A DNA stretch of 64,000 nt from Gemmatimonadaceae bacterium (GCA_036508915.1 DATCGM010000044.1:1096-65095); one strand, 5' to 3'. Numbered from the stretch's first letter, positions 1-64,000 are shown. A program made the numbers and translations. Notes: generated by a model from the sequence alone, not told the origin.

Positions 1-1437
1 GGCGGCATCGAAATTCCTGACGCCGGCATACGGTTCGCGAAGATCGATGGAACGATCAACGTCGACGCAGCGCACGATTCGCTCACCGTCAATCGGCTGC
101 ATCTGACGACACCGGCGAGCGGAGGCGAGGCATCGCTGCAAGGGTCGGTGGTCTTCCGTGACGCGAAGAATCCGCGTCTCGACCTCAGGCTCGATGCGCG
201 AGGCATGCGCGCGCTGGACAAGCGCGGGCTCGCGCGTCTCGACGTCTCAACCGGCCCATCTGGACTCACGATGGCCGGCACTCCGGGCGCGGCGACTCTC
301 TCCGGCGCCGTGAATGTGGATCGCGGAACGATCTACATTCCCGATCTCATTCGCAAGCAGGTCGTTGACCTCACTCCTGAGGATTTCGCGCAGCTCTTCG
401 ACACGACCGACGTGCGCAATCGCTCGCTGATGCCGCAGCCGCCGAGCGCTCTCGTCGAACATCTTCGGCTGGACGGTGTCTCCGTGCATCTCGGCGACGA
501 CGTCTGGCTGCGCTCGCGCGAGGCGAGCATCAAGCTCGGGGGCACGCTCAACGTCACGCGCGCGCGCGACGATCGGGAGACGACGCGATCCACACTCGCG
601 CGCGACGCGCGCGGCGACTCGGCGCGCTACAGGCTCGCGCTCAGCGGAACGCTCAGCGCCGATCGCGGCACCTACACCCTCGATCTCACGGCGGTGCAGC
701 GCGAGTTTCAGGTACAGACTGGGCGCATCACCTTCTTCGGCACGCCCGATTTCAATCCGGAAATCGACGTGACCGCGCTGTACCAAGTGAAGCAGGGAAG
801 TCGCGCCGACATCGGCATCAAGGCGCGCATCCACGGGAATTTCTATCCGCAGCCGGCACTCGAGCTCTCGAGCACCGACGCGTATCTGTCGCCGTCCGAT
901 CTCGTGAGCTACCTCGTGACCGGTCGCCCGAGCTTCGCGCAGGGAGGGCTGGATGTCGCCGCGTCGCAGCGGGCGGTGGAGTTTGCGCTCCCGACCGTCA
1001 ATGCGGCGGTGAGCCGGGCGTTGCGCGACCAGCTCGGCGGCTTCGTCGATCTCATTCAGATTCAATCGGGCGCGGCGATCGATCCGCTCAGCGTGTCGTA
1101 CGGCACGGCGTCGAGCCCCTTCCGCAGCTTCCTCTACAGCACCCGTCTGGGCGGAGAGAAGCAGATCAAGGATCGGCTCTTTCTCAGCTTCAGCACCGGT
1201 CTCTGCCAGCTCCGCGGCAGTGAAGACACGTCGCAGCAAGGGCTCAGCGGCTTCGTGAACGCGATCGAGGGCAAGCTCGAGTACCGCTTTCCGATGCCGG
1301 CGCCCGATCTGCTCGCGCTGCGTGCCGGACGAGAGCCGGCGGCGAGCGCTCTCCGCTGCGGCGCGGAACCCGTGCGCGGATTTGTGGCGACGCCGCAGCA
1401 GTGGGGCATTTCCGTTTTCCGCGCCTGGGCGTTCTGA
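1..1437 (+). CDS. tamB: TamB-like translocation/assembly module protein, C-terminal part (5' end lies outside the window)
   Basis: Frame 1 is open from base 1, so the track ORF at 148 is only an internal GTG. The C-terminal region (GRITFFGTPDFNPEIDVTALYQV...SSTDAYLSPSDLVSYLVTGRPSF) resembles the DUF490/TamB C-terminal domain. Confidence 0.7.
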   Translation, partial: GGIEIPDAGIRFAKIDGTINVDAAHDSLTVNRLHLTTPASGGEASLQGSVVFRDAKNPRLDLRLDARGMRALDKRGLARLDVSTGPSGLTMAGTPGAATLSGAVNVDRGTIYIPDLIRKQVVDLTPEDFAQLFDTTDVRNRSLMPQPPSALVEHLRLDGVSVHLGDDVWLRSREASIKLGGTLNVTRARDDRETTRSTLARDARGDSARYRLALSGTLSADRGTYTLDLTAVQREFQVQTGRITFFGTPDFNPEIDVTALYQVKQGSRADIGIKARIHGNFYPQPALELSSTDAYLSPSDLVSYLVTGRPSFAQGGLDVAASQRAVEFALPTVNAAVSRALRDQLGGFVDLIQIQSGAAIDPLSVSYGTASSPFRSFLYSTRLGGEKQIKDRLFLSFSTGLCQLRGSEDTSQQGLSGFVNAIEGKLEYRFPMPAPDLLALRAGREPAASALRCGAEPVRGFVATPQQWGISVFRAWAF

Positions 1438-2321
1438 AGCACGCCCTGCTCATCGCGAACCCTGCATCGCGTCGCGGGGGGCAGTTCGTCGAGGAGGCGC
1501 GACAAGCGATCCTCGATGGAGGCGCCACGTGTGACGTCATGTTCACGGAGCGCGCAGGCCATGCGCGCGAGATCAGCCGGGCCCACGGACGCGACTACGA
1601 CGTCGTCTTCACGCTCGGTGGCGACGGCACCGCGATGGAGGTCGCCGGCTCGCTCGCCGGATCGGGTGTGCCGATCGGCGTGCTGCCCGGTGGCACTGGA
1701 AATCTCCTCGCGCGCGCTCTCGGCATTCCCAGAGACGTTCGACGCGCGGTTCCAGCTCTCCTGCATGGGGATGTTCGACAGATCGACCTCGGCGTGGTGC
1801 TTGGTCATCGCTTCGCGGTGGCAGCGGGAGTCGGCATCGACGCAGCGATGGTGGCCGAGACGCCAGCCTGGATGAAGAAGCGTCTTGGCGTGCTCGCGTA
1901 CACGATCATTGCGACCCGAGCGGCGCTGCGCGCCGTCGTCTTTCGTCGCTTCTTCCTGGCGCGCGTCGAGGTGGATGGTGAGATCATCGAGCGGCGCGCC
2001 GCCGCCGTGCTGTTCGCGAACTTCGGCGCGATTCTCGAGAACCGCATCGCGTTCGGACCCGACATCGTGGTAGACGACGGCATGCTCGACTGCTGCATCT
2101 TCTCGCCCTCGCATCTTTGGGACGCGATGCGCATCATGTGGCGTGTGACGCGACGGGACTTCCGGCCCGACCGCGCGTTACTATATAGAAAGGGGACGCG
2201 GTTTCGGATCGAGACCGTTCCCATTCTTCCGTTGCAGGCCGACGGTGAGCTGCTCGGCGTTACTCCCGCCGAGATCACGGTGGAGCCATTGGCCGCACAC
2301 CTACTTGTTCCGGGGCGCTGA
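1401..2321 (+). CDS. Diacylglycerol/lipid kinase family protein (YegS/BmrU type)
   Basis: Carries LLIANPASRRG, the GGDGT motif (TLGGDGTAMEV) and LPGGTGNLLARALGIP. The GTG start overlaps the tamB end, so the exact start is uncertain. Confidence 0.85.
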   Translation: MGHFRFPRLGVLKHALLIANPASRRGGQFVEEARQAILDGGATCDVMFTERAGHAREISRAHGRDYDVVFTLGGDGTAMEVAGSLAGSGVPIGVLPGGTGNLLARALGIPRDVRRAVPALLHGDVRQIDLGVVLGHRFAVAAGVGIDAAMVAETPAWMKKRLGVLAYTIIATRAALRAVVFRRFFLARVEVDGEIIERRAAAVLFANFGAILENRIAFGPDIVVDDGMLDCCIFSPSHLWDAMRIMWRVTRRDFRPDRALLYRKGTRFRIETVPILPLQADGELLGVTPAEITVEPLAAHLLVPGR

Positions 2322-5300
2322 TTGGAGGCAGTGCATCAGCTTCAGCAGGAGCGCGACCACCTGCTGCTCCTTCACGAGGTGCTGAGCGACGTCGAGCGCG
2401 CGCCGTCGATGGAGGCGAGGCTTCGGGTGTTCGTGGAGGTGATCCGGCGTGTCGGATTCGGCCGCGTCACCATCACGCTGCGCGACGCGGAGCTCAATGC
2501 AACGACGATCGTCACGGCCGGACTCGCGCCCGAGGATGACGCACGGCTCCGTGCTGCGCCCGTACCGGGTGAAGTCTGGAAGCGTCGTCTCGCGTCGATC
2601 GAACGATTCAGGATCAGCAACTCGTACTATCTCGACGGCCGCGATCCCTGGGTGATCACGGAGTTCGGCGGAGGGTTGGCGAGCACGCTCGCGCCGAGTG
2701 ACGATCCGCTCTGGTCGCCGCACGATACCCTCCTCGTACCGCTGCGCAGTGCAAGTGGCACTCTCATCGCCACGCTCGTGCTCGACGACCCAGCCGATCG
2801 TCGCCGGCCGACGCTCACGCGCATTCGCACCGTGGAGCTCTTCGCGCAGCAGGTCGCGGGTATGCTCGAGCACGCATCGCTGATGGAACTCTCGGAGCGC
2901 CGCGCGCTCCGGCTACAGAGCCTGCACGAGGTGGGCTCGCTTCTCGTGCGCTCGCTCGACGAACCGACGATTCTTCGTTCGCTCGCGGCGCAGATCGAGG
3001 CCGTTCTCCCGGTCGATACGGTCGTCGTGCTGACGACGGACGACGCAGGCGCGCCCTGGCCCCGCATGCTTCGACGCGACGGGGAGGAGCTCGACGAGAT
3101 ATTCACACCATCTCCGCTCCGTGCTCTCGCGGAGCGGGCCGCGAACGAGCAGCATCCCGCACACGACGGGAGTGCATTCGCCGTTCCCTCCGTCCTCGGC
3201 CCGGCTACCATCGGCGTCATCGTGGTCGACTCATCGAACGGGGTGCCGCTCGACGCCGCGGATGCCGATCTGCTGCTGACGATTGGCGCGCAGGCGGCCG
3301 CGGCGATCAGCAATGCGCGCCTGTACGCCGAGAGCCTTCGCCAGCGCAGACAGACCGAGGCACTTGCCGACGTCGTGCGCGTGGTCGGGGAATCGCTGCG
3401 CATCGATCGCGTGCTGCCGCTCATCCTCCGGCATGCCACGGCGCTCCTTCGCACCGATGGAGCGATGATCGCACTGCTCCGCGGTGATTCCCTCGAGATC
3501 ACGGCCGGAGTGGGTGTCGGAAAGCCCCTCGTTGGCAGCCGACTGCCGCTGCACGGCAGCATGAGTGGCCGCGCGGTGCGCTCGGCGTCGAGCATCATCA
3601 GGGACGATGTGCGCGACGACCCCGATGACTTTGTGCCGAACGTCGCCATGGCGCAGGTTCGGAACGCGATCATCGTGCCGCTCCTTTCGGTGCAGGGACC
3701 GGTGGGCGCGCTCTCCGTGTTCAACCGCGCCGCGCCATTCACCGATGACGACGCCGAGCTCCTGCAACGCCTCGCCGATCAGGTGTCTGTCGCCGTCGTG
3801 AATGCGCGGCTGTTCGAGGAGGTTGCCGAAGCGACGCGAGAGTGGGCGGTGGCCTTCGACTCGATCGGAAGCGGGATGGTGCTACTGGACAAGCGCGGCC
3901 GTATTCAGCGAACGAATGCGCAGGCACGGGCGTTGATGGACGTTGCCTCCGAGGACACCATCCTCGGACGCGACTTTCATGCGGCGCTGTTCGGTGACGA
4001 CGCGCCCTGCGAGCAATGCGTCCACCTCGCCGCGATCGCCGAGGGCACCGTGAAGCGTGGCGCGCACGACGACAAGGCGCGCGGCCGAGTCTTCAACATG
4101 ACCGCGGCACCGCACCCGCTTGGGGGAGCGGTCGTCACCTTCGACGACGTCACCGAGCATCGATCGCTGGCGGAGCGGCATCGCCTCGTCGTGGAAACAT
4201 CGCGCGACGCGATCGTCATCACCGACCGCGATCGGAAGATCATCTTCGCGAATCCGGCCGCCCACGATCTGCTCGCGCGCGGCCCGGACCTGATCGGGCT
4301 GCCGGTCGCGCGCGCGGTGCCGGAAGATCAACGCGCCAACGTGCGTGAGCGCGAAGACAAGGCGCTGGCGGGCGAGCCGCAGAACTACGAAGGGATGGTC
4401 GTCCGTCCTGACGGCGATCGGCGCATCGTCGCGATCGCGACTGCTCCGCTCCGCGAGCTGGGCCAGGTGACGGGAATTGTCGCCTCGCTTCGCGACGTCA
4501 CCGATGAGCGGCGCGCGCGCGACGCCGTGGCACAGTCGGAGAGCCGCTATAGAAATCTCTTCGAGTCAGCGAGCGACGCGATCTACACGCTGGACGTTCA
4601 CGGATCATTTACCTCCGTGAACCAGGCGACCTGCGAGCTGACTGGGCTATCGCGCGATTCGCTGCTCGGCCATAGCTCGCGTCCCTTGATCGATGAGGAC
4701 GACACGGACGTCATGATCGAGCAGTTTCAGCATGCGCTCAATGGCAGCGCCGTTCGATACGAGGGCAGCATCCGGCGGCCCGACGGTGAGCGTCGCATGC
4801 TCTCCGTGACCAACACGCCCATCCGGCGCGGAGACAAGATCGTCGGCGTGCTGGGTGTGGCGCGCGATGTCACCGAGACCCGTGCGCGCGCCATCGCGCT
4901 CGAGCGCTCCGAGGCGCGCTATACGAGGCTCGTCGAATCGGCGTCGGACGCGATTTTCACCGTGGACGAGCAGGGTCGCTTCACGGCGGTCAACCGGTCG
5001 CTCGAACTGTCCGTCGGGCGCGAGCGCGACTCGCTGATCGGCGCGCGATTCTCGGATCTCGTCGATTCGCGAGATCTTGCCGCCGCAGAGCGTCTGTTCC
5101 GCGAGACATACGCTGGCGAGCGATCACGCGGTGCCGTACGCTATCGCGGCGTAGATGGCGACGTGCGGCAGGGGTCGGTGATCACCTCGCCCGTGCGGGA
5201 GGGCGAGCGAATCGTCGGCGTGCTCGGCATCCTGCGCGACGTCACGGACGAGCAGCGCCTGGCGGAGCAGCTCCTTCAGCAGGAGAAGCTCGTGGCCGTT

Positions 5301-6380
5301 GGCCAGCTCGTGAGCGGAGTCGCTCATGAATTGAACAACCCGCTCGCCGGCGTGCTGGCGTTCGCGCAGCTCTTGCTTGCGTCGCCAATCCCCCTCGACG
5401 ACGAGCCGCGCCAGGCGGTGGAAACGATTCACCGCGAGGCCAAGCGCGCAGCGAAGATCGTGTCGAGCCTGCTCACCTTCGCGCGGCAACAGCCAACCGA
5501 GCGCGCGGCGGCTCAGTTGAACGACATCGTCACCGACACCCTCGAGTTGCGCCGCTACGCGCTGCGCACGGCCGGGGTCGAGGTCACTCTCGATCTGGAT
5601 GCGGCGCTGCCGGCCACGTGGGCCGATCCGTTCCAGCTGCAGCAGGTCGTGCTCAATCTGCTCGTGAACGCCGAGCAGGCGCTCGCCGAGATGGACGCCG
5701 ATCGCCAGATCCGGATTCGCACCGCGCGCGAGGGTGGAGGATCCCAGATCGTGTTCGCTGTCTCGGACAACGGGCCGGGCATCGCCCGCGAGCAGCTCGA
5801 CCGCATCTTCAATCCATTCTTCACCACGAAGCCGGTGGGGCAGGGGACGGGGCTCGGACTCTCGATCTCGGTTGGCATCATCCACGAGCTCGGCGGGCGG
5901 ATTCGCGTGGATTCCACGCCCGGTTCGGGGGCGACCTTCATCGTCGAGATGCCGTACCTCGTGCCACCCGATGGCGCACGGACGGAAGATTCGCCGCATG
6001 ACGGGGGGAGCGCTGGAGCGCGACGAATGTTGGTTGTGGACGACGAGCCGGCGATGCGCGCGGCAGTCTCGGGGTTCCTCCGGTCGCTTGGCCACCGGGT
6101 GCAGGTAGCATCCAATGGTGCGGAAGCACGGGCGCTTCTGGCGACAAGCGAGTATGATGTGGTGCTGCTCAATCTTCGAATGCCCGACCTGAGCGGGGAG
6201 ACGCTCTACCGCGAGCTCTGTCAGAAGGACCCGCGGCACGCGCGCCGAGTGGTGTTCGTGACGGGGGACCTGCAAAGTGCTGCTGCACGGCGCTTTCTCA
6301 CCGACGCTGGACGGCCGGTGATCGCGAAACCCTTTCAATTGGACGACCTCGCTGCCGTTCTTGCGAGCGTGACGAACTGA
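2322..6380 (+). CDS. Large hybrid sensor histidine kinase: GAF domains, several PAS domains, HisKA, HATPase and a C-terminal receiver-like domain
   Basis: 1352 aa. H-box VSGVAHELNNPLAGV and G-box GQGTGLGLSISVGIIHELGG. PAS repeats recur, each followed by LRDVTE-type ends. The C-terminal REC-like segment reads MLVVDDEP...VVLLNLRMPDLSG...IAKPF. Start is TTG at 2322 or GTG at 2331. Confidence 0.9.
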   Translation: MEAVHQLQQERDHLLLLHEVLSDVERAPSMEARLRVFVEVIRRVGFGRVTITLRDAELNATTIVTAGLAPEDDARLRAAPVPGEVWKRRLASIERFRISNSYYLDGRDPWVITEFGGGLASTLAPSDDPLWSPHDTLLVPLRSASGTLIATLVLDDPADRRRPTLTRIRTVELFAQQVAGMLEHASLMELSERRALRLQSLHEVGSLLVRSLDEPTILRSLAAQIEAVLPVDTVVVLTTDDAGAPWPRMLRRDGEELDEIFTPSPLRALAERAANEQHPAHDGSAFAVPSVLGPATIGVIVVDSSNGVPLDAADADLLLTIGAQAAAAISNARLYAESLRQRRQTEALADVVRVVGESLRIDRVLPLILRHATALLRTDGAMIALLRGDSLEITAGVGVGKPLVGSRLPLHGSMSGRAVRSASSIIRDDVRDDPDDFVPNVAMAQVRNAIIVPLLSVQGPVGALSVFNRAAPFTDDDAELLQRLADQVSVAVVNARLFEEVAEATREWAVAFDSIGSGMVLLDKRGRIQRTNAQARALMDVASEDTILGRDFHAALFGDDAPCEQCVHLAAIAEGTVKRGAHDDKARGRVFNMTAAPHPLGGAVVTFDDVTEHRSLAERHRLVVETSRDAIVITDRDRKIIFANPAAHDLLARGPDLIGLPVARAVPEDQRANVREREDKALAGEPQNYEGMVVRPDGDRRIVAIATAPLRELGQVTGIVASLRDVTDERRARDAVAQSESRYRNLFESASDAIYTLDVHGSFTSVNQATCELTGLSRDSLLGHSSRPLIDEDDTDVMIEQFQHALNGSAVRYEGSIRRPDGERRMLSVTNTPIRRGDKIVGVLGVARDVTETRARAIALERSEARYTRLVESASDAIFTVDEQGRFTAVNRSLELSVGRERDSLIGARFSDLVDSRDLAAAERLFRETYAGERSRGAVRYRGVDGDVRQGSVITSPVREGERIVGVLGILRDVTDEQRLAEQLLQQEKLVAVGQLVSGVAHELNNPLAGVLAFAQLLLASPIPLDDEPRQAVETIHREAKRAAKIVSSLLTFARQQPTERAAAQLNDIVTDTLELRRYALRTAGVEVTLDLDAALPATWADPFQLQQVVLNLLVNAEQALAEMDADRQIRIRTAREGGGSQIVFAVSDNGPGIAREQLDRIFNPFFTTKPVGQGTGLGLSISVGIIHELGGRIRVDSTPGSGATFIVEMPYLVPPDGARTEDSPHDGGSAGARRMLVVDDEPAMRAAVSGFLRSLGHRVQVASNGAEARALLATSEYDVVLLNLRMPDLSGETLYRELCQKDPRHARRVVFVTGDLQSAAARRFLTDAGRPVIAKPFQLDDLAAVLASVTN

Positions 6381-7750
6381 TGGCGAAAATTCTCATCGTC
6401 GACGACGAACCAGACATCTGCTCGGCACTCAGCCGCTTCTTCGCGCACTCGGGGCACGACGTGCTGTGCGCCGGAACCGGCGAGGAGGCAGTGATGCTCG
6501 TGCAGACCGAGCGTCCCGCTGTCGTCCTGCTCGATCTCTTCCTGCCGGACATCTCCGGGTTCGAGGTGTTGGAGCGCACGCGTGAAGAGCGTCCCGTGAT
6601 CATCATGATCACCGGGCATGGAGACGTTCCGGCCGCCGTGCACGCGATGCAGGCCGGCGCCGAGGGATTTCTCACGAAGCCGGTGGAGCTGATGCACCTC
6701 GGCGCCGTGGTGGATCGCGCGCTCGAGAAGGCGCAGCTCCGCGAGTTGGGCCGTGCCGCGCTCGCTCGCAACGCGCGCACGACGGCCGATATGCTGCTCG
6801 GATCGTCGTCGCCGATGCGAGAGCTCGCCGAGCAGATTGAACTGCTCGCGCGGAGCGAGCGCACAGTGGCGCTTATCGTTGGCGAGAACGGGGTGGGCAA
6901 AGCGCGCGTAGCGCGCGCCATCCACGCGCTCAGTCCGCGCGCGGGACGACCCTTTCACGAGCTCGCCTGCGGCCTGCGCCCGATCGAGCTGTTCGACGCA
7001 GAGCTTTTTGGCGTCGAAGCGAGACAGGGCGGGCCGCTTCCCGGGATGTTCGAAGCGGCGGAGGGCGGTACGCTCTTTCTCGACGAGATATCCGACCTGC
7101 CCCCGATTCTGCAGCCGACGTTGCTCCGCGCTCTCGAGGCGCGGCGCGTACGCCGCACCGGCGGCACGCGCGAGATTCCGATCGACGTGCGTCTCATCGC
7201 GGCGACGGTGCGCGATCTCGCCACCGAGGTGACGGAGCAACGCTTCCGCGAAGATCTGTACTATCGCCTCGGTGTGATGCCGCTCTATCTGCCGCCGCTT
7301 CGTGCGCGCCCGCCCGAGGATCTGAGCGAGACTGTCGTGGCGCTCGTTGCCGAGCTTCGGCGCGGACTTCCCGACTCGCCGCATCGGGTGAGCGAAGAGG
7401 CGCTCGAGGTCATCGGGCGCTATCCATGGCCCGGCAACATTCGGGAGTTGCGCAACGTGCTCGAGCGGGCTCTGATTCTGGCGCGCGGCGAGAGTGCCGT
7501 CGGCGTGGCCAATCTCCCCGCCGAAGTGCGCGGCATCGGACACGACGCATCTCTGCCGCATGTGTCGCGGTCGCTGGCCGACGTGGAGCGACGCCACATC
7601 GAGCGCACGCTTCGCGCGCACGCAGGCAACCGTACCCGCGCGGCACGCGAGCTCGGCATCTCGCGCGCGACGCTCATCAAGAAGATCCGGGAGTTCGGTC
7701 TCGGCCAACGGCCGAGCGCGACGGCTGCCGGTCGAGAGGAGGCAACATGA
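6380..7750 (+). CDS. NtrC-family response regulator (REC + AAA+ + Fis-type HTH) with no recognisable GAFTGA loop
   Basis: REC with VVLLDLFLPDISG, Walker A GENGVGKA, Walker B TLFLDEI, then WPGNIRELRN and a C-terminal HTH (AARELGISRATLIKKI). Its ATG overlaps the kinase stop (TGATG). Confidence 0.9.
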   Translation: MAKILIVDDEPDICSALSRFFAHSGHDVLCAGTGEEAVMLVQTERPAVVLLDLFLPDISGFEVLERTREERPVIIMITGHGDVPAAVHAMQAGAEGFLTKPVELMHLGAVVDRALEKAQLRELGRAALARNARTTADMLLGSSSPMRELAEQIELLARSERTVALIVGENGVGKARVARAIHALSPRAGRPFHELACGLRPIELFDAELFGVEARQGGPLPGMFEAAEGGTLFLDEISDLPPILQPTLLRALEARRVRRTGGTREIPIDVRLIAATVRDLATEVTEQRFREDLYYRLGVMPLYLPPLRARPPEDLSETVVALVAELRRGLPDSPHRVSEEALEVIGRYPWPGNIRELRNVLERALILARGESAVGVANLPAEVRGIGHDASLPHVSRSLADVERRHIERTLRAHAGNRTRAARELGISRATLIKKIREFGLGQRPSATAAGREEAT

Positions 7751-7932
7751 CGGATCTGCGCGAACGTGACGCCATGATTTGCCGCGCCTGCGGCAATGAG
7801 GAGCGCGCGTCCGAGGGCTATCCCTGCATGAAGTGCGGCACGTTCATCTGTGTGATCTGCAACATTCGCGGCGTCATCAAGTGCCGCGCCTGTACGGACG
7901 CCGAGATTCCGACGCCGAAATGGCTCGACTAG
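7747..7932 (+). CDS. Small (61 aa) cysteine-rich zinc-ribbon-like protein
   Basis: MTDLRERDAMICRACGNEERASEGYPCMKCGTFICVICNIRGVIKCRACTDAEIPTPKWLD contains four CxxC pairs. The ATG overlaps the regulator stop (ATGA), and a GGAGG Shine-Dalgarno sequence lies about 5 nt upstream. Confidence 0.6.
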   Translation: MTDLRERDAMICRACGNEERASEGYPCMKCGTFICVICNIRGVIKCRACTDAEIPTPKWLD

Positions 7933-7948
7933 CGACGCCGGTCGCTCG

Positions 7949-8908
7949 GTGACGTCGTTCGCTGCGTGCGGACTCGCCGTCGGTCATGCGACGGATGTCG
8001 AGGGCGCGACAGGGTGCACCGTCGTACGTGGCGTGGATGCGCCATTTCTCTGCGGCGTCTACGTCGTCGGTCGCGCGACAGGCACGCGCGAACTCGCCGT
8101 GCTGGATCCCGCACACCTCGTGAGTCGCGTCGATGCCATCTTCCTCTCCGGCGGATCGGCATACGGGCTCGATGCGGCCGCTGGCGTGATGCGGTGGATG
8201 GAGGAGCGCGGTCGTGGGTTCCCCGTCGGCCAGGGCGTCGTCCCGATCGTTCCCGGCGCGGTGATCTTCGATCTTGCGCCACTCGGCCGCTTCGACGCGC
8301 GACCCACTCCAGCGATGGCGTACGAAGCCTGCGAGAGCGCGACACCCGGCGAGGTGCCGGAAGGGTCGGTCGGCGCCGGCACCGGCGCGACGGTTGGAAA
8401 GATCGCGGGCCCAGTCAACGCGATGAAGGGCGGAGTCGGTGTGGGAGAAGCACATGCGGGCGCGGCGCAGGTGCGCGCGCTCGCCGTCGTCAATGCACTG
8501 GGCGACGTTCGCGACGCATCGGGCGCGATAATCGCCGGTGCGCGCGACCCCGAGAAGCGCTGGCTGAACAGCGAGGCGTGGATCGCGCTCGGTGATGACG
8601 GCCCCCCGCCGCTGCGCTTCGATACGCTCGCCGGCCGCAATACCACGCTCTGCGTCGTCAGCACGAACGCCAATCTCAGTCGCGTACAGGTCGGTGCGTT
8701 GGCGCGCGCCGCCAGCGCGGCGCTCTATCGTCGCATCACGCCAGTCGGCACGGCATTCGACGGCGACGTCGTATTCGCCACCGCGCCAACGCAGGACGGG
8801 GTGAAGGCGTCGCCCGCGCAGGTAGAGGCGCTCGCCGTGCTCGCACTCGAGCGCGCGATCGAGCGCGCTGTGCGGACGCATGCGCCGGGAGACATCTTTC
8901 AGGAATGA
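7949..8908 (+). CDS. P1/S58 family peptidase (DmpA-like aminopeptidase)
   Basis: The N-terminus GLAVGHATDVEGATGCTVV and the overall Gly/Ala-rich pattern are typical of DmpA/peptidase S58. GTG start. Confidence 0.75.
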   Translation: MTSFAACGLAVGHATDVEGATGCTVVRGVDAPFLCGVYVVGRATGTRELAVLDPAHLVSRVDAIFLSGGSAYGLDAAAGVMRWMEERGRGFPVGQGVVPIVPGAVIFDLAPLGRFDARPTPAMAYEACESATPGEVPEGSVGAGTGATVGKIAGPVNAMKGGVGVGEAHAGAAQVRALAVVNALGDVRDASGAIIAGARDPEKRWLNSEAWIALGDDGPPPLRFDTLAGRNTTLCVVSTNANLSRVQVGALARAASAALYRRITPVGTAFDGDVVFATAPTQDGVKASPAQVEALAVLALERAIERAVRTHAPGDIFQE

Positions 8909-9699
8909 CGGATGAGTGCCACCGCGTTGTCGTGTGTTCACCGATTGCAACGCTGTTCGCGGAGCCGCGTGTCGCCAGCGCCCCAATCTCACAGCTCCTC
9001 GCCGGCCGTATCGCCGATGTTCTCGAGGAGCGCGACGATTGGTCTCGCGTGCGGGGACCCGACGAGTACGAAGGGTGGATGCACCGCGGCTACATCACGC
9101 AGGTTCCCGACGATACTGCTCGGCGCAGCGTGCAGACCGGTCGGATCTCGCTCGGCTGCGTGACGACCACGCCGTCAGGCGCGCGGCGACGGATGCCCCT
9201 CGGTGCGTTTCTGTCGCCGGATGAGCGCGTCAAAGCCGGCGAGGTGATTGCCACGGTTGAAAAGGACGAGCTCTTTCCCGCGGAAGCGGGCGCGATCACG
9301 CGCAGCGCACAGCTCTTCTTCGAGGGAACGAGCTATGTATGGGGCGGCGTGACGCCATGGGGCTGCGACTGTTCCGGCCTGGTGCAGAGCGTCTACTGGC
9401 TGCACGGGATCCAGCTTCGCCGCGACGCCTGGCAACAGGCGCAGCAGGGAGCACCTGGCGAAGCCGACCTGCTGAATGCGCGCGCGGCCGATCTCCTCTT
9501 TTTTTCTGATCGCGTGGACCAGCACATCACGCACGTCGCGATCTCGCTTGGTGGCGGCTGTCTCGTTCATCTCGCGCTCGGCCGTGGGGGTTACGCCGTG
9601 GAGCGGCTGGATGACGCGCGCGATCCCTATGTGCGAAAGCTGTTTGAGCGGTTCGTCACGTCGCGCCGGATTCTCGCCCCGGCGCGCGCAGACGATTGA
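8905..9699 (+). CDS. SH3b + NlpC/P60 (C40) cell-wall peptidase
   Basis: SH3-like N-terminus (DWSRVRGPDEYEGWMHRGYI) and an NlpC/P60 core (YVWGGVTPWGCDCSGLVQSVYWLHGIQLRRDAWQQ...THVAISLG). ATGA overlap with the upstream gene. Confidence 0.85.
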   Translation: MTDECHRVVVCSPIATLFAEPRVASAPISQLLAGRIADVLEERDDWSRVRGPDEYEGWMHRGYITQVPDDTARRSVQTGRISLGCVTTTPSGARRRMPLGAFLSPDERVKAGEVIATVEKDELFPAEAGAITRSAQLFFEGTSYVWGGVTPWGCDCSGLVQSVYWLHGIQLRRDAWQQAQQGAPGEADLLNARAADLLFFSDRVDQHITHVAISLGGGCLVHLALGRGGYAVERLDDARDPYVRKLFERFVTSRRILAPARADD

Positions 9700-9705
9700 C
9701 GAAGG

Positions 9706-10134
9706 TCAGCTCATCAACACCGGCGTGCGCGGAACTGGCGCCGCCGCGGCCGGCCGTACTTGCACCGGCACCTCGGCGTGTGTCGTGCCGTCGAGTCCCA
9801 CGCGCATGACGTAACGCCCGGCCAGATCGAGCGGGAGATCGAGCTGCGCGATGAGCGGAAAATCCATCTCGACCACGCCGACCGGTGGCGATACCACACC
9901 GAGCTCACCGTCACTGCTCCACAACTCGGAGCCGCTCGGGCTCATCCATTGAAGGGTGACGCGATGCGCCCCAGCATCCGACGGCGAGCCCTTGAGGTGC
10001 ACGACGAGAGTGGCGCGGGGATGCAGCGAGGGCAGCGCGCTGACCTGCAGCGCGTCGAACACGCCCAGGATGTTCAGTTTTCCTTCCTGCGACACGTTCG
10101 CCGCATCGGCGAACAAAGCGAAAGTCATATGCAT
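9706..10134 (-). CDS. Hypothetical protein (142 aa)
   Basis: The ORF has coding-like composition and converges on the NlpC/P60 gene with only 6 nt between the stop codons. I cannot place it in a named family from memory. Confidence 0.5.
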   Translation of the reverse strand: MHMTFALFADAANVSQEGKLNILGVFDALQVSALPSLHPRATLVVHLKGSPSDAGAHRVTLQWMSPSGSELWSSDGELGVVSPPVGVVEMDFPLIAQLDLPLDLAGRYVMRVGLDGTTHAEVPVQVRPAAAAPVPRTPVLMS

Positions 10135-10196
10135 CGTGAATAGTAGAAGCGAGCGCCGCGGTTTGAAACACCCCGCCGGTCGCCTAGGTTTACGAC

Positions 10197-11147
10197 ATGG
10201 CTTCCTCCTTGTATGTGACTACACCACCCGAGCGGACGCAGCGCGTCCCGTCAGGCCTGTCCGTCACCGATCTGCTTCTGATCTGCATGGCCCTCGTATG
10301 GGGCCTGAATTTCATCGTCGTCAAGTTCGCCACCGGTGTGTTCGCGCCGCTCGCGTTCAACAGCACTCGCATTCTGCTCGCGGTCGTGGTCCTTTGGGCG
10401 ATCTTCCTCGGCCGCCGGCTTCCGCTGCCCAGCCGCCGCGACATGCTCGTCATGCTCGCCCTCGGAATGCTCGGCAATGGACTCTACCAGATTCTCTTTG
10501 TGGAAGGACTGGCGCGTACCCGGGCCAGTGATGCCGCCCTGCTCGCCGCGGCGTCGCCGGCGTTCATCGAGATCATCGGTTGGGTGCGCGGCCACGAGCG
10601 CGCCGGAGTGCGCGGCATGAGTGGCATCGCGCTCTCGCTGGCCGGCATCGGCTTCGTCGTCACGGGTGCCTCCCACGGCGCAACTGGTCAGTCGACGCTG
10701 GTTGGCAACGCGCTCATCCTTGGCTCGGTGCTCTGCTGGTCGTTCTATTCCGTCTTCCTCAAGCCGTTCACGGAACGCGTCGATGGACTGACGCTGTCGG
10801 CCGTGACGATGACGGGAGGAATCATCCCGATGCTCATCGTGGCGGCGCCATCGCTCGTTGCCACGCGGTGGGGCGCCGTGCCGACGGCCGGCTGGGCCGC
10901 CGTCGCCTATAGCGGATTGGTCGCACTCGTCGTCGGGTACCTGTTCTGGTATCGCGGCGTGCGCGTGCTCGGTCCCACGCGTGCAGCGATGTACTCCAAT
11001 CTTCAGCCACTCGTAGCGATGAGCGCGGGGTGGGCGCTACTCGGCGAAACGCCGCGCGCCATGCAGCTCATGGGCGCGCTCTGTATCATCGGCGGCCTTC
11101 TGCTCACGCGCCTTCCCGTCGATCAGGCGATCGTGGCGCACGAATGA
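10197..11147 (+). CDS. EamA/DMT-family transporter
   Basis: About ten hydrophobic segments and duplicated EamA-like halves (LICMALVWGLNFIVVK...; ILGSVLCWSFYSVFLKP...). Confidence 0.85.
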   Translation: MASSLYVTTPPERTQRVPSGLSVTDLLLICMALVWGLNFIVVKFATGVFAPLAFNSTRILLAVVVLWAIFLGRRLPLPSRRDMLVMLALGMLGNGLYQILFVEGLARTRASDAALLAAASPAFIEIIGWVRGHERAGVRGMSGIALSLAGIGFVVTGASHGATGQSTLVGNALILGSVLCWSFYSVFLKPFTERVDGLTLSAVTMTGGIIPMLIVAAPSLVATRWGAVPTAGWAAVAYSGLVALVVGYLFWYRGVRVLGPTRAAMYSNLQPLVAMSAGWALLGETPRAMQLMGALCIIGGLLLTRLPVDQAIVAHE

Positions 11148-11836
11148 AAGTCGTTCTCTTCGACATCGACGGCACGCTGCTCTGGACCGACGGCGCCGGG
11201 CGGCGCGCGGTGCATCGAGCCCTCGAGGACGTATTCGGCGCGCCGGCTCCGGATGGCCATGAGTTCGACGGAAAGACCGATCCGCAGATCGTACGCGAGC
11301 TGATGCGTCTCGCCGGTGTTGCCGACGACGCGATCGACGAGCGTCTCCCCGAGGCGCTTCGGCGCTACGTGGAACTTCTCCATCAGGAGCTCTCGGGCGC
11401 CGATCACACGGTCAAGACCTATCCCGGCATCGCGCCGCTCCTCGACGCACTCGACGCGCGCGACGATGTACTGCTCGGTCTGCTCACTGGCAACGTGCAT
11501 GAAGGAGCGCTCGCGAAGCTCGACGCGGTTGGTCTCGCGCGCGATCGTTTCAGGATCGGCGCGTTCGGCTCCGATCACGTGTCGCGTCCGGAATTGCCTG
11601 CCATCGCGCGAGCGCGAGCCGAGTCGCTGCTCGGTCACGCGGTAATGGGTGAAGACGTGATCGTCATCGGCGACACGCCGGCCGATATGAGCTGCGGGAA
11701 TGGAATCGGCGCGCGTGCGATTGGCGTGGCCACCGGTCGCTACTCCGTAGACGAGCTTCGTGCTTGCAACGCGGCCGCTGTTTTTCCAGATCTCTCCGAC
11801 ACGGTGGCGGTCATGCGCGCCATACTCGGAGAGTAG
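11144..11836 (+). CDS. HAD-family hydrolase (phosphoglycolate phosphatase-like)
   Basis: MKVVLFDIDGTLL (DxDGT motif I), LLTGN and VIVIGDTPADM. ATGA overlap with the EamA stop. The longer track ORF from 11030 is rejected. Confidence 0.8.
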   Translation: MKVVLFDIDGTLLWTDGAGRRAVHRALEDVFGAPAPDGHEFDGKTDPQIVRELMRLAGVADDAIDERLPEALRRYVELLHQELSGADHTVKTYPGIAPLLDALDARDDVLLGLLTGNVHEGALAKLDAVGLARDRFRIGAFGSDHVSRPELPAIARARAESLLGHAVMGEDVIVIGDTPADMSCGNGIGARAIGVATGRYSVDELRACNAAAVFPDLSDTVAVMRAILGE

Positions 11837-11839
11837 ACG

Positions 11840-12433
11840 ATGCTCGAGGTCGAGCTCAAGAGCGTGGTGGACGACCTGGCGCGCAGGCGAGCTGCCGTCG
11901 AGGCCGCCGGAGCCGTCCTGGTCTTCTCGGGCCGGCTCGAGGATCGCCGGTACGACACGAGCGACCGAACGCTCACCGCTCGCGATCATGTGCTTCGCGT
12001 CCGCGTCTACCGCGATGCGCACGCCGTGCGCGCCGAACTCGATTTCAAGGGGCCAATGCGGCGCGAGGACGGATACAAGATGCGCGAAGAGATCGACGCG
12101 CACGTCGCCGATCCCGATGCGCTCATCGCTATTCTCGGCAGGCTCGGCTACGAAGTCACCATCGCGATCGATCGGGAGATCTTCCAGTACGAGCTCGACG
12201 GCGCGATGATCCGCTTCGAGAGGTACCCGCGGATGGACGATCTCGTCGAGGTCGAAGGTCACCCCGATCGGATCGAGCGCGCGATCAAGGCGCTTGGCCT
12301 GCCGCGCGATGGATTCCTCACCGATCGCCTGCCGGATTTCGTGCGCTGCTTCGAGGAGCGTACGGGAACGCGCGCCGCGGTCTCGCATGCCGCGCTTGCC
12401 GGCAACGAACGCTACGACGTCTCCGATGCCTGA
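11840..12433 (+). CDS. CYTH-domain protein (class IV adenylyl cyclase/triphosphatase-like)
   Basis: N-terminal MLEVELK (ExExK CYTH signature), about 197 aa, with an RVRVY...ELDFKG pattern. Confidence 0.7.
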   Translation: MLEVELKSVVDDLARRRAAVEAAGAVLVFSGRLEDRRYDTSDRTLTARDHVLRVRVYRDAHAVRAELDFKGPMRREDGYKMREEIDAHVADPDALIAILGRLGYEVTIAIDREIFQYELDGAMIRFERYPRMDDLVEVEGHPDRIERAIKALGLPRDGFLTDRLPDFVRCFEERTGTRAAVSHAALAGNERYDVSDA

Positions 12434-12908
12434 AGCGCTCATCCTCCCCGAGCTCACGCGATCGCTTCGCTCGCTCGGCGAGCAGCGCGATGCTGCGACG
12501 GAGGCGGCGCACGCTGCGATCTTCCTTCCACTCCTCGACGCTCGCGCGCGAGCTGCCGGTGCGCCGATAGATGCCGTTCTCGCCGCGCTCCGCGGCGACG
12601 CACTCTCGGCGCGCGTCGAAGCGCGGGCCGTTGACGCGGCGGTGCAGGGCGTCGGGGAGCCGGCACGAGTGCGAGCGCTCACCGCGCAGACCGGTGAGCT
12701 GATGGAGCCGCTCCGAGCCGCGCTCCTTGCCCTCGACGTGCTCGCTTCAGCGGCGCGGGACGACGCAGCCGGATGGGATGCGTGGGTCGCGCAGTTGCGC
12801 CGAGTGTTCGCGAGCGCCGACGTCGCCTGTCAGGGGTTCGCGCGACTGTTCGCCGATCGCCGCGCACGGGACGCCGCACCTCGCTGGTTCGAGCGCTCGG
12901 CGCGATGA
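12426..12908 (+). CDS. Hypothetical Ala/Arg-rich protein (160 aa)
   Basis: An ATG at 12426 overlaps the CYTH gene end by 8 nt, and the stop overlaps the acpS ATG (ATGA). No motif recognised. It could be a shadow frame. Confidence 0.4.
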   Translation: MPEALILPELTRSLRSLGEQRDAATEAAHAAIFLPLLDARARAAGAPIDAVLAALRGDALSARVEARAVDAAVQGVGEPARVRALTAQTGELMEPLRAALLALDVLASAARDDAAGWDAWVAQLRRVFASADVACQGFARLFADRRARDAAPRWFERSAR

Positions 12909-13291
12909 TCGTCGGTGTCGGCATCGACATGGTCGAGGTCGAGCGCATGCGGAAGCTGCTCGAGCGCAAGGGCGAGCGGGCCCTGAAGCGCCTCTTCACC
13001 CTCGGCGAGCTCGCGTACGCTCGCACGCATCCCGAGCCGGAGCGGCAGCTCGCCGCGCGGGTTGCGGCCAAGGAGGCGGCGTACAAGGCTCTCTCTGGGA
13101 ACGACCTCGCCAAGGCGATCGGGTGGAGAGAATTCGAGGTCGTCTCTCAGCGCGGCCAGGCCCCGGTGCTCGTTCTGCATGGCCGAGCCCAGGCCCGGGC
13201 GAGCGAGCTTGGCGTGTATCGCGTTCACCTTTCGATCACGCACACCGAGCACATGGCGGCGGCGTATGTCGTTGCGGAGCGCGCGGGGTAG
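12905..13291 (+). CDS. acpS: Holo-[acyl-carrier-protein] synthase
   Basis: MIVGVGIDMVEVERM...AAKEAAYKAL...SITHTEHMAAAYVVAE, typical AcpS length and motifs. Confidence 0.85.
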   Translation: MIVGVGIDMVEVERMRKLLERKGERALKRLFTLGELAYARTHPEPERQLAARVAAKEAAYKALSGNDLAKAIGWREFEVVSQRGQAPVLVLHGRAQARASELGVYRVHLSITHTEHMAAAYVVAERAG

Positions 13292-13394
13292 CTGACTCGA
13301 CGGTGCAATGCGCAGCTTCTCTGACATCGGGAGCGTGCTGCCGACTTCAGAAGACCTAGCCCGGCCTCTGCAATCCCGATATATTTTCTCGGCA

Positions 13395-15587
13395 ATGAGA
13401 ATCACGACCGTTCTCAACCGTTTAACGCTGTTCGGGGCGCTCTGCGCCGCCGCACCAGCCGCCGCCCAGGAGCATCCTGCGCGGCGCGTGGCCAATATCG
13501 TCAACGTGGCGGTCGCGGAGTACGGCAAGGCGGTGGACGCGCAGGGCCGGCTCATCAGCGCGCAGGAATATCAGGAGGCCAATGACTTCCTGGCCGACGC
13601 CCGCAAAGCCGCGGAGCGTCTCTCGGGAGACAACGCGGCAGCGGCGCGCGCGCTGCTCGATTCCGTTGCCGCGGCCGCCCGTGCGAAACGTCCTCCCGCC
13701 AGGCTCGACTCGCTGCAGCAACGGTTCGCCGCGATCCTCGGCAACGAAGCGAAACTCGAGCTGCCGAACCAGCCTTTGGACTTGGCGCAGGGCAAGGCGA
13801 CCTACCAGCAGACCTGTGCGAGCTGTCATGGCGCCGCCGGGCTCGGCGACGGAACTGCCGGCGCAAAGCTGAACCCGTATCCGTCGGCGATCGGGACGAC
13901 GTCGCACATGAAGGGCGTCACGCCCGCGCTGATGTATCGCGTCATCTCGGTCGGCATTTCCGGGACGCCGATGGTCGGCTTCAGCGGAGCGCTCACCTCG
14001 ACGCAGCGCTGGAACCTCGTCGCCTACATCAACTCCATGCGGGCGACGCATTCGCAGCAGTTGGAGGGGGAAGGACTCTTCACGCAGCGATGCGCCTCCT
14101 GTCACGGGGTCGTCGGCGCGAGCGACGGAACGCTCGCACGTTCGCTGACGAAACTTCCGCCGGAGATCGGCACCGTCGCGTGGCAGGTTGAACGTAGCGA
14201 CGATCAGATCGCCGCCGTCGCGCGCGACGGAATCGCCGGATCGGCGATGCCCCCCTCGCGCGACCTCTCGAACGCGCAGGTCGCGAACGTCGTCGCGTAC
14301 ATTCGTTCGCTGCCGATGAAGGAGCGCAACGCGGCCGCGCTAGCCGCCGGCGCAGACAGCACGAGTGCCACGGCTGCGGCGCGAAACGTTCTCGCACAGC
14401 TCGAGCAGTCGCTGAACGCGGCACGAAGTGGCCGTCCCGGCGACGCCGGCGACAAGGCATTCGACGCCTACATCGCCTTCGAGCCCATCGAGGCTCCGGC
14501 GCGCGCGAAGAATCCTGGCCTCGTCGTCTCGATGGAGCGCCAGTTCGCCGAGTTCAAGGCCGCCGTCCGTTCGAACAACCTTCGCGATGCAGAGCATCTG
14601 CGCGATGCGATCGAAGCGACGCTGCCCGAAGTCGTCGCGCTCACCGCGCCGTCGGGAAGTGCCAGCGAAGCCTTCTGGCAATCGTTCCTCATCATCCTGC
14701 GCGAAGGCTTCGAGGCGATTCTCGTCGTTGGCGCGATCGTCGCCTTCCTGCTCAAGACGGGACACAAGGAGCGGCTGCGCAGCATCTGGATGGGCGTGGG
14801 CTACGCACTCCTCGCGAGCGCCGGAACTGCCGTCGTGCTCAAGACGGTGCTCTCTGCCGTCCCCGCAAGCCGCGAGATCATCGAAGGGACGACGCTGCTG
14901 CTCGCTGTCGCCGTGCTCTTCTCCGTGAGCTACTGGCTCATCTCGAAGGTGGAAGCGGCGAAGTGGCAACAGTTCATCAACGAGAAGGTCAGCGCTGCCC
15001 TCGATCAGGGTGGCGGCCGCGCATTAACCTTCGTCGCCTTCCTCGCCGTGTACCGCGAGGGTGCCGAAACGGCGCTGTTCTACCAGGCGCTGTTCAGCGA
15101 GGGGCCGCACGTCGCGCTGCCGCTCTCGCTCGGCATCGTCGCCGGATTCATCGCGCTGGCGGTCATCTTTACGCTCTTCTATCGCTTCGGCGTGAAGATC
15201 CCAATCCGGCCGTTCTTTGCCGTCACGAGCGTGCTGCTCTACTACATGGCGTTCGTGTTCACGGGTACGGGCGTTCGCGAACTCCAGGAGGGCAACGCCA
15301 TCCCGCTCTCCGCGATCTCCGGATTCCCGCACATCGAATGGCTCGGTCTCTATCCGAGCTGGCAGGGAGTGCTCGCGCAGCTCGCGCTGCTGCTCCTCTT
15401 TGCCTTCGCGGTGCTCAGGACCTTCTGGCCCAAGCGGTCTGTCGCGCTGCCGACGGTGATGCCGGTGCAGCCACAGCCGGCGCGCGTGAGTGCGGACGTC
15501 GCCGAGATCCGCGCCGAGAATGAAGAGCTGAGCCGGAGGCTCGCCGCGCTCGAGGAAGCGGTCGGTCGGGAGCCAGCTGGCAGTTAG
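13395..15587 (+). CDS. Fusion protein: N-terminal dihaem c-type cytochrome plus C-terminal FTR1/EfeU-type iron permease
   Basis: Signal peptide MRITTVLNRLTLFGALCAAAPAAAQ. Two CxxCH sites (CASCHGAAG, CASCHGVVG). Then seven TM-like segments with two REXXE motifs (ILREGFEAI, VYREGAETA). The track start at 13308 is also possible. Confidence 0.85.
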   Translation: MRITTVLNRLTLFGALCAAAPAAAQEHPARRVANIVNVAVAEYGKAVDAQGRLISAQEYQEANDFLADARKAAERLSGDNAAAARALLDSVAAAARAKRPPARLDSLQQRFAAILGNEAKLELPNQPLDLAQGKATYQQTCASCHGAAGLGDGTAGAKLNPYPSAIGTTSHMKGVTPALMYRVISVGISGTPMVGFSGALTSTQRWNLVAYINSMRATHSQQLEGEGLFTQRCASCHGVVGASDGTLARSLTKLPPEIGTVAWQVERSDDQIAAVARDGIAGSAMPPSRDLSNAQVANVVAYIRSLPMKERNAAALAAGADSTSATAAARNVLAQLEQSLNAARSGRPGDAGDKAFDAYIAFEPIEAPARAKNPGLVVSMERQFAEFKAAVRSNNLRDAEHLRDAIEATLPEVVALTAPSGSASEAFWQSFLIILREGFEAILVVGAIVAFLLKTGHKERLRSIWMGVGYALLASAGTAVVLKTVLSAVPASREIIEGTTLLLAVAVLFSVSYWLISKVEAAKWQQFINEKVSAALDQGGGRALTFVAFLAVYREGAETALFYQALFSEGPHVALPLSLGIVAGFIALAVIFTLFYRFGVKIPIRPFFAVTSVLLYYMAFVFTGTGVRELQEGNAIPLSAISGFPHIEWLGLYPSWQGVLAQLALLLLFAFAVLRTFWPKRSVALPTVMPVQPQPARVSADVAEIRAENEELSRRLAALEEAVGREPAGS

Positions 15588-15646
15588 GCAGAAGCCAACC
15601 AATTCATCGGCTGCGCGTTGGGTCCGTCGGATACGACAGCCTCGCG

Positions 15647-16507
15647 CTACGCCGCCGCGACGACATCCGGCGCATAGATCCCTTCCTTTCCAGGAGCGAC
15701 TCGCGACCGCGCGATCATCACGACGACGCCTAAGGCGACGAACACCAGCGCGATCCCCTGCGCGTATGTGAGGCCGACCAGCAACCGGTCGTCCTTCGCG
15801 CGAAAGAACTCGATGACGAACCGCTCGAGTCCCGCGAACACCATGTACACCCCGAACAGCCATCCCTGGGCGTGCTTGTGATCGCGCATGCGCCACAGCA
15901 CGAGGAACATGATGAATCCGAGCACCACCTCGTAGAGCTGCGTCGGATAGACCGAGAGCACCGCGTTGGGACTGACGCCGTCGGGTACCATCAACCCAAA
16001 CTCGTGCGCCATCACCCCTGCCGTCGATGGCGGTGCGCCGTCTGGAAACGCGACGGCGAGAAATCCCTTCCACGGACGTCCGTAGTCGTCGCCCACCGCC
16101 CAGCATCCGGTGCGCCCCACCGCATACGCCGCCGCGCATGCAATTCCGCCGACGTCGAGCATCCGCCACGTGCCGAACCGCTTCTTCGCAACGACAGCCA
16201 TCACCGCGAGCGTGCCGCCGATCAGCCCACCCCAGTAGACGAAGCCTCCGCGCTCGAACATCGCGTTCCAATGTCCGAGCACGATGACATAGTAGAGCTT
16301 TGCGCCGAGCAATCCGCCGATCACCGCGGCGAAAACCATGTCGCTCACTGGCTCGGGGTCGTGGCCCCGCCGCGCGAGTTCGTGTTGCGCCACCGCCTGT
16401 CCGACGAGAAAGGCGAGCAGCACAGCGAGCCCGAAGCCGGTGAAGCCGACCGGTCCGTAACTGTAGGCGAAGGGATGATGAACGATGGGATGCGGCAGAA
16501 ACGTCAT
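15647..16507 (-). CDS. lgt: Prolipoprotein diacylglyceryl transferase
   Basis: MTFLPHPIVHHPF...GLLGAKLYYV...GRTGCW...YPTQLYE. ATGA overlap with the tsaD stop. The longer N-terminal extension in the track ORF is rejected. Confidence 0.9.
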   Translation of the reverse strand: MTFLPHPIVHHPFAYSYGPVGFTGFGLAVLLAFLVGQAVAQHELARRGHDPEPVSDMVFAAVIGGLLGAKLYYVIVLGHWNAMFERGGFVYWGGLIGGTLAVMAVVAKKRFGTWRMLDVGGIACAAAYAVGRTGCWAVGDDYGRPWKGFLAVAFPDGAPPSTAGVMAHEFGLMVPDGVSPNAVLSVYPTQLYEVVLGFIMFLVLWRMRDHKHAQGWLFGVYMVFAGLERFVIEFFRAKDDRLLVGLTYAQGIALVFVALGVVVMIARSRVAPGKEGIYAPDVVAAA

Positions 16508-17541
16508 GCGCTCACGAGACCGGGGATGGGAAGAGACGCAAAGGCATTGAGGTCGAGCGGAGCGCGTTCTCCCTGCTCGAAATGATACAATCCGGCGCGC
16601 GCGATCATCGCGGCGTTGTCCGTCGCGAATCGTGCGCTTGGTGCGTATACGGTTGCACCGGCGCGCTTCAGGCGCCACTGCATCGCGGCGGCGAGGGTCC
16701 GGTTCCCCGCGACGCCGCCGCCGAGCACCACGCGCTCTCGGCCGTAACGCTCCACGGCGCGCGCAGTCTTCTCGACGAGCGTCTCCACGAGGGCATCGTG
16801 AAATCCGCGCGCGATGTGCGGATAGTCGTCCGGCGATCCCGCGCGCACGGCGTAAAGCACGGCCGTCTTGAGCCCGCTGAAGGAGACGTCGTAGTAGTCG
16901 GCGTCACCCGGCTGCTGATTGCGCCGCAACATGGGACGGGCAAAGCGAAAGCGCGACGCATCGCCCGTGGCCGCGAGCCGCTCGACATGCGGACCTCCCG
17001 GATACGGCAGACCGATGAGCTTCGCCACCTTGTCGAATGCTTCGCCGGCCGCATCGTCGCGCGTGCGGCCGAGCATGCGATAGCGTCCCCAGGCTTCCAC
17101 GTCCATCAGCAGCGTGTGTCCGCCCGAGACGAGCAGCGCGGTGAACGGAGGCACCGCGTCGCGATGCTCGAGCGCGGTCGCGAAAAGATGTCCCTCCATG
17201 TGATGCACGCCGACGCACGGGATCCCGCGCCCGTATGCGAGCGCCTTCGCGAAGCTCACGCCAACGAGCAGAGCGCCAACGAGACCGGGCGCGTGCGTGA
17301 CGGCCACGGCATCCACCTCGCCAAGCCCGACGCCGGCGTCCTCGAGCGCTCGCTTCACGACTGGCACGATGGCGGTGAGATGCTGCCGCGACGCGATCTC
17401 CGGAACGACGCCGCCAAAAATGCGGTGAACGTCCTGCGAGAGAATGACGAGCGACTCGAGCGTCACGTCGTCGCCCTCGCCGCGCAGCACGGATGCCGAC
17501 GTCTCATCGCATGACGTCTCGATGCCGAGGATGCGCGTCAT
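16504..17541 (-). CDS. tsaD: tRNA N6-adenosine threonylcarbamoyltransferase
   Basis: MTRILGIETSCDETSASV...HHMEGHL...GGVAGN, the canonical TsaD/Kae1 pattern. Confidence 0.95.
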   Translation of the reverse strand: MTRILGIETSCDETSASVLRGEGDDVTLESLVILSQDVHRIFGGVVPEIASRQHLTAIVPVVKRALEDAGVGLGEVDAVAVTHAPGLVGALLVGVSFAKALAYGRGIPCVGVHHMEGHLFATALEHRDAVPPFTALLVSGGHTLLMDVEAWGRYRMLGRTRDDAAGEAFDKVAKLIGLPYPGGPHVERLAATGDASRFRFARPMLRRNQQPGDADYYDVSFSGLKTAVLYAVRAGSPDDYPHIARGFHDALVETLVEKTARAVERYGRERVVLGGGVAGNRTLAAAMQWRLKRAGATVYAPSARFATDNAAMIARAGLYHFEQGERAPLDLNAFASLPIPGLVSA

Positions 17542-18248
17542 GGAATCGGCGCGCCTCGCACCATGACCTTCACCTGCGACGGCAGCACGCGAACACCGAG
17601 GCCCGTCGTGTCGAGGTCGGCTACGTGACGCAGGGTGTCTCCCCGCACGATGGACAGCGAGAAGGGATGGATGCTTTCTATCCGGCGCACCACTCGGCGC
17701 GGTCCCGTGATGCGGACCATCGCCGGCTCGAACTCGACGTGGTCCGCGGCGCTCAGCGATGTGTCGTCCTGCACGAGAATGCGGCCGCCGCTCGACACCG
17801 GCACGCGGCGTGTCGCGCGAGTGCCGAATCGCAGCGTCACACTGCGTGGCTGCACGTCGAGTATTCGAACCTCGTTCGTGAACTCGGCGGGGAGCCGCAC
17901 GTCGGCAGGAGTGACGTCGAGCACGAGTGTATCGGGTGCGTCGCCATCGACCCTGCGATGAACGGCGGGTGGGTCTGCGTAGAGCTTCACGATGTCCACT
18001 GCGCGGCCGGCGACGAGGGCCTGGAGCTGCGGCGGCGTATCGAGCAGGACGAGTGTGCTGTCGAGCGCCGGAATGACCTTCACGCGCACGGAGCCCTCGG
18101 TGGGCTGGCGCGCGCTCACGATGAGCCAGAGCAGTACCGCAATGAGGATTGCCGTCGCCTTCAGGCCGAGTCGCTCCGTGAACGCGGCACGAACGGCGTT
18201 CCGCCAGCTCAGGTGCTCGGACGCGCCTGGCGGCGGTAGTGCGGTCAT
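17538..18248 (-). CDS. YbbR/CdaR-like membrane-anchored protein
   Basis: N-terminal TM segment (ATAILIAVLLWLIVSA) followed by beta-rich repeats resembling YbbR domains. No cdaA gene is adjacent, so the call is tentative. Confidence 0.45.
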   Translation of the reverse strand: MTALPPPGASEHLSWRNAVRAAFTERLGLKATAILIAVLLWLIVSARQPTEGSVRVKVIPALDSTLVLLDTPPQLQALVAGRAVDIVKLYADPPAVHRRVDGDAPDTLVLDVTPADVRLPAEFTNEVRILDVQPRSVTLRFGTRATRRVPVSSGGRILVQDDTSLSAADHVEFEPAMVRITGPRRVVRRIESIHPFSLSIVRGDTLRHVADLDTTGLGVRVLPSQVKVMVRGAPIP

Positions 18249-18261
18249 GGTGCCACCGCCG

Positions 18262-18828
18262 TCAGCGCGACGCCGTCGTGCTGGCCTTGCTGCCGAGCAG
18301 CTCGCGAATCAACGCGCGGTTCGCCTCGGAGCTCCAGTCCGCCGCGGCGAAGACGATTCTGCGAATCGTGCCCTCGCGGCCAATAATGAACGATTCGGGA
18401 TATCCTGTCACCTGATAGCGGCTCGCCGTCACCTTTTCGGGATCGTACAGAATCTCGAAGGTGAGTCCGAGCTCCTTCGCGAACGCACGGATGTTCACCT
18501 CCGTCCCCGGCTCATCGACGCTCAGCGCGACGATCTCGAGCCCCTGCGGCCCGAACTCGCGATACAGCTTCTCCATGCTCGGCATCTCTTCGCGACAGGG
18601 CCCGCACCAGGTGGCCCACACGTTGAGCAGGACGACTTTGTCCTTGTAGTCGGCGAGCGTCTTCACGCGCTTCGGGCCGACGATCGTCGCGCCCTCGATG
18701 GGCGGCGCCTTCATCCCGACCGCGACCGGAAAGAGCTCGTCGCCGAGAAAGTGCGTCGCCGCGGTAAGCGTCACGCCGAGCAGGAGCACGATGCCGAGCA
18801 CCACGGACCACTGCTGGCGCGCCGTCAT
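18262..18828 (-). CDS. TlpA/redoxin-family thiol:disulfide oxidoreductase
   Basis: TM anchor plus VVLLNVWATWCGPCREEMP (CxxC thioredoxin motif). Start set at MTARQQW. Confidence 0.85.
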   Translation of the reverse strand: MTARQQWSVVLGIVLLLGVTLTAATHFLGDELFPVAVGMKAPPIEGATIVGPKRVKTLADYKDKVVLLNVWATWCGPCREEMPSMEKLYREFGPQGLEIVALSVDEPGTEVNIRAFAKELGLTFEILYDPEKVTASRYQVTGYPESFIIGREGTIRRIVFAAADWSSEANRALIRELLGSKASTTASR

Positions 18829-18838
18829 CTGTTCGACC

Positions 18839-19510
18839 TCACGCCGTGTGCGCGCACTGCGCGCGAAGCACGCCGATCTCGGACGCCGGATCGGACGCGG
18901 CGAACACCGCATTGCCGGCGACGAACGCGTCCGCTCCCGCGCGCCAGCACTCGACGATCGTCTGGCGATTGATTCCACCGTCCACCTCCAACGCGGCAGC
19001 GCTGCCAGCGGCGTCGAGCATCCGGCGGGCTCGCGAGATGCGATCGACCGCCCGGCGAATGAACTGCTGCCCGCCAAAGCCCGGATTCACCGACATCACG
19101 AGCAGGAGATCCAGCTTGTCGAGCACGTCTTCCACCGCGTCGAGCGGCGTCGCGGGATTCAGCGCGACGCCTGCATTGCAACCGAGCTCGCGAATGCGCG
19201 CGAGCTGACGGTCGAGATGCGGTGCCGCTTCGGCGTGAATCGTCAGTCCGCTCGCGCCGGCCGCCGCGAACTCGTCGAAGTAACGCTCCGGCTCGACCAC
19301 CATCAGGTGCACGTCGAGCGGCAAGGTGGTGCACCTGCGCGCCGTCTCGATCACCTTGGCGCCGAACGAGAGATTCGGGACGAACCGGCCGTCCATCACG
19401 TCCACGTGAATCCAGTCGGCGCCGCCGGCCTCGAGCATCGCGATCTCGTCTCCGAGCTTCGCGAAATCCGCGCTGAGAATGGATGGCGCGATGCGAACGC
19501 CTCCGCTCAT
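18839..19510 (-). CDS. rpe: Ribulose-phosphate 3-epimerase
   Basis: IAPSILSADFAKLGDEI...DWIHVDVMDGRFVPNLSFG...MSVNPGFGGQ. ATGA overlap with the upstream PASTA gene. Confidence 0.95.
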   Translation of the reverse strand: MSGGVRIAPSILSADFAKLGDEIAMLEAGGADWIHVDVMDGRFVPNLSFGAKVIETARRCTTLPLDVHLMVVEPERYFDEFAAAGASGLTIHAEAAPHLDRQLARIRELGCNAGVALNPATPLDAVEDVLDKLDLLLVMSVNPGFGGQQFIRRAVDRISRARRMLDAAGSAAALEVDGGINRQTIVECWRAGADAFVAGNAVFAASDPASEIGVLRAQCAHTA

Positions 19511-20247
19511 GGCGTTGCTCCGCCGTCGCCGGCAACGCGAAGCTGCACCGAGCTGCCGGGAAGCAGCGTAGCGCTCGCGACCGGATTCTGACCGACCACG
19601 GTGCCGCGTACTCCTATTGCCATCGGATCCCACACGACCTTCACGTCGCGCACGCCGAGCTGCGCCAGCGTCTGGCGCGCCCCGTCCACGTCGCGCCCGA
19701 TGAAGGACGGCATCTGGATGGCCGCCGCACCGCCGCTCAGGACGAGCGAGACGGTACTCGGCACACTGATCTGCGCGCCAGCGGCAGGTCGCGTGGCGAT
19801 CACCGTTCCGCGTGGCGAACTGCTCGGAGATTCGGTCGCGTCGCCGACGTCGAAGCCCTCCTTCTCGAGCACCGCCTGCGCCTCGATCTTCGTCATGCCG
19901 GTTACCGTGGGTACCGCGACGATGCGCTGCCCGCCGCTCACCACGAGGGTGACGGGATTGCCGATCCCTTCGCGCGCGCCAGGCGGAGGCGACTGCTCGA
20001 GCACCGTCATCTTGGGCGCCGAGTTGTTGAAGCGCTGCTCACCCTGCTCGCCCGTGAACCCCGCCTGCGAAAGGCGCTGGATCGCTTCGTCGTACATAAG
20101 CCCCGTTACGTTCGGCACCTTCACGTCCTTCGGAATGACGCCGGAGGGAAAGACGACGAATGCGACGACGAGGTAGGCGAGCGCGAATCCCGCCGCGATG
20201 CTGACGAGATAGACGAGCGACGTGCGAACGTGTGCGCGCCACGTCAT
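19507..20247 (-). CDS. Stand-alone PASTA-domain protein (short cytoplasmic tail, one TM, three PASTA repeats, no kinase or PBP module)
   Basis: TM segment LVYLVSIAAGFALAYLVVAFVVF, then three repeats of about 65 aa (VPNVTGLMYDEAIQRL..., VPTVTGMTKIEAQAVL..., MPSFIGRDVDGARQTL...). Confidence 0.85.
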   Translation of the reverse strand: MTWRAHVRTSLVYLVSIAAGFALAYLVVAFVVFPSGVIPKDVKVPNVTGLMYDEAIQRLSQAGFTGEQGEQRFNNSAPKMTVLEQSPPPGAREGIGNPVTLVVSGGQRIVAVPTVTGMTKIEAQAVLEKEGFDVGDATESPSSSPRGTVIATRPAAGAQISVPSTVSLVLSGGAAAIQMPSFIGRDVDGARQTLAQLGVRDVKVVWDPMAIGVRGTVVGQNPVASATLLPGSSVQLRVAGDGGATP

Positions 20248-21581
20248 GCGGCCGCACCGAGACGAGGACGGCGAAAGCGGGCCGCGAACGCGCCGTCGGT
20301 CGCGTGATGCTGTGGAAGAACGCGAAGGAAGCCGTTATCCAACACCGTCGCCGGCACGACGCCGACCGGCGGCGGCTCGAGCGTCCAATCGGGATGCTCG
20401 GCGAGAAAGCGCTGCACCTGTTCGTCGTTCTCCTCGAGCTCGAGCGAGCAGGTGCTGAAGATGAGCAGGCCGCCGGGTCGCACCGCCGTCGCGGCGCCAC
20501 GCAGAATTGCACGCTGCATGGCCGGGAGCACCGCGAGATCGCTGGCCTTCAGCCGCCAGCGCGCATCGGGATGCCGGCGAAAGGTCCCCGTGCCCGTGCA
20601 GGGCACATCGACGAGCACGGCGTCCATGTCGCGCAGCGCCGGAGCGGTCGCGTCGGCGACGAATGGAATGATGTTCGGCGCGTCGAGGCGCGCAACGTTC
20701 TCGCGCACACGCTGCATGCGGCCGCGCGACAGGTCTCCGGCGAACACGGTCCCCGCGACGCGTGCGAGCTCCAGCGCCTTGCCGCCAGGTGCCGCGCACA
20801 GATCGGCCACCATGCTCCCCGACGCGACGCACGCGTACCGAGTGACGAGTGTGGACGCAGGATCCTGTAGGTGAAAGAGACCCTGCTTGAAGGCGCCGAG
20901 CTCCGTGAGCGATGTCACGCCACCGGCGAGCACGATGCTGTCGCTCACGAGCGGCGCATCCGACGTTTCGACGCCCGCGCTCTCGAGCATCGCTTCGAGC
21001 TGCTCGCGCACGACGTGATACGGGCGAGCGACGAGCGGTGCCTCGCCATTGTTCGCGGCAAGCAGTGCGCGCGTGTCGGCTTCGCCCCACCGGGCGAGCC
21101 AGCGGGCCACGATCCACCGCGGATGCGAGTACTCGAGCGCCAAAGCGTCCGTGAGGTCGGCTGGAACCGCGATGTCGAGCGAGTCGCGCTCCCGATCGAT
21201 GCGGCGCAGCACCGCGTTGGCGAGCTTGCTCGCGCCGATGCCATGGCGCCGCTTCACCAGCTCCACCGTCTGCGCGATCGCGGCGTACGCGGGAACGCTG
21301 CCCATCGCGAGCAGTTGATACGCGCCGACACGCAGCAGGTCTGCCACGTCGACGTCGAGTCGCGATGGTCCGCCACTGACGCGGCTGGCGAGAATCGCGT
21401 CGAGCCAACTCCGGCGTCGCAGCATCCCGTACACCAGCTCGCGCGTCCACCGGCGGTCGCGCGGCTCGAGCTGCGCGGTGCGGCGATCGAAGCTGCTGTC
21501 GAGCAGATCGCCGTCGCGCAGGTCCGCACAGATTTCAGCAGCCGCCGTGCGCGCCTCCGTGACGGCAGCGCGCGACGCCAT
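20244..21581 (-). CDS. rsmB: 16S rRNA (cytosine-C5)-methyltransferase RsmB/Sun
   Basis: NusB-like N-terminus plus a SAM methyltransferase core (VADLCAAPGGKALEL...VLVDVPCTGTGTFRRHPD...LIFSTCSL). Start set at MASRAAV. Confidence 0.9.
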   Translation of the reverse strand: MASRAAVTEARTAAAEICADLRDGDLLDSSFDRRTAQLEPRDRRWTRELVYGMLRRRSWLDAILASRVSGGPSRLDVDVADLLRVGAYQLLAMGSVPAYAAIAQTVELVKRRHGIGASKLANAVLRRIDRERDSLDIAVPADLTDALALEYSHPRWIVARWLARWGEADTRALLAANNGEAPLVARPYHVVREQLEAMLESAGVETSDAPLVSDSIVLAGGVTSLTELGAFKQGLFHLQDPASTLVTRYACVASGSMVADLCAAPGGKALELARVAGTVFAGDLSRGRMQRVRENVARLDAPNIIPFVADATAPALRDMDAVLVDVPCTGTGTFRRHPDARWRLKASDLAVLPAMQRAILRGAATAVRPGGLLIFSTCSLELEENDEQVQRFLAEHPDWTLEPPPVGVVPATVLDNGFLRVLPQHHATDGAFAARFRRPRLGAAA

Positions 21582-21790
21582 CGTGACCGGACGCCCCGTT
21601 CCAGGGCTGATCACCGATCGAGCGTTCCGGACGCGACAGCGCGCCGCTCCCCGTTCACCGTCAGCGCGAGGGCGCACGCCTCATTTATCACCTGCGTCGT
21701 CATATGCCAAAAGATAGTCGGTCGCTGTCTGTTCGGCATTCGGCGCGTCCCAGATTCCGCGGATCACCGCGACCCCGTCGGTCACGCCAC

Positions 21791-25474
<3,684 letters not shown>

Positions 25475-25493
25475 CGGACGAGGAAAGGGGCTC

Positions 25494-25530
25494 AAAAAGA
25501 AAAAGGTCCCAGGCGAGACCGCCCGAGACC
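25494..25530 (-). terminator. Intrinsic terminator-like hairpin downstream of fmt and upstream of the metY leader ORF
   Basis: On the minus strand, GGUCUCGGGCG-GUCU-CGCCUGGGACC (11-bp stem including G-U pairs, tetraloop) is followed by UUUUUCUUUUU. Confidence 0.7.
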
Positions 25531-25604
25531 TTCCGGAGCGGTTTAGCAGTTGTTGACGCGGATGCAATCGCCACAAATGGCCGCGGTGCCGAAGCACGAC
25601 CGGA

Positions 25605-25633
25605 TATTTAGGGGCGGTGCGCGAATCTGTCAA
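25605..25633 (-). promoter_or_regulatory. Near-consensus sigma-70-type promoter candidate
   Basis: On the minus strand, TTGACA (25633-25628), a 17-nt spacer, then TAAATA (25610-25605). It sits 45 nt downstream of the fmt stop. Confidence 0.4.
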
Positions 25634-25677
25634 GCATGCAATCTCGTGCACTCGACTCAACCCTGACCCATCTCTCC

Positions 25678-26631
25678 CTACGAGGCCTGCGCGCTCCCGG
25701 TGTCGAACCGGTCTCCGGCCGCGATGCCCCGGCCATGTGCCCACTCGACCGGCGTGAGACGTCGTTTGCCCGCCGGTTGCACCGCGAGAACACGCACCGC
25801 GCCCGACCCGCACGCGACGAGAAGCCCCGCACTATCGGTGGCCAGCACGGCGCCGGCGGCATGCGAGAGACCACGCGGTGCGATGCGCGCGCCGAACAAC
25901 TTGACCTCGGCGCCATTCACTCTCGACCAGGCGCCGGGCTTGGGATCGTACGCGCGAATGTGCCGGCTCACGTCGTACGCCGTGCCCGTCCAGTCTACCT
26001 CGGCCGATTCGCGCGTGAGTTTGCCGGCGTACGTGGCTCGGGTTTCGTCCTGCGGCTGCGGAGTAGCCGCGCCAAGCTCGATGAGTGCGAGCGCCTCGAT
26101 CAGCGCGTTGGCGCCGAGCTCGCTCAGTCGCAGCGAGAGCTCGAGCGACGTCTCGTCCTCGAGAATCGGAGTGCGCGCGGTGTGCAGGATCGGCCCGGCA
26201 TCGAGCGCCGGCACCATCTGCATGATCGTCACGCCCGTTTCAGTGAGTCCATCGCGGATGGCCGCTTGAATCGGTGCCGCGCCGCGCAGGGCGGGCAGCA
26301 GTGACGCGTGGATGTTCAGCGTGCCGAGTGGCGGCAGGTCGATCACGGCCTCCGGCAGAATGTGTCCGTACGCGACGACCACGCTCACGTCCGGAGCGAG
26401 CGCGGCGAGCGCCGCGAGGAACTCGTCGCCGCGCGGCTTGTCTGGCTGGAGGACCGGAATGCCCTCGGCGAGCGCCACCTGCTTCACCGGCGACGCCTGG
26501 AGCGTCGAGCGAGAACGGCCAACCGGTTTGTCCGGCTGCGTCACGACACCCACGACGTCGAAGCCCTCGCCGATGAGCGCGCGCAAGGGTGCGGTGGCGA
26601 ACTCGGGAGTGCCCCAGAACAGCACGCGCAC
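25678..26631 (-). CDS. fmt: Methionyl-tRNA formyltransferase
   Basis: (M)RVLFWGTPEFA...VVTQPDKPVGR...NIHASLLP, with a GTG start directly abutting the def stop. Confidence 0.95.
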   Translation of the reverse strand: MRVLFWGTPEFATAPLRALIGEGFDVVGVVTQPDKPVGRSRSTLQASPVKQVALAEGIPVLQPDKPRGDEFLAALAALAPDVSVVVAYGHILPEAVIDLPPLGTLNIHASLLPALRGAAPIQAAIRDGLTETGVTIMQMVPALDAGPILHTARTPILEDETSLELSLRLSELGANALIEALALIELGAATPQPQDETRATYAGKLTRESAEVDWTGTAYDVSRHIRAYDPKPGAWSRVNGAEVKLFGARIAPRGLSHAAGAVLATDSAGLLVACGSGAVRVLAVQPAGKRRLTPVEWAHGRGIAAGDRFDTGSAQAS

Positions 26632-27201
26632 CTAGAGCTCCTCCTCTGGATGCTCGTGCCCGCTCAACTCTTCCGATGTCTCGAGCGCGACGCGCCGGAT
26701 GTAACCCGGGTAGTCGTCCGAGTTGAGCTTCCACTTCGCCAGCGCAGCGGTGCGCTTGAGCACGCTGAGGTAATCGAGGAAGAGCTTTCCGTCGAGATGA
26801 TCGATCTCGTGCTGCAGGCAGCGCGCGAGAAGATCGGTCGCATTGCGCTCGAACTCCTTGCCATGCCGGTCGAGTGCGCGCACTGTCACGCTCTTCGGCC
26901 GTTCGACGTCGGCGTAGATGTCCGGGATGGAGAGACAACCCTCTTCGCCCTTCGCCTTTCCCGAGGACGACAGCACGACCTCGGGATTGATCAGCACAAG
27001 CGGCTCGTCGCCGAGGTCGACGACGGTGAGCCGCTCCGTGCGGCCGACCTGCGGCGCGGCGAGTCCGATGCCGCGCGCATGGTGCATCGTGTCGAACATG
27101 TCGTCGATCAGGCGCTGCAGCCGGTCCGTGATCGTCGTGACCGGCGTCGTCGCCTGCCGGAGGATCGGATCTCCGAGGACCCGAATGTCGAGAATGCTCA
27201 C
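26632..27201 (-). CDS. def: Peptide deformylase
   Basis: GIGLAAPQVG, EGCLSIP and HEIDHLDG motifs. Confidence 0.95.
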   Translation of the reverse strand: MSILDIRVLGDPILRQATTPVTTITDRLQRLIDDMFDTMHHARGIGLAAPQVGRTERLTVVDLGDEPLVLINPEVVLSSSGKAKGEEGCLSIPDIYADVERPKSVTVRALDRHGKEFERNATDLLARCLQHEIDHLDGKLFLDYLSVLKRTAALAKWKLNSDDYPGYIRRVALETSEELSGHEHPEEEL

Positions 27202-27210
27202 GGGCGCGGA

Positions 27211-28751
<1,541 letters not shown>

Positions 28752-28767
28752 TCAGCAGTCAACACGA

Positions 28768-29886
28768 TCAGATGATGGCCATCGCGTCGCCATAGGAGTA
28801 GAAGCGATACCCCTCGGCTATCGCCTCATGATACGCACGCATCGTGAGCTCGTAGCCGGCGAACGCCGCAACGAGCATGATCAGCGTGGAGCGTGGGAGA
28901 TGAAAGTTCGTGATGAGTGCGTCCACAGCGCGCGGACACTGTGGCGGACGGATGAAGATACGCGTCTCGCCGTCGCCGGGCGCGACACCGTCCTCCGTCA
29001 TCGCGCTCTCGAGCGTTCTCACCGTGGTCGTTCCCACTGCCCACACTCGGTGGCCGGCAGCGCGCGTCTCGCTCCACGCCCGCGCCGTTTCCACGGGAAG
29101 AGTGTAGCGCTCCTCGTGCATCACATGCGCCGCGGGGTCGTCGACTTCGACGGGTTTGAACGTCCCCGCACCCACGTGCAGCACGACCTCGCCACGCCGC
29201 ACGCCGCGCCGTTCGATCTCGCGCAGCAGTTCGGGAGTGAAATGCAGTCCTGCCGTAGGAGCCGCCACGGAGCCCGCCTCGCGCGCGTAGACCGTCTGAT
29301 ATCGGTCGACGTCAGCCGCGTCGTCGCCACGATCGATGTAGGGCGGTAGCGGAATGTGCCCGTGCGCTTCGATCGCCGCTTCGATGCCGGACTCAGCGCG
29401 GAGCTGCACGACGCGCGTGCGCCGCTTCGTGACGCTCACGATCTCGGCAGTGAATCCCGGCGCAATATCTACGACGCGACCCGGCTTGAGCTTCCCGCCG
29501 GGCGAGACCATGGCCTCGTACCGGCCGTCGCCGAGCGGCGAGAGAAGAAAGATCTCGGCGGGTGCACCGGAGCCGACGCGAGTACCGAGGAGACGGGCCT
29601 TCACGACCTTCGAGCGGTTGACGACGAGCAGGTCGCCAGGGGCGAGCAGGGCTGGAAGATCGGAGAAGCGGCGGTGGGAGATCGTCTGTTTGGCGCGATC
29701 GAGCACCATGAGCCGACTGGCGTCGCGTCGCGCAAGTGGAGATTGTGCGATGAGCCCGGACGGAAGGTTGAAGTCGTAGTCGGAGGTGGTGAGGCCGTTT
29801 GGCACACGCAACGAGATTCGAGACGAAGAGCGGAGGCTGTGGACAACGGCGTGGAACTGCGCCAGACGCTGCGAGCGATCAGCCAT
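28768..29886 (-). CDS. queA: S-adenosylmethionine:tRNA ribosyltransferase-isomerase
   Basis: TSDYDFNLPSGLIAQSPLARRDASRLMVL...GTTTVRTLES...FYSYGDAM. The start is uncertain: ATG at 29886, or a downstream GTG/TTG near 29810. Confidence 0.9.
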   Translation of the reverse strand: MADRSQRLAQFHAVVHSLRSSSRISLRVPNGLTTSDYDFNLPSGLIAQSPLARRDASRLMVLDRAKQTISHRRFSDLPALLAPGDLLVVNRSKVVKARLLGTRVGSGAPAEIFLLSPLGDGRYEAMVSPGGKLKPGRVVDIAPGFTAEIVSVTKRRTRVVQLRAESGIEAAIEAHGHIPLPPYIDRGDDAADVDRYQTVYAREAGSVAAPTAGLHFTPELLREIERRGVRRGEVVLHVGAGTFKPVEVDDPAAHVMHEERYTLPVETARAWSETRAAGHRVWAVGTTTVRTLESAMTEDGVAPGDGETRIFIRPPQCPRAVDALITNFHLPRSTLIMLVAAFAGYELTMRAYHEAIAEGYRFYSYGDAMAII

Positions 29887-30035
29887 CAGATTCCACGGCT
29901 GAGCCAACGGCCGCGAGCGCTCAGCTCGCTGACATGAGCCTTGACCATGGCGCGGCGATAGCGTGTTCGGCGACCATGCTCTGCTGGCCACAAACGGCAG
30001 ACAGCTCGCAGCGGTAGGCTCAGCAGTGAGGGATC

Positions 30036-31064
30036 TTAGAAAAGCACAACTTGATCGGATGCCCCAACGGGCGGAATGAACCCGAAGTGGCGGTACGCCA
30101 TCGCCGTCGCGACCCGCCCTCGCGGCGTGCGTTGCAGGAACCCCTGCTGCACGAGAAACGGCTCGTACACCTCCTCGAGCGTATTCGTGTCTTCTCCGAT
30201 CGCGGCCGAGATGGTGGATACTCCCACTGGCCCGCCATCGAACTTCTCGATGATCGTCTTGAGAATGCGGGAGTCCATGTCGTCGAGCCCGAATTGATCG
30301 ACGTCGAGCATCGCGAGCGCGGCGCGCGCGACGTCTTCGGTGATCACGCCATCGGCGCGCACCTGCGCGTAGTCGCGCACGCGGCGCAACAGCCGGTTCG
30401 CGACTCGCGGCGTGCCGCGCGAGCGCCGCGCAATCTCGCGCGCGCCCGCGAGCTCGATTTCCACCTTGAGCACTTCGCCGGTGCGTCGGACGATGAGCTC
30501 GAGATCCTCGGGGGAGTAGTAGTTGAGCCGCTGCTCGATTCCGAAACGCGCGCGCATCGGCGGCGTGAGCATGCCGAATCGCGTCGTCGCGCCGATCAGC
30601 GTGAAGCGCTCGATCGGCATGGTGATCGTCTGCGCCTTCGGCCCTTCACTCAGGCGGATGTCGATCTTGTAGTCCTCCATCGCGGGATAGAGGAACTCCT
30701 CGATCACCGGACGAAGCCGGTGAATCTCGTCGATGAACAGGATGTCGCCGGCGCGCAGGTTCGTGAGCGTCCCGACCAGATCGCCCGGCTTCTCCAGCGC
30801 CGGCCCCGACGTCGTGCGAATGTTCACGCGCAGTTCACGGGCGATGAGCTCGGCCAGCGTCGTCTTGCCGAGTCCGGGCGGACCGTAGAACACCGCGTGA
30901 TCGAGCGGCTCGCCGCGGGCAAGCGCCGCGTCGATAGCCAGTTGAAGGTTCGCCTTCACCTTGTGCTGTCCGATGAACTCCGCGAGCCGCTGCGGACGCA
31001 GCGATAGCTCCACGACTGATTCATCGGAGAGCACTTCCGGCGTAGTGATCTCGGCGCGGGACAT
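30036..31064 (-). CDS. ruvB: Holliday junction branch migration helicase RuvB
   Basis: [12 protein letters not shown]...[13 protein letters not shown]...LFIDEIHRL...[16 protein letters not shown]. Confidence 0.95.
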
Positions 31065-31069
31065 TGCCT

Positions 31070-31425
31070 TTACTCTACCTGCTCAACGGGAAAGAACCAA
31101 ACGACCGACCATCGCGAATATACACCGAAAAGACCCCGAGGCTGCCGCAATGTGCGATTCACGGACGCTACAGCGACAGGCGTCTGCGATCCGTCCGGAC
31201 CGTACCGATGCGTCGTGTCGTCCACCTCGGAGAGATAGAGCAGCACCAGATGCGGTCGCTCGCTCGCAGGCTTCCGTAACCAGGCAATCGCGCCGTTCAC
31301 CCGGCTCGCATTCGGTACCTTCGCGTGAAACGAGGGGATCAGCGCCGAAGCGCGAACCCCGCACGCCGCGACCTCCCCGAACGCCGCGGGATGAAAGCGG
31401 TCGATGTAATCGTGCCGAAACGCGT
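31070..31425 (-). pseudogene. Decayed remnant of an alkaline-phosphatase-superfamily nucleotide pyrophosphatase/phosphodiesterase (NPP/ENPP-like)
   Basis: An open frame with no plausible start reads AFRHDYIDRFHPAAFGEVAACGVRASALIPSFHAKVPNASRVNGAIAWLRKPASERPHLVLLYLSEVDDTTHRYGPDG. This matches the NPP blocks (DGFR-DY, P-FPS-TFPNH, LYxxEPDxxGHxxGP). About 100 aa are missing internally, the Thr nucleophile is lost, and there is no C-terminal half. Confidence 0.5.
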
Positions 31426-31439
31426 GCGCATGACGGCGC

Positions 31440-32597
31440 TCAGACGGATGCGCGCACGGTCGCGAGGCGATCCGCGGCGCGCTTCAGCGTCTCGTACTTC
31501 TTGCAGAAGGCGAAGCGCACGAGCGAACGGCCGAGCGCCTTGTCGGAGTAGAAGCTCGAGCCGGGCACGGTCGCCACGCCAATCTCCTCGATCATCCACT
31601 TCGCGAAGGTGACGTCGTCCATGTCGCTCAGCCCCGAGAAGTCCGCCAACACGTAGTACGCCCCTTCCGGCTGCGTGAAGGTGAAGCCCGCTTCGATCAG
31701 CGAATCGCAGAGCAGACTCCGGCGCGACCGATAGTCCAGCGCCATGTGGTTGTAGTAGTCCGCGTCGAAGTGCATGCCGACGGCGCCCGCCGCCTGCAGT
31801 GGCGCCGGCGCGCCCACGGTGAGGAAGTCGTGCACCTTTCGGATCGCCGCCGTCTGCGCCTCGGGCGCGACGGTGTATCCGAGCCGCCATCCGGTGCAGC
31901 TGAATGTCTTGGAAAGTCCAGAGATGGTGATCGTGCGCTCGCGCATCCCGGGCCAGGTGGCCATCACGTGATGCTCGCCGGCGTAGCGGATGTGCTCGTA
32001 GATCTCGTCAGTGATCACCCAGACGTCGTGCTTGATGCACAGCTCGGAGATCATCGTCATTTCGGCGCGGGTGAACACGCGGCCGGTGGGATTATGCGGC
32101 GTGTTGAGGATGATCGCCTTCGTCCGCTTGGTGAACGCCTTCGCGAGGCGGTCGGGGTCGAGGGTCCAGTGCGGCCGCTCGAGAGGGACGAAGGTCGGAA
32201 TCGCGCCGGCGAGCATCGCGTCGGGGCCGTAGTTCTCGTAGAAGGGCTCCAGCACGATCACCTCGTCCCCAGGATCGATCAGCGCGAGAAACACCGCGGC
32301 CATCGCCTCCGTCGCCCCGCAGGTGACCGTGACTTCACGGTCGTGGTCGACATCCATGCCGTACCATCGCCTGTACTTCTCGGCGATCGCGATGCGCAGC
32401 GCGGAGCTGCCCCACGTCACGGCGTACTGGTTGATGTTGCCGTGAATTGCCGCGCACGCCGCGTCCTTCATCGGCTCGGGCATCGGAAAATCGGGAAACC
32501 CCTGTGCGAGGTTGACGGCCTCGTGCTGGTTCGCGATGCGGGTCATCTCGCGGATGACCGATTCCGTGAATGTGCTGGTGCGGCGGGCAGCGAGCAT
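31440..32597 (-). CDS. Class I/II PLP-dependent aminotransferase (YbdL/KAT-like)
   Basis: NLAQGFPDF...NPHNPTGRVFT...ISGLSKTFSCTGWRLGY (PLP lysine context), 385 aa. Confidence 0.85.
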   Translation of the reverse strand: MLAARRTSTFTESVIREMTRIANQHEAVNLAQGFPDFPMPEPMKDAACAAIHGNINQYAVTWGSSALRIAIAEKYRRWYGMDVDHDREVTVTCGATEAMAAVFLALIDPGDEVIVLEPFYENYGPDAMLAGAIPTFVPLERPHWTLDPDRLAKAFTKRTKAIILNTPHNPTGRVFTRAEMTMISELCIKHDVWVITDEIYEHIRYAGEHHVMATWPGMRERTITISGLSKTFSCTGWRLGYTVAPEAQTAAIRKVHDFLTVGAPAPLQAAGAVGMHFDADYYNHMALDYRSRRSLLCDSLIEAGFTFTQPEGAYYVLADFSGLSDMDDVTFAKWMIEEIGVATVPGSSFYSDKALGRSLVRFAFCKKYETLKRAADRLATVRASV

Positions 32598-32667
32598 GGG
32601 TGATGTGATTGTTTGAGCGATGTGGATTCTCGCCCGTTGCGCGACGTACGGCTAGATGATCGCGATG

Positions 32668-32820
32668 GGATTCCCGACCGTACACAGTACCCGGTTCCTT
32701 CGACCTTCTACAGGGTACGCGCGATTCGGCGCGCACCACGTTCCCTCACGCTGCACCGAATCGGCCGTACTCCGTAGAGGGTCGCAGGTAGTGAGGTACG
32801 CCGCGTACGACCGGGAATCC
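32668..32820. repeat. ~153-bp imperfect palindrome (rod-like stem-loop) between ruvA and the aminotransferase gene
   Basis: Three nested complementary blocks. GGATTCCCGACCGTAC (32668-32683) pairs with GTACGACCGGGAATCC (32805-32820). CGACCTTCTACAGG (32701-32714) pairs with CCGTAGAGGGTCG (32772-32784). CGATTCGG (32722-32729) pairs with CCGAATCG (32756-32763). Confidence 0.6.
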
Positions 32821-32855
32821 GTCAATCGCGCGGCGACGCCCCTGTGCCGCGGACC

Positions 32856-33461
32856 CTATCGTCCGCCAATTTTTGCAAGCGCCACCCGAATCAACTCCGG
32901 CGCCGTCACTCCCTTCGCACAACTCTCGATTGCGGCCCGCACCGCCTTCCCCGCGTCCGCGGCGGAATATCCCAACGACACCAGCGCCCGAATCGCGTCA
33001 TCCGTGCTCGGCCCGCCACCTCTCCCGACTCCCGATTCCACGCCGGATGCCTGCAACTGATCCAGCTTGTCGGCGAGATCGAGAATCATCTGCTCGGCCT
33101 TCTTGCGACCGACGCGCGGCACCGATTGCAGCACGGCGATGTCCTTCTCGCGTATGGCGCGCACGAGCCGGTCCGCCGTAAGCGACGAAAGCAGTCCGAG
33201 CGCGAGCGCAGGCCCAACGCCCTTGGCGCCGAGCACCTTCTGGAAGACCCGGCGCTCGTATGACGATGTGAAGCCGAAGAGCTGCCACCCGTCTTCCTTC
33301 ACCACGAGATACGTGTGCAGCATGCATCGCTCGCCGATCTTCGGCAGCGTCTCGTACGCGTTCAGCGGAACGGCGAGCTCGTACGCCACGCCGCCTTCGG
33401 TCATGATCTCGACGTGGTCGAGATCCTTCGTGATGAGCGTCCCAGCGACTTGAACAATCAT
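32856..33461 (-). CDS. ruvA: Holliday junction DNA helicase subunit RuvA
   Basis: MIVQVAGTLITKDLDHVEI...LFGF...GVGPALALGLLS...LQSVPRVGRKKAEQMILDL. ATGA overlap with the ruvC stop. Confidence 0.9.
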   Translation of the reverse strand: MIVQVAGTLITKDLDHVEIMTEGGVAYELAVPLNAYETLPKIGERCMLHTYLVVKEDGWQLFGFTSSYERRVFQKVLGAKGVGPALALGLLSSLTADRLVRAIREKDIAVLQSVPRVGRKKAEQMILDLADKLDQLQASGVESGVGRGGGPSTDDAIRALVSLGYSAADAGKAVRAAIESCAKGVTAPELIRVALAKIGGR

Positions 33462-34027
33462 GGACGGCGGGTGGTCGGCGACGGGGAGAGCAGGGATGCG
33501 GCAGCGGTCGCGCGTGAGGGTTCTCGCACGTTCCCGCTTCCGTCCATGCGCGGAATGCCTGCGCTCATGATGCAGGCGAGTGCCGCGGCAACGCCATCGG
33601 CCGCGTCGGCCGGCTGCGGTGCACTCTTCAGTCGCAGCAGGCGCGTGAGCATGAACTGCACCTGCTCCTTCGTCGCCCCACCGGTACCGACGACGCACTT
33701 CTTGATCTCCGCCGGGGCGAGCTCGTTCACGACCACACCGCGCTGTTCGGCAGCGAGCAGTATCACACCGCGCGCATGGCCCAGCACCACGGTCGTACGC
33801 ACGTTCCGCGAATAGAAGACGCCCTCGACGGAGAGCGCGTCGGGCGCATGACGCTCGATCAACTCGATGACGCCCTCGTAAATCTCGCGGAGCCGCGCCG
33901 GAAGCGGATCTCGCGCGCGAGTGCGGATGACGCCGCACTCGACCAGCGTTGGCGTCGTACCGCCGCCGCCACGAACGACGCCGTAACCCGTGTTGGCCGT
34001 GCCGGGGTCGATGCCCAGAACGAGCAC
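33458..34027 (-). CDS. ruvC: Crossover junction endodeoxyribonuclease RuvC
   Basis: (V)LVLGIDPGTANTGYGVV...EIKKCVVGTGGATKEQVQ...ADAADGVAAALC. Likely GTG start at 34027, 16 nt after the yebC stop. Confidence 0.9.
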   Translation of the reverse strand: MLVLGIDPGTANTGYGVVRGGGGTTPTLVECGVIRTRARDPLPARLREIYEGVIELIERHAPDALSVEGVFYSRNVRTTVVLGHARGVILLAAEQRGVVVNELAPAEIKKCVVGTGGATKEQVQFMLTRLLRLKSAPQPADAADGVAAALACIMSAGIPRMDGSGNVREPSRATAAASLLSPSPTTRRP

Positions 34028-34043
34028 GCTTGGTCGCCGTCGC

Positions 34044-34793
34044 CTAGAGGTCTTCCAGGTCGGCGTCGTCGACGTCGAAGTTACCCCACACCTTCTGCAC
34101 ATCGTCCAGATCCTCGAGTGCCTCGATGAGCTTGAACAGCGCGGCGACGTCGTCCTTGTTGGTCACCGGCACTGTATTCTTCGGCACCATCGCGATCTCT
34201 GCTTCGCTGGCGACGATCCCCGTCGCCTCGAGCGCGGCTTTCACCGCATACAGCGACATGGGATCGGTGGTCACGATGTAGACGTCGTCTTCGCGGCGGA
34301 AATCTTCGGCGCCCGCCTCGAGTGCCGCTTCGAGCGTGGCGTCTTCGTCGGCATGCTGCGTCGCGTCGATCTCGATCTGGCCCTTCTTGTCGAACATGAA
34401 CGCGACTGAGCCAGGCGTGCCGAGGTTACCACCGGCGCGCGAGAACTTGTGCCGCACGTCGGCGACGGTGCGCGTCGGGTTGTCCGTCATCGCGTCGATG
34501 ATCAGCGCGACGCCACCGGGGCCGTAGCCCTCGTACGACGCCTCCTGGATGTCATTCCCCTTCAGTTCACCGGTGCCGTTCTTGATGGCGCGCTCGATGT
34601 TGTCCTTCGGCAGCGACTTGGCTCGGCCCGCGTCGATTGCCAGCCGCAGACGCGCGTTCGCTGCTGGATCTCCGCCGCCGAGCTTGGCGGCCATGGTGAT
34701 CTCGCGAATGAGCTTCGTGAACAAGACACCACGCTTGGCGTCGGTTGCCGCCTTGTAGTGCTTGATGTTTTTCCATTTACTGTGGCCAGCCAT
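34044..34793 (-). CDS. yebC: YebC/PmpR-family DNA-binding regulator
   Basis: MAGHSKWKNIKHYKAATDAKRG...AKLGGGDPAANARLRLAIDAGRAKSLPKDNIERAI, canonical YebC. Confidence 0.9.
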   Translation of the reverse strand: MAGHSKWKNIKHYKAATDAKRGVLFTKLIREITMAAKLGGGDPAANARLRLAIDAGRAKSLPKDNIERAIKNGTGELKGNDIQEASYEGYGPGGVALIIDAMTDNPTRTVADVRHKFSRAGGNLGTPGSVAFMFDKKGQIEIDATQHADEDATLEAALEAGAEDFRREDDVYIVTTDPMSLYAVKAALEATGIVASEAEIAMVPKNTVPVTNKDDVAALFKLIEALEDLDDVQKVWGNFDVDDADLEDL

Positions 34794-34877
34794 AGCTCGA
34801 TCGGTCGATTCGAATGTGCAGTGGGGCGCGAAGCTCCAATATAGCCGCTCGTGAATGGACCGGGTACGGACAGATCC

Positions 34878-35121
34878 TCGCGCCGGGGCTCGAACAGCGG
34901 GAACACGGATCTTACGGATCTGAACGGATACCGCCGGATCTCTCCTCTCTCGATCAGTGGGATACGCGCACATTCCGACTCGTGAATCATTGCAATGGAG
35001 GCAAGCCTTTCGTGCTGACGGGCCGACCTCGCAAATGGAGGCCGGCCCGTCTGTGTAGTATCTGGCAATTTCCGTCGAGATCCGTTGAATCCGTGATCCC
35101 GCTGTTCGAGTCGCGGCGCGA
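34878..35121. repeat. Pair of ~45-bp inverted repeats separated by ~156 bp, just 3' of the outer-membrane protein gene and 5' of yebC
   Basis: Left core CTCGAACAGCGGGAACACGGATCTTACGGATCT (34889-34921). The reverse complement of the right core (35078-35110) is CTCGAACAGCGGGATCACGGATTCAACGGATCT, 29/33 identical. The flanks TCGCGCCG also match. The arms contain ACGGAT(C) units at 9-10 bp spacing. Confidence 0.65.
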
Positions 35122-35128
35122 CAACCGC

Positions 35129-36274
35129 TTACGGCGCAACCCTGATCGCCAACTGCGCCCGGAATCCGGTAAAATCTGCATGCACCGGAGTGCTCTGCGC
35201 GTCCAGGGTGGCGAGCTGCCCGATCGTGTACCCGACACTGGGGAACGCGGCGAGACCACCCACCCCGATTCGCGTACGAAGCCCGAAGGTGCCGAGATAG
35301 CTCGACTGCGAGCGGTCGGCCGTCGTCGTGCTTCCGCTCGTGACGCCCGGAATGTTCTGCAGCCAGTGCCGCCCTTCGATGCTTGGCTCGACGAGCGTGC
35401 CGAGCATGTGCAGCCCGATCCCGAGATAGCCGTTTGCGATGTTCTCGCGTCCTGCCGGATCGAGGGAAGCGTACTGGCCCGGCGCACGGAAGACGTTGTA
35501 TCCCGCGAGCGTAACGTCCGCGCCGGAGATTGAGTTCGTGACCACGGCCTGCGCGATGAGACGGTTGCCCGTGTTGTAGACCGAGCCGCCCGCATCGTCC
35601 TTGCCGAACGCGGAGTACGTGAGGCCGAGCGACAGGCGCCCGTTGTTCAGACCCCGATCCACGCCGACGCGCGCGCGATATTCATCGCCCGGCGTGAAAC
35701 GCAGCGTTGGTCCGGGCACGTTGTAAGGATCGTACGTCGACGAACGCCGTACCGCGCCGCCGAAACCGAAGTTCCAATCACCGAACGGACGAGCGATCGC
35801 GATGCCGCCCGTCGTCGCCAGGCCGGTGCCCATGTTCGAGATCGGGAACGCGAGAAAGTCGCTGCCGATCCGTCCCGCCGCAGTGAGCTGGTCGAGCGTG
35901 ACCGACGACTGGCCGGTGGGCAGGTTCACGCCGCCCGTGATGACCACGAAATCCGTGCCCAGCGTGAGATTGCCGCGAAGCTGCGTGTCGGTGAGACCGT
36001 TGATCTCACTCAGCGTGCTGCCCGTCGTCACCTTCGCACGTGCGTACGAGGTGCCGACGTCGAAGGTGAAGCGCGACCCGAAGGGAATGCTCACGAACAC
36101 CGGCACCGCGAGCTCGGAGATCGTCTCGTTGCTCGGCGACTTGATCTGATACTGCATGAACTGTGGTGCGAGGCGGAGCTCGCTGTCGAACACCGACTGC
36201 GCGCTCAGCGCCGGCGCGACGACGGTCGCGAGCGCGAGCGCGAGAGGGAGCAGTGTACGCATGTGCATGCTCAT
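35129..36274 (-). CDS. Outer-membrane beta-barrel protein (family unassigned)
   Basis: Signal peptide MSMHMRTLLPLALALATVVAPALSAQ. Alternating beta-strand pattern rich in G/T/Y/F/R. ATGA overlap with the upstream lipoprotein gene. Confidence 0.7.
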   Translation of the reverse strand: MSMHMRTLLPLALALATVVAPALSAQSVFDSELRLAPQFMQYQIKSPSNETISELAVPVFVSIPFGSRFTFDVGTSYARAKVTTGSTLSEINGLTDTQLRGNLTLGTDFVVITGGVNLPTGQSSVTLDQLTAAGRIGSDFLAFPISNMGTGLATTGGIAIARPFGDWNFGFGGAVRRSSTYDPYNVPGPTLRFTPGDEYRARVGVDRGLNNGRLSLGLTYSAFGKDDAGGSVYNTGNRLIAQAVVTNSISGADVTLAGYNVFRAPGQYASLDPAGRENIANGYLGIGLHMLGTLVEPSIEGRHWLQNIPGVTSGSTTTADRSQSSYLGTFGLRTRIGVGGLAAFPSVGYTIGQLATLDAQSTPVHADFTGFRAQLAIRVAP

Positions 36275-37641
36275 GGCGTCTTGGGGCGAGTAAGGAGGAT
36301 CGTGACCTTGGCCGTTCCGGTCGGGTTGTCGCTTCCCGTTCCCGCGGAAACCGGATCCTTCGAGCCAGGCTGCGACGACCCGCCGCCGCCCGTTGCACCA
36401 CCAGTCGCCACTCCGCTCGTCGACGGATTGATGTCTCCCGCCGTGTTCTGCGCCGTGTTGCCAAGCCCGCTCGGTGACGTTCCCGTCGGCGCGGTCGAGC
36501 CCTGCTGCGCCGCCGTGACGACCGCGCCCTCGCTCGTGCCCTTGAGGCCAGCTTCAACCGTCGCGGCGCTCACGTCCGTTCCGGCGGACACCGCGCGCAT
36601 CTCCTGGCTCTTCGATTGCGCAGCGCCGAAGCCCGGATCGATGCGCACGGCCTCGTTGAAGAATCGGCCCGCGTCGTCGTAGCGTCCTTCGTCTTCAGCC
36701 GTGAGTCCGCGGCTGTACGCGAGGAATGCCTGCATCGAACGCGTCGGCCGCTGCTCGATCTGCGTGCGCTCGGCCACCGTCAGCGTCACACCGAGCTGCG
36801 TGAAGAGGTCGAGCGCGAGCTTCCTCTCGAGGTTGAACAGCTGCTCGAGCTGGTCCGCCGCCTGCGCCGAGCCCTGGATCTGGCTCGTGGGGACATCGAC
36901 CACCGCCGCATCGACGCGGAGGTTCGAGCCATCGACCTGTAGAATGGCGCCCTGCACCACGCGTCCCGCGCGCACGAGCTTCCCGGCGCGCACATTGGTC
37001 GCCGCGTCGGTCGCGCCCGTCTGCTGGAGCTTGATCTCATCGAGCAGCGCCTGCATCCGCGAGCGCTCGACCAGTGTGAGCTGCGAAGAGCGCGCGAGAT
37101 CGGTTGTGAGTAGATCGGCGAAGCCGCGCTCGAGCACCCTGAGCGTGGTGTCCGCGCCGCTGAATCGAAGCGGCAGCACAGCGACCGTGCGCGGATTGCC
37201 CGGCTGCCCGGAAAGCGACGCTTCCTGCTTCACCGCGGTCTTCGCGTCGGCCGTCAGTTCCTTGCGCGTCAGCGCCGCGAGGCGCGACTGGAGCTGGCTG
37301 CGCACGCGGCTCGTCCGTCCGAACTGGATGTAAGACGAATACGCGGCCTTCGCAGCGGAAAGATCGCCGAGTGCCTCGTCGGCAAGGCCGAGATAGAGCG
37401 ACGTCGTCCCATCCCTGGGATCGATCTTCGCCGCGGTCTCGAGCGCGGCGCGCGCCTCGGAGTAGCGATTTGCCTTGTAGTAGGCGATGCCGAGTGAACG
37501 GTTCACCGCCGCCGACGTGGGGCTCGTACGCTGCTGCTGCTCCAGTCGCGTGACGGAATCGCCCGCGCTCATGCCACCAGTGGCACAGGCTGCGAGGCCA
37601 ACGACGAGCAGGGTCGAAAGAACAGGATTCAGAATACGCAT
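36271..37641 (-). CDS. Lipoprotein with TPR repeats, a central CsgG/LpoB-like domain and a G/T/S-rich disordered tail
   Basis: Lipobox LVVGLAAC. TPR-like GIAYYKANRYSEARAALETAAKIDP. CsgG-like block TVAVLPLRFSG...LLTTDLARSSQLTLVERSRMQALLDEIKLQQTG...GKLVRAGRVVQGAI. GGAGG Shine-Dalgarno sequence 7 nt before the ATG. Confidence 0.7.
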   Translation of the reverse strand: MRILNPVLSTLLVVGLAACATGGMSAGDSVTRLEQQQRTSPTSAAVNRSLGIAYYKANRYSEARAALETAAKIDPRDGTTSLYLGLADEALGDLSAAKAAYSSYIQFGRTSRVRSQLQSRLAALTRKELTADAKTAVKQEASLSGQPGNPRTVAVLPLRFSGADTTLRVLERGFADLLTTDLARSSQLTLVERSRMQALLDEIKLQQTGATDAATNVRAGKLVRAGRVVQGAILQVDGSNLRVDAAVVDVPTSQIQGSAQAADQLEQLFNLERKLALDLFTQLGVTLTVAERTQIEQRPTRSMQAFLAYSRGLTAEDEGRYDDAGRFFNEAVRIDPGFGAAQSKSQEMRAVSAGTDVSAATVEAGLKGTSEGAVVTAAQQGSTAPTGTSPSGLGNTAQNTAGDINPSTSGVATGGATGGGGSSQPGSKDPVSAGTGSDNPTGTAKVTILLTRPKTP

Positions 37642-37652
37642 GCAACCGCCTC

Positions 37653-38504
37653 CTAGCGGTCCGGGTCCAGCATGTCTTCGAATCGCATCCACTGCGCGTA
37701 GAAGTACAGATCCACGTAGCCCGTGCCGCCATTGCGATTCTTTCGCACGAGCAGCTCGGTTGCGCCCTCGATTCCCCGAGCGCTATCGTACATCCCTTCA
37801 CGGAACAGTGCGAGTACCACGTCAGCGCGTTCCTTCACCGCGCCCTGCGCACCAAAGTCGTCAAGCACGGGCCGCCGGTCATCACGCGCCGAGAGTTCGG
37901 GCAGCGGCGCGGTGACGAGGACGGCGACCCGTGCATCGAGCGCGAGCTGCTTGAGGGCGCGGATCGCGGTCGCGGCTTCCTCCTCCGACTCGCGCACCCC
38001 GGGCAGCATCGCGTGTAGTCCATCCACGACCACGAGCTTCATTCCACGCAACGCCGAGATCTCCTCGGCGATTGCGCCAACGCCACCAGAGGGCGCGCGC
38101 TCGATGATCGGCAGATCGTCTCGCAGGCGCACCGCTGCCGCGCCCACACCGGCGCGCGTTACATCGTCGAGCGTTCCGCGACGCAGGTCATCCACGCGCG
38201 TGCGTCCTTCGATCGCGAGCGCACGCTCGAGCACGCGATCGGGCAGCATCTCACCTGAATAGAAGAGCGTGTCGTGCCGCTCCTGCGAGACGCGAAGCGC
38301 CACCGCGAGAGCGAATGCGCTCTTCCCGCTGCCGACGTCTCCACCGAGCACGATGAGATCGCCACGCCGCAGTCCGCCGCCGAGCAGTTTGTCGAGACTC
38401 CGGAACCCGGAGGGTACGGTGTCGGCAGGAGAGGCCCCGTCGGCAACAGCGTCGACGCGGCCTAGCAGAAGAGACAAGGGGGAAATGTCAGCGCCGCGCG
38501 GCAT
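37653..38504 (-). CDS. DnaB C-terminal-domain-only RecA-fold ATPase (no DnaB N-terminal domain)
   Basis: Walker A GGDVGSGKSAFAL, YSGEM (DnaB H1a-like), Walker B LVVVDGLHAM, RKNRNGGTGYVDLYF and a terminal MRFEDM as in DnaB. The SQLNR motif is replaced by APLPE. 283 aa if the start is MPRGADIS. Confidence 0.75.
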   Translation of the reverse strand: MPRGADISPLSLLLGRVDAVADGASPADTVPSGFRSLDKLLGGGLRRGDLIVLGGDVGSGKSAFALAVALRVSQERHDTLFYSGEMLPDRVLERALAIEGRTRVDDLRRGTLDDVTRAGVGAAAVRLRDDLPIIERAPSGGVGAIAEEISALRGMKLVVVDGLHAMLPGVRESEEEAATAIRALKQLALDARVAVLVTAPLPELSARDDRRPVLDDFGAQGAVKERADVVLALFREGMYDSARGIEGATELLVRKNRNGGTGYVDLYFYAQWMRFEDMLDPDR

Positions 38505-38577
38505 GGCCCAAGATACGGTCCATTCCTCCGGGGTAGCAAGGAAAAAACGCGCGCCTGTTCGGAATGTTTCTGCGCGC

Positions 38578-38973
38578 TTATTCGCGGAGCGCCGCCGACA
38601 GAGTATCCAGCTCGGCCCGGGATTGTGCATCGAGATAGGATGTAGCGGCCAGCAAGAGCCCCGCGACCTCCTTTCCCACATCGGCTGGACTCCCCTCAAC
38701 ACTCAGCTCGGCACACCTCGCTACCGACCCGCGAACGGTGGCGGGGACGACGAGCGTGCCGAGCCAGGCCTTCGCGCCGGCGCATCGTCCAGCTCGGCCA
38801 GCCGGGTCGTCGTCCATCGCGGCGGTGCATTCCGCTGCCAGGCGCGCGGCGACGAAGCAAGCGAGTGCCACCTCGCGCGCTCCCCCGATGGGCGCTCGCC
38901 CGGCGAGGCTGGCCAGATGGCGAAACCGGAAGCTGGGCGCGGACAGGGCGTAGGGCGGGAGCGAAATGGGCAC
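38578..38973 (-). CDS. Hypothetical protein (131 aa from GTG, or 79 aa from the internal ATG)
   Basis: High third-position GC consistent with coding, TAA stop, first gene of the minus-strand cluster. No motif recognised. Confidence 0.35.
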   Translation of the reverse strand: MPISLPPYALSAPSFRFRHLASLAGRAPIGGAREVALACFVAARLAAECTAAMDDDPAGRAGRCAGAKAWLGTLVVPATVRGSVARCAELSVEGSPADVGKEVAGLLLAATSYLDAQSRAELDTLSAALRE

Positions 38974-39062
38974 GGAAGGAATGTGGTCTCCCGATCGCTG
39001 TGCGGCTAGCGGAGCCTATCCTTCGCGTTGCTCCCTCTATAGTGTGGGGCTACGTTTGATCC

Positions 39063-40625
39063 ATGCCGCACCAGGTGAAGGCCGTCCTCTGGGTAGACGA
39101 CGAGGCGGAACTGCTCGAGCCACATCGCATCTTCTTGCGTGACAAGGGGTTCGAAGTCGAAACCGCTACGAACGCCGACGATGCCCTGGAGCTCGTTCGG
39201 CGCCGTCCGTTCGACCTCGTGCTGCTCGACGAGCAGATACCCGGAACTCGCGGGCTCGAGGCGCTGAAGGAGTTGCGCGAGATCGAGCCCAACCTTCAGG
39301 TCGTCATGGTGACGAAGAGCGAGGAGGACGGGACGCTCACTGAGGCGCTAGGGAAGAACATCGGCGGCTATCTCGTGAAGCCGGTCACGCCGCGCCAGGT
39401 CTACGCGATGGTCGCGGGGCTCCTCGAGGGTCCACGGATCCGGCAGCAGGTCGTCGCTCGCGCGTTTGTCGACCGGTTTCGCGCCATGCAGGGCGAATCG
39501 CCGCGGGAGCTCGACTGGCGCGGCTGGATCGACCGCTATCTCGAGATGGTCCAGTGGGACCTCGACCTCACGGCGGCCAACGAGATGGGGCTGCACGAGT
39601 CGCTGCGCGGGCTCTTTCCCGAGATGCGCCGAGACTTTGCGTCCTTCATGTCACGTGCGTATCCGGACTGGCTTGCGAATCTGGAGGGCGACCGGCCGCC
39701 GCTCTCGATCGACATCGTGAGCGAGTTCCTGATGCCCGTCGTCGCGCAGGACAAGGCGGCGGCGTTCATCGTCATCGACTGCCTGCGCCTCGATCAGTGG
39801 AAGTTTCTCGAGCCCGTGCTCGCGCCGCTGTTCGACATCGAGACGACGCACTACTTCGGCGTGCTGCCGACGGCGACGCCGTATGCTCGCAATGCGCTGT
39901 TCAGCGGTCTCTTTCCCAACGAGATCGCGGCACGCTTTCCGGATTGGTGGGGCGAGCGGGAGGACGAGACGCTCAACGCGCACGAGAAGGATCTGCTCGA
40001 GGCGCATCTCGTCGAGATGGGACGCAAGGTGCCAGTGAAGTACGACAAGATCTCGTCGTCGCACGAGGCGGACGAGCTCGAGCGTCGCCTCGCGAACGCG
40101 ATCGCGCCGGAAGGGATCAGCGCGTTCGTCTTCAACTTCGTGGACCTGCTCACGCACGGCCGCTCCGAGTCGGCGATTCTCTACGAGGTGGCGCGCGACG
40201 AGATCGCGCTGCGCCAGCTCACGCTGCAATGGTTCAAGCGGTCGGCGTTGTTCAGCGTGCTGCAGGAAGCAGCGCGCCGCAAGGTCAAGGTGCTCGTGAC
40301 GAGCGATCACGGCTCGATCCACTGCCACACCCCGGCGACCGTGTTCGCGAAGCGCGACGCGACGCAGAATCTTCGCTACAAGTTCGGCGAGGATCTGCGC
40401 GCGGAGAATCCCGATCTCGCGCTGTTGTTCAAGAATGAAGACGCGCTCAAGCTGCCGCGCCGGGGCCTCGGCGCGAACACGCTGCTTGCCGCCGGCGACA
40501 GCTTCTTCGTCTACCCAACGAAGCTGCGCGAGTATCAGAGCAGGTATCGCGGCTCGTTTCTGCATGGCGGCGTCACGCCCGAGGAGTGCATCCTCCCCGT
40601 GTCGCTTCTGACTCCGAAGCGCTAG
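39063..40625 (+). CDS. PorX-like response regulator: REC domain fused to a PglZ/alkaline-phosphatase-like domain
   Basis: REC with VLWVDDE...DLVLLDEQIPG...LVKPV. PglZ-type motifs follow: IVIDCLRLDQW, GVLPTATPYARNALFSG, VTSDHGSIHC and FLHGGVTPEE. 520 aa, similar in size to PorX. Confidence 0.85.
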   Translation: MPHQVKAVLWVDDEAELLEPHRIFLRDKGFEVETATNADDALELVRRRPFDLVLLDEQIPGTRGLEALKELREIEPNLQVVMVTKSEEDGTLTEALGKNIGGYLVKPVTPRQVYAMVAGLLEGPRIRQQVVARAFVDRFRAMQGESPRELDWRGWIDRYLEMVQWDLDLTAANEMGLHESLRGLFPEMRRDFASFMSRAYPDWLANLEGDRPPLSIDIVSEFLMPVVAQDKAAAFIVIDCLRLDQWKFLEPVLAPLFDIETTHYFGVLPTATPYARNALFSGLFPNEIAARFPDWWGEREDETLNAHEKDLLEAHLVEMGRKVPVKYDKISSSHEADELERRLANAIAPEGISAFVFNFVDLLTHGRSESAILYEVARDEIALRQLTLQWFKRSALFSVLQEAARRKVKVLVTSDHGSIHCHTPATVFAKRDATQNLRYKFGEDLRAENPDLALLFKNEDALKLPRRGLGANTLLAAGDSFFVYPTKLREYQSRYRGSFLHGGVTPEECILPVSLLTPKR

Positions 40626-40628
40626 CCC

Positions 40629-42470
40629 ATGTATCGCCGCCTGCTGCGGTATCTACGGCCGCACTCCTGGCGGATGGTCGGCACCATCGCGTGCAACATC
40701 GTCGCCGCGGCGCTCGACGTGTTCTCGTTCACGCTGCTCGTTCCATTCCTGAACGCGCTGTTCGGTGCGCAGCAGCTCATCCCGCGCGCGTCGGCGAGCT
40801 GGGTGACGGGTCTGCAGGACCAGCTCGTCGGCAGATTCCTGAATCCGGCGGACCGGCTTGGCTCTGTGGCGACGATGATGATCGCCATCATGGCCATCGT
40901 TGCGCTGAAGAATGTGTTCGTCTGGCTCGCGGGGCAGCTCGGTGCGTCGCTCCAGGAGAATGTCACGCGCGATCTGCGCGACGACGTCTTCCGTCATCTG
41001 CAGCGCCTGCCGCTCGGCTACTTCCAGCACACCAAGACGGGTCAGATCATCTCGCGCGTGCTCTCGGACACGGAGCAGACGAAGGCGCTCATCACCGAGC
41101 TGGTCACGCGCACGTTGCAGAACCTCGCGCAGATCATCGGGACGATCATCATCCTGCTGAACTACTCGGTGCGACTCACCTTCATCGCGCTCGTCATCGC
41201 GCCGCTGCTCACGCTCTTGCTCCAGCCCGTGCTGCGCAAGCTGCGGAAGGGGCATCGCCGGCTTCGCGGCGACTACGGTGAGATCGCGAGTGTGCTGCAG
41301 GAGGTGGTGAGCGGAATTCGCCTCGTGAAATCGTTTCGCGGTGAGCCGTACGAGGACGCGCGCTTCTCCGCGGCGAGCGGACGCTACTCCACGGGGATGG
41401 TGCGCATCACTCGCGTCGCCGCGCTGTCACAGCCGATGACGGAGCTGATTGGAACCTCCGTCGCCATGCTCATTCTCTGGGTCGGTGCGCGTGAGGTGCT
41501 CCTCGGCGCCGGGACCATGGACAGCGCCACACTCATCACCTTCATGATCATGGTGATGCGGCTCCTGCCGCCGCTCAAGCAGCTGTCGCAGGCACCGACG
41601 ACCGCACAGCAGTCGTTCGCATCCGCCGAGCGACTGTTCGAGGTGCTGGATCTCCCGACCGAGGAGCAGACCGATCACGGCACCCGCAAGGTGTCGGCAC
41701 TTCGCGAATCACTGGCCTTCGAGAGGGTCTCCTTCTCGTATGGAGAGGATCTCGTGCTGCGGGACGTGAGTTTCGTCGCACGGCGGGGCCAGGTCGTGGC
41801 GCTCGTCGGTGCGAGCGGCGCGGGGAAGAGCACGCTGGTGGATCTCATTCCACGTTTTTACGAGCCGACGGCTGGCGCCATCTACCTCGATGGCGTGGAC
41901 ACGCGCGAGATCTCGCTCGCATCGCTCCGTGGCTTGACGGGGATCGTCAGCCAGGACACCGTGCTCTTCAACGACACGGTGCGCAACAACATCGCCTACG
42001 GGGCTTCGGAGCGGTTCACCGATGCGCAGGTCGAGGCAGCGGCGCGCGCGGCCAATGCGCATACTTTCATCATGGAGCTTCCCGAAGGATATGGAACCGT
42101 CCTCGGGGAGCGCGGCACACGGCTCTCGGGTGGACAGCGGCAGCGGCTGGCCATCGCGCGGGCGCTGCTCACCGATCCGCCGATTCTGATTCTCGACGAA
42201 GCCACATCGGCGCTGGATACCGAGTCGGAACGACTCGTGCAAGAAGCGATCGACCGCCTCCTCGCCGGCCGAACTGTCTTCGTCATCGCTCACCGCATCT
42301 CAACCGTCGTGAACGCAGACCAGATTCTCGTCCTCGACCGCGGCGAGATCATCGAGCGCGGCGCGCACGCCGAACTGCTCGCGCGGCGCGGTACCTACCA
42401 TCGCCTGCACGCCGCGCAGATGCGGCGCAGCGAAGGTGACGCCGCATCCGTTCTTTCCGGTGCGTCCTAA
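40629..42470 (+). CDS. ABC exporter, fused permease/ATPase (MsbA-like)
   Basis: Six-TM N-terminal half. Walker A GASGAGKST, signature LSGGQRQRLAIARAL, Walker B ILILDEATSALD. Confidence 0.85.
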   Translation: MYRRLLRYLRPHSWRMVGTIACNIVAAALDVFSFTLLVPFLNALFGAQQLIPRASASWVTGLQDQLVGRFLNPADRLGSVATMMIAIMAIVALKNVFVWLAGQLGASLQENVTRDLRDDVFRHLQRLPLGYFQHTKTGQIISRVLSDTEQTKALITELVTRTLQNLAQIIGTIIILLNYSVRLTFIALVIAPLLTLLLQPVLRKLRKGHRRLRGDYGEIASVLQEVVSGIRLVKSFRGEPYEDARFSAASGRYSTGMVRITRVAALSQPMTELIGTSVAMLILWVGAREVLLGAGTMDSATLITFMIMVMRLLPPLKQLSQAPTTAQQSFASAERLFEVLDLPTEEQTDHGTRKVSALRESLAFERVSFSYGEDLVLRDVSFVARRGQVVALVGASGAGKSTLVDLIPRFYEPTAGAIYLDGVDTREISLASLRGLTGIVSQDTVLFNDTVRNNIAYGASERFTDAQVEAAARAANAHTFIMELPEGYGTVLGERGTRLSGGQRQRLAIARALLTDPPILILDEATSALDTESERLVQEAIDRLLAGRTVFVIAHRISTVVNADQILVLDRGEIIERGAHAELLARRGTYHRLHAAQMRRSEGDAASVLSGAS

Positions 42471-42473
42471 CCG

Positions 42474-43562
42474 ATGCGCACCCTGTTCTATCACACCTCG
42501 GCGCACTGGTCCGGATCCTCGCGCGCCTTCGCCGTCGCGGCGCGCGGCCTCGCGGCGCGCGGAGAGCCGGTGACCGTTGTGTGCCGGCAGGGATCGTCGG
42601 CCGAGCTCGGATTCGTCCAGGAAGGGCTTGACGTCGTTCCGGTGCCACCAGCGGCGACGGTCACTCGCGATGCCTGGCGGCTGCGCGCCGTCCTGAAGGA
42701 AAAGTTCATCGAAGTGGTCTTTCTTCACACGGAGCGCGAGCATCTCGTCGCAAGCTCGGCGATGCGGCTGGCCGAGCGTGGAGCGGTGATTCGGCGCATA
42801 CCGGCCGGCGGCAACGCGACGAGCGGACGATCGGGCAAGCTCGCGGATCGCATGGCGACATCGCGGATTCTCTTTACGACCGCGTCCGACCGCGACCGCT
42901 CGGGACTTGGCGATCGCGCCATGATCGCGCCACTCGGCGTGGATGTCGCGAAGGTTCAGGACGCTCGCGCTGAGGCGCGCAGCACGCTCGGCATGACCGA
43001 CGCGACGCAGCTCATCGTCTGCGTCATCGACAGCCGCGCGGGAAGCCGCGTGACGACCGCGATGCGTACGCTCGCCCTTCTCGCGGAGCGTCACCCGGAG
43101 TTGCGACTGGCGCTCGTCGGGCGCTCCACTGACGCGGACGACATGCGCATGCACGCTGCGGCACTCGGCGTCACGTCGCTCGTGCGCTTTCTCGGCGAGC
43201 GCACCGACATGCCGAAGGTGCTCGCCGCGGCGGATGTCGGGTGGGTTGCCGCTGAGGGCGATGATGGCGGCTTTGCGTGCCTCGACTTCATGGCGGCGCG
43301 AGTGCCCGTCATTGCCGAGCGGTCATCGCTCGTCTCGCACTTCGTGCCGGACGGCATCGCGGGAGTGCTTCTTCCTCCTGCCGATCCGAGCGACACGGCG
43401 TCGGCGGTCGCGCGCTTTCTCGCGGATGACGACACGCGCATCGCGATGGGCAAGGCCGGCTACACGCGCGCGCAGCGCGATTTTCGCGAGGAGACCATGA
43501 TCGACGGGTTCGCTGCCGCCGCGAATGCCGGTGGCGACAGGTCGCTCTGGGCGGCGCGGTGA
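42474..43562 (+). CDS. GT-B glycosyltransferase (family 4-like)
   Basis: C-terminal half has the GT4 pattern (FLGERTDMPKVLAAADV...EGDDGGFACLDFMAARVPVIA). Only 3 nt after the ABC gene stop. Confidence 0.75.
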   Translation: MRTLFYHTSAHWSGSSRAFAVAARGLAARGEPVTVVCRQGSSAELGFVQEGLDVVPVPPAATVTRDAWRLRAVLKEKFIEVVFLHTEREHLVASSAMRLAERGAVIRRIPAGGNATSGRSGKLADRMATSRILFTTASDRDRSGLGDRAMIAPLGVDVAKVQDARAEARSTLGMTDATQLIVCVIDSRAGSRVTTAMRTLALLAERHPELRLALVGRSTDADDMRMHAAALGVTSLVRFLGERTDMPKVLAAADVGWVAAEGDDGGFACLDFMAARVPVIAERSSLVSHFVPDGIAGVLLPPADPSDTASAVARFLADDDTRIAMGKAGYTRAQRDFREETMIDGFAAAANAGGDRSLWAAR

Positions 43563-44482
43563 CAGCTCCGACACTCTCGCACTATGCGGAGTACTACGCA
43601 CTGCGGGGTGTCGTCGGTGTAATGCGCCGGCTCAGCCTCAAACGAGCAGGAGCTATCGGTGAGTGGCTTGGCCGGCTCGCATATCGCCCCTTCGGCATAC
43701 GTCGCGACGTCGTGGAGCGACAGGTTCGCGCCGCATTCCCCGGACTCGCCGAACCAGAAGTATTGCGAATCGCCCGCGAGTCGTATGGCCACCTTGGACG
43801 AACGAGCATCGAAGCAGCGCTCCTGCAGTCCTACCCGCGCGACATATTGCTCGGACTCTTCGACAGCGTGGACGGCTTGGATGTGTTCGAGCGCGCGCTC
43901 TCTGCTGGCCGAGGCGTGATGATCGTCACTGGCCATCTCGGCAACTGGGAGCTTGGCGGCTCGTTCATTGCCACGCGCGGCCGCGGGATCAACGCGGTTG
44001 CCCGAGGAATGCAGAATCCGCTCTTCGATCGCTATCTCACGGAAACCCGCCGCCAGCTCGGCATGACGGTCATCCATGATTCCGAGGCCGTTCGCCGGGT
44101 TCCCCGCATCGTGCGCGCGGGGGGAGTGGCTGGCTTCCTCTTCGACCAGGGCGCCGTTGGACTTGCGTCCACCTGGGTTCCGTTCTTTGGGCGATGGGCA
44201 AAGACGCCGCGCGGTCCTGCAGTGTTCGCACTTCGGCTTGACGCACCGCTGATATTCGCCGCTGCGATTCGGCAGGCCAATGGTCAATACGCAATGCACT
44301 TCGAGGACATACCGGTGACGCGGACCGGCGACCGTGAGGCCGATGTGGACGCCATCGTTGCCTCGTATACCAACACGCTCGAACGGTGGGTGCGCCGATA
44401 TCCCGAGCAGTATTTCTGGCAGCATCGTCGCTGGAAGCATCAGCGGCCTGGAACGCCACCCGAGTTGGGAGATCCTTCATGA
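43559..44482 (+). CDS. Lipid A late acyltransferase family protein (LpxL/HtrB-like)
   Basis: VTGHLGNWELGG (HX4E/D acyltransferase motif) and YPEQYFWQHRRWK at the C-terminus, typical of this family. GTGA overlap with the glycosyltransferase gene. Confidence 0.8.
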   Translation: MTAPTLSHYAEYYALRGVVGVMRRLSLKRAGAIGEWLGRLAYRPFGIRRDVVERQVRAAFPGLAEPEVLRIARESYGHLGRTSIEAALLQSYPRDILLGLFDSVDGLDVFERALSAGRGVMIVTGHLGNWELGGSFIATRGRGINAVARGMQNPLFDRYLTETRRQLGMTVIHDSEAVRRVPRIVRAGGVAGFLFDQGAVGLASTWVPFFGRWAKTPRGPAVFALRLDAPLIFAAAIRQANGQYAMHFEDIPVTRTGDREADVDAIVASYTNTLERWVRRYPEQYFWQHRRWKHQRPGTPPELGDPS

Positions 44483-45357
44483 ACGAGCGAGCGTCACGGG
44501 CGCTTCGTGGCGATGGCCGCGCCTGGTTCGGCGTGAGCGTCGTCGTGCTCATCGTGCTATTGGCGGTGCTCGCGCCGCTCGTGTCGCATCATGATCCGAT
44601 ACGCATCGATCTCGTCAATCAGCTTCAAGGCCCGTCGACGGCGCACTGGCTCGGCACCGACATTCAGGGTCGCGATGTCTGGGCGCGTCTGGTGTATGGA
44701 GCGCGCGTCTCGCTCACGGCGGGGATCGTGTCGCAGGCGATCGCCCTGCTCATCGGACTGACGATGGGTTTGGTGGCCGGCTACTACGGCGGATGGATCG
44801 ACGAGATCGTGATGCGTCTCGCCGATGTGACGCTCGCGTTTCCGACGCTTCTTCTACTCATCGCCATGGCGGCTGCACTGCAGCCCTCGCTCGGCGTCGT
44901 TTTCCTCACGATCGGCATCGTGGGATGGGCGGGGATGGCGCGCCTCGTTCGAGGCCAGGTGCTCGTCGTGCGCCAGCTCGAGTTCGTGCAGGCGTCCAGG
45001 GCGCTCGGCGCGCGCGACACTCGCGTCGTGCTGCAGCACGTGCTCCCCAGCGTCGTTGCGCCGGTGCTCATTGCCGTGACGCTCGGTGTTGCGGCGGCGA
45101 TCATGGCCGAGTCGGCGCTGTCATTCCTCGGGCTTGGCGTGCAGCCGCCAACCCCGAGCTGGGGGTCGATGATCGCCGACGGTCGCGATCTGAATCAGTT
45201 GCGGAACGCACCATGGACGTCGGTTGCACCGGGGCTCGCGATCGGCGTCGCGGTGCTCGGCTTCAACCTGCTCGGCGACGCATTGCGCGACGCGCTCGAT
45301 CCGCGTCACGCCGCGAAGAGTGGCGCGATCGAAGCACCGCCGTCGGCGCGGACGTGA
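44479..45357 (+). CDS. Oligopeptide/dipeptide ABC transporter permease (OppC/DppC-like), with no partner genes nearby
   Basis: N-terminus LAPLVSHHDP..., GTDIQGRDVWARLVYGARVSL, and an EAA-like loop FVQASRALGARDTRVVLQHVLPSV. ATGA overlap with the acyltransferase gene. Confidence 0.85.
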   Translation: MNERASRALRGDGRAWFGVSVVVLIVLLAVLAPLVSHHDPIRIDLVNQLQGPSTAHWLGTDIQGRDVWARLVYGARVSLTAGIVSQAIALLIGLTMGLVAGYYGGWIDEIVMRLADVTLAFPTLLLLIAMAAALQPSLGVVFLTIGIVGWAGMARLVRGQVLVVRQLEFVQASRALGARDTRVVLQHVLPSVVAPVLIAVTLGVAAAIMAESALSFLGLGVQPPTPSWGSMIADGRDLNQLRNAPWTSVAPGLAIGVAVLGFNLLGDALRDALDPRHAAKSGAIEAPPSART

Positions 45358-45543
45358 GCGGTTTCGGGGAAGGCTACAGCGTCGTTCGTTGTCCAACACG
45401 AATCAAGCGAGTCCACGCGAATCTTCGCTGATCAACAACAAGAAGAGTGTGAAAGATTCGCGTAGATCCGTGGAGATTCGCCTGATTCACCCTTCTTCCG
45501 ATCAACGCCTTCAACGTCCCCGCAAACGCTTTCGAATCACGAA

Positions 45544-46686
45544 ATGACAATAGATACCGAACGGCTCAGGCGCGATGAGTTCGCGTGGATGGACGCTGGC
45601 AATACCATCTATCTGAACGCCGCGAGCACCGGGCCATCGCCGCGGCGGTCGATCGAGGCGCAGATGGATTTCACCCGGCGGCGCGCAACGCCGCACCTCG
45701 CGGGGTTCGACGATCAGTTCGGGACGCTCGACCGATGCCGCGCGCTCCTGGCAGAATTGATCGGCGCGAGCGCGGCCGAGATTGCCCTCGCGACCAATAC
45801 CGGTGCGGGAATCAATCTCGCCGCATGGGGTCTTCCACTCGGCCCGGGCGATGAGGTAGTGGTGCCCGATGGTGAGTTCCCGGCGAACATGTATCCATGG
45901 CTCGCCGCGGCGCAGTCTCGTGGATACGGCGTGCACGTCGTGCCGCTTCGCGATGGTGTGCTCGACGAGGCCGCTTTGCTCGCGGCGCTCGAGCGTCCCG
46001 GCGTTCGCGCGCTGTCGGTGTCGTGGGTCGGTTTTTCCTCCGGAGCGCGAGCGGATATCGACCGGCTCGGCGCCGCTTGCCGCGCCCGCGACGTCTATTT
46101 CGTCGTGGACGCGATTCAAGGGCTCGGCGCGTTGACGCTCGACGTGAAGAGGACGCCGGTGGACCTGCTCGCGTGCGGCGGACAGAAATGGCTTCTCTCG
46201 CCCTGGGGCACGGGCTTCACATACGTGCGTCGAGCGGTGTTGGAGTCGGTCACGCCGCAGCCGGTCAGCTGGATGGGCGTGCGTGACTCCGACGACTTTT
46301 CACGTCTGGCGAACTACGATCTCACCTGGCGCGACGATGCGCGCCGGTTCGAGCAAGTGACGCTTCCGTATCAGGACTTCGCCGGCATGGCGGAGAGCCT
46401 GGAGCTGTTGCGCGAGCTCGGCGCCGCCGCGGTGTCCTCGCACATCCACGCATCTGCGCATTGTCTGCTCGATGGTGCGCTGGCGCTGGGAATTCCACTC
46501 GTGACGCCGCATGGATTTCATGGCGGCATCGCCTCGGTCCGCCCCGGGGACGCGAAGTCCGCAAGCGCGCGGCTCGATGCCGCAGATGTGATTCATTCGG
46601 TGCGCGAAGGGACCATTCGGCTTGCGCCACACTGCTACACAAATGACGACGATCTCTCGCGGGCGTTGGATGCGCTTCGCGGATGA
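45544..46686 (+). CDS. Class V PLP-dependent aminotransferase/desulfurase-like enzyme
   Basis: IYLNAASTGP...DAIQGLGALTLDV...CGGQKWLLSPWGTGF (PLP lysine context), 380 aa. Confidence 0.8.
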   Translation: MTIDTERLRRDEFAWMDAGNTIYLNAASTGPSPRRSIEAQMDFTRRRATPHLAGFDDQFGTLDRCRALLAELIGASAAEIALATNTGAGINLAAWGLPLGPGDEVVVPDGEFPANMYPWLAAAQSRGYGVHVVPLRDGVLDEAALLAALERPGVRALSVSWVGFSSGARADIDRLGAACRARDVYFVVDAIQGLGALTLDVKRTPVDLLACGGQKWLLSPWGTGFTYVRRAVLESVTPQPVSWMGVRDSDDFSRLANYDLTWRDDARRFEQVTLPYQDFAGMAESLELLRELGAAAVSSHIHASAHCLLDGALALGIPLVTPHGFHGGIASVRPGDAKSASARLDAADVIHSVREGTIRLAPHCYTNDDDLSRALDALRG

Positions 46687-46744
46687 GTGTGTCAGCGCAC
46701 GGATAGGTTGATCGCGCACCCTTTCGCGAAAGCGATGGCGGCTG

Positions 46745-48037
46745 TCAGGCGCGCACTCGCAGGAGCGCGAAGTCCCGCTTTCCTTTGCCGATCACCACGT
46801 GCCCGCCTCGGAGAAGCGCTTCACTCGCCGACACGTGTCGATCAGGCATAGCGATCTTGCGCTTGTTCACCGAAACTGCGCCCTGTTCGAGCAGCCGCTT
46901 CGCCGCGCTGTTCGATGCGGCCAATCCCGACACCGTCAGCAGTTTCAGCACGTCATAGCGTGACGCGTCACTCTCACTCGCGAGTGATCGGGCCTCCACC
47001 TCGCTGAAGGGCGCCTCGGCGCGAAGGATCGCAAACGCATCGTCCGTGAGCTCGCGCGGATCGAGTCCGCCAAAAAAGAACGACGACACCTGCTCGGCGG
47101 CTTGCAGTGCGGCGTCGCCATGCACGCGGCGAGTCACGTCGCGCGCGAGCGCGCGCTGCGCGGCGCGCTGCTCGGGCGAGGACGCGGCAGCGGCATCGAG
47201 CGCCTCGATCTCCGCGCGGTCGAGCAGCGTGAAGAACCGCAGGTAGCGCCCCACGTCGCGATCTTCCGTGCCGAGCCAGAACTGATAGAACGCGTACGGC
47301 GACGTCCGCTCCGCGTCGAGCCACACGGCGCCCGCTTCGGTCTTGCCGAACTTGGCCCCCGACGAGCTCGTCACGAGCGGCACGGTGAGACCGTGCGCTT
47401 CCGCGCCATCGACGCGGCGAATCAGCTCGATGCCGGCGGTGATGTTCCCCCACTGGTCGCTGCCACCGAGCTGCAGCGTGACGCCGTCGCGGCGGCGGAG
47501 CTCGAGAAAGTCGTAGGACTGGAGCAGCATGTACGCGAACTCGGTGAACGAGATCCCGGCGTCCATGCGGGACCGCACCGAATCCTTCTGGAGCATGTAG
47601 TTCACGGTGAAGTGCTTTCCCGTGTCGCGCAGGAACTCCACCATCGTCAGCGGCGTGAGCCACACCGCATTGTCGCGCATGCGTGCGGCGCTCGGGCCCG
47701 TGAAGTCGAGAAACCGCTCGAGCTGCGCCCGAATCGCGGCCGAGTTCGCCGCCACCTGCTCAGGGGTGAGAAGCTGGCGCTCGACGGTTTTGCCGCTCGG
47801 GTCGCCGATCAACCCCGTTCCACCACCTACGAGCGCCACCGGCTTATGGCCGTGCCGCTGCAGGTGCACGAGGACCATGATGACGAGCAGGCTCCCAACG
47901 TGCAGGCTGCTCCCGGTGGGGTCGAATCCGATGTACGCCGATGCAGCGCCCTTGGCGAGCGCCTCGGGGACCCCTTCGGTGTACTGATAGACCAGCCCTC
48001 TCCACTCGAGTTCCTCGAGCACGCCTGTCGTCCGCAT
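46745..48037 (-). CDS. tyrS: Tyrosine-tRNA ligase
   Basis: GFDPTGSSLHVGSL (HIGH-type), KFGKTE (KMSKS-type) and a C-terminal S4 domain. Confidence 0.95.
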   Translation of the reverse strand: MRTTGVLEELEWRGLVYQYTEGVPEALAKGAASAYIGFDPTGSSLHVGSLLVIMVLVHLQRHGHKPVALVGGGTGLIGDPSGKTVERQLLTPEQVAANSAAIRAQLERFLDFTGPSAARMRDNAVWLTPLTMVEFLRDTGKHFTVNYMLQKDSVRSRMDAGISFTEFAYMLLQSYDFLELRRRDGVTLQLGGSDQWGNITAGIELIRRVDGAEAHGLTVPLVTSSSGAKFGKTEAGAVWLDAERTSPYAFYQFWLGTEDRDVGRYLRFFTLLDRAEIEALDAAAASSPEQRAAQRALARDVTRRVHGDAALQAAEQVSSFFFGGLDPRELTDDAFAILRAEAPFSEVEARSLASESDASRYDVLKLLTVSGLAASNSAAKRLLEQGAVSVNKRKIAMPDRHVSASEALLRGGHVVIGKGKRDFALLRVRA

Positions 48038-48129
48038 GGCACAAAAATAGACAAGGGAGAGGGGATTGTCAGGCTGGCGCCTTGGTGCGAGCCGCCGCCG
48101 CGCGTTAACCTTCCCGAGTTCGGTCCGGC

Positions 48130-50595
48130 GTGGCGTCCGTCACCTGGTCCTCCGCTCTCTTTCGACGGTCGATGGACCTCCCGTTCTCGAAGAATTTTCG
48201 CCGCCGGCATCCCAAGCTCTCGCGCGGACTCGGCGTTGGTCTCGTCTTCGGCACCGCGTTCGTCACCGGGTTCGGCTACGCGAGCTGGGCCCTCGTGTGT
48301 CGGGCGGGCGCCTGCCCGTCGGTCGACGTCCTCGACGAGTACCAGCCGCGACAGACCTCGAAGCTGTACGCCGCGGACGGCCGATTCATCGCCGAGCTCG
48401 GCCTCGAGCGCCGCACGCTCCTCAAGATCGATCAGATCCCGCCTCTGCTTCGGAATGCGTTCGTTCTCACCGAGGACAAGCGTTTCTACAGCCACAAAGG
48501 CGTGGACTTCATACGCATCCCGGGCGCGATCTACGCCGACCTCAAGAAGCGCAGCTTCGCCGAGGGCTTCTCGACGATCACCATGCAGCTCGCGCGCAAT
48601 ATCTTTCCGGAGCGTCTCTCGCGAGAGAAGTCGCTCGTGCGAAAGCTGAAGGAGGCGAAGGTTGCCCGCGCCATCGAAGCGAAGTACTCGAAGGACAAGA
48701 TCCTCGAGCTCTACCTGAATCAGATCTCGCTCGGCAACGGCTCGTTCGGGGTCGAGACGGCGGCGCAGCGGTATTTCGGCAAATCGGCGAAGGACCTCAA
48801 TCTGGCGGAAGCCGCGACGCTGGCCGGGTTGCCGAAAGCGCCCGAGCGGTACAACCCGCGGCGCTTTCCCGAGCGCGCGATTCAGCGGCGCAACACGGTC
48901 ATCGAGATCATGCGCTCCGAGGGCGGAATCAGCGACGCCGACGCGAGCCTGGCAAGCGCGTATCCGCTTCAGCTCGCACGCAAGTCCGAAGCGGGAGACG
49001 TCGCGCCCTACTTCGTCGAGCTGGTGCGCCAGCAGCTCGAGAATCAGTTCGGGCAACGGCTCTACGAGCAGGGACTCAAGGTCTTCACCACGCTCGACGT
49101 CGATCTCCAGTCCGCGGCCGAGCGTGCGCTCGAGAATCAGCTGAAGCGAATCGAGTCGGGCAGCTACGGCGCCTACAGCCATCCGTCGTTCGAGTCGTAT
49201 CTCTCGCGGGCCTCGGAGCGTGTGGGCGAGGCCGCAGCGGCGAACTCGCCCTATCTCCAGGGTGCGTTCATCGCGATGGATCCGCGTACCGGCGCAATTC
49301 GCGCGCTCGTCGGCGGACGGGATTTCGACGACTCCAAGTTCAATCGCGCCACGCAGGCACTGCGTCAGCCTGGCTCCACCTTCAAGCCCGTCGTCTACGC
49401 TGACGCGATTCAGAATGGACGTCCCCCCTCCTACATCGTCGACGATTCTCCGGTCACGGTGCCGCAGGGCAATGGATCCAACTGGACGCCGCAGAACTAC
49501 GACGGAAAGTTCGAAGGTCCGATGCCGATGCGTCGCGGACTCTATCAATCCCGCAACATCATCGCGATCAAGGTCGGCATGGAGCTCGGCACGCAGAGCG
49601 TCATCGACATGGCGCGCAAGTTCGGCATCACGACTCCCATCCCGCCCTATCCGTCGATCAACATCGGTGCCGCGGACGTGTACCCGATCGAGATGATCGC
49701 GGCATACTCTGCATTCGCGACGCTGGGTACTCGCGCCAGTCCGATTCCCATCGTTCGCGTCGAGAACGCGAAAGGCGATATCCTCTGGGAGCCGGCAGCG
49801 AACCGTGCGCCCGTGATGTCGCCGGAAGAGGCGTGGCTGATGGTCAGCATGATGAAGGACGTCGTGCGCAGGGGGACCGCCGCCGCCTCCGTCGGGAGCC
49901 AGTTCAGCTATCCCGCCGGTGGAAAGACGGGAACGACGAATGACGGCGCCGACGTCTGGTTCATCGGCTACACCTCCGATCTCGTCGCCGGCGTGTGGAT
50001 GGGGCTCGACAAGCCCGCGAAGATCAAGGGCAATGCGCAGGGAGGCGCGCTCGCCGCTCCCGCATGGACCGCGTTCATGCGCGAGGTCTACCGCCGCAAG
50101 CCTGCTCCGCCGGACTGGCCGCGGCCGGAAGGCATCGTCGTTCGCGACATCGATCCGGCCACCGGCCTGTTGGCCGGCGCAGGATGCTCGGGCAGCGTCA
50201 GTGAGTACTTCATCGCGGGAACCGATCCCACGCAGACGTGCGTTCCTACCGGCTACGGCGCGCCTCCCGACACGACCGGCGCCCGAATCGATACGTCGTT
50301 CGGATTTCCGCCGGTCGGATCACCGCCGCCGCGCCGGGCGCCTGGGGCGACGCCGTTCCCGGACGCGACTCGCCCGCGGATGTCCGACTCGACGGTGTTC
50401 TCGCGTCCGTCTCGCGTAACGCCGGGAGCGATGATCACGCCCGGTTCGACGCCAGTGCCGCGAGCCTCGATTCCGACGCGCAACTCGATCGGCGACTCCC
50501 TGCGTTTGCCGAGCGACACCTCTCGCCCGCGCCCCGATATGACGCGTGCTCCGCGCGGCACGACCAACCCATTCAATATCCCACCGCGTCAATGA
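48130..50595 (+). CDS. mrcA: Penicillin-binding protein 1A (bifunctional glycosyltransferase/transpeptidase) with a Pro-rich C-terminal tail
   Basis: GT51 motifs EDKRFYSHKGVD and TITMQLARN. Transpeptidase motifs STFKP, SRN and KTGTT. The start could instead be the internal ATG at 48172. Confidence 0.9.
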   Translation: MASVTWSSALFRRSMDLPFSKNFRRRHPKLSRGLGVGLVFGTAFVTGFGYASWALVCRAGACPSVDVLDEYQPRQTSKLYAADGRFIAELGLERRTLLKIDQIPPLLRNAFVLTEDKRFYSHKGVDFIRIPGAIYADLKKRSFAEGFSTITMQLARNIFPERLSREKSLVRKLKEAKVARAIEAKYSKDKILELYLNQISLGNGSFGVETAAQRYFGKSAKDLNLAEAATLAGLPKAPERYNPRRFPERAIQRRNTVIEIMRSEGGISDADASLASAYPLQLARKSEAGDVAPYFVELVRQQLENQFGQRLYEQGLKVFTTLDVDLQSAAERALENQLKRIESGSYGAYSHPSFESYLSRASERVGEAAAANSPYLQGAFIAMDPRTGAIRALVGGRDFDDSKFNRATQALRQPGSTFKPVVYADAIQNGRPPSYIVDDSPVTVPQGNGSNWTPQNYDGKFEGPMPMRRGLYQSRNIIAIKVGMELGTQSVIDMARKFGITTPIPPYPSINIGAADVYPIEMIAAYSAFATLGTRASPIPIVRVENAKGDILWEPAANRAPVMSPEEAWLMVSMMKDVVRRGTAAASVGSQFSYPAGGKTGTTNDGADVWFIGYTSDLVAGVWMGLDKPAKIKGNAQGGALAAPAWTAFMREVYRRKPAPPDWPRPEGIVVRDIDPATGLLAGAGCSGSVSEYFIAGTDPTQTCVPTGYGAPPDTTGARIDTSFGFPPVGSPPPRRAPGATPFPDATRPRMSDSTVFSRPSRVTPGAMITPGSTPVPRASIPTRNSIGDSLRLPSDTSRPRPDMTRAPRGTTNPFNIPPRQ

Positions 50596-51353
50596 CCTGG
50601 CTGCCCACCGACTGTCACGCTCACTCGACGCACTCCGACGGGTCGATGAGCGTGGCCGAGGTGGTCGCACGCGGCGCGGCGCTCGGCGTTCGCGTCACCG
50701 TGAGCGATCACATCTCGCGCGATGCGCCGACGACCGTGAGCTCCGTCGCCGCGGTCGAGGCCTATCTCGACGACCTGGAGCAATATGACGTGCTCCGCGG
50801 CGGAGAGTTCTGCTGGCACGATGCGCTCTGGCGAGAGCTGCCCGCGGAGATCGTTCGCCGGTTCACCCATCGCGTCGGCTCGCTGCATTCCATCCGGCTG
50901 AAGAACGGTTCGTACTTCCGGGTATTCTCGCAGTCGCTGCCCGCCGAACTCACCCCCGATGTCTACATCGAAGCGCACGTGGCCTCGCTCGAGACGCTCG
51001 CCCGCGAGATGCCCGTTGACATTCTGGCGCATCCCACGCTGATGCCGCCGCCGATGCGCACGATTCATCCGCATGACCTTTGGACCGAGGCGCACGAGGA
51101 GCGCTCGGTGCAGGCGCTCCTCGCCGGCGGACAGGCATTCGAGATCTCTGCGCGGTATCCGCCGCACGAGCGTCTCGTCCGTCGTGCTGCCGACGCTGGG
51201 GTTCGTCTCTCGCTCGGCTCCGACGGACATGCACGCGACCAGGTTGCGAACATCGTCGCGCCCCTCGCTCTCGCGCGAGCAGCCGGTGTGGCGGATGAGG
51301 CGTTGTACGAACCCGCGCGTCATGGATCGCGCACCGGCGCATTCGCGGCATGA
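50592..51353 (+). CDS. PHP-family metal-dependent phosphoesterase
   Basis: MTWLPTDCHAHSTHSDG (HxH...H PHP signature), VSDHI and LGSDGH. ATGA overlap with the PBP1A stop. The upstream part of track ORF 50238 is rejected. Confidence 0.7.
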   Translation: MTWLPTDCHAHSTHSDGSMSVAEVVARGAALGVRVTVSDHISRDAPTTVSSVAAVEAYLDDLEQYDVLRGGEFCWHDALWRELPAEIVRRFTHRVGSLHSIRLKNGSYFRVFSQSLPAELTPDVYIEAHVASLETLAREMPVDILAHPTLMPPPMRTIHPHDLWTEAHEERSVQALLAGGQAFEISARYPPHERLVRRAADAGVRLSLGSDGHARDQVANIVAPLALARAAGVADEALYEPARHGSRTGAFAA

Positions 51354-52684
51354 CGCGTTATCACGCGAGCTGGGTGCTCCCCATTGCATCGCCGCCACTG
51401 CGCAACGGTACGGTGGTGGAGCAGGAGGGGCGCATCGTCTACGTCGGGCCGCGGAAAGATGCCCCATCGGGCGGTGATGATATTGACCTCGGCGACGTGA
51501 TGCTCCTGCCAGGCCTCGTGAATGCACACTGTCACCTCGAGCTCACCGCGATGCGCGGTTTTCTCGACGGACTCGGCTTTCGCGAATGGATCGTCCGGCT
51601 GACCTCGGCCCGGCGCGCCGTGCTCACTCCCGAGATGCTGCTCGATGCAGCGCGGCTCGGGGTGGATGAAGGGCTGCAGTATGGAATCACGACCTTCGCC
51701 GACACCGGGGACACCGGCGCGGCCTTCGACGCGATGCTCGAGCGCGGCGCGCGAGGCATCTGTTACCGCGAAGTGTTCGGTCCCGACCCCGCCCAATGTG
51801 ACGAGGCCGTCGCCGCGCTCGGCGCAAAGGTCGCCGAGATGCAGGAACGCGCCACGTCGTTGGTCGGCGTCGGCGTCTCGCCACACGCGCCCTACACCGT
51901 GTCCGACGCGCTCTTCCGCGCCACCGCGTCCCTCGCTCGTCAGCGAGAACTGCCACTCGCCGTGCACATCGCCGAGAGCGAGGCCGAGAGCCAGTTGGTG
52001 GAGCAGGGACGTGGTGAGTTCGCCGAGGCATTGCGGGCTCGCGGCATCGATGTCTCGCGGCGCGCGCGCAGTCCAATCGCTCTCCTCGAGTCACTGGGCG
52101 TACTGAACGCACGAGCGCTCCTCATTCACTGCGTCCGCGTGGACGCGGATGACATCGGCGCGATCGCGCGGTATGACTGCTCAGTGGCTCACTGTCCGGC
52201 GTCGAACGCGAAGCTCGGCCATGGCATCGCTCCACTCGCGGCACTCGTCGCCGCAGGGGTTCGCGTCGGAGTTGGCACCGACTCGGTCGCGAGCAACGAC
52301 CGCATGGACCTGCTCGATGAAGCTCGTCTCGCGACGCTCTTTGCAACGGCGCGCGAAGGGCGGCACGACGCGCTCGCGGCCGAGCACGCGCTCGAACTCG
52401 CGACGCTCGGGGGCGCGCGGGCGCTCGGGCTCGCCGGTGAAATCGGCACGCTCGAGGTGGGAAAAGCCGCGGATATGGCGGCCTTTCCGATTCCCGCGCA
52501 TCGCGTTCCGATCCATGATCCCATTGCCGCGGCGGTCTATTCCCTGGCCGGGCTGCCGGCCACCTTCGTCGCCGTCGCGGGGCGGGTGCGAGTACGCGAT
52601 GGCCACCTCGTCGATGCGGATGCGGAGCTGCCGCGCCGTGTGCAGGCGAGCGCCGATCTGCTTCAGAGGTGGCTCGCCGGCTGA
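51350..52684 (+). CDS. Amidohydrolase-superfamily deaminase/chlorohydrolase-like protein (MtaD/SsnA-like)
   Basis: PGLVNAHCHLELT, AVHIAES, LIHCV and GTDS metal-ligand pattern. ATGA overlap with the PHP gene. Confidence 0.8.
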   Translation: MTRYHASWVLPIASPPLRNGTVVEQEGRIVYVGPRKDAPSGGDDIDLGDVMLLPGLVNAHCHLELTAMRGFLDGLGFREWIVRLTSARRAVLTPEMLLDAARLGVDEGLQYGITTFADTGDTGAAFDAMLERGARGICYREVFGPDPAQCDEAVAALGAKVAEMQERATSLVGVGVSPHAPYTVSDALFRATASLARQRELPLAVHIAESEAESQLVEQGRGEFAEALRARGIDVSRRARSPIALLESLGVLNARALLIHCVRVDADDIGAIARYDCSVAHCPASNAKLGHGIAPLAALVAAGVRVGVGTDSVASNDRMDLLDEARLATLFATAREGRHDALAAEHALELATLGGARALGLAGEIGTLEVGKAADMAAFPIPAHRVPIHDPIAAAVYSLAGLPATFVAVAGRVRVRDGHLVDADAELPRRVQASADLLQRWLAG

Positions 52685-52751
52685 CGCGGTCTCTTGTTCG
52701 CGCTCCGTCACGACCATAGCTTCAAAAGGTTAGATCGCGCCGGAGGGACGA

Positions 52752-53378
52752 TTGATCGTCGGATGTCTGGCACTGAACGCGTCGTTCGAGCCCCTGACCA
52801 TGGTCCCCATGCGTCGGGCGCTCCGGCTCGTGATCGATGGGAAGGCGGAGATCGTCGAGGCCGACATGGACCGCGTCGTCCGTTCCGAGCGTCTGACGAT
52901 GCCCCGTCCTGCCGTCATTCGGCTCACGAAGTTCATCCATGTGCCGCGACGCTTTCGGCGGCAAGTGACGAATACATTCCTTTTCGCGCGCGACCATTAC
53001 TGCTGCCAGTACTGTGGTCGCGCGGCGGTGGAGCTTCGTCCTCGTGAGGCACTGACGCGCGATCACGTGATACCGATCTCTCGCGGCGGAAAGAACGATT
53101 GGGGCAACGTCGTCACTGCCTGTTCTCCCTGCAACACGCGCAAGGGCAACCGGCTGCCGCACGAGATCGGGATGCATCCGCTCACGCATCCAGTCGAGCC
53201 GCACTTCGTGCATCTCTCGTGGGCGATTCGCCGGCTGACGCAAACGCAGGCGAAATACATCAAGACCTTCTACGGCGACGCGATTCTGCATCAACTCGAG
53301 GCGCTGGAGCATCGAGTGCATCCGCTCGCGCTCGGACAGGCGTACCACAATGTGACGATTGCTGAGGCAGCAGAGTAG
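52752..53378 (+). CDS. HNH endonuclease family protein
   Basis: CQYCGR...LTRDHVIPISRGGKNDWGNVVTACSPCNTRKGN. TTG start preceded by a GGAGGGA Shine-Dalgarno sequence. Confidence 0.85.
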   Translation: MIVGCLALNASFEPLTMVPMRRALRLVIDGKAEIVEADMDRVVRSERLTMPRPAVIRLTKFIHVPRRFRRQVTNTFLFARDHYCCQYCGRAAVELRPREALTRDHVIPISRGGKNDWGNVVTACSPCNTRKGNRLPHEIGMHPLTHPVEPHFVHLSWAIRRLTQTQAKYIKTFYGDAILHQLEALEHRVHPLALGQAYHNVTIAEAAE

Positions 53379-53447
53379 CTGCCTTTCTCTTGGAGTACCA
53401 CTGAACAGTGAACAGTGGGAGAGTTTTCCGGCAGTTTTTAGTTGAAG

Positions 53448-53708
53448 TTCTTCAGTTATGCGATGGTCGCAGATCGCTGTGGTGTAACAACACTCTCTGA
53501 CGGGGCCATTGGGAAACGAACGGCGGAACTGACGACACCCCCCGACTTCGCCGTAACTCTCGGCTCGGCACATTCTGATTTGGCCGTAGGAAACGGAACG
53601 GCGGACCTGACCATATCGTCGGACTCGCTGTGTCGTATCGAACGTGCTCAGCGCAGGGATGCCGTTACTCCATTGGGATCTGCGAGAGGCTCACAACTCG
53701 AAAACTTC
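53448..53708. repeat. ~260-bp non-coding insert splitting the left IS end (MITE-like), with an internal ~30-bp direct repeat
   Basis: Ends GTTCTTCAGTTATGCG and CACAACTCGAAAAC are imperfectly inverted (about 11/16). Flanking TTGAA/TTCAA could be a degenerate target duplication. Internal repeats are GGAAACGAACGGCGGAACTGAC (53512-53533) and GGAAACGGAACGGCGGACCTGAC (53589-53611). Confidence 0.35.
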
Positions 53709-53738
53709 AACCCTAATCCTGCGTGAGAATTGCGGTTT

Positions 53739-55076
53739 TCAGACCTTCAAGCGATCGATCTTTGCGAGCGCATAAGCCCAGTCGGCGGCGAGGCCCGCGT
53801 CCGAAATCCACAGGTGTGGATGCCGACCACTTCGGGTCAGGTACGCTGGCATGTTGAGCACATCCTCACGTAGTCGCTGCAACCGAGTCGTCGCGAACCG
53901 CTCCGGAAGGCAGATGAGCTGAAACCATCGGACGCAGTTGTACGCTAAGAACAGGAGATGCAGGTGGGCTTCGTTCGCGGCATACTGCCCGGTGGGGATA
54001 CTGCCCAGCGCATACTCGCCTTTGAGTTCCCGAATCAGTTGCTCGATGCGTGCGCGTTGGTTGTAAAACCGCCACACGCGGAGCGGGCGCCACGGCAGAT
54101 TCGTCACCAGGACCTGGTAGTAGTAGCGCTGGAAGTGCCACATCGTCAGTTGCTCGTCCTCGTCCTCGGGTTGCTCCCGCCGGATGACCACGAAGCGACG
54201 CGGTGCCGCCCACCCGTGCGGTTGATAGCGAAACTCGGCCGTGCTGACGCCGGCCCGGTGCTCGGCATAGCGCAACGGGCCGGCCAGGGTGCGTTTGATC
54301 GGCGCGGTCAGCTTGGCCACCACGACAAACTCCACGCGCTGATCGGCGAGCCACTCGATGATGGCATGGTCATAGAAGCCTTTGTCGGCGCGGGCAAAGA
54401 TCGGTTTCCCGTGGTCGGCGGCCGGGATCTTCGCCAGACACGCCGTCAGCAGATCGAGCGTGCCGCTGGCCGTGTGGGCGCGGCCGGGGCGGAATTCGCC
54501 CTCCCAGTATTCTTGCCACGTGCCCTCGAAACAGAGGAGCGGGTGATACGAGCGGCGCCCGCGTTTCGCCGGGTTGTACCCCACTTCCGCCCCTTCTTGC
54601 TGGCCGTAGACCACCAGCACTGTCGAGTCGAGATCGAACACGAAGCGCCGGCGTTCGAGCTGCGCCGAGAGGCGCGCGCGCATCGCATCGTGCATGGCGC
54701 GTAATTGCGGCACCAGCTGCGGCGCCGTGCGGACCAAGAAGCGGCGCATCGTCGTCGCATCGGGGTAGTGCGACAACCCGGTGAGATACTGGAACACGCC
54801 GTTGGTCCGCAGCAGGCGAGTCATCTCCAACCGTTTGAGGCCTAAGATGATCGGATACAGCAGCGCGAGCACCAGCTCGCCGATCGAATAGCGGGTTGCG
54901 CGGTGGCCCAGATGCAGGTCGTGCGCGAACGCTCGCTTCAAGCCAATGACGCTGAAGAAGCGATGCAGCAGATAGACGCCCCCATAGCGCGTAAGGGCGT
55001 CGGGCCGAGCAGCAAACGTCAACGTACGTGGGCCTTTTGGCATCAGAATGAACTTCACCTCTGGGGTGAAGTTCAT
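53739..55076 (-). CDS. IS1380-family DDE transposase
   Basis: 445 aa. Carries LTRYGGVYLLHRFF and GYNPAKRGRRSYHPLLCF, blocks I associate with IS1380-type transposases. Confidence 0.85.
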   Translation of the reverse strand: MNFTPEVKFILMPKGPRTLTFAARPDALTRYGGVYLLHRFFSVIGLKRAFAHDLHLGHRATRYSIGELVLALLYPIILGLKRLEMTRLLRTNGVFQYLTGLSHYPDATTMRRFLVRTAPQLVPQLRAMHDAMRARLSAQLERRRFVFDLDSTVLVVYGQQEGAEVGYNPAKRGRRSYHPLLCFEGTWQEYWEGEFRPGRAHTASGTLDLLTACLAKIPAADHGKPIFARADKGFYDHAIIEWLADQRVEFVVVAKLTAPIKRTLAGPLRYAEHRAGVSTAEFRYQPHGWAAPRRFVVIRREQPEDEDEQLTMWHFQRYYYQVLVTNLPWRPLRVWRFYNQRARIEQLIRELKGEYALGSIPTGQYAANEAHLHLLFLAYNCVRWFQLICLPERFATTRLQRLREDVLNMPAYLTRSGRHPHLWISDAGLAADWAYALAKIDRLKV

Positions 55077-55080
55077 TCTG
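55044..55080 (-). promoter_or_regulatory. Perfect 16-bp stem-loop enclosing the transposase start codon
   Basis: CAGAATGAACTTCACC (55044-55059) and GGTGAAGTTCATTCTG (55065-55080) are exact reverse complements. On the mRNA the AUG at 55076 lies inside the stem, and a second in-frame AUG follows at codon 12. Confidence 0.6.
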
Positions 55081-55225
55081 GGCCGCCTAAACCGCTACCC
55101 GCATCAATTCCCCCTCAGCCGCGCTGGGCATGTAAGCGGCGAATCAGCCAAACTCACGCATGATTAGGGTTCAACTAACAACTGCTCGAGAACTCTCCCA
55201 CTCATCACTCTCAACGTCAACGCGA

Positions 55226-55858
55226 CTATTTCTCGGCGATGAATACCCCGCTCCTTGCCGTGTAATGATGTCTCTCCCCCCCCAACATCCTGAGCATCAG
55301 CGTTCGCAATCCATTCCCCACTGCTGACGCCGCCGTTCCGCTTTTTGCTCCGCGCAGCCATCGCTCGAGCTGGTCCAGATCGCTGACCGACAACGCCTCG
55401 ATATCCATCGCGATCGTGTAGTAGTACCGCACGCCATCCCGTTCCGGGTTGAGCGTCGTGCGCGACGGACGCTCGAGCACGGTCTGCGCCGTCGCGAGCG
55501 TTGCGAAGCTTCCGAGATCCTCGTGCTGTCCTGCCTGGCGCCGCACCACGCGATAGCGCTGCGCCGTCGGATCGTACTGGACGATCAGATCCCAATCGAA
55601 TCGTCCTTCGAGATCGTCGAACAACCCGCCGGCGCGCCAGAGTTCGAGTCGAAAGTGCAGCGACGCCGGAAATCCGCTGCGCACGAGATCGCGAATGTTC
55701 GGCTCGGCGAACAGGTTCGTCGCGCTCACGGTCGCGCCAATCCCCCCGCTGGCTGGAGGGGCGATCCCGAGCGTCGGGCGTCGCTGCGCCGCGAGCGGTG
55801 ACGCGACGAGGAACGACAGGCCGAGCAGGAGCGCGAGCGCGCGTCCGGGCAGCGTCAT
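55226..55858 (-). CDS. DUF4390-like secreted protein
   Basis: Signal peptide MTLPGRALALLLGLSFLVASPLAAQ. FRLELWRAGGLFDDLEGRFDWDLIVQYDPTAQRYRVV resembles DUF4390 proteins found beside NtrY/NtrX-type systems. The family assignment is from memory. Confidence 0.55.
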   Translation of the reverse strand: MTLPGRALALLLGLSFLVASPLAAQRRPTLGIAPPASGGIGATVSATNLFAEPNIRDLVRSGFPASLHFRLELWRAGGLFDDLEGRFDWDLIVQYDPTAQRYRVVRRQAGQHEDLGSFATLATAQTVLERPSRTTLNPERDGVRYYYTIAMDIEALSVSDLDQLERWLRGAKSGTAASAVGNGLRTLMLRMLGGERHHYTARSGVFIAEK

Positions 55859-55861
55859 CGG

Positions 55862-57598
55862 TTAGAAGCGGTGCCGAACGCGAAGAAAAATGTTGAGCGG
55901 CTCCTTCGGCGCCGAGAGAGCTTTCGCCAGATAGATCCCGAATTGATCGAAGTCGAGCCCGCCGCCGATGTCGGTGCGATACGACGACAGCGGAGGCAGT
56001 TCACTCCGCCTGTAGTTTAGCGGGCTTCCCGGTGCATTCACCAACCATCCGCGGCCAGCGTCAGCGAAAAACACCCACGCGCCGTCGGCGCGGAAACGCG
56101 TGCGGCGCGAGCGAGCGTCGCCATCGCTGAACGAAAGCCGGATGTCGCTGCGATACTCGAGCTGCGCCAGCGAGATCCGATCGCACTGCGCCGGACGTGC
56201 CGGCAGAGGGATGCCGGTCGCGCACGTGCCCACATCGGTCCCACCGATGACGCGAAAGTCGAAGCCCGGAACCGTTCCCGGTCCGTCGATGGAGAGCCGG
56301 CGCTGCAAGGGAAGCGCGTCACCGCTCAGCCATCCGCCGAGCACGAGTCGCAGATTCAGGGCGGAGGTTGGCGCAAGCCGATTGTAGCGCCGCAGATCCA
56401 TGAATCCACGCTGGTAGCGCGTCGGCCCCGACGACCAAGAGCGCACTCCCGCCGAAGTCGGCGCAAGCGCGTCGATCAGGCCGGTGCCGCGCTCGTAGTC
56501 GGCGAGCAGATACCAACCGGCCCACGGATTGAAATCGTCGTTTCTCGTGTCGATGCGCAGCGTCAGGTTCGCGACGTGAAAGCGACCCTCGTCCACCTGC
56601 GGGTTGATGCGCCACGGCAGATCATTCTTGAAGAGCGTGAACGGATCGTGCGCATCGCGCGAGCTCCAGCGCTCGTCGCCGTAGCTGACGGTCAGATCGG
56701 CGTTGTCCGTCGCACGCAGCGCGGCATGCACTTGGCCGCCATGCCGTCCGTAGTAGTCGCGGTAGTCGCGATGAAAGAGAAAAGAGGCAAGCCCCACTTC
56801 GAGGTCGCTGAGCTGCCACTGCTCCACGCCATCCACGATATCGAACAGCCGGCCGCCCAGCGTGGCCCCATACTGTCGTCCAACGCGAATCTCTCCGTGC
56901 ACATCGTGCCCGACATCCGGCGCAGACCCGGAAAAGCTGCTCGCCGTGCGAAGGATTACGGTCGCGTCGAGCCGCAGATGGCCCCAGCCCTGATCGCGAT
57001 ACAGCACCGGTCCGACGCGCACGGGGAATCCTTCGACGCGATTGTAGACGCCGGCGATCGCGACGTCGAGGCGGTTGAAGTTGCGACGCCCGCGACGCTC
57101 GAATCGGTGCCACCACTGGTCATCGGTGGCACCTTCGAGCTGCGCAACGAGCTGATCGCCTTCCTGCGTGTAGCGGAGGGGCGGATGATAGACGCGAATC
57201 TCTCCACCGATCGACGCGCCCTCCGCGCCATCCACCTCGCCGCCGACGACGAGCAGATCGCCGTCGATGCGCGCGCCTTTGCGCAGCAGGACGTCGGCGT
57301 TGATCGCCAGCACGCGTCCCGTGACATGGCCGGCAATGGTCACGGGACCATTCAGCACGGCGACATCCCCCGTCACCGTGCGCCCGCTCTCGATCTCGAG
57401 CGCATCGGTCGCCCGCAGCGCGACGGCCGCGTTGAACAGCGCTACCACCTCGCGCGCGACGTCGCGCGGTAGCGTGTTGCGATCGGGTACGCTGTCGCGT
57501 TGCTGCGCTCCGGCGAGCGTGGAGCATGACGCGACGAGGCTCAGCGCCGCCAAAAAGCGCATCGCATGCGCGACCACCCGTGACGGAGTGCTGTTCAT
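55862..57598 (-). CDS. Outer-membrane protein: N-terminal bactofilin-like repeat region fused to an Omp85/surface-antigen-type beta-barrel
   Basis: Signal peptide, then a beta-helix-like repeat (GDVAVLNGPVTIAGHVTGRVLAINADVLLRKGARIDGDLLVVGGEVDGAEGASIGGEIRVY). The C-terminal barrel ends in ...NIFLRVRHRF (terminal Phe). ATGA overlap with the regulator gene. Confidence 0.7.
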   Translation of the reverse strand: MNSTPSRVVAHAMRFLAALSLVASCSTLAGAQQRDSVPDRNTLPRDVAREVVALFNAAVALRATDALEIESGRTVTGDVAVLNGPVTIAGHVTGRVLAINADVLLRKGARIDGDLLVVGGEVDGAEGASIGGEIRVYHPPLRYTQEGDQLVAQLEGATDDQWWHRFERRGRRNFNRLDVAIAGVYNRVEGFPVRVGPVLYRDQGWGHLRLDATVILRTASSFSGSAPDVGHDVHGEIRVGRQYGATLGGRLFDIVDGVEQWQLSDLEVGLASFLFHRDYRDYYGRHGGQVHAALRATDNADLTVSYGDERWSSRDAHDPFTLFKNDLPWRINPQVDEGRFHVANLTLRIDTRNDDFNPWAGWYLLADYERGTGLIDALAPTSAGVRSWSSGPTRYQRGFMDLRRYNRLAPTSALNLRLVLGGWLSGDALPLQRRLSIDGPGTVPGFDFRVIGGTDVGTCATGIPLPARPAQCDRISLAQLEYRSDIRLSFSDGDARSRRTRFRADGAWVFFADAGRGWLVNAPGSPLNYRRSELPPLSSYRTDIGGGLDFDQFGIYLAKALSAPKEPLNIFLRVRHRF

Positions 57599-58974
57599 TC
57601 ATCACCTACCGGGATGCCCAGTCGCCGCATTCGCCTGTACAGGTTCGCTCGATCCGTCTTCAATCGCCGCGACGCCTCGGCCACGTTTCCCGCGGCAGCC
57701 GACAAGGCGCGCACGATCAGAATCCGCTCGTGTGCGTCGAGCGTGTCGCTCAGCGATTGGTCGAGTGCCGTCGGGTCGGGCAGCGGCTCCTCCACGCGGC
57801 GCGCGCTGCCGGCGACCGGCAGCACCGCGAGCACGTGGCGCTCGTCCACGTCGCCGCCAGCATGCAGAATCGCCAGCCGCTCCACGATGTTCGCGAGCTC
57901 GCGAATGTTTCCAGGCCAGCGATGGCCAGCGAGAATCGCGAGCGCGGCGGCGGTCCAGTTCGGTGCGCGCCGGCCCGTGCGCGCATGATGCATCGCCGAG
58001 AAGTGTGCGACGAGCGCGGGAATGTCGTCCGGCCGCTCGTGCAGCGGCGGCACGTCAATCGGGATGACATTCAGACGGAAAAATAGATCCTCGCGAAATG
58101 TGCCATCGGCCACGGCGCGCGCGAGATCGCGGTTCGTCGCGCTCACGATGCGCACGTCGACGCGTATCGCCTTGCCTCCGCCCACCCGCTCGATCTCGCG
58201 CGCCTCGATCGCGCGCAGCAGCTTGGACTGCGCCTCGAGCCCGAGGTCGCCAACCTCATCGAGAAAGAGCGTCCCCGTGTGTGCGAGCTCGAAGCGGCCG
58301 ATGCGGCGATCTGTCGCGCCGGTGAACGCGCCCTTCTCGTGCCCGAACATCTCGCTCTCCACGAGATCGCGCGGAATCGCCGCGCAATTCACGCGCACGA
58401 AGGGCCGCTCGCGCCGGGCACTGCCGAAGTGAATCGCCGCGGCGACGAGCTCCTTGCCCGTGCCCGATTCGCCGGTGACGAGCACACGCGCATCGGTCGG
58501 TGCGATCCGCGCGATCATCTCCCGCACGCGCGCCATCGCCGGGCTGCCGCCGATCATCTCTCCGGCTAGCCCGAGATCCTCGCGTAGCGCGCGTGCCTCG
58601 CGGCGCACGCGCCGCAGCTCGAGCGCGGACGCGAGCGCGAGCAGCACGCCTTCGGGAGAGAGTGGCTTCTCGAGGAAGTTGAAGGCGCCGAGCTTCGTCG
58701 CCTTGACCGCGTCGCTCAACCCCGCCTTTCCGCTCATCATGATCACCGGCACATCGGGTGCCGACTCGCGCAGCCGCGCGAGCGTCGCCAGTCCATCGAG
58801 CTCGCCGGGAATCATCAGATCGAGTAGCACGACGTCGGGCGCGCTTTCCGCCGCGCGCGCAAGCCCGGCCGCGCCCTCGGCGGCGTCGCGCACTTCGTAG
58901 CCTTCGCTGGCGAGCAGCGCGCCCACCATGCGACGGATATTGGGCTCGTCGTCGACGATCAGAACGCTCGACAT
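57595..58974 (-). CDS. Sigma-54-dependent response regulator (NtrC/NtrX-like) with an intact GAFTGA motif
   Basis: REC (VLIVDDEP...VVLLDLMIPG), Walker A GESGTGKE, EMFGHEKGAFTGA, WPGNIRELAN and a C-terminal HTH. Confidence 0.9.
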   Translation of the reverse strand: MSSVLIVDDEPNIRRMVGALLASEGYEVRDAAEGAAGLARAAESAPDVVLLDLMIPGELDGLATLARLRESAPDVPVIMMSGKAGLSDAVKATKLGAFNFLEKPLSPEGVLLALASALELRRVRREARALREDLGLAGEMIGGSPAMARVREMIARIAPTDARVLVTGESGTGKELVAAAIHFGSARRERPFVRVNCAAIPRDLVESEMFGHEKGAFTGATDRRIGRFELAHTGTLFLDEVGDLGLEAQSKLLRAIEAREIERVGGGKAIRVDVRIVSATNRDLARAVADGTFREDLFFRLNVIPIDVPPLHERPDDIPALVAHFSAMHHARTGRRAPNWTAAALAILAGHRWPGNIRELANIVERLAILHAGGDVDERHVLAVLPVAGSARRVEEPLPDPTALDQSLSDTLDAHERILIVRALSAAAGNVAEASRRLKTDRANLYRRMRRLGIPVGDE

Positions 58975-58985
58975 GGATCGCCTAC

Positions 58986-60269
58986 CTAGTCAAGCACCGG
59001 CGAATCCGCCGGAAGAAGAAGCCGCATCGTCGTTCCCTGGCCTGGCGCGCTCTCCACTTCCACCGCGCCATCGTGCGCGAGCAGCGTCTGTCGCACGATC
59101 GCCAGGCCCAATCCCGTTCCACCCGCCTTGTGTGTCACGTATGGCTCCCAGATTCTTTCCAGTCGCGACGCCGGAATTCCGGCGCCACTATCGTGCACCG
59201 TCACTTCGACCATCGGCCGGCCATTGCGATTCGTACGCTGAACGTGGAGCCCGATCGGTGAATCGGGCGAGCTCGCCTCCACCGCATTCAACAGCACGTT
59301 CGTCAACGCACGACCGAGCGCGTCCACATGTCCGGGCACCATAGGGACGTCGTCCGCCACGTCAACGATAAGCGGACGCTCGGCAGGCACGGCGCTGCGT
59401 GCCACACTTCGCGCTAACTCGCCAAGATCCACCGGTGCGCGCGGACCGTCGGGCAGACGACCGAACTGCGCGAAGCTCCGTGCCATCTCTTCCAGCCTTC
59501 TCGACTCCGCTTCCAGCACGTCGATCGTCTCGCCGAGCGACTCGGGTGCCTCGCGCCGCAGTCTCGCGATCGCGAAGCGAATCGGCGTGAGGGGATTCTT
59601 CAGCTCGTGCGCCACCTGCCGCGCCGATTCGCGCAACGCGGTTGCGCGCTCCGCCTCCAGCGCACGCACCCGTCCGAGCCGGAGCTCGGTCGACATCTCG
59701 CGCATCCGGTTGCGCAGCACCACGAACTCCGGCGCACCCTTGCGCGGAGGGCCGTCTGGCAGCGGCTCTCCGCGTTCGATCGTCGCCGTCCATCCAACCA
59801 ACTCGCTCAGGGGGCGACTGAGATTCCGGCTGAGATGGTCGGCCACCCGCGACGCCACGAGCGTGAACAGCACGCACGCCAGCAGCGCGACGCCACCGGC
59901 CACGACCGGGGCCTTCCGCGTCATGAGGAACTCCATCTGACGCGCGTGCAGCAGACCATCTTCCAGCGTGCGCTGATGTTCGTCGAGCGCACGGCGTTGT
60001 GCCGCATCCAGCGACGCGCTGCGTCCGGCCTTCAGCGCCCGCGCCCCAGTTTCCGCGATCTTTTCCATCGCCGGAATGGTTCCGAGAAGCGGCAATGCGC
60101 GCACCACCGTGAGCTCCCACGCCGCCGAAAGCACGATCGTCGGAATGAGCGCGAAGCCAAGAAGGATGAGAAAAAGACGGGCGCGAAAACCGACCTGCTT
60201 CACGAGTGCTCCGTACGAACGCGCGAGAGAGATGCTTCTCGATAACATACAGATAGCCCCGGAGACCAA
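58986..60269 (-). CDS. Membrane sensor histidine kinase (NtrY-like: two TM segments, HAMP, HisKA, HATPase)
   Basis: H-box ARQVAHELKNPLTPIRFAIARL, N-box LTNVLLNAVEA, G-boxes DSGAGIP and GTGLGLAIV. Start uncertain. Confidence 0.85.
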   Translation of the reverse strand: MVSGAICMLSRSISLARSYGALVKQVGFRARLFLILLGFALIPTIVLSAAWELTVVRALPLLGTIPAMEKIAETGARALKAGRSASLDAAQRRALDEHQRTLEDGLLHARQMEFLMTRKAPVVAGGVALLACVLFTLVASRVADHLSRNLSRPLSELVGWTATIERGEPLPDGPPRKGAPEFVVLRNRMREMSTELRLGRVRALEAERATALRESARQVAHELKNPLTPIRFAIARLRREAPESLGETIDVLEAESRRLEEMARSFAQFGRLPDGPRAPVDLGELARSVARSAVPAERPLIVDVADDVPMVPGHVDALGRALTNVLLNAVEASSPDSPIGLHVQRTNRNGRPMVEVTVHDSGAGIPASRLERIWEPYVTHKAGGTGLGLAIVRQTLLAHDGAVEVESAPGQGTTMRLLLPADSPVLD

Positions 60270-60788
60270 CCACCCTGCGGCACCTCCATTCGCACCGCCG
60301 CCAGCCGACGCCCCAAACGCGTGCTGCTCAAGGCCATGGGCGCCGCCCAGCGAAGAGCCCGCTGCGCCTTACGCATTGTCCAAGCCCACCGTAGATTGAT
60401 AGCTGGCCATTCAGGGAGGCGCGAGCTCGTAAGCCCGCGGCGCCAGGGATGACCAGTCACTGACGGTGACGGCGTGATCGGTGCCGCCCTGGAAGACTGC
60501 GCCTCCGCGCAGTGGGGCGAGCCGGTGTACGTGCGCACCGCGAACAACCGCTCCACGCGACCGCCGGCGCCGACCGATGTTGTTCGGGCGCACGACGCGA
60601 TGCGAGCACGGGCTGCGAACGAATGGAGAGCACGCCCGCTCACACGCCATGCGTCACAGGACGCAAGGGATAGAATGAATCCACGCTCCTCGCGGAACGC
60701 GCCGCCGCACTCCGCTGCCGCGCTCATCCACCGCGGACCCCAGGCGCTCAGCGCGCCACGCGCCAGCTCGGCCAACTACGCGCCCCAG

Positions 60789-62681
60789 ATGCACGCGCCG
60801 AACGCCGCCCTCCTCATCGACTTCGACAACGTCACGATGGGGATTCGCTCCGACCTCGGCAAGGAGTTGCGCACGCTGCTCGGCTCCGAGATCATCAAGG
60901 GCAAGGTCGCCGTCCAGCGCGCCTACGCCGACTGGCGCCGGTACCCCCAGTACATCGTCCCGCTCGCCGAGTCGTCGATCGACATGATCTTCGCGCCGGC
61001 CTACGGGTCGTCGAAAAAGAACGCGACCGACATCCGGCTCGCCGTCGACGCGATCGAGCTCGTCTTCACCCGCCCGGAGATCGGCACCTACATCCTACTC
61101 TCCGGCGACAGCGACTTCGCGAGTCTGGTCAACAAGCTCAAGGAGTACGGCAAGTACGTCATCGGCGTCGGCATTCGCGAGTCGTCGAGCGATCTGCTCG
61201 TCATGAACTGCGACGAGTACTACAGCTACAATGCGCTCGCCGGCCTCGTGAAGAACAATGACGACGAGCCGGCGAAGAAGTGGGATCCGTGGGAGCTCGT
61301 CACCGAGGCGGTCAGCCGCATGAAGCACAATGGCGACGTCATGCGCTCCGATCGCCTGAAACAGGTCATGCAGGAGATCGACAGCTCGTTCGACGAGAAG
61401 GATCTCGGCATGGCGAAGTTCTCGCGCTTCGTGCAGGATGCAGTGCAGCGCGGTCTCCTCTCTGCCACAAAGCTGGAGAATGGCCAGCTCGAGATCGGCC
61501 TGCCGAGCGGCGCGAAGGGCGACGCACGCGCGGCCGAGAATGCCGCGGCCGACGAAGCGGCGCGCACGGAAGCTCCAGCGATTGCCGCTGGCGACAAGTC
61601 GGCTGGCAGTCGCGGCCGTCGCGGTCGTCGTGGCCGTGGACGTGATCGTGACGATCGTCCGCGTACGGACCGGCCGGGCGAGCTTCCGCTCGACGGCGAG
61701 GCCGCAGCCGCGAGCAACGCGGTTACTGCAGCTCCGGACGCAGCAGCGGCGCCGAGTGCACCGGCGTCTGCACCGGTGGCACCGACGCCCGCGCCACACG
61801 TTCGTGCCGAGCGCCCGCCCCGTGGGCCGCGTCCAGAACGACCGGCGCGTCCCGAAGCCGCTGAGCCGATCGGTGCAACCGGTGAGCGACTCACACGCGA
61901 CGAGGCGTTTGATCTTCTTCGTCGCACGGTTGCCGAGCTCACCTCTGGTGATGTTGCGGTTCGCGCCGGCGTTGTGCGCGCCAAAGCCCGCGAGCTGCTC
62001 GGCCGTGACAGCGAGAGTCTCGCCGATCGCAACTTCCCGCGCATTCTCAAGGATGCGCACGATAACGACGTGATCGATCTCCGTCGTCGCGGCGACGACT
62101 TCGAAGTCGCCCGCGTGTCGGAGGCCGAATCGGTTGCAGAGCAATTGGCGAAGTCGGCGATCACCAACGCGCCGGCTCCCACCGCAACGGCGCCTGCACC
62201 CAGAGGAATGGGCCCGCGCGGCGGGGTCAGCTCGCGTGGTCGTGGCGGTCGCCCTGGGGCGCCACCGGCGGATTTTCTCAGCATCGGCGTTGTCGGACCG
62301 TCGTCGAGCGCCGCCATTGCGACGCCGACCATAACGCCGCCGGTGCCCGCATCGGCGGTGGCTCCTGTAGCAGCAACGGCACCGGCCGTCGCCGCACCTG
62401 CGGCACCGACGAGGTCCGCGCCTTCGGCGAAGAGCAGCGGTCGCAAGACTGCGGCAAAGAAGAGCGCCTCCGCAGCGAAGGCGCCCGCCGGGAAGGCTCC
62501 GGTTGCGAAGACGCCCGCTGAGAAGGCGCCCGCTGAGAAGGCACGCGCTGAGAAGGCGCCCGTCGCGAAGTCACCTGTCGCGAAAGCGAAGGGCAAGACA
62601 GCTCCTCCGCCTGCCACGAAGAAAGTGGCCGCAGCCACGAAACCACGGGCCAAAAAGACGGCGGCCCGCGACGACGCATGA
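60789..62681 (+). CDS. NYN (LabA-like) nuclease domain + two OST-HTH/LOTUS-like domains + RG-rich linker + Ala/Lys/Pro-rich histone-H1-like tail
   Basis: NYN: ALLIDFDNV...KKNATDIRLAVDAIEL...ILLSGDSDFASLVNKLKEYGKYVIGVG. LOTUS-like: VSRMKHNGDVMRSDRLKQVM... and LLRRTVAELTSGDVAVRAGVVRAKAREL.... Also GSRGRRGRRGRGRDRDDR and a tail of APxxK repeats. The start could also be the ATG at 60675. Confidence 0.8.
   Translation: MHAPNAALLIDFDNVTMGIRSDLGKELRTLLGSEIIKGKVAVQRAYADWRRYPQYIVPLAESSIDMIFAPAYGSSKKNATDIRLAVDAIELVFTRPEIGTYILLSGDSDFASLVNKLKEYGKYVIGVGIRESSSDLLVMNCDEYYSYNALAGLVKNNDDEPAKKWDPWELVTEAVSRMKHNGDVMRSDRLKQVMQEIDSSFDEKDLGMAKFSRFVQDAVQRGLLSATKLENGQLEIGLPSGAKGDARAAENAAADEAARTEAPAIAAGDKSAGSRGRRGRRGRGRDRDDRPRTDRPGELPLDGEAAAASNAVTAAPDAAAAPSAPASAPVAPTPAPHVRAERPPRGPRPERPARPEAAEPIGATGERLTRDEAFDLLRRTVAELTSGDVAVRAGVVRAKARELLGRDSESLADRNFPRILKDAHDNDVIDLRRRGDDFEVARVSEAESVAEQLAKSAITNAPAPTATAPAPRGMGPRGGVSSRGRGGRPGAPPADFLSIGVVGPSSSAAIATPTITPPVPASAVAPVAATAPAVAAPAAPTRSAPSAKSSGRKTAAKKSASAAKAPAGKAPVAKTPAEKAPAEKARAEKAPVAKSPVAKAKGKTAPPPATKKVAAATKPRAKKTAARDDA
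62481..62585 (+). repeat. Seven tandem 15-bp units inside the NYN gene, encoding APAGK APVAK TPAEK APAEK ARAEK APVAK SPVAK
   Basis: In-frame units of the form GCGCCCGCTGAGAAG and variants, read directly from the sequence. Confidence 0.8.
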
Positions 62682-63334
62682 CACGAGACGCCGCGCCCAC
62701 CGCGCGGCGTTCTCGTTTGGGTCCGCCGCTTCCAGCTCGGTTCTATGATCGACCTACCGAGCTGGTCGCGCGTGAGCTACTCGGCGCTGTCCTTCAGTGC
62801 ACGACGGCTGGCGGCGTGGCCCGCGCTCGGATCGTCGAGACGGAGGCGTACATCGGTCCTGACGATCCAGCGTGTCACGCGGCAGCCGGACTCACGCCGC
62901 GCACCGCGCATCTCTTCGGGCCGCCGGGATTGTCGTACGTGTACTTCATCTACGGCATGTACTGGTGCTTCAACGCCGTCACGCGCGAGCGCGGGCACGG
63001 CGCTGCGGTTCTGGTACGAGCCGTTCACCCGATAGACGGCATCGAGCTGATGCGTCGCCGTCGCCCGCGCGTACGACGCGACCGCGATCTCACGAATGGT
63101 CCGGGCAAACTCTGTCTGGCCATGGGCATCACGGGCGCGATGAATGGCACCTCGCTGCGCGATGGCCGGATCGTGCTTCGCGCCGGCGAGCCGGTGCCCG
63201 ACGACGAGGTCGTGATTACTCCGCGCATCGGGATCACTCGCGCCGCCGACTGGCCACTGCGCTTCTTCGTGCGCGACGATCCGTACGTATCGGCGACGCC
63301 GTCGCATTTCGCGCGCGTGCCGTATCGACCGTAG
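62678..63334 (+). CDS. mpg: DNA-3-methyladenine glycosylase (Mpg/AAG family)
   Basis: FYDRPTELVARELLG...RIVETEAYIGPDDPACHA...YFIYGMYWCFNAV...GPGKLCLAMGI. ATGA overlap with the NYN gene stop. Confidence 0.9.
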   Translation: MTRDAAPTARRSRLGPPLPARFYDRPTELVARELLGAVLQCTTAGGVARARIVETEAYIGPDDPACHAAAGLTPRTAHLFGPPGLSYVYFIYGMYWCFNAVTRERGHGAAVLVRAVHPIDGIELMRRRRPRVRRDRDLTNGPGKLCLAMGITGAMNGTSLRDGRIVLRAGEPVPDDEVVITPRIGITRAADWPLRFFVRDDPYVSATPSHFARVPYRP

Positions 63335-63360
63335 CCCGAGTACAACCGACGTTTCGACAA

Positions 63361-63392
63361 GAAGGGCCGCCCGAACTGACGGGCGGCCCTTC
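63361..63392. terminator. Hairpin between convergent genes (possible bidirectional terminator)
   Basis: GAAGGGCCGCCCG-AACTGA-CGGGCGGCCCTTC, a 13-bp perfect stem. The flanking U-tracts are weak on both strands. Confidence 0.5.
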
Positions 63393-63413
63393 GTCACTTC
63401 TCGTCGAGATGAC

Positions 63414-64000
63414 TTAGCGCGCGTGGTCGATCGAACTGCCCACGTTGTATCTCGCACCGAGCTCCAGGGACAGATTGACTGACCGCGAGCTGGTGCTGTT
63501 CGAGAGGAAGAAGGACTTCTGAATCGGCGATGCCGTCGCCTGCACGAAGAGCGACATCGGCTGGAAGCGTGCCTGAATGCCGGCGATGAAGATCGGCGAG
63601 AACGCGACCTTCTTGGCCTGAATGCTGTCCTGCGCACTGTTCGTCGTTCCGTTCAACAGCGCCGCGCCGCCAATCTGGTTGAACGCCAGTCCCGCCCCCG
63701 CGTAGGGGTGGAGGTTGCGCGTCTGTGCCGGAAAGACCATGCCCGCCATCGTGAATCGGCGCAGATTCTTCAGCGTGACGTTCCGCACGAAGCTGCTGTC
63801 CGAGTTGCGATCGCTGAATCCGCCCGTGGTCGTGAGGAAGGCCTGATCGAAACTCAGGTAGAGCCCACCATTCGTTCTGGTAATGAGCCACTCCGCTCCG
63901 ACGAGCGGCGCACTACCGCCCGTCGTTGACGCGGAGGAGTAGAGCAGTCCGCCACCTTTGACGCCCCAGAACCACGCATCCTTGAACTGTCGCGCGTCCT
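63414..64000 (-). CDS. Outer-membrane beta-barrel-like protein, C-terminal part (5' end lies outside the window)
   Basis: The frame of track ORF 63414..63788 stays open to the window edge (...DARQFKDAWFWGVKGGGLLYSSASTTGG...). It shows an alternating beta-strand pattern. Family unknown. Confidence 0.5.
   Translation of the reverse strand, partial: DARQFKDAWFWGVKGGGLLYSSASTTGGSAPLVGAEWLITRTNGGLYLSFDQAFLTTTGGFSDRNSDSSFVRNVTLKNLRRFTMAGMVFPAQTRNLHPYAGAGLAFNQIGGAALLNGTTNSAQDSIQAKKVAFSPIFIAGIQARFQPMSLFVQATASPIQKSFFLSNSTSSRSVNLSLELGARYNVGSSIDHAR

What the first reader, a model, noticed from the sequence alone, without database searches (positions are those of the whole stretch)
35129..38973. DnaB C-terminal-only ATPase co-operonic with a TPR/CsgG-like lipoprotein and an outer-membrane barrel
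There are four co-directional minus-strand genes:
- A hypothetical 131-aa protein.
- A 283-aa protein consisting only of a DnaB-type RecA-fold domain.
- A lipoprotein with TPR repeats, a CsgG/LpoB-like domain, a further TPR region and a disordered tail.
- A 381-aa beta-barrel protein.

The ATPase keeps Walker A/B, the YSGEM block and the RNG motif. It lacks the helicase N-terminal domain, and its SQLNR motif is replaced by APLPE.

The ATPase stop and the lipoprotein ATG are 11 nt apart, and the lipoprotein's GGAGG Shine-Dalgarno sequence lies within the ATPase 3' end. The lipoprotein and barrel genes overlap by ATGA.

A cytoplasmic DnaB-like ATPase tightly coupled to two envelope proteins is not a combination I can assign to any known system. 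It could be a secretion, assembly or surface-structure module, or a signalling ATPase. The locus is divergently transcribed from the PorX-like operon.
Basis: partly seen in the sequence, partly recalled or inferred. Interest (0 to 1): 0.65.

Follow-up and report, generated by a model that had tools for sequence, protein, structure and literature searches.

The report
DnaB-like ATPase beside separable envelope genes
The four genes are real and tightly packed, but comparison with about 270 related genomes shows that the truncated DnaB-like ATPase and the outer-membrane gene pair come and go independently, so they are neighbours, not one machine.

Summary
There is a 131-aa orphan gene, a 283-aa DnaB C-terminal-domain-only protein, a TPR/CsgG-like lipoprotein 11 nt downstream, and an overlapping beta-barrel gene.

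The inferred four-gene envelope system does not hold. The locus is a syntenic block found only in Gemmatimonadales MAGs: ABC<-(PorX)<-|->small->ATPase->[lipoprotein->barrel]->yebC->ruvC->ruvA.
- Of 194 resolved ATPase-seeded loci, 95 lack the lipoprotein/barrel pair. In these the ATPase runs straight into yebC, in some only 9-19 nt away.
- Six loci keep the pair but have lost the ATPase.
- Parsimony needs at least 9 gain/loss events.

The ATPase is an order-specific DnaB paralogue.
- It keeps the catalytic Glu, Walker B Asp and the trans Lys/Arg finger in essentially all (244-245 of 245) family members.
- It lacks the N-terminal domain.
- It never has DnaB's ssDNA-contacting Arg.
- It has lost the Walker A Lys in 41 of 245 members.

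Most likely it is a ring-forming, non-translocating accessory of DNA replication or recombination, but this is inferred. The lipoprotein/barrel pair is an independent, translationally coupled outer-membrane cassette of unknown cargo. Interest is modest.

The parts
38578..38973 (-). 131-aa orphan gene ('small131'), first gene of the unit; predicted cytoplasmic six-helix bundle
   Evidence: 482 homologues, all hypothetical, with 35 invariant columns in a 22-sequence alignment. AlphaFold pLDDT 81.5, six helices. No Pfam, NCBIfam, PADLOC or PHROG hit. No Foldseek hit in PDB or BFVD (best E about 1). An iterative HMM finds a homologue upstream of the ATPase in 226 of 241 loci, and also in loci that lack the ATPase.
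37653..38504 (-). 283-aa DnaB C-terminal-domain-only RecA-fold protein, starting at the DnaB linker region; Gemmatimonadales-specific DnaB paralogue
   Evidence: Pfam DnaB_C 5e-40. TIGR00665 DnaB scores 134.5 bits against a 385 cut-off and covers only profile positions 174-433. Best PDB matches are DnaB residues 185-440 at 1.6e-26. Orthologues are 283 aa. Across 245 family members E85 is conserved in 244 and D161, K255 and R257 in all 245; K61 is present in 204 (the window has K); position 218 (Bst R381) is never Arg; position 200 (Bst Q362) is P, H or Q.
36271..37641 (-). 456-aa lipoprotein: signal peptide with LAAC lipobox, N-terminal TPRs, CsgG/TolB_N/LpoB-like domain, second TPR region, low-complexity tail ending in a conserved C-terminal strand (..TAKVTILLTRPKTP)
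   Evidence: Pfam TPR families; CsgG 2.2e-10 (residues 146-237, profile 5-102 of 210); TolB_N 4e-3; LpoB 1e-2. The ATG lies 11 nt after the ATPase stop. The C-terminal motif T-x-V-T-I-[IV]-I-[RK]-[RK]-P is conserved across homologues of 40-60% identity, while the tail before it varies. It always occurs immediately upstream of the barrel gene.
35129..36274 (-). Outer-membrane beta-barrel protein, 381 aa from the ATGA-overlapping ATG or 377 aa from ATG at 36262; signal peptide ..ALSA|QS
   Evidence: No Pfam or NCBIfam hit. 848 homologues, all hypothetical and Gemmatimonadota. AlphaFold pLDDT 75.3, about 16 strands. Foldseek top hits are BcsC, FapF, CymA, PgaA and porins at E 6e-8 to 4e-6, TM about 0.5. 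The median lipoprotein->barrel spacing across 146 loci is -4 nt.
35017..35051 (-). GC-rich 14-15 bp hairpin about 80 nt after the barrel stop, without a U-tract; possible end of the transcription unit in this lineage
   Evidence: The RNA fold of 35010-35128 gives -51.7 kcal/mol, z = -3.9 against shuffles. The consensus terminator scan did not call it. A 335-nt gap follows before yebC.
32856..34793 (-). yebC (34044-34793), ruvC (about 33458-34000) and ruvA (32856-about 33450). These housekeeping genes directly follow the ATPase in lineages without the envelope cassette.
   Evidence: ORFs. Orthologues follow the ATPase or barrel in nearly every locus. ruvB, queA, tgt, def and fmt lie further downstream.
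39063..40625 (+). Divergently transcribed PorX-type response regulator (receiver + PglZ), followed by an ABC exporter at 40629-42470
   Evidence: NCBIfam T9SS_RR_PorX 1.5e-157, 525 bits against a 300 cut-off. PorX is present between ABC and the ATPase in only 118 of 188 loci, so it is also an optional neighbour.

Best explanation
The region holds independent units that are collinear by descent, not one system.

Unit 1: the small orphan gene plus a DnaB-CTD paralogue.
- Both are confined to Gemmatimonadales.
- Ancestrally they sit at the head of the yebC-ruvC-ruvA(-ruvB-queA-tgt) housekeeping cluster.
- The paralogue begins at the DnaB linker helix.
- It keeps the catalytic Glu, Walker B Asp and the trans-acting Lys/Arg finger. 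It therefore probably forms DnaB-CTD-like rings and, in the window's lineage (Walker A Lys intact), binds and hydrolyses ATP.
- It lacks the N-terminal collar and primase-binding domain, DnaB's ssDNA-contacting Arg and, in the window's lineage, the H3 Gln. It is therefore unlikely to be a translocating helicase.
- Its most likely role is a nucleotide-dependent accessory or regulatory ring acting on the DNA replication/recombination machinery. This role is inferred from homology and ruv linkage, not shown.

Unit 2: the lipoprotein and barrel genes.
- They form a translationally coupled two-gene cassette, inserted between the ATPase and yebC in one sub-lineage and later lost many times.
- They most likely form an outer-membrane complex: a barrel of about 16 strands, with a periplasmic TPR/CsgG-like partner docked through its conserved C-terminal strand.
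- The complex probably serves export, uptake or envelope organisation without the ATPase.

In this genome all four genes are probably still co-transcribed.
For: Shown:
- Every relative found lies in the same syntenic block in Gemmatimonadales MAGs.
- 95 of 194 resolved ATPase-seeded loci lack the cassette.
- The ATPase stop lies 9-19 nt from the yebC start in L184, L188, L198 and L204.
- Six loci have small gene->lipoprotein->barrel->yebC with no ATPase; L272 was read directly and has a 70-nt gap.
- At least 9 state changes are needed on the ATPase tree, a count that does not depend on rooting.
- Every barrel found in the barrel-seeded scan sits in this same slot, and the lipoprotein directly precedes it wherever the upstream DNA is on the contig.
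- Motif states in 245 family members: E85 in 244; D161, K255 and R257 in all 245; K61 in 204; position 218 never Arg.
- The roles of R381/E382/G384 come from PMC6391071 and PMC8421360.
- The N-terminus aligns to the DnaB profile from about residue 160-175.
- The barrel fold is supported.
- There are no PADLOC hits beyond P-loop noise.
- The window context is housekeeping genes, with no secretion-system or polysaccharide synthase genes in the ORFs scanned between about 21.8 and 62.7 kb.
Against: - The 11-nt ATPase-lipoprotein spacing, with the Shine-Dalgarno sequence over the stop codon, is conserved in many loci. The median call corresponds to the same junction. A GC-rich hairpin follows the barrel. 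Where the cassette exists, the four genes therefore look like one operon, and co-transcription often reflects shared function.
- Linkage to yebC-ruvCAB is also only synteny within one order, so the DNA-related role rests mainly on homology.
- No biochemical data exist.
- The loss of the DNA-contacting Arg, and of the Walker A Lys in one clade, argues against any classical DNA-motor role.
- The NJ tree and MAG contigs may inflate the number of gain/loss events.
Confidence: 0.62

Rival explanations
1. One reading: the four genes form one trans-envelope module, in which the cytoplasmic DnaB-like ATPase powers or regulates assembly, secretion or a surface structure made by the lipoprotein and barrel.
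For: The spacing is tight (11 nt, then an ATGA overlap) and there is a hairpin after the barrel. The same order occurs in 135 non-redundant loci.
Against: Half of the ATPase-bearing loci lack the envelope pair, and six loci with the envelope pair lack the ATPase. No inner-membrane component is encoded that could link a cytoplasmic ATPase to outer-membrane proteins. The ATPase is equally tightly joined to yebC where the cassette is absent.
Confidence: 0.08
2. The ATPase is a KaiC/ArlH-like signalling ATPase that works with the divergently transcribed PorX response regulator.
For: There is a weak KaiC Pfam hit (26.8 bits against a 26.6 cut-off) and weak ArlH/FlaH hits over the P-loop. The PorX gene is divergent, 89 nt away.
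Against: PorX is absent between ABC and the ATPase in 70 of 188 loci. The DnaB matches are 30 orders of magnitude better than the KaiC match and cover the whole protein. No sensor kinase is adjacent.
Confidence: 0.07
3. The small gene and the ATPase are a domesticated replication module of an ancient phage or plasmid: a loader-like small protein plus a short DnaB/RepA-like helicase.
For: Short DnaB-like helicases exist in phages. PHROG_243, a 273-position profile, matches end to end at 2.8e-26, and TIGR03600 phage_DnaB scores 1.9e-37. Pfam AAA_25, which from my own knowledge is the RepA-like plasmid helicase family, scores 3.8e-15.
Against: The pair is strictly vertical and sits at a single locus in one order, flanked by housekeeping genes. 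No integrase, repeats or phage genes are adjacent. The small protein has no fold match to viral or PDB proteins, which include helicase loaders. GC content is unremarkable.
Confidence: 0.1
4. The ATPase is the genome's replicative DnaB, with its N-terminal domain mis-called or encoded by the upstream gene.
For: None beyond the adjacency of an upstream helical 131-aa protein.
Against: Full-length DnaB queries align only from residue about 159-186 onward, and nothing upstream matches residues 1-158. The small protein has no PF00772 hit and no fold similarity to anything in the PDB. The 73-nt gap, different frame and separate stop are conserved. The NCBIfam DnaB equivalog score is 134 against a 385 cut-off. 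The Walker A Lys is lost in 41 of 245 orthologues, which is incompatible with an essential helicase.
Confidence: 0.01

Closest known systems
Replicative helicase DnaB (SF4, RecA fold), C-terminal domain
   Same: There is full-length alignment to DnaB residues about 160/185-440 at 32-40% identity. The Walker A GK[ST], catalytic Glu (SxEM), Walker B Asp, the K-x-R-N-G Lys/Arg finger and the linker region are all kept.
   Different: There is no N-terminal domain. The Walker A context is GGDVGSGKS instead of ARP[GS]xGK[ST]. H3 SQLxR is replaced by APLPE in the window's lineage. The DNA-loop R381 is Gly and E382 is Ala. The Walker A Lys is lost in 41 of 245 members. The score is far below the equivalog cut-off.
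RadA/Sms, a DnaB-type recombination helicase (PMC5512693)
   Same: It is a RecA-fold, DnaB-like ring ATPase without the DnaB N-domain that acts in recombination. Here the gene sits next to ruvCAB. The K-N-R-x-G motif resembles RadA's KNRFG.
   Different: There is no zinc finger and no Lon-like domain. TIGR00416 matches only residues 30-96 (38.8 bits against a 403 cut-off). The DNA-contact Arg is absent. It is not a RadA orthologue.
Short phage/plasmid DnaB- or RepA-like helicases (PHROG_243, Pfam AAA_25)
   Same: They have a similar length (about 270-280 aa) and consist of the RecA domain only.
   Different: This gene is chromosomal, vertically inherited and has no mobile-element context. Its catalytic and DNA motifs are partly degenerate.
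TPR-plus-barrel polysaccharide/amyloid export pairs (BcsC, PgaA, PelB/PelC, AlgK/AlgE, FapF, CsgG)
   Same: A periplasmic TPR protein or lipoprotein with a CsgG/TolB_N-like domain is paired with an outer-membrane barrel of about 16 strands. The best Foldseek barrel hits are BcsC, FapF, CymA and PgaA.
   Different: The barrel hits do not discriminate from ordinary porins (all E 1e-7 to 1e-6, TM about 0.5). The CsgG hit covers only the N-terminal half of the profile. No synthase, amyloid subunit or other pathway gene is nearby. The family is restricted to Gemmatimonadota.

Membership tests
DnaB replicative helicase (TIGR00665 / PF00772 + PF03796) | N-terminal helical domain (PF00772) forming the primase-binding collar | tested here: not met
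   No PF00772 hit at E<=0.1. DnaB queries align only from residue about 159-186. The upstream gene has a different fold.
DnaB replicative helicase (TIGR00665 / PF00772 + PF03796) | C-terminal RecA-fold domain with Walker A GK[ST], catalytic Glu, Walker B Asp and Lys/Arg finger | tested here: met
   PF03796 5e-40 over residues 30-277. K61, E85, D161, K255 and R257 align to Bst K216, E241, D320, K418 and R420.
DnaB replicative helicase (TIGR00665 / PF00772 + PF03796) | H3 motif SQLxR (Gln sensor) and the ssDNA-binding loop Arg (Bst R381) | tested here: not met
   P200 lies opposite Q362 and G218 opposite R381. Position 218 is never Arg in 245 members. Residue roles come from PMC6391071 and PMC8421360.
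DnaB replicative helicase (TIGR00665 / PF00772 + PF03796) | Score above the curated equivalog cut-off | tested here: not met
   134.5 bits against 385.25.
RadA/Sms (TIGR00416) | N-terminal zinc finger, KNRFG RecA-like domain and C-terminal Lon-like domain | tested here: not met
   Only residues 30-96 match, at 38.8 bits against a 403 cut-off. The protein ends at residue 283 with no extra domains.
KaiC / ArlH-type ATPases | KaiC-domain match better than other RecA-fold families | tested here: not met
   PF06745 scores 26.8 bits (cut-off 26.6) against 137.9 bits for DnaB_C. The ArlH and KaiC NCBIfam hits cover only the P-loop region.
CsgG family (PF03783) | Full CsgG domain, including the part that forms the transmembrane channel | tested here: inconclusive
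   The hit exceeds the gathering score (40.6 against 20.8) but covers only profile positions 5-102 of 210. Overlapping TolB_N and LpoB hits suggest the shared superfamily fold. No PDB sequence match was found for this domain.
Outer-membrane beta-barrel proteins | Signal peptide plus a closed antiparallel beta-barrel | tested here: met
   AlphaFold model with about 16 strands, pLDDT 75. 251 Foldseek hits at E<=1e-3, all among the 50 listed being outer-membrane barrels.
Synthase-dependent exopolysaccharide export (BcsC/PgaA/PelBC/AlgKE) | Linkage to a polysaccharide synthase or modification operon | tested here: not met
   The flanking genes are yebC-ruvCAB-queA-tgt-def-fmt on one side and PorX-ABC-glycosyltransferase on the other. 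There is no synthase.
Type IX secretion system | Structural T9SS genes (PorK/L/M/N, SprA, PorV and others) linked to the PorX regulator | tested here: inconclusive
   PorX is an equivalog match. The lipoprotein's PorE hit is noise (E 0.06, 11.6 bits against 600). No T9SS Pfam family was seen in the 20 window ORFs scanned between about 21.8 and 62.7 kb. The rest of the genome could not be searched.

The most novel reading that the evidence does not exclude
In the sub-lineage that acquired the cassette, including this genome, the DnaB-CTD ring has been co-opted to act with the lipoprotein/barrel pair, for example as a cytoplasmic ATPase controlling their expression, targeting or a trans-envelope process. 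This would be the first helicase-derived ATPase coupled to an outer-membrane module. The conserved 11-nt junction and the hairpin-delimited four-gene unit do not exclude it.
Probability: 0.07. Interest if true: 0.75.

Novelty: new variant of a known kind. Interest (0 to 1): 0.3.

Why it matters
- The analysis removes an apparent new secretion or assembly system from the candidate list.
- It shows how tight operon spacing can mislead when all relatives share one syntenic block.
- What remains is an uncharacterised, order-wide DnaB paralogue that keeps its trans-acting catalytic residues while losing its DNA contact and, in one clade, its own P-loop lysine. That pattern is typical of regulatory pseudo-ATPases, and the gene sits at the head of the ruv cluster.
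- If it modulates the replicative helicase or Holliday-junction processing, it would be a new kind of helicase-derived regulator in a poorly studied phylum.
- The lipoprotein/barrel cassette is a phylum-restricted outer-membrane pair worth a structural look.

Tried and rejected
- Fold searches of the small protein against PDB and BFVD gave nothing below E about 1. It is therefore neither a recognisable DnaB N-domain nor a known helicase loader.
- A profile comparison of the 131-aa upstream ORF of a distant lineage (L195) with the small-gene family was not significant on its own (probability 4%). An iterative HMM later recovered most such ORFs.
- Sequence and profile searches of the PDB for the lipoprotein gave only TPR matches.
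- PADLOC gave only P-loop noise.
- A k-mer search for a shared operator, for example an SOS box, in 152 upstream regions gave only GC-rich coding-like words. I dropped this line.
- The consensus promoter/terminator scan found nothing useful in this high-GC DNA.
- An alignment of nine very divergent ATPases was too variable for a locus scan.
- No paralogues of the lipoprotein or barrel were found elsewhere in the window or in 224 loci.
- The literature search found no paper on this protein.

Full report
**Observation.** The window is about 66% GC throughout. Its closest relatives are soil Gemmatimonadaceae MAGs.

- The 283-aa ATPase start is right. The longer 349-aa ORF would overlap the upstream gene, and the orthologues are almost uniformly 283 aa.
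- The ATPase/lipoprotein junction reads TAG-GAGGCGGTTGC-ATG, which is 11 nt, with GGAGG overlapping the stop codon.
- The lipoprotein TGA overlaps a barrel ATG as ATGA. Homologues begin at the third Met, giving 377 aa.
- Pfam and NCBIfam confirm DnaB_C only for the ATPase (5e-40, no N-domain). They confirm TPR plus a CsgG/TolB_N/LpoB-like domain for the lipoprotein. They give nothing for the small gene or the barrel. The divergent neighbour is a PorX equivalog.
- The small gene is real, with 482 homologues and a confident six-helix model.
- The barrel model is a beta-barrel of about 16 strands.

**The ATPase.**
- *Relatives.* An exhaustive HMMER search of 1.8 billion cluster representatives finds a narrow family of 255-310-aa proteins down to about 40% identity. 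Below that it finds ordinary full-length DnaB at 32-40% identity. The few family members that carry a source name are Gemmatimonadales or Gemmatimonadota.
- *Residue mapping.* Alignment to G. stearothermophilus DnaB maps K61, E85, D161, K255 and R257 onto K216, E241, D320, K418 and R420. P200 lies opposite Q362 of SQLSR. G218 and A219 lie opposite R381 and E382 of the ssDNA-binding loop. Those loop residues contact the DNA phosphates (PMC6391071 and PMC8421360).
- *Family-wide motif states.* In 245 non-redundant family members E85 is present in 244 and D161, K255 and R257 in all 245. Position 218 is never Arg. Position 200 is H, Q or P. The Walker A Lys is replaced by T, C, A, S or V in 41 members, essentially the clade of MAGs mostly labelled Gemmatimonas.
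- *N-terminus.* It aligns to DnaB profiles from about position 160-175, which is the linker region.
- *Not a split DnaB.* Nothing in the window matches DnaB residues 1-158. The upstream protein has no fold match in PDB or BFVD.
- *Conclusion.* The protein is a DnaB-CTD paralogue. It probably still forms rings with a trans-acting finger, but it has lost the features needed for DNA translocation, and in one clade it has lost its own P-loop lysine.

**Neighbourhood.** Three ATPase-seeded scans and one barrel-seeded scan of GTDB species representatives gave 303 loci, 274 of them non-redundant. All but one are titled Gemmatimonadota/Gemmatimonadales or unclassified 'bacterium'; one 4.5-kb contig (L231) is labelled Vicinamibacterales. 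tblastn and jackhmmer mapping show one syntenic block:

ABC<-(PorX)<-|->small->ATPase->[lipoprotein->barrel]->yebC->ruvC->ruvA

Content varies as follows.
- 135 loci carry ATPase + lipoprotein + barrel.
- At least 69 loci have the ATPase followed by yebC within 700 nt.
- 8 loci have unrelated insertions between the ATPase and yebC.
- 6 loci (L261, L269, L272, L276, L280, L283) have small gene->lipoprotein->barrel->yebC with neither ATPase nor PorX. In L272 the small gene stops 70 nt before the lipoprotein ATG.
- Among resolved ATPase-seeded loci, 99 of 194 carry the cassette.
- About 40 loci forming the clade of MAGs mostly labelled Gemmatimonas lack it, as do several deep Gemmatimonadales clades. 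This set includes complete chromosomes.
- Fitch parsimony on an NJ tree of the ATPase needs at least 9 changes, with a midpoint-root state of 'absent'.
- In L184, L188, L198 and L204 the ATPase stop is 9-19 nt from the yebC ATG. The ATPase is thus as tightly joined to yebC there as it is to the lipoprotein here.
- PorX is present in only 118 of 188 loci.
- In the L184-type loci, opposite-strand genes separate the small gene from the ATPase.
- Every barrel recovered lies in this same slot, and the lipoprotein directly precedes it wherever the upstream DNA is on the contig. The median lipoprotein->barrel spacing is -4 nt.

**Interpretation.**
- The only obligate pair is lipoprotein + barrel.
- The ATPase and the cassette each occur without the other, so the four-gene envelope system is not supported as a functional unit.
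- In this genome they are probably still co-transcribed. The spacings are 73 nt, 11 nt and an overlap. A -52 kcal/mol GC hairpin (z = -3.9) follows about 80 nt after the barrel stop, within the 335-nt gap before yebC.
- The ancestral arrangement puts the small gene and the ATPase at the head of yebC-ruvC-ruvA. In the window, an aminotransferase, ruvB, queA, tgt, def and fmt follow.
- Together with the DnaB homology, this makes a role in DNA replication or recombination the best guess. RadA/Sms sets a precedent for a DnaB-type ring without the DnaB N-domain acting in recombination (PMC5512693). This protein is not a RadA orthologue. Its degenerate DNA loop suggests a regulatory or scaffolding ring rather than a motor. 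This step is inference.

**The cassette.**
- *Lipoprotein.* It has a lipobox in the window's lineage. In several lineages the ORFs, taken from the first possible start codon, gave no lipobox match, and the one lipoprotein N-terminus I read directly (L272) looks like a plain signal peptide.
- *Lipoprotein tail.* A variable Gly/Ser/Thr/Pro-rich tail ends in a conserved strand, T-x-V-T-I-[IV]-I-[RK]-[RK]-P. This suggests docking to or into the barrel, which is inferred.
- *Barrel.* Its best Foldseek hits are BcsC, FapF, CymA and PgaA, but ordinary porins score almost as well. An export-channel reading is only a resemblance.
- *Context.* No synthase, amyloid or T9SS structural gene was seen in the window ORFs scanned.
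- *Distribution.* Both proteins are restricted to Gemmatimonadota and unannotated.

**Comparison and novelty.**
- Databases already label the ATPase 'DnaB-like helicase C-terminal domain-containing protein' or, wrongly, 'replicative DNA helicase'. No paper discusses it.
- It fails the DnaB membership tests for the N-domain, H3 motif, DNA-loop Arg and equivalog score, and meets the test for the RecA-fold core.
- It is best filed as a new variant of the DnaB/SF4 RecA-fold family.
- The lipoprotein/barrel pair is an uncharacterised outer-membrane pair.
- Interest is modest. The striking combination is an accident of synteny, but the order-wide, partly inactivated DnaB paralogue is a reasonable target for biochemistry.

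Noticed in passing
L081-L116, L155-L164 (loci of MAGs mostly labelled Gemmatimonas), ATPase Walker A: The orthologous ATPase has lost the Walker A lysine (GxGTS, SAGCS and similar) in 41 of 245 family members. It still keeps the catalytic Glu, Walker B Asp and the Lys/Arg finger, which is the pattern of a pseudo-ATPase that may act in trans.
   Followed up: partly
L261, L269, L272, L276, L280, L283: In these loci both PorX and the ATPase are missing. A small131-like gene is followed directly by the lipoprotein and barrel, so the small gene is not strictly the ATPase's partner.
   Followed up: partly
window 36271-36330 (lipoprotein C-terminus): The last 10 or so residues of the lipoprotein (..VTILLTRPKTP; consensus TxVTI[IV]I[RK][RK]P) are conserved across homologues of 40-60% identity, although the 80-aa tail before them is variable and low-complexity. 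This may be a strand that docks to the barrel.
   Followed up: partly
window 35017-35051: A strong GC-rich hairpin without a U-tract lies between the barrel gene and yebC. I did not check whether it is conserved in other loci.
   Followed up: no
window 31440-32597: A class I/II aminotransferase gene sits between ruvA and ruvB, splitting the usual ruvAB pair. In L195 ruvA is followed by ruvB without it.
   Followed up: no
window 39063-43562: A PorX-type response regulator (a strong equivalog match, outside the Bacteroidota where PorX has been studied) is followed by an MsbA-like ABC exporter and a GT1 glycosyltransferase. No T9SS structural genes were seen in the window ORFs scanned. PorX is missing from this slot in about a third of related loci.
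   Followed up: partly
window 53739-55076: A DDE transposase (DDE_Tnp_1_4, 1.6e-57) is the only mobile-element gene noticed in the window.
   Followed up: no
window 55862-62681: This stretch holds a sigma-54 response regulator (57595-58974) with a histidine kinase (58986-60269), a 578-aa ORF with no Pfam hit (55862-57598), and a 735-aa NYN-domain protein (60474-62681).
   Followed up: no
L184 7107-10206 (also L188, L204): In one lineage, two opposite-strand genes (452 and 586 aa; I ran no family search on them) are inserted between the small gene and the ATPase. There the ATPase stop lies 9-19 nt from the yebC start.
   Followed up: partly
alignment: P0308, P0309: Other short DnaB-like proteins outside this family (273-307 aa, about 33% identity) also lack the Walker A lysine but keep the DLRxxG DNA loop. 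This may be an independent family of DnaB-derived pseudo-ATPases of unknown taxonomy.
   Followed up: no
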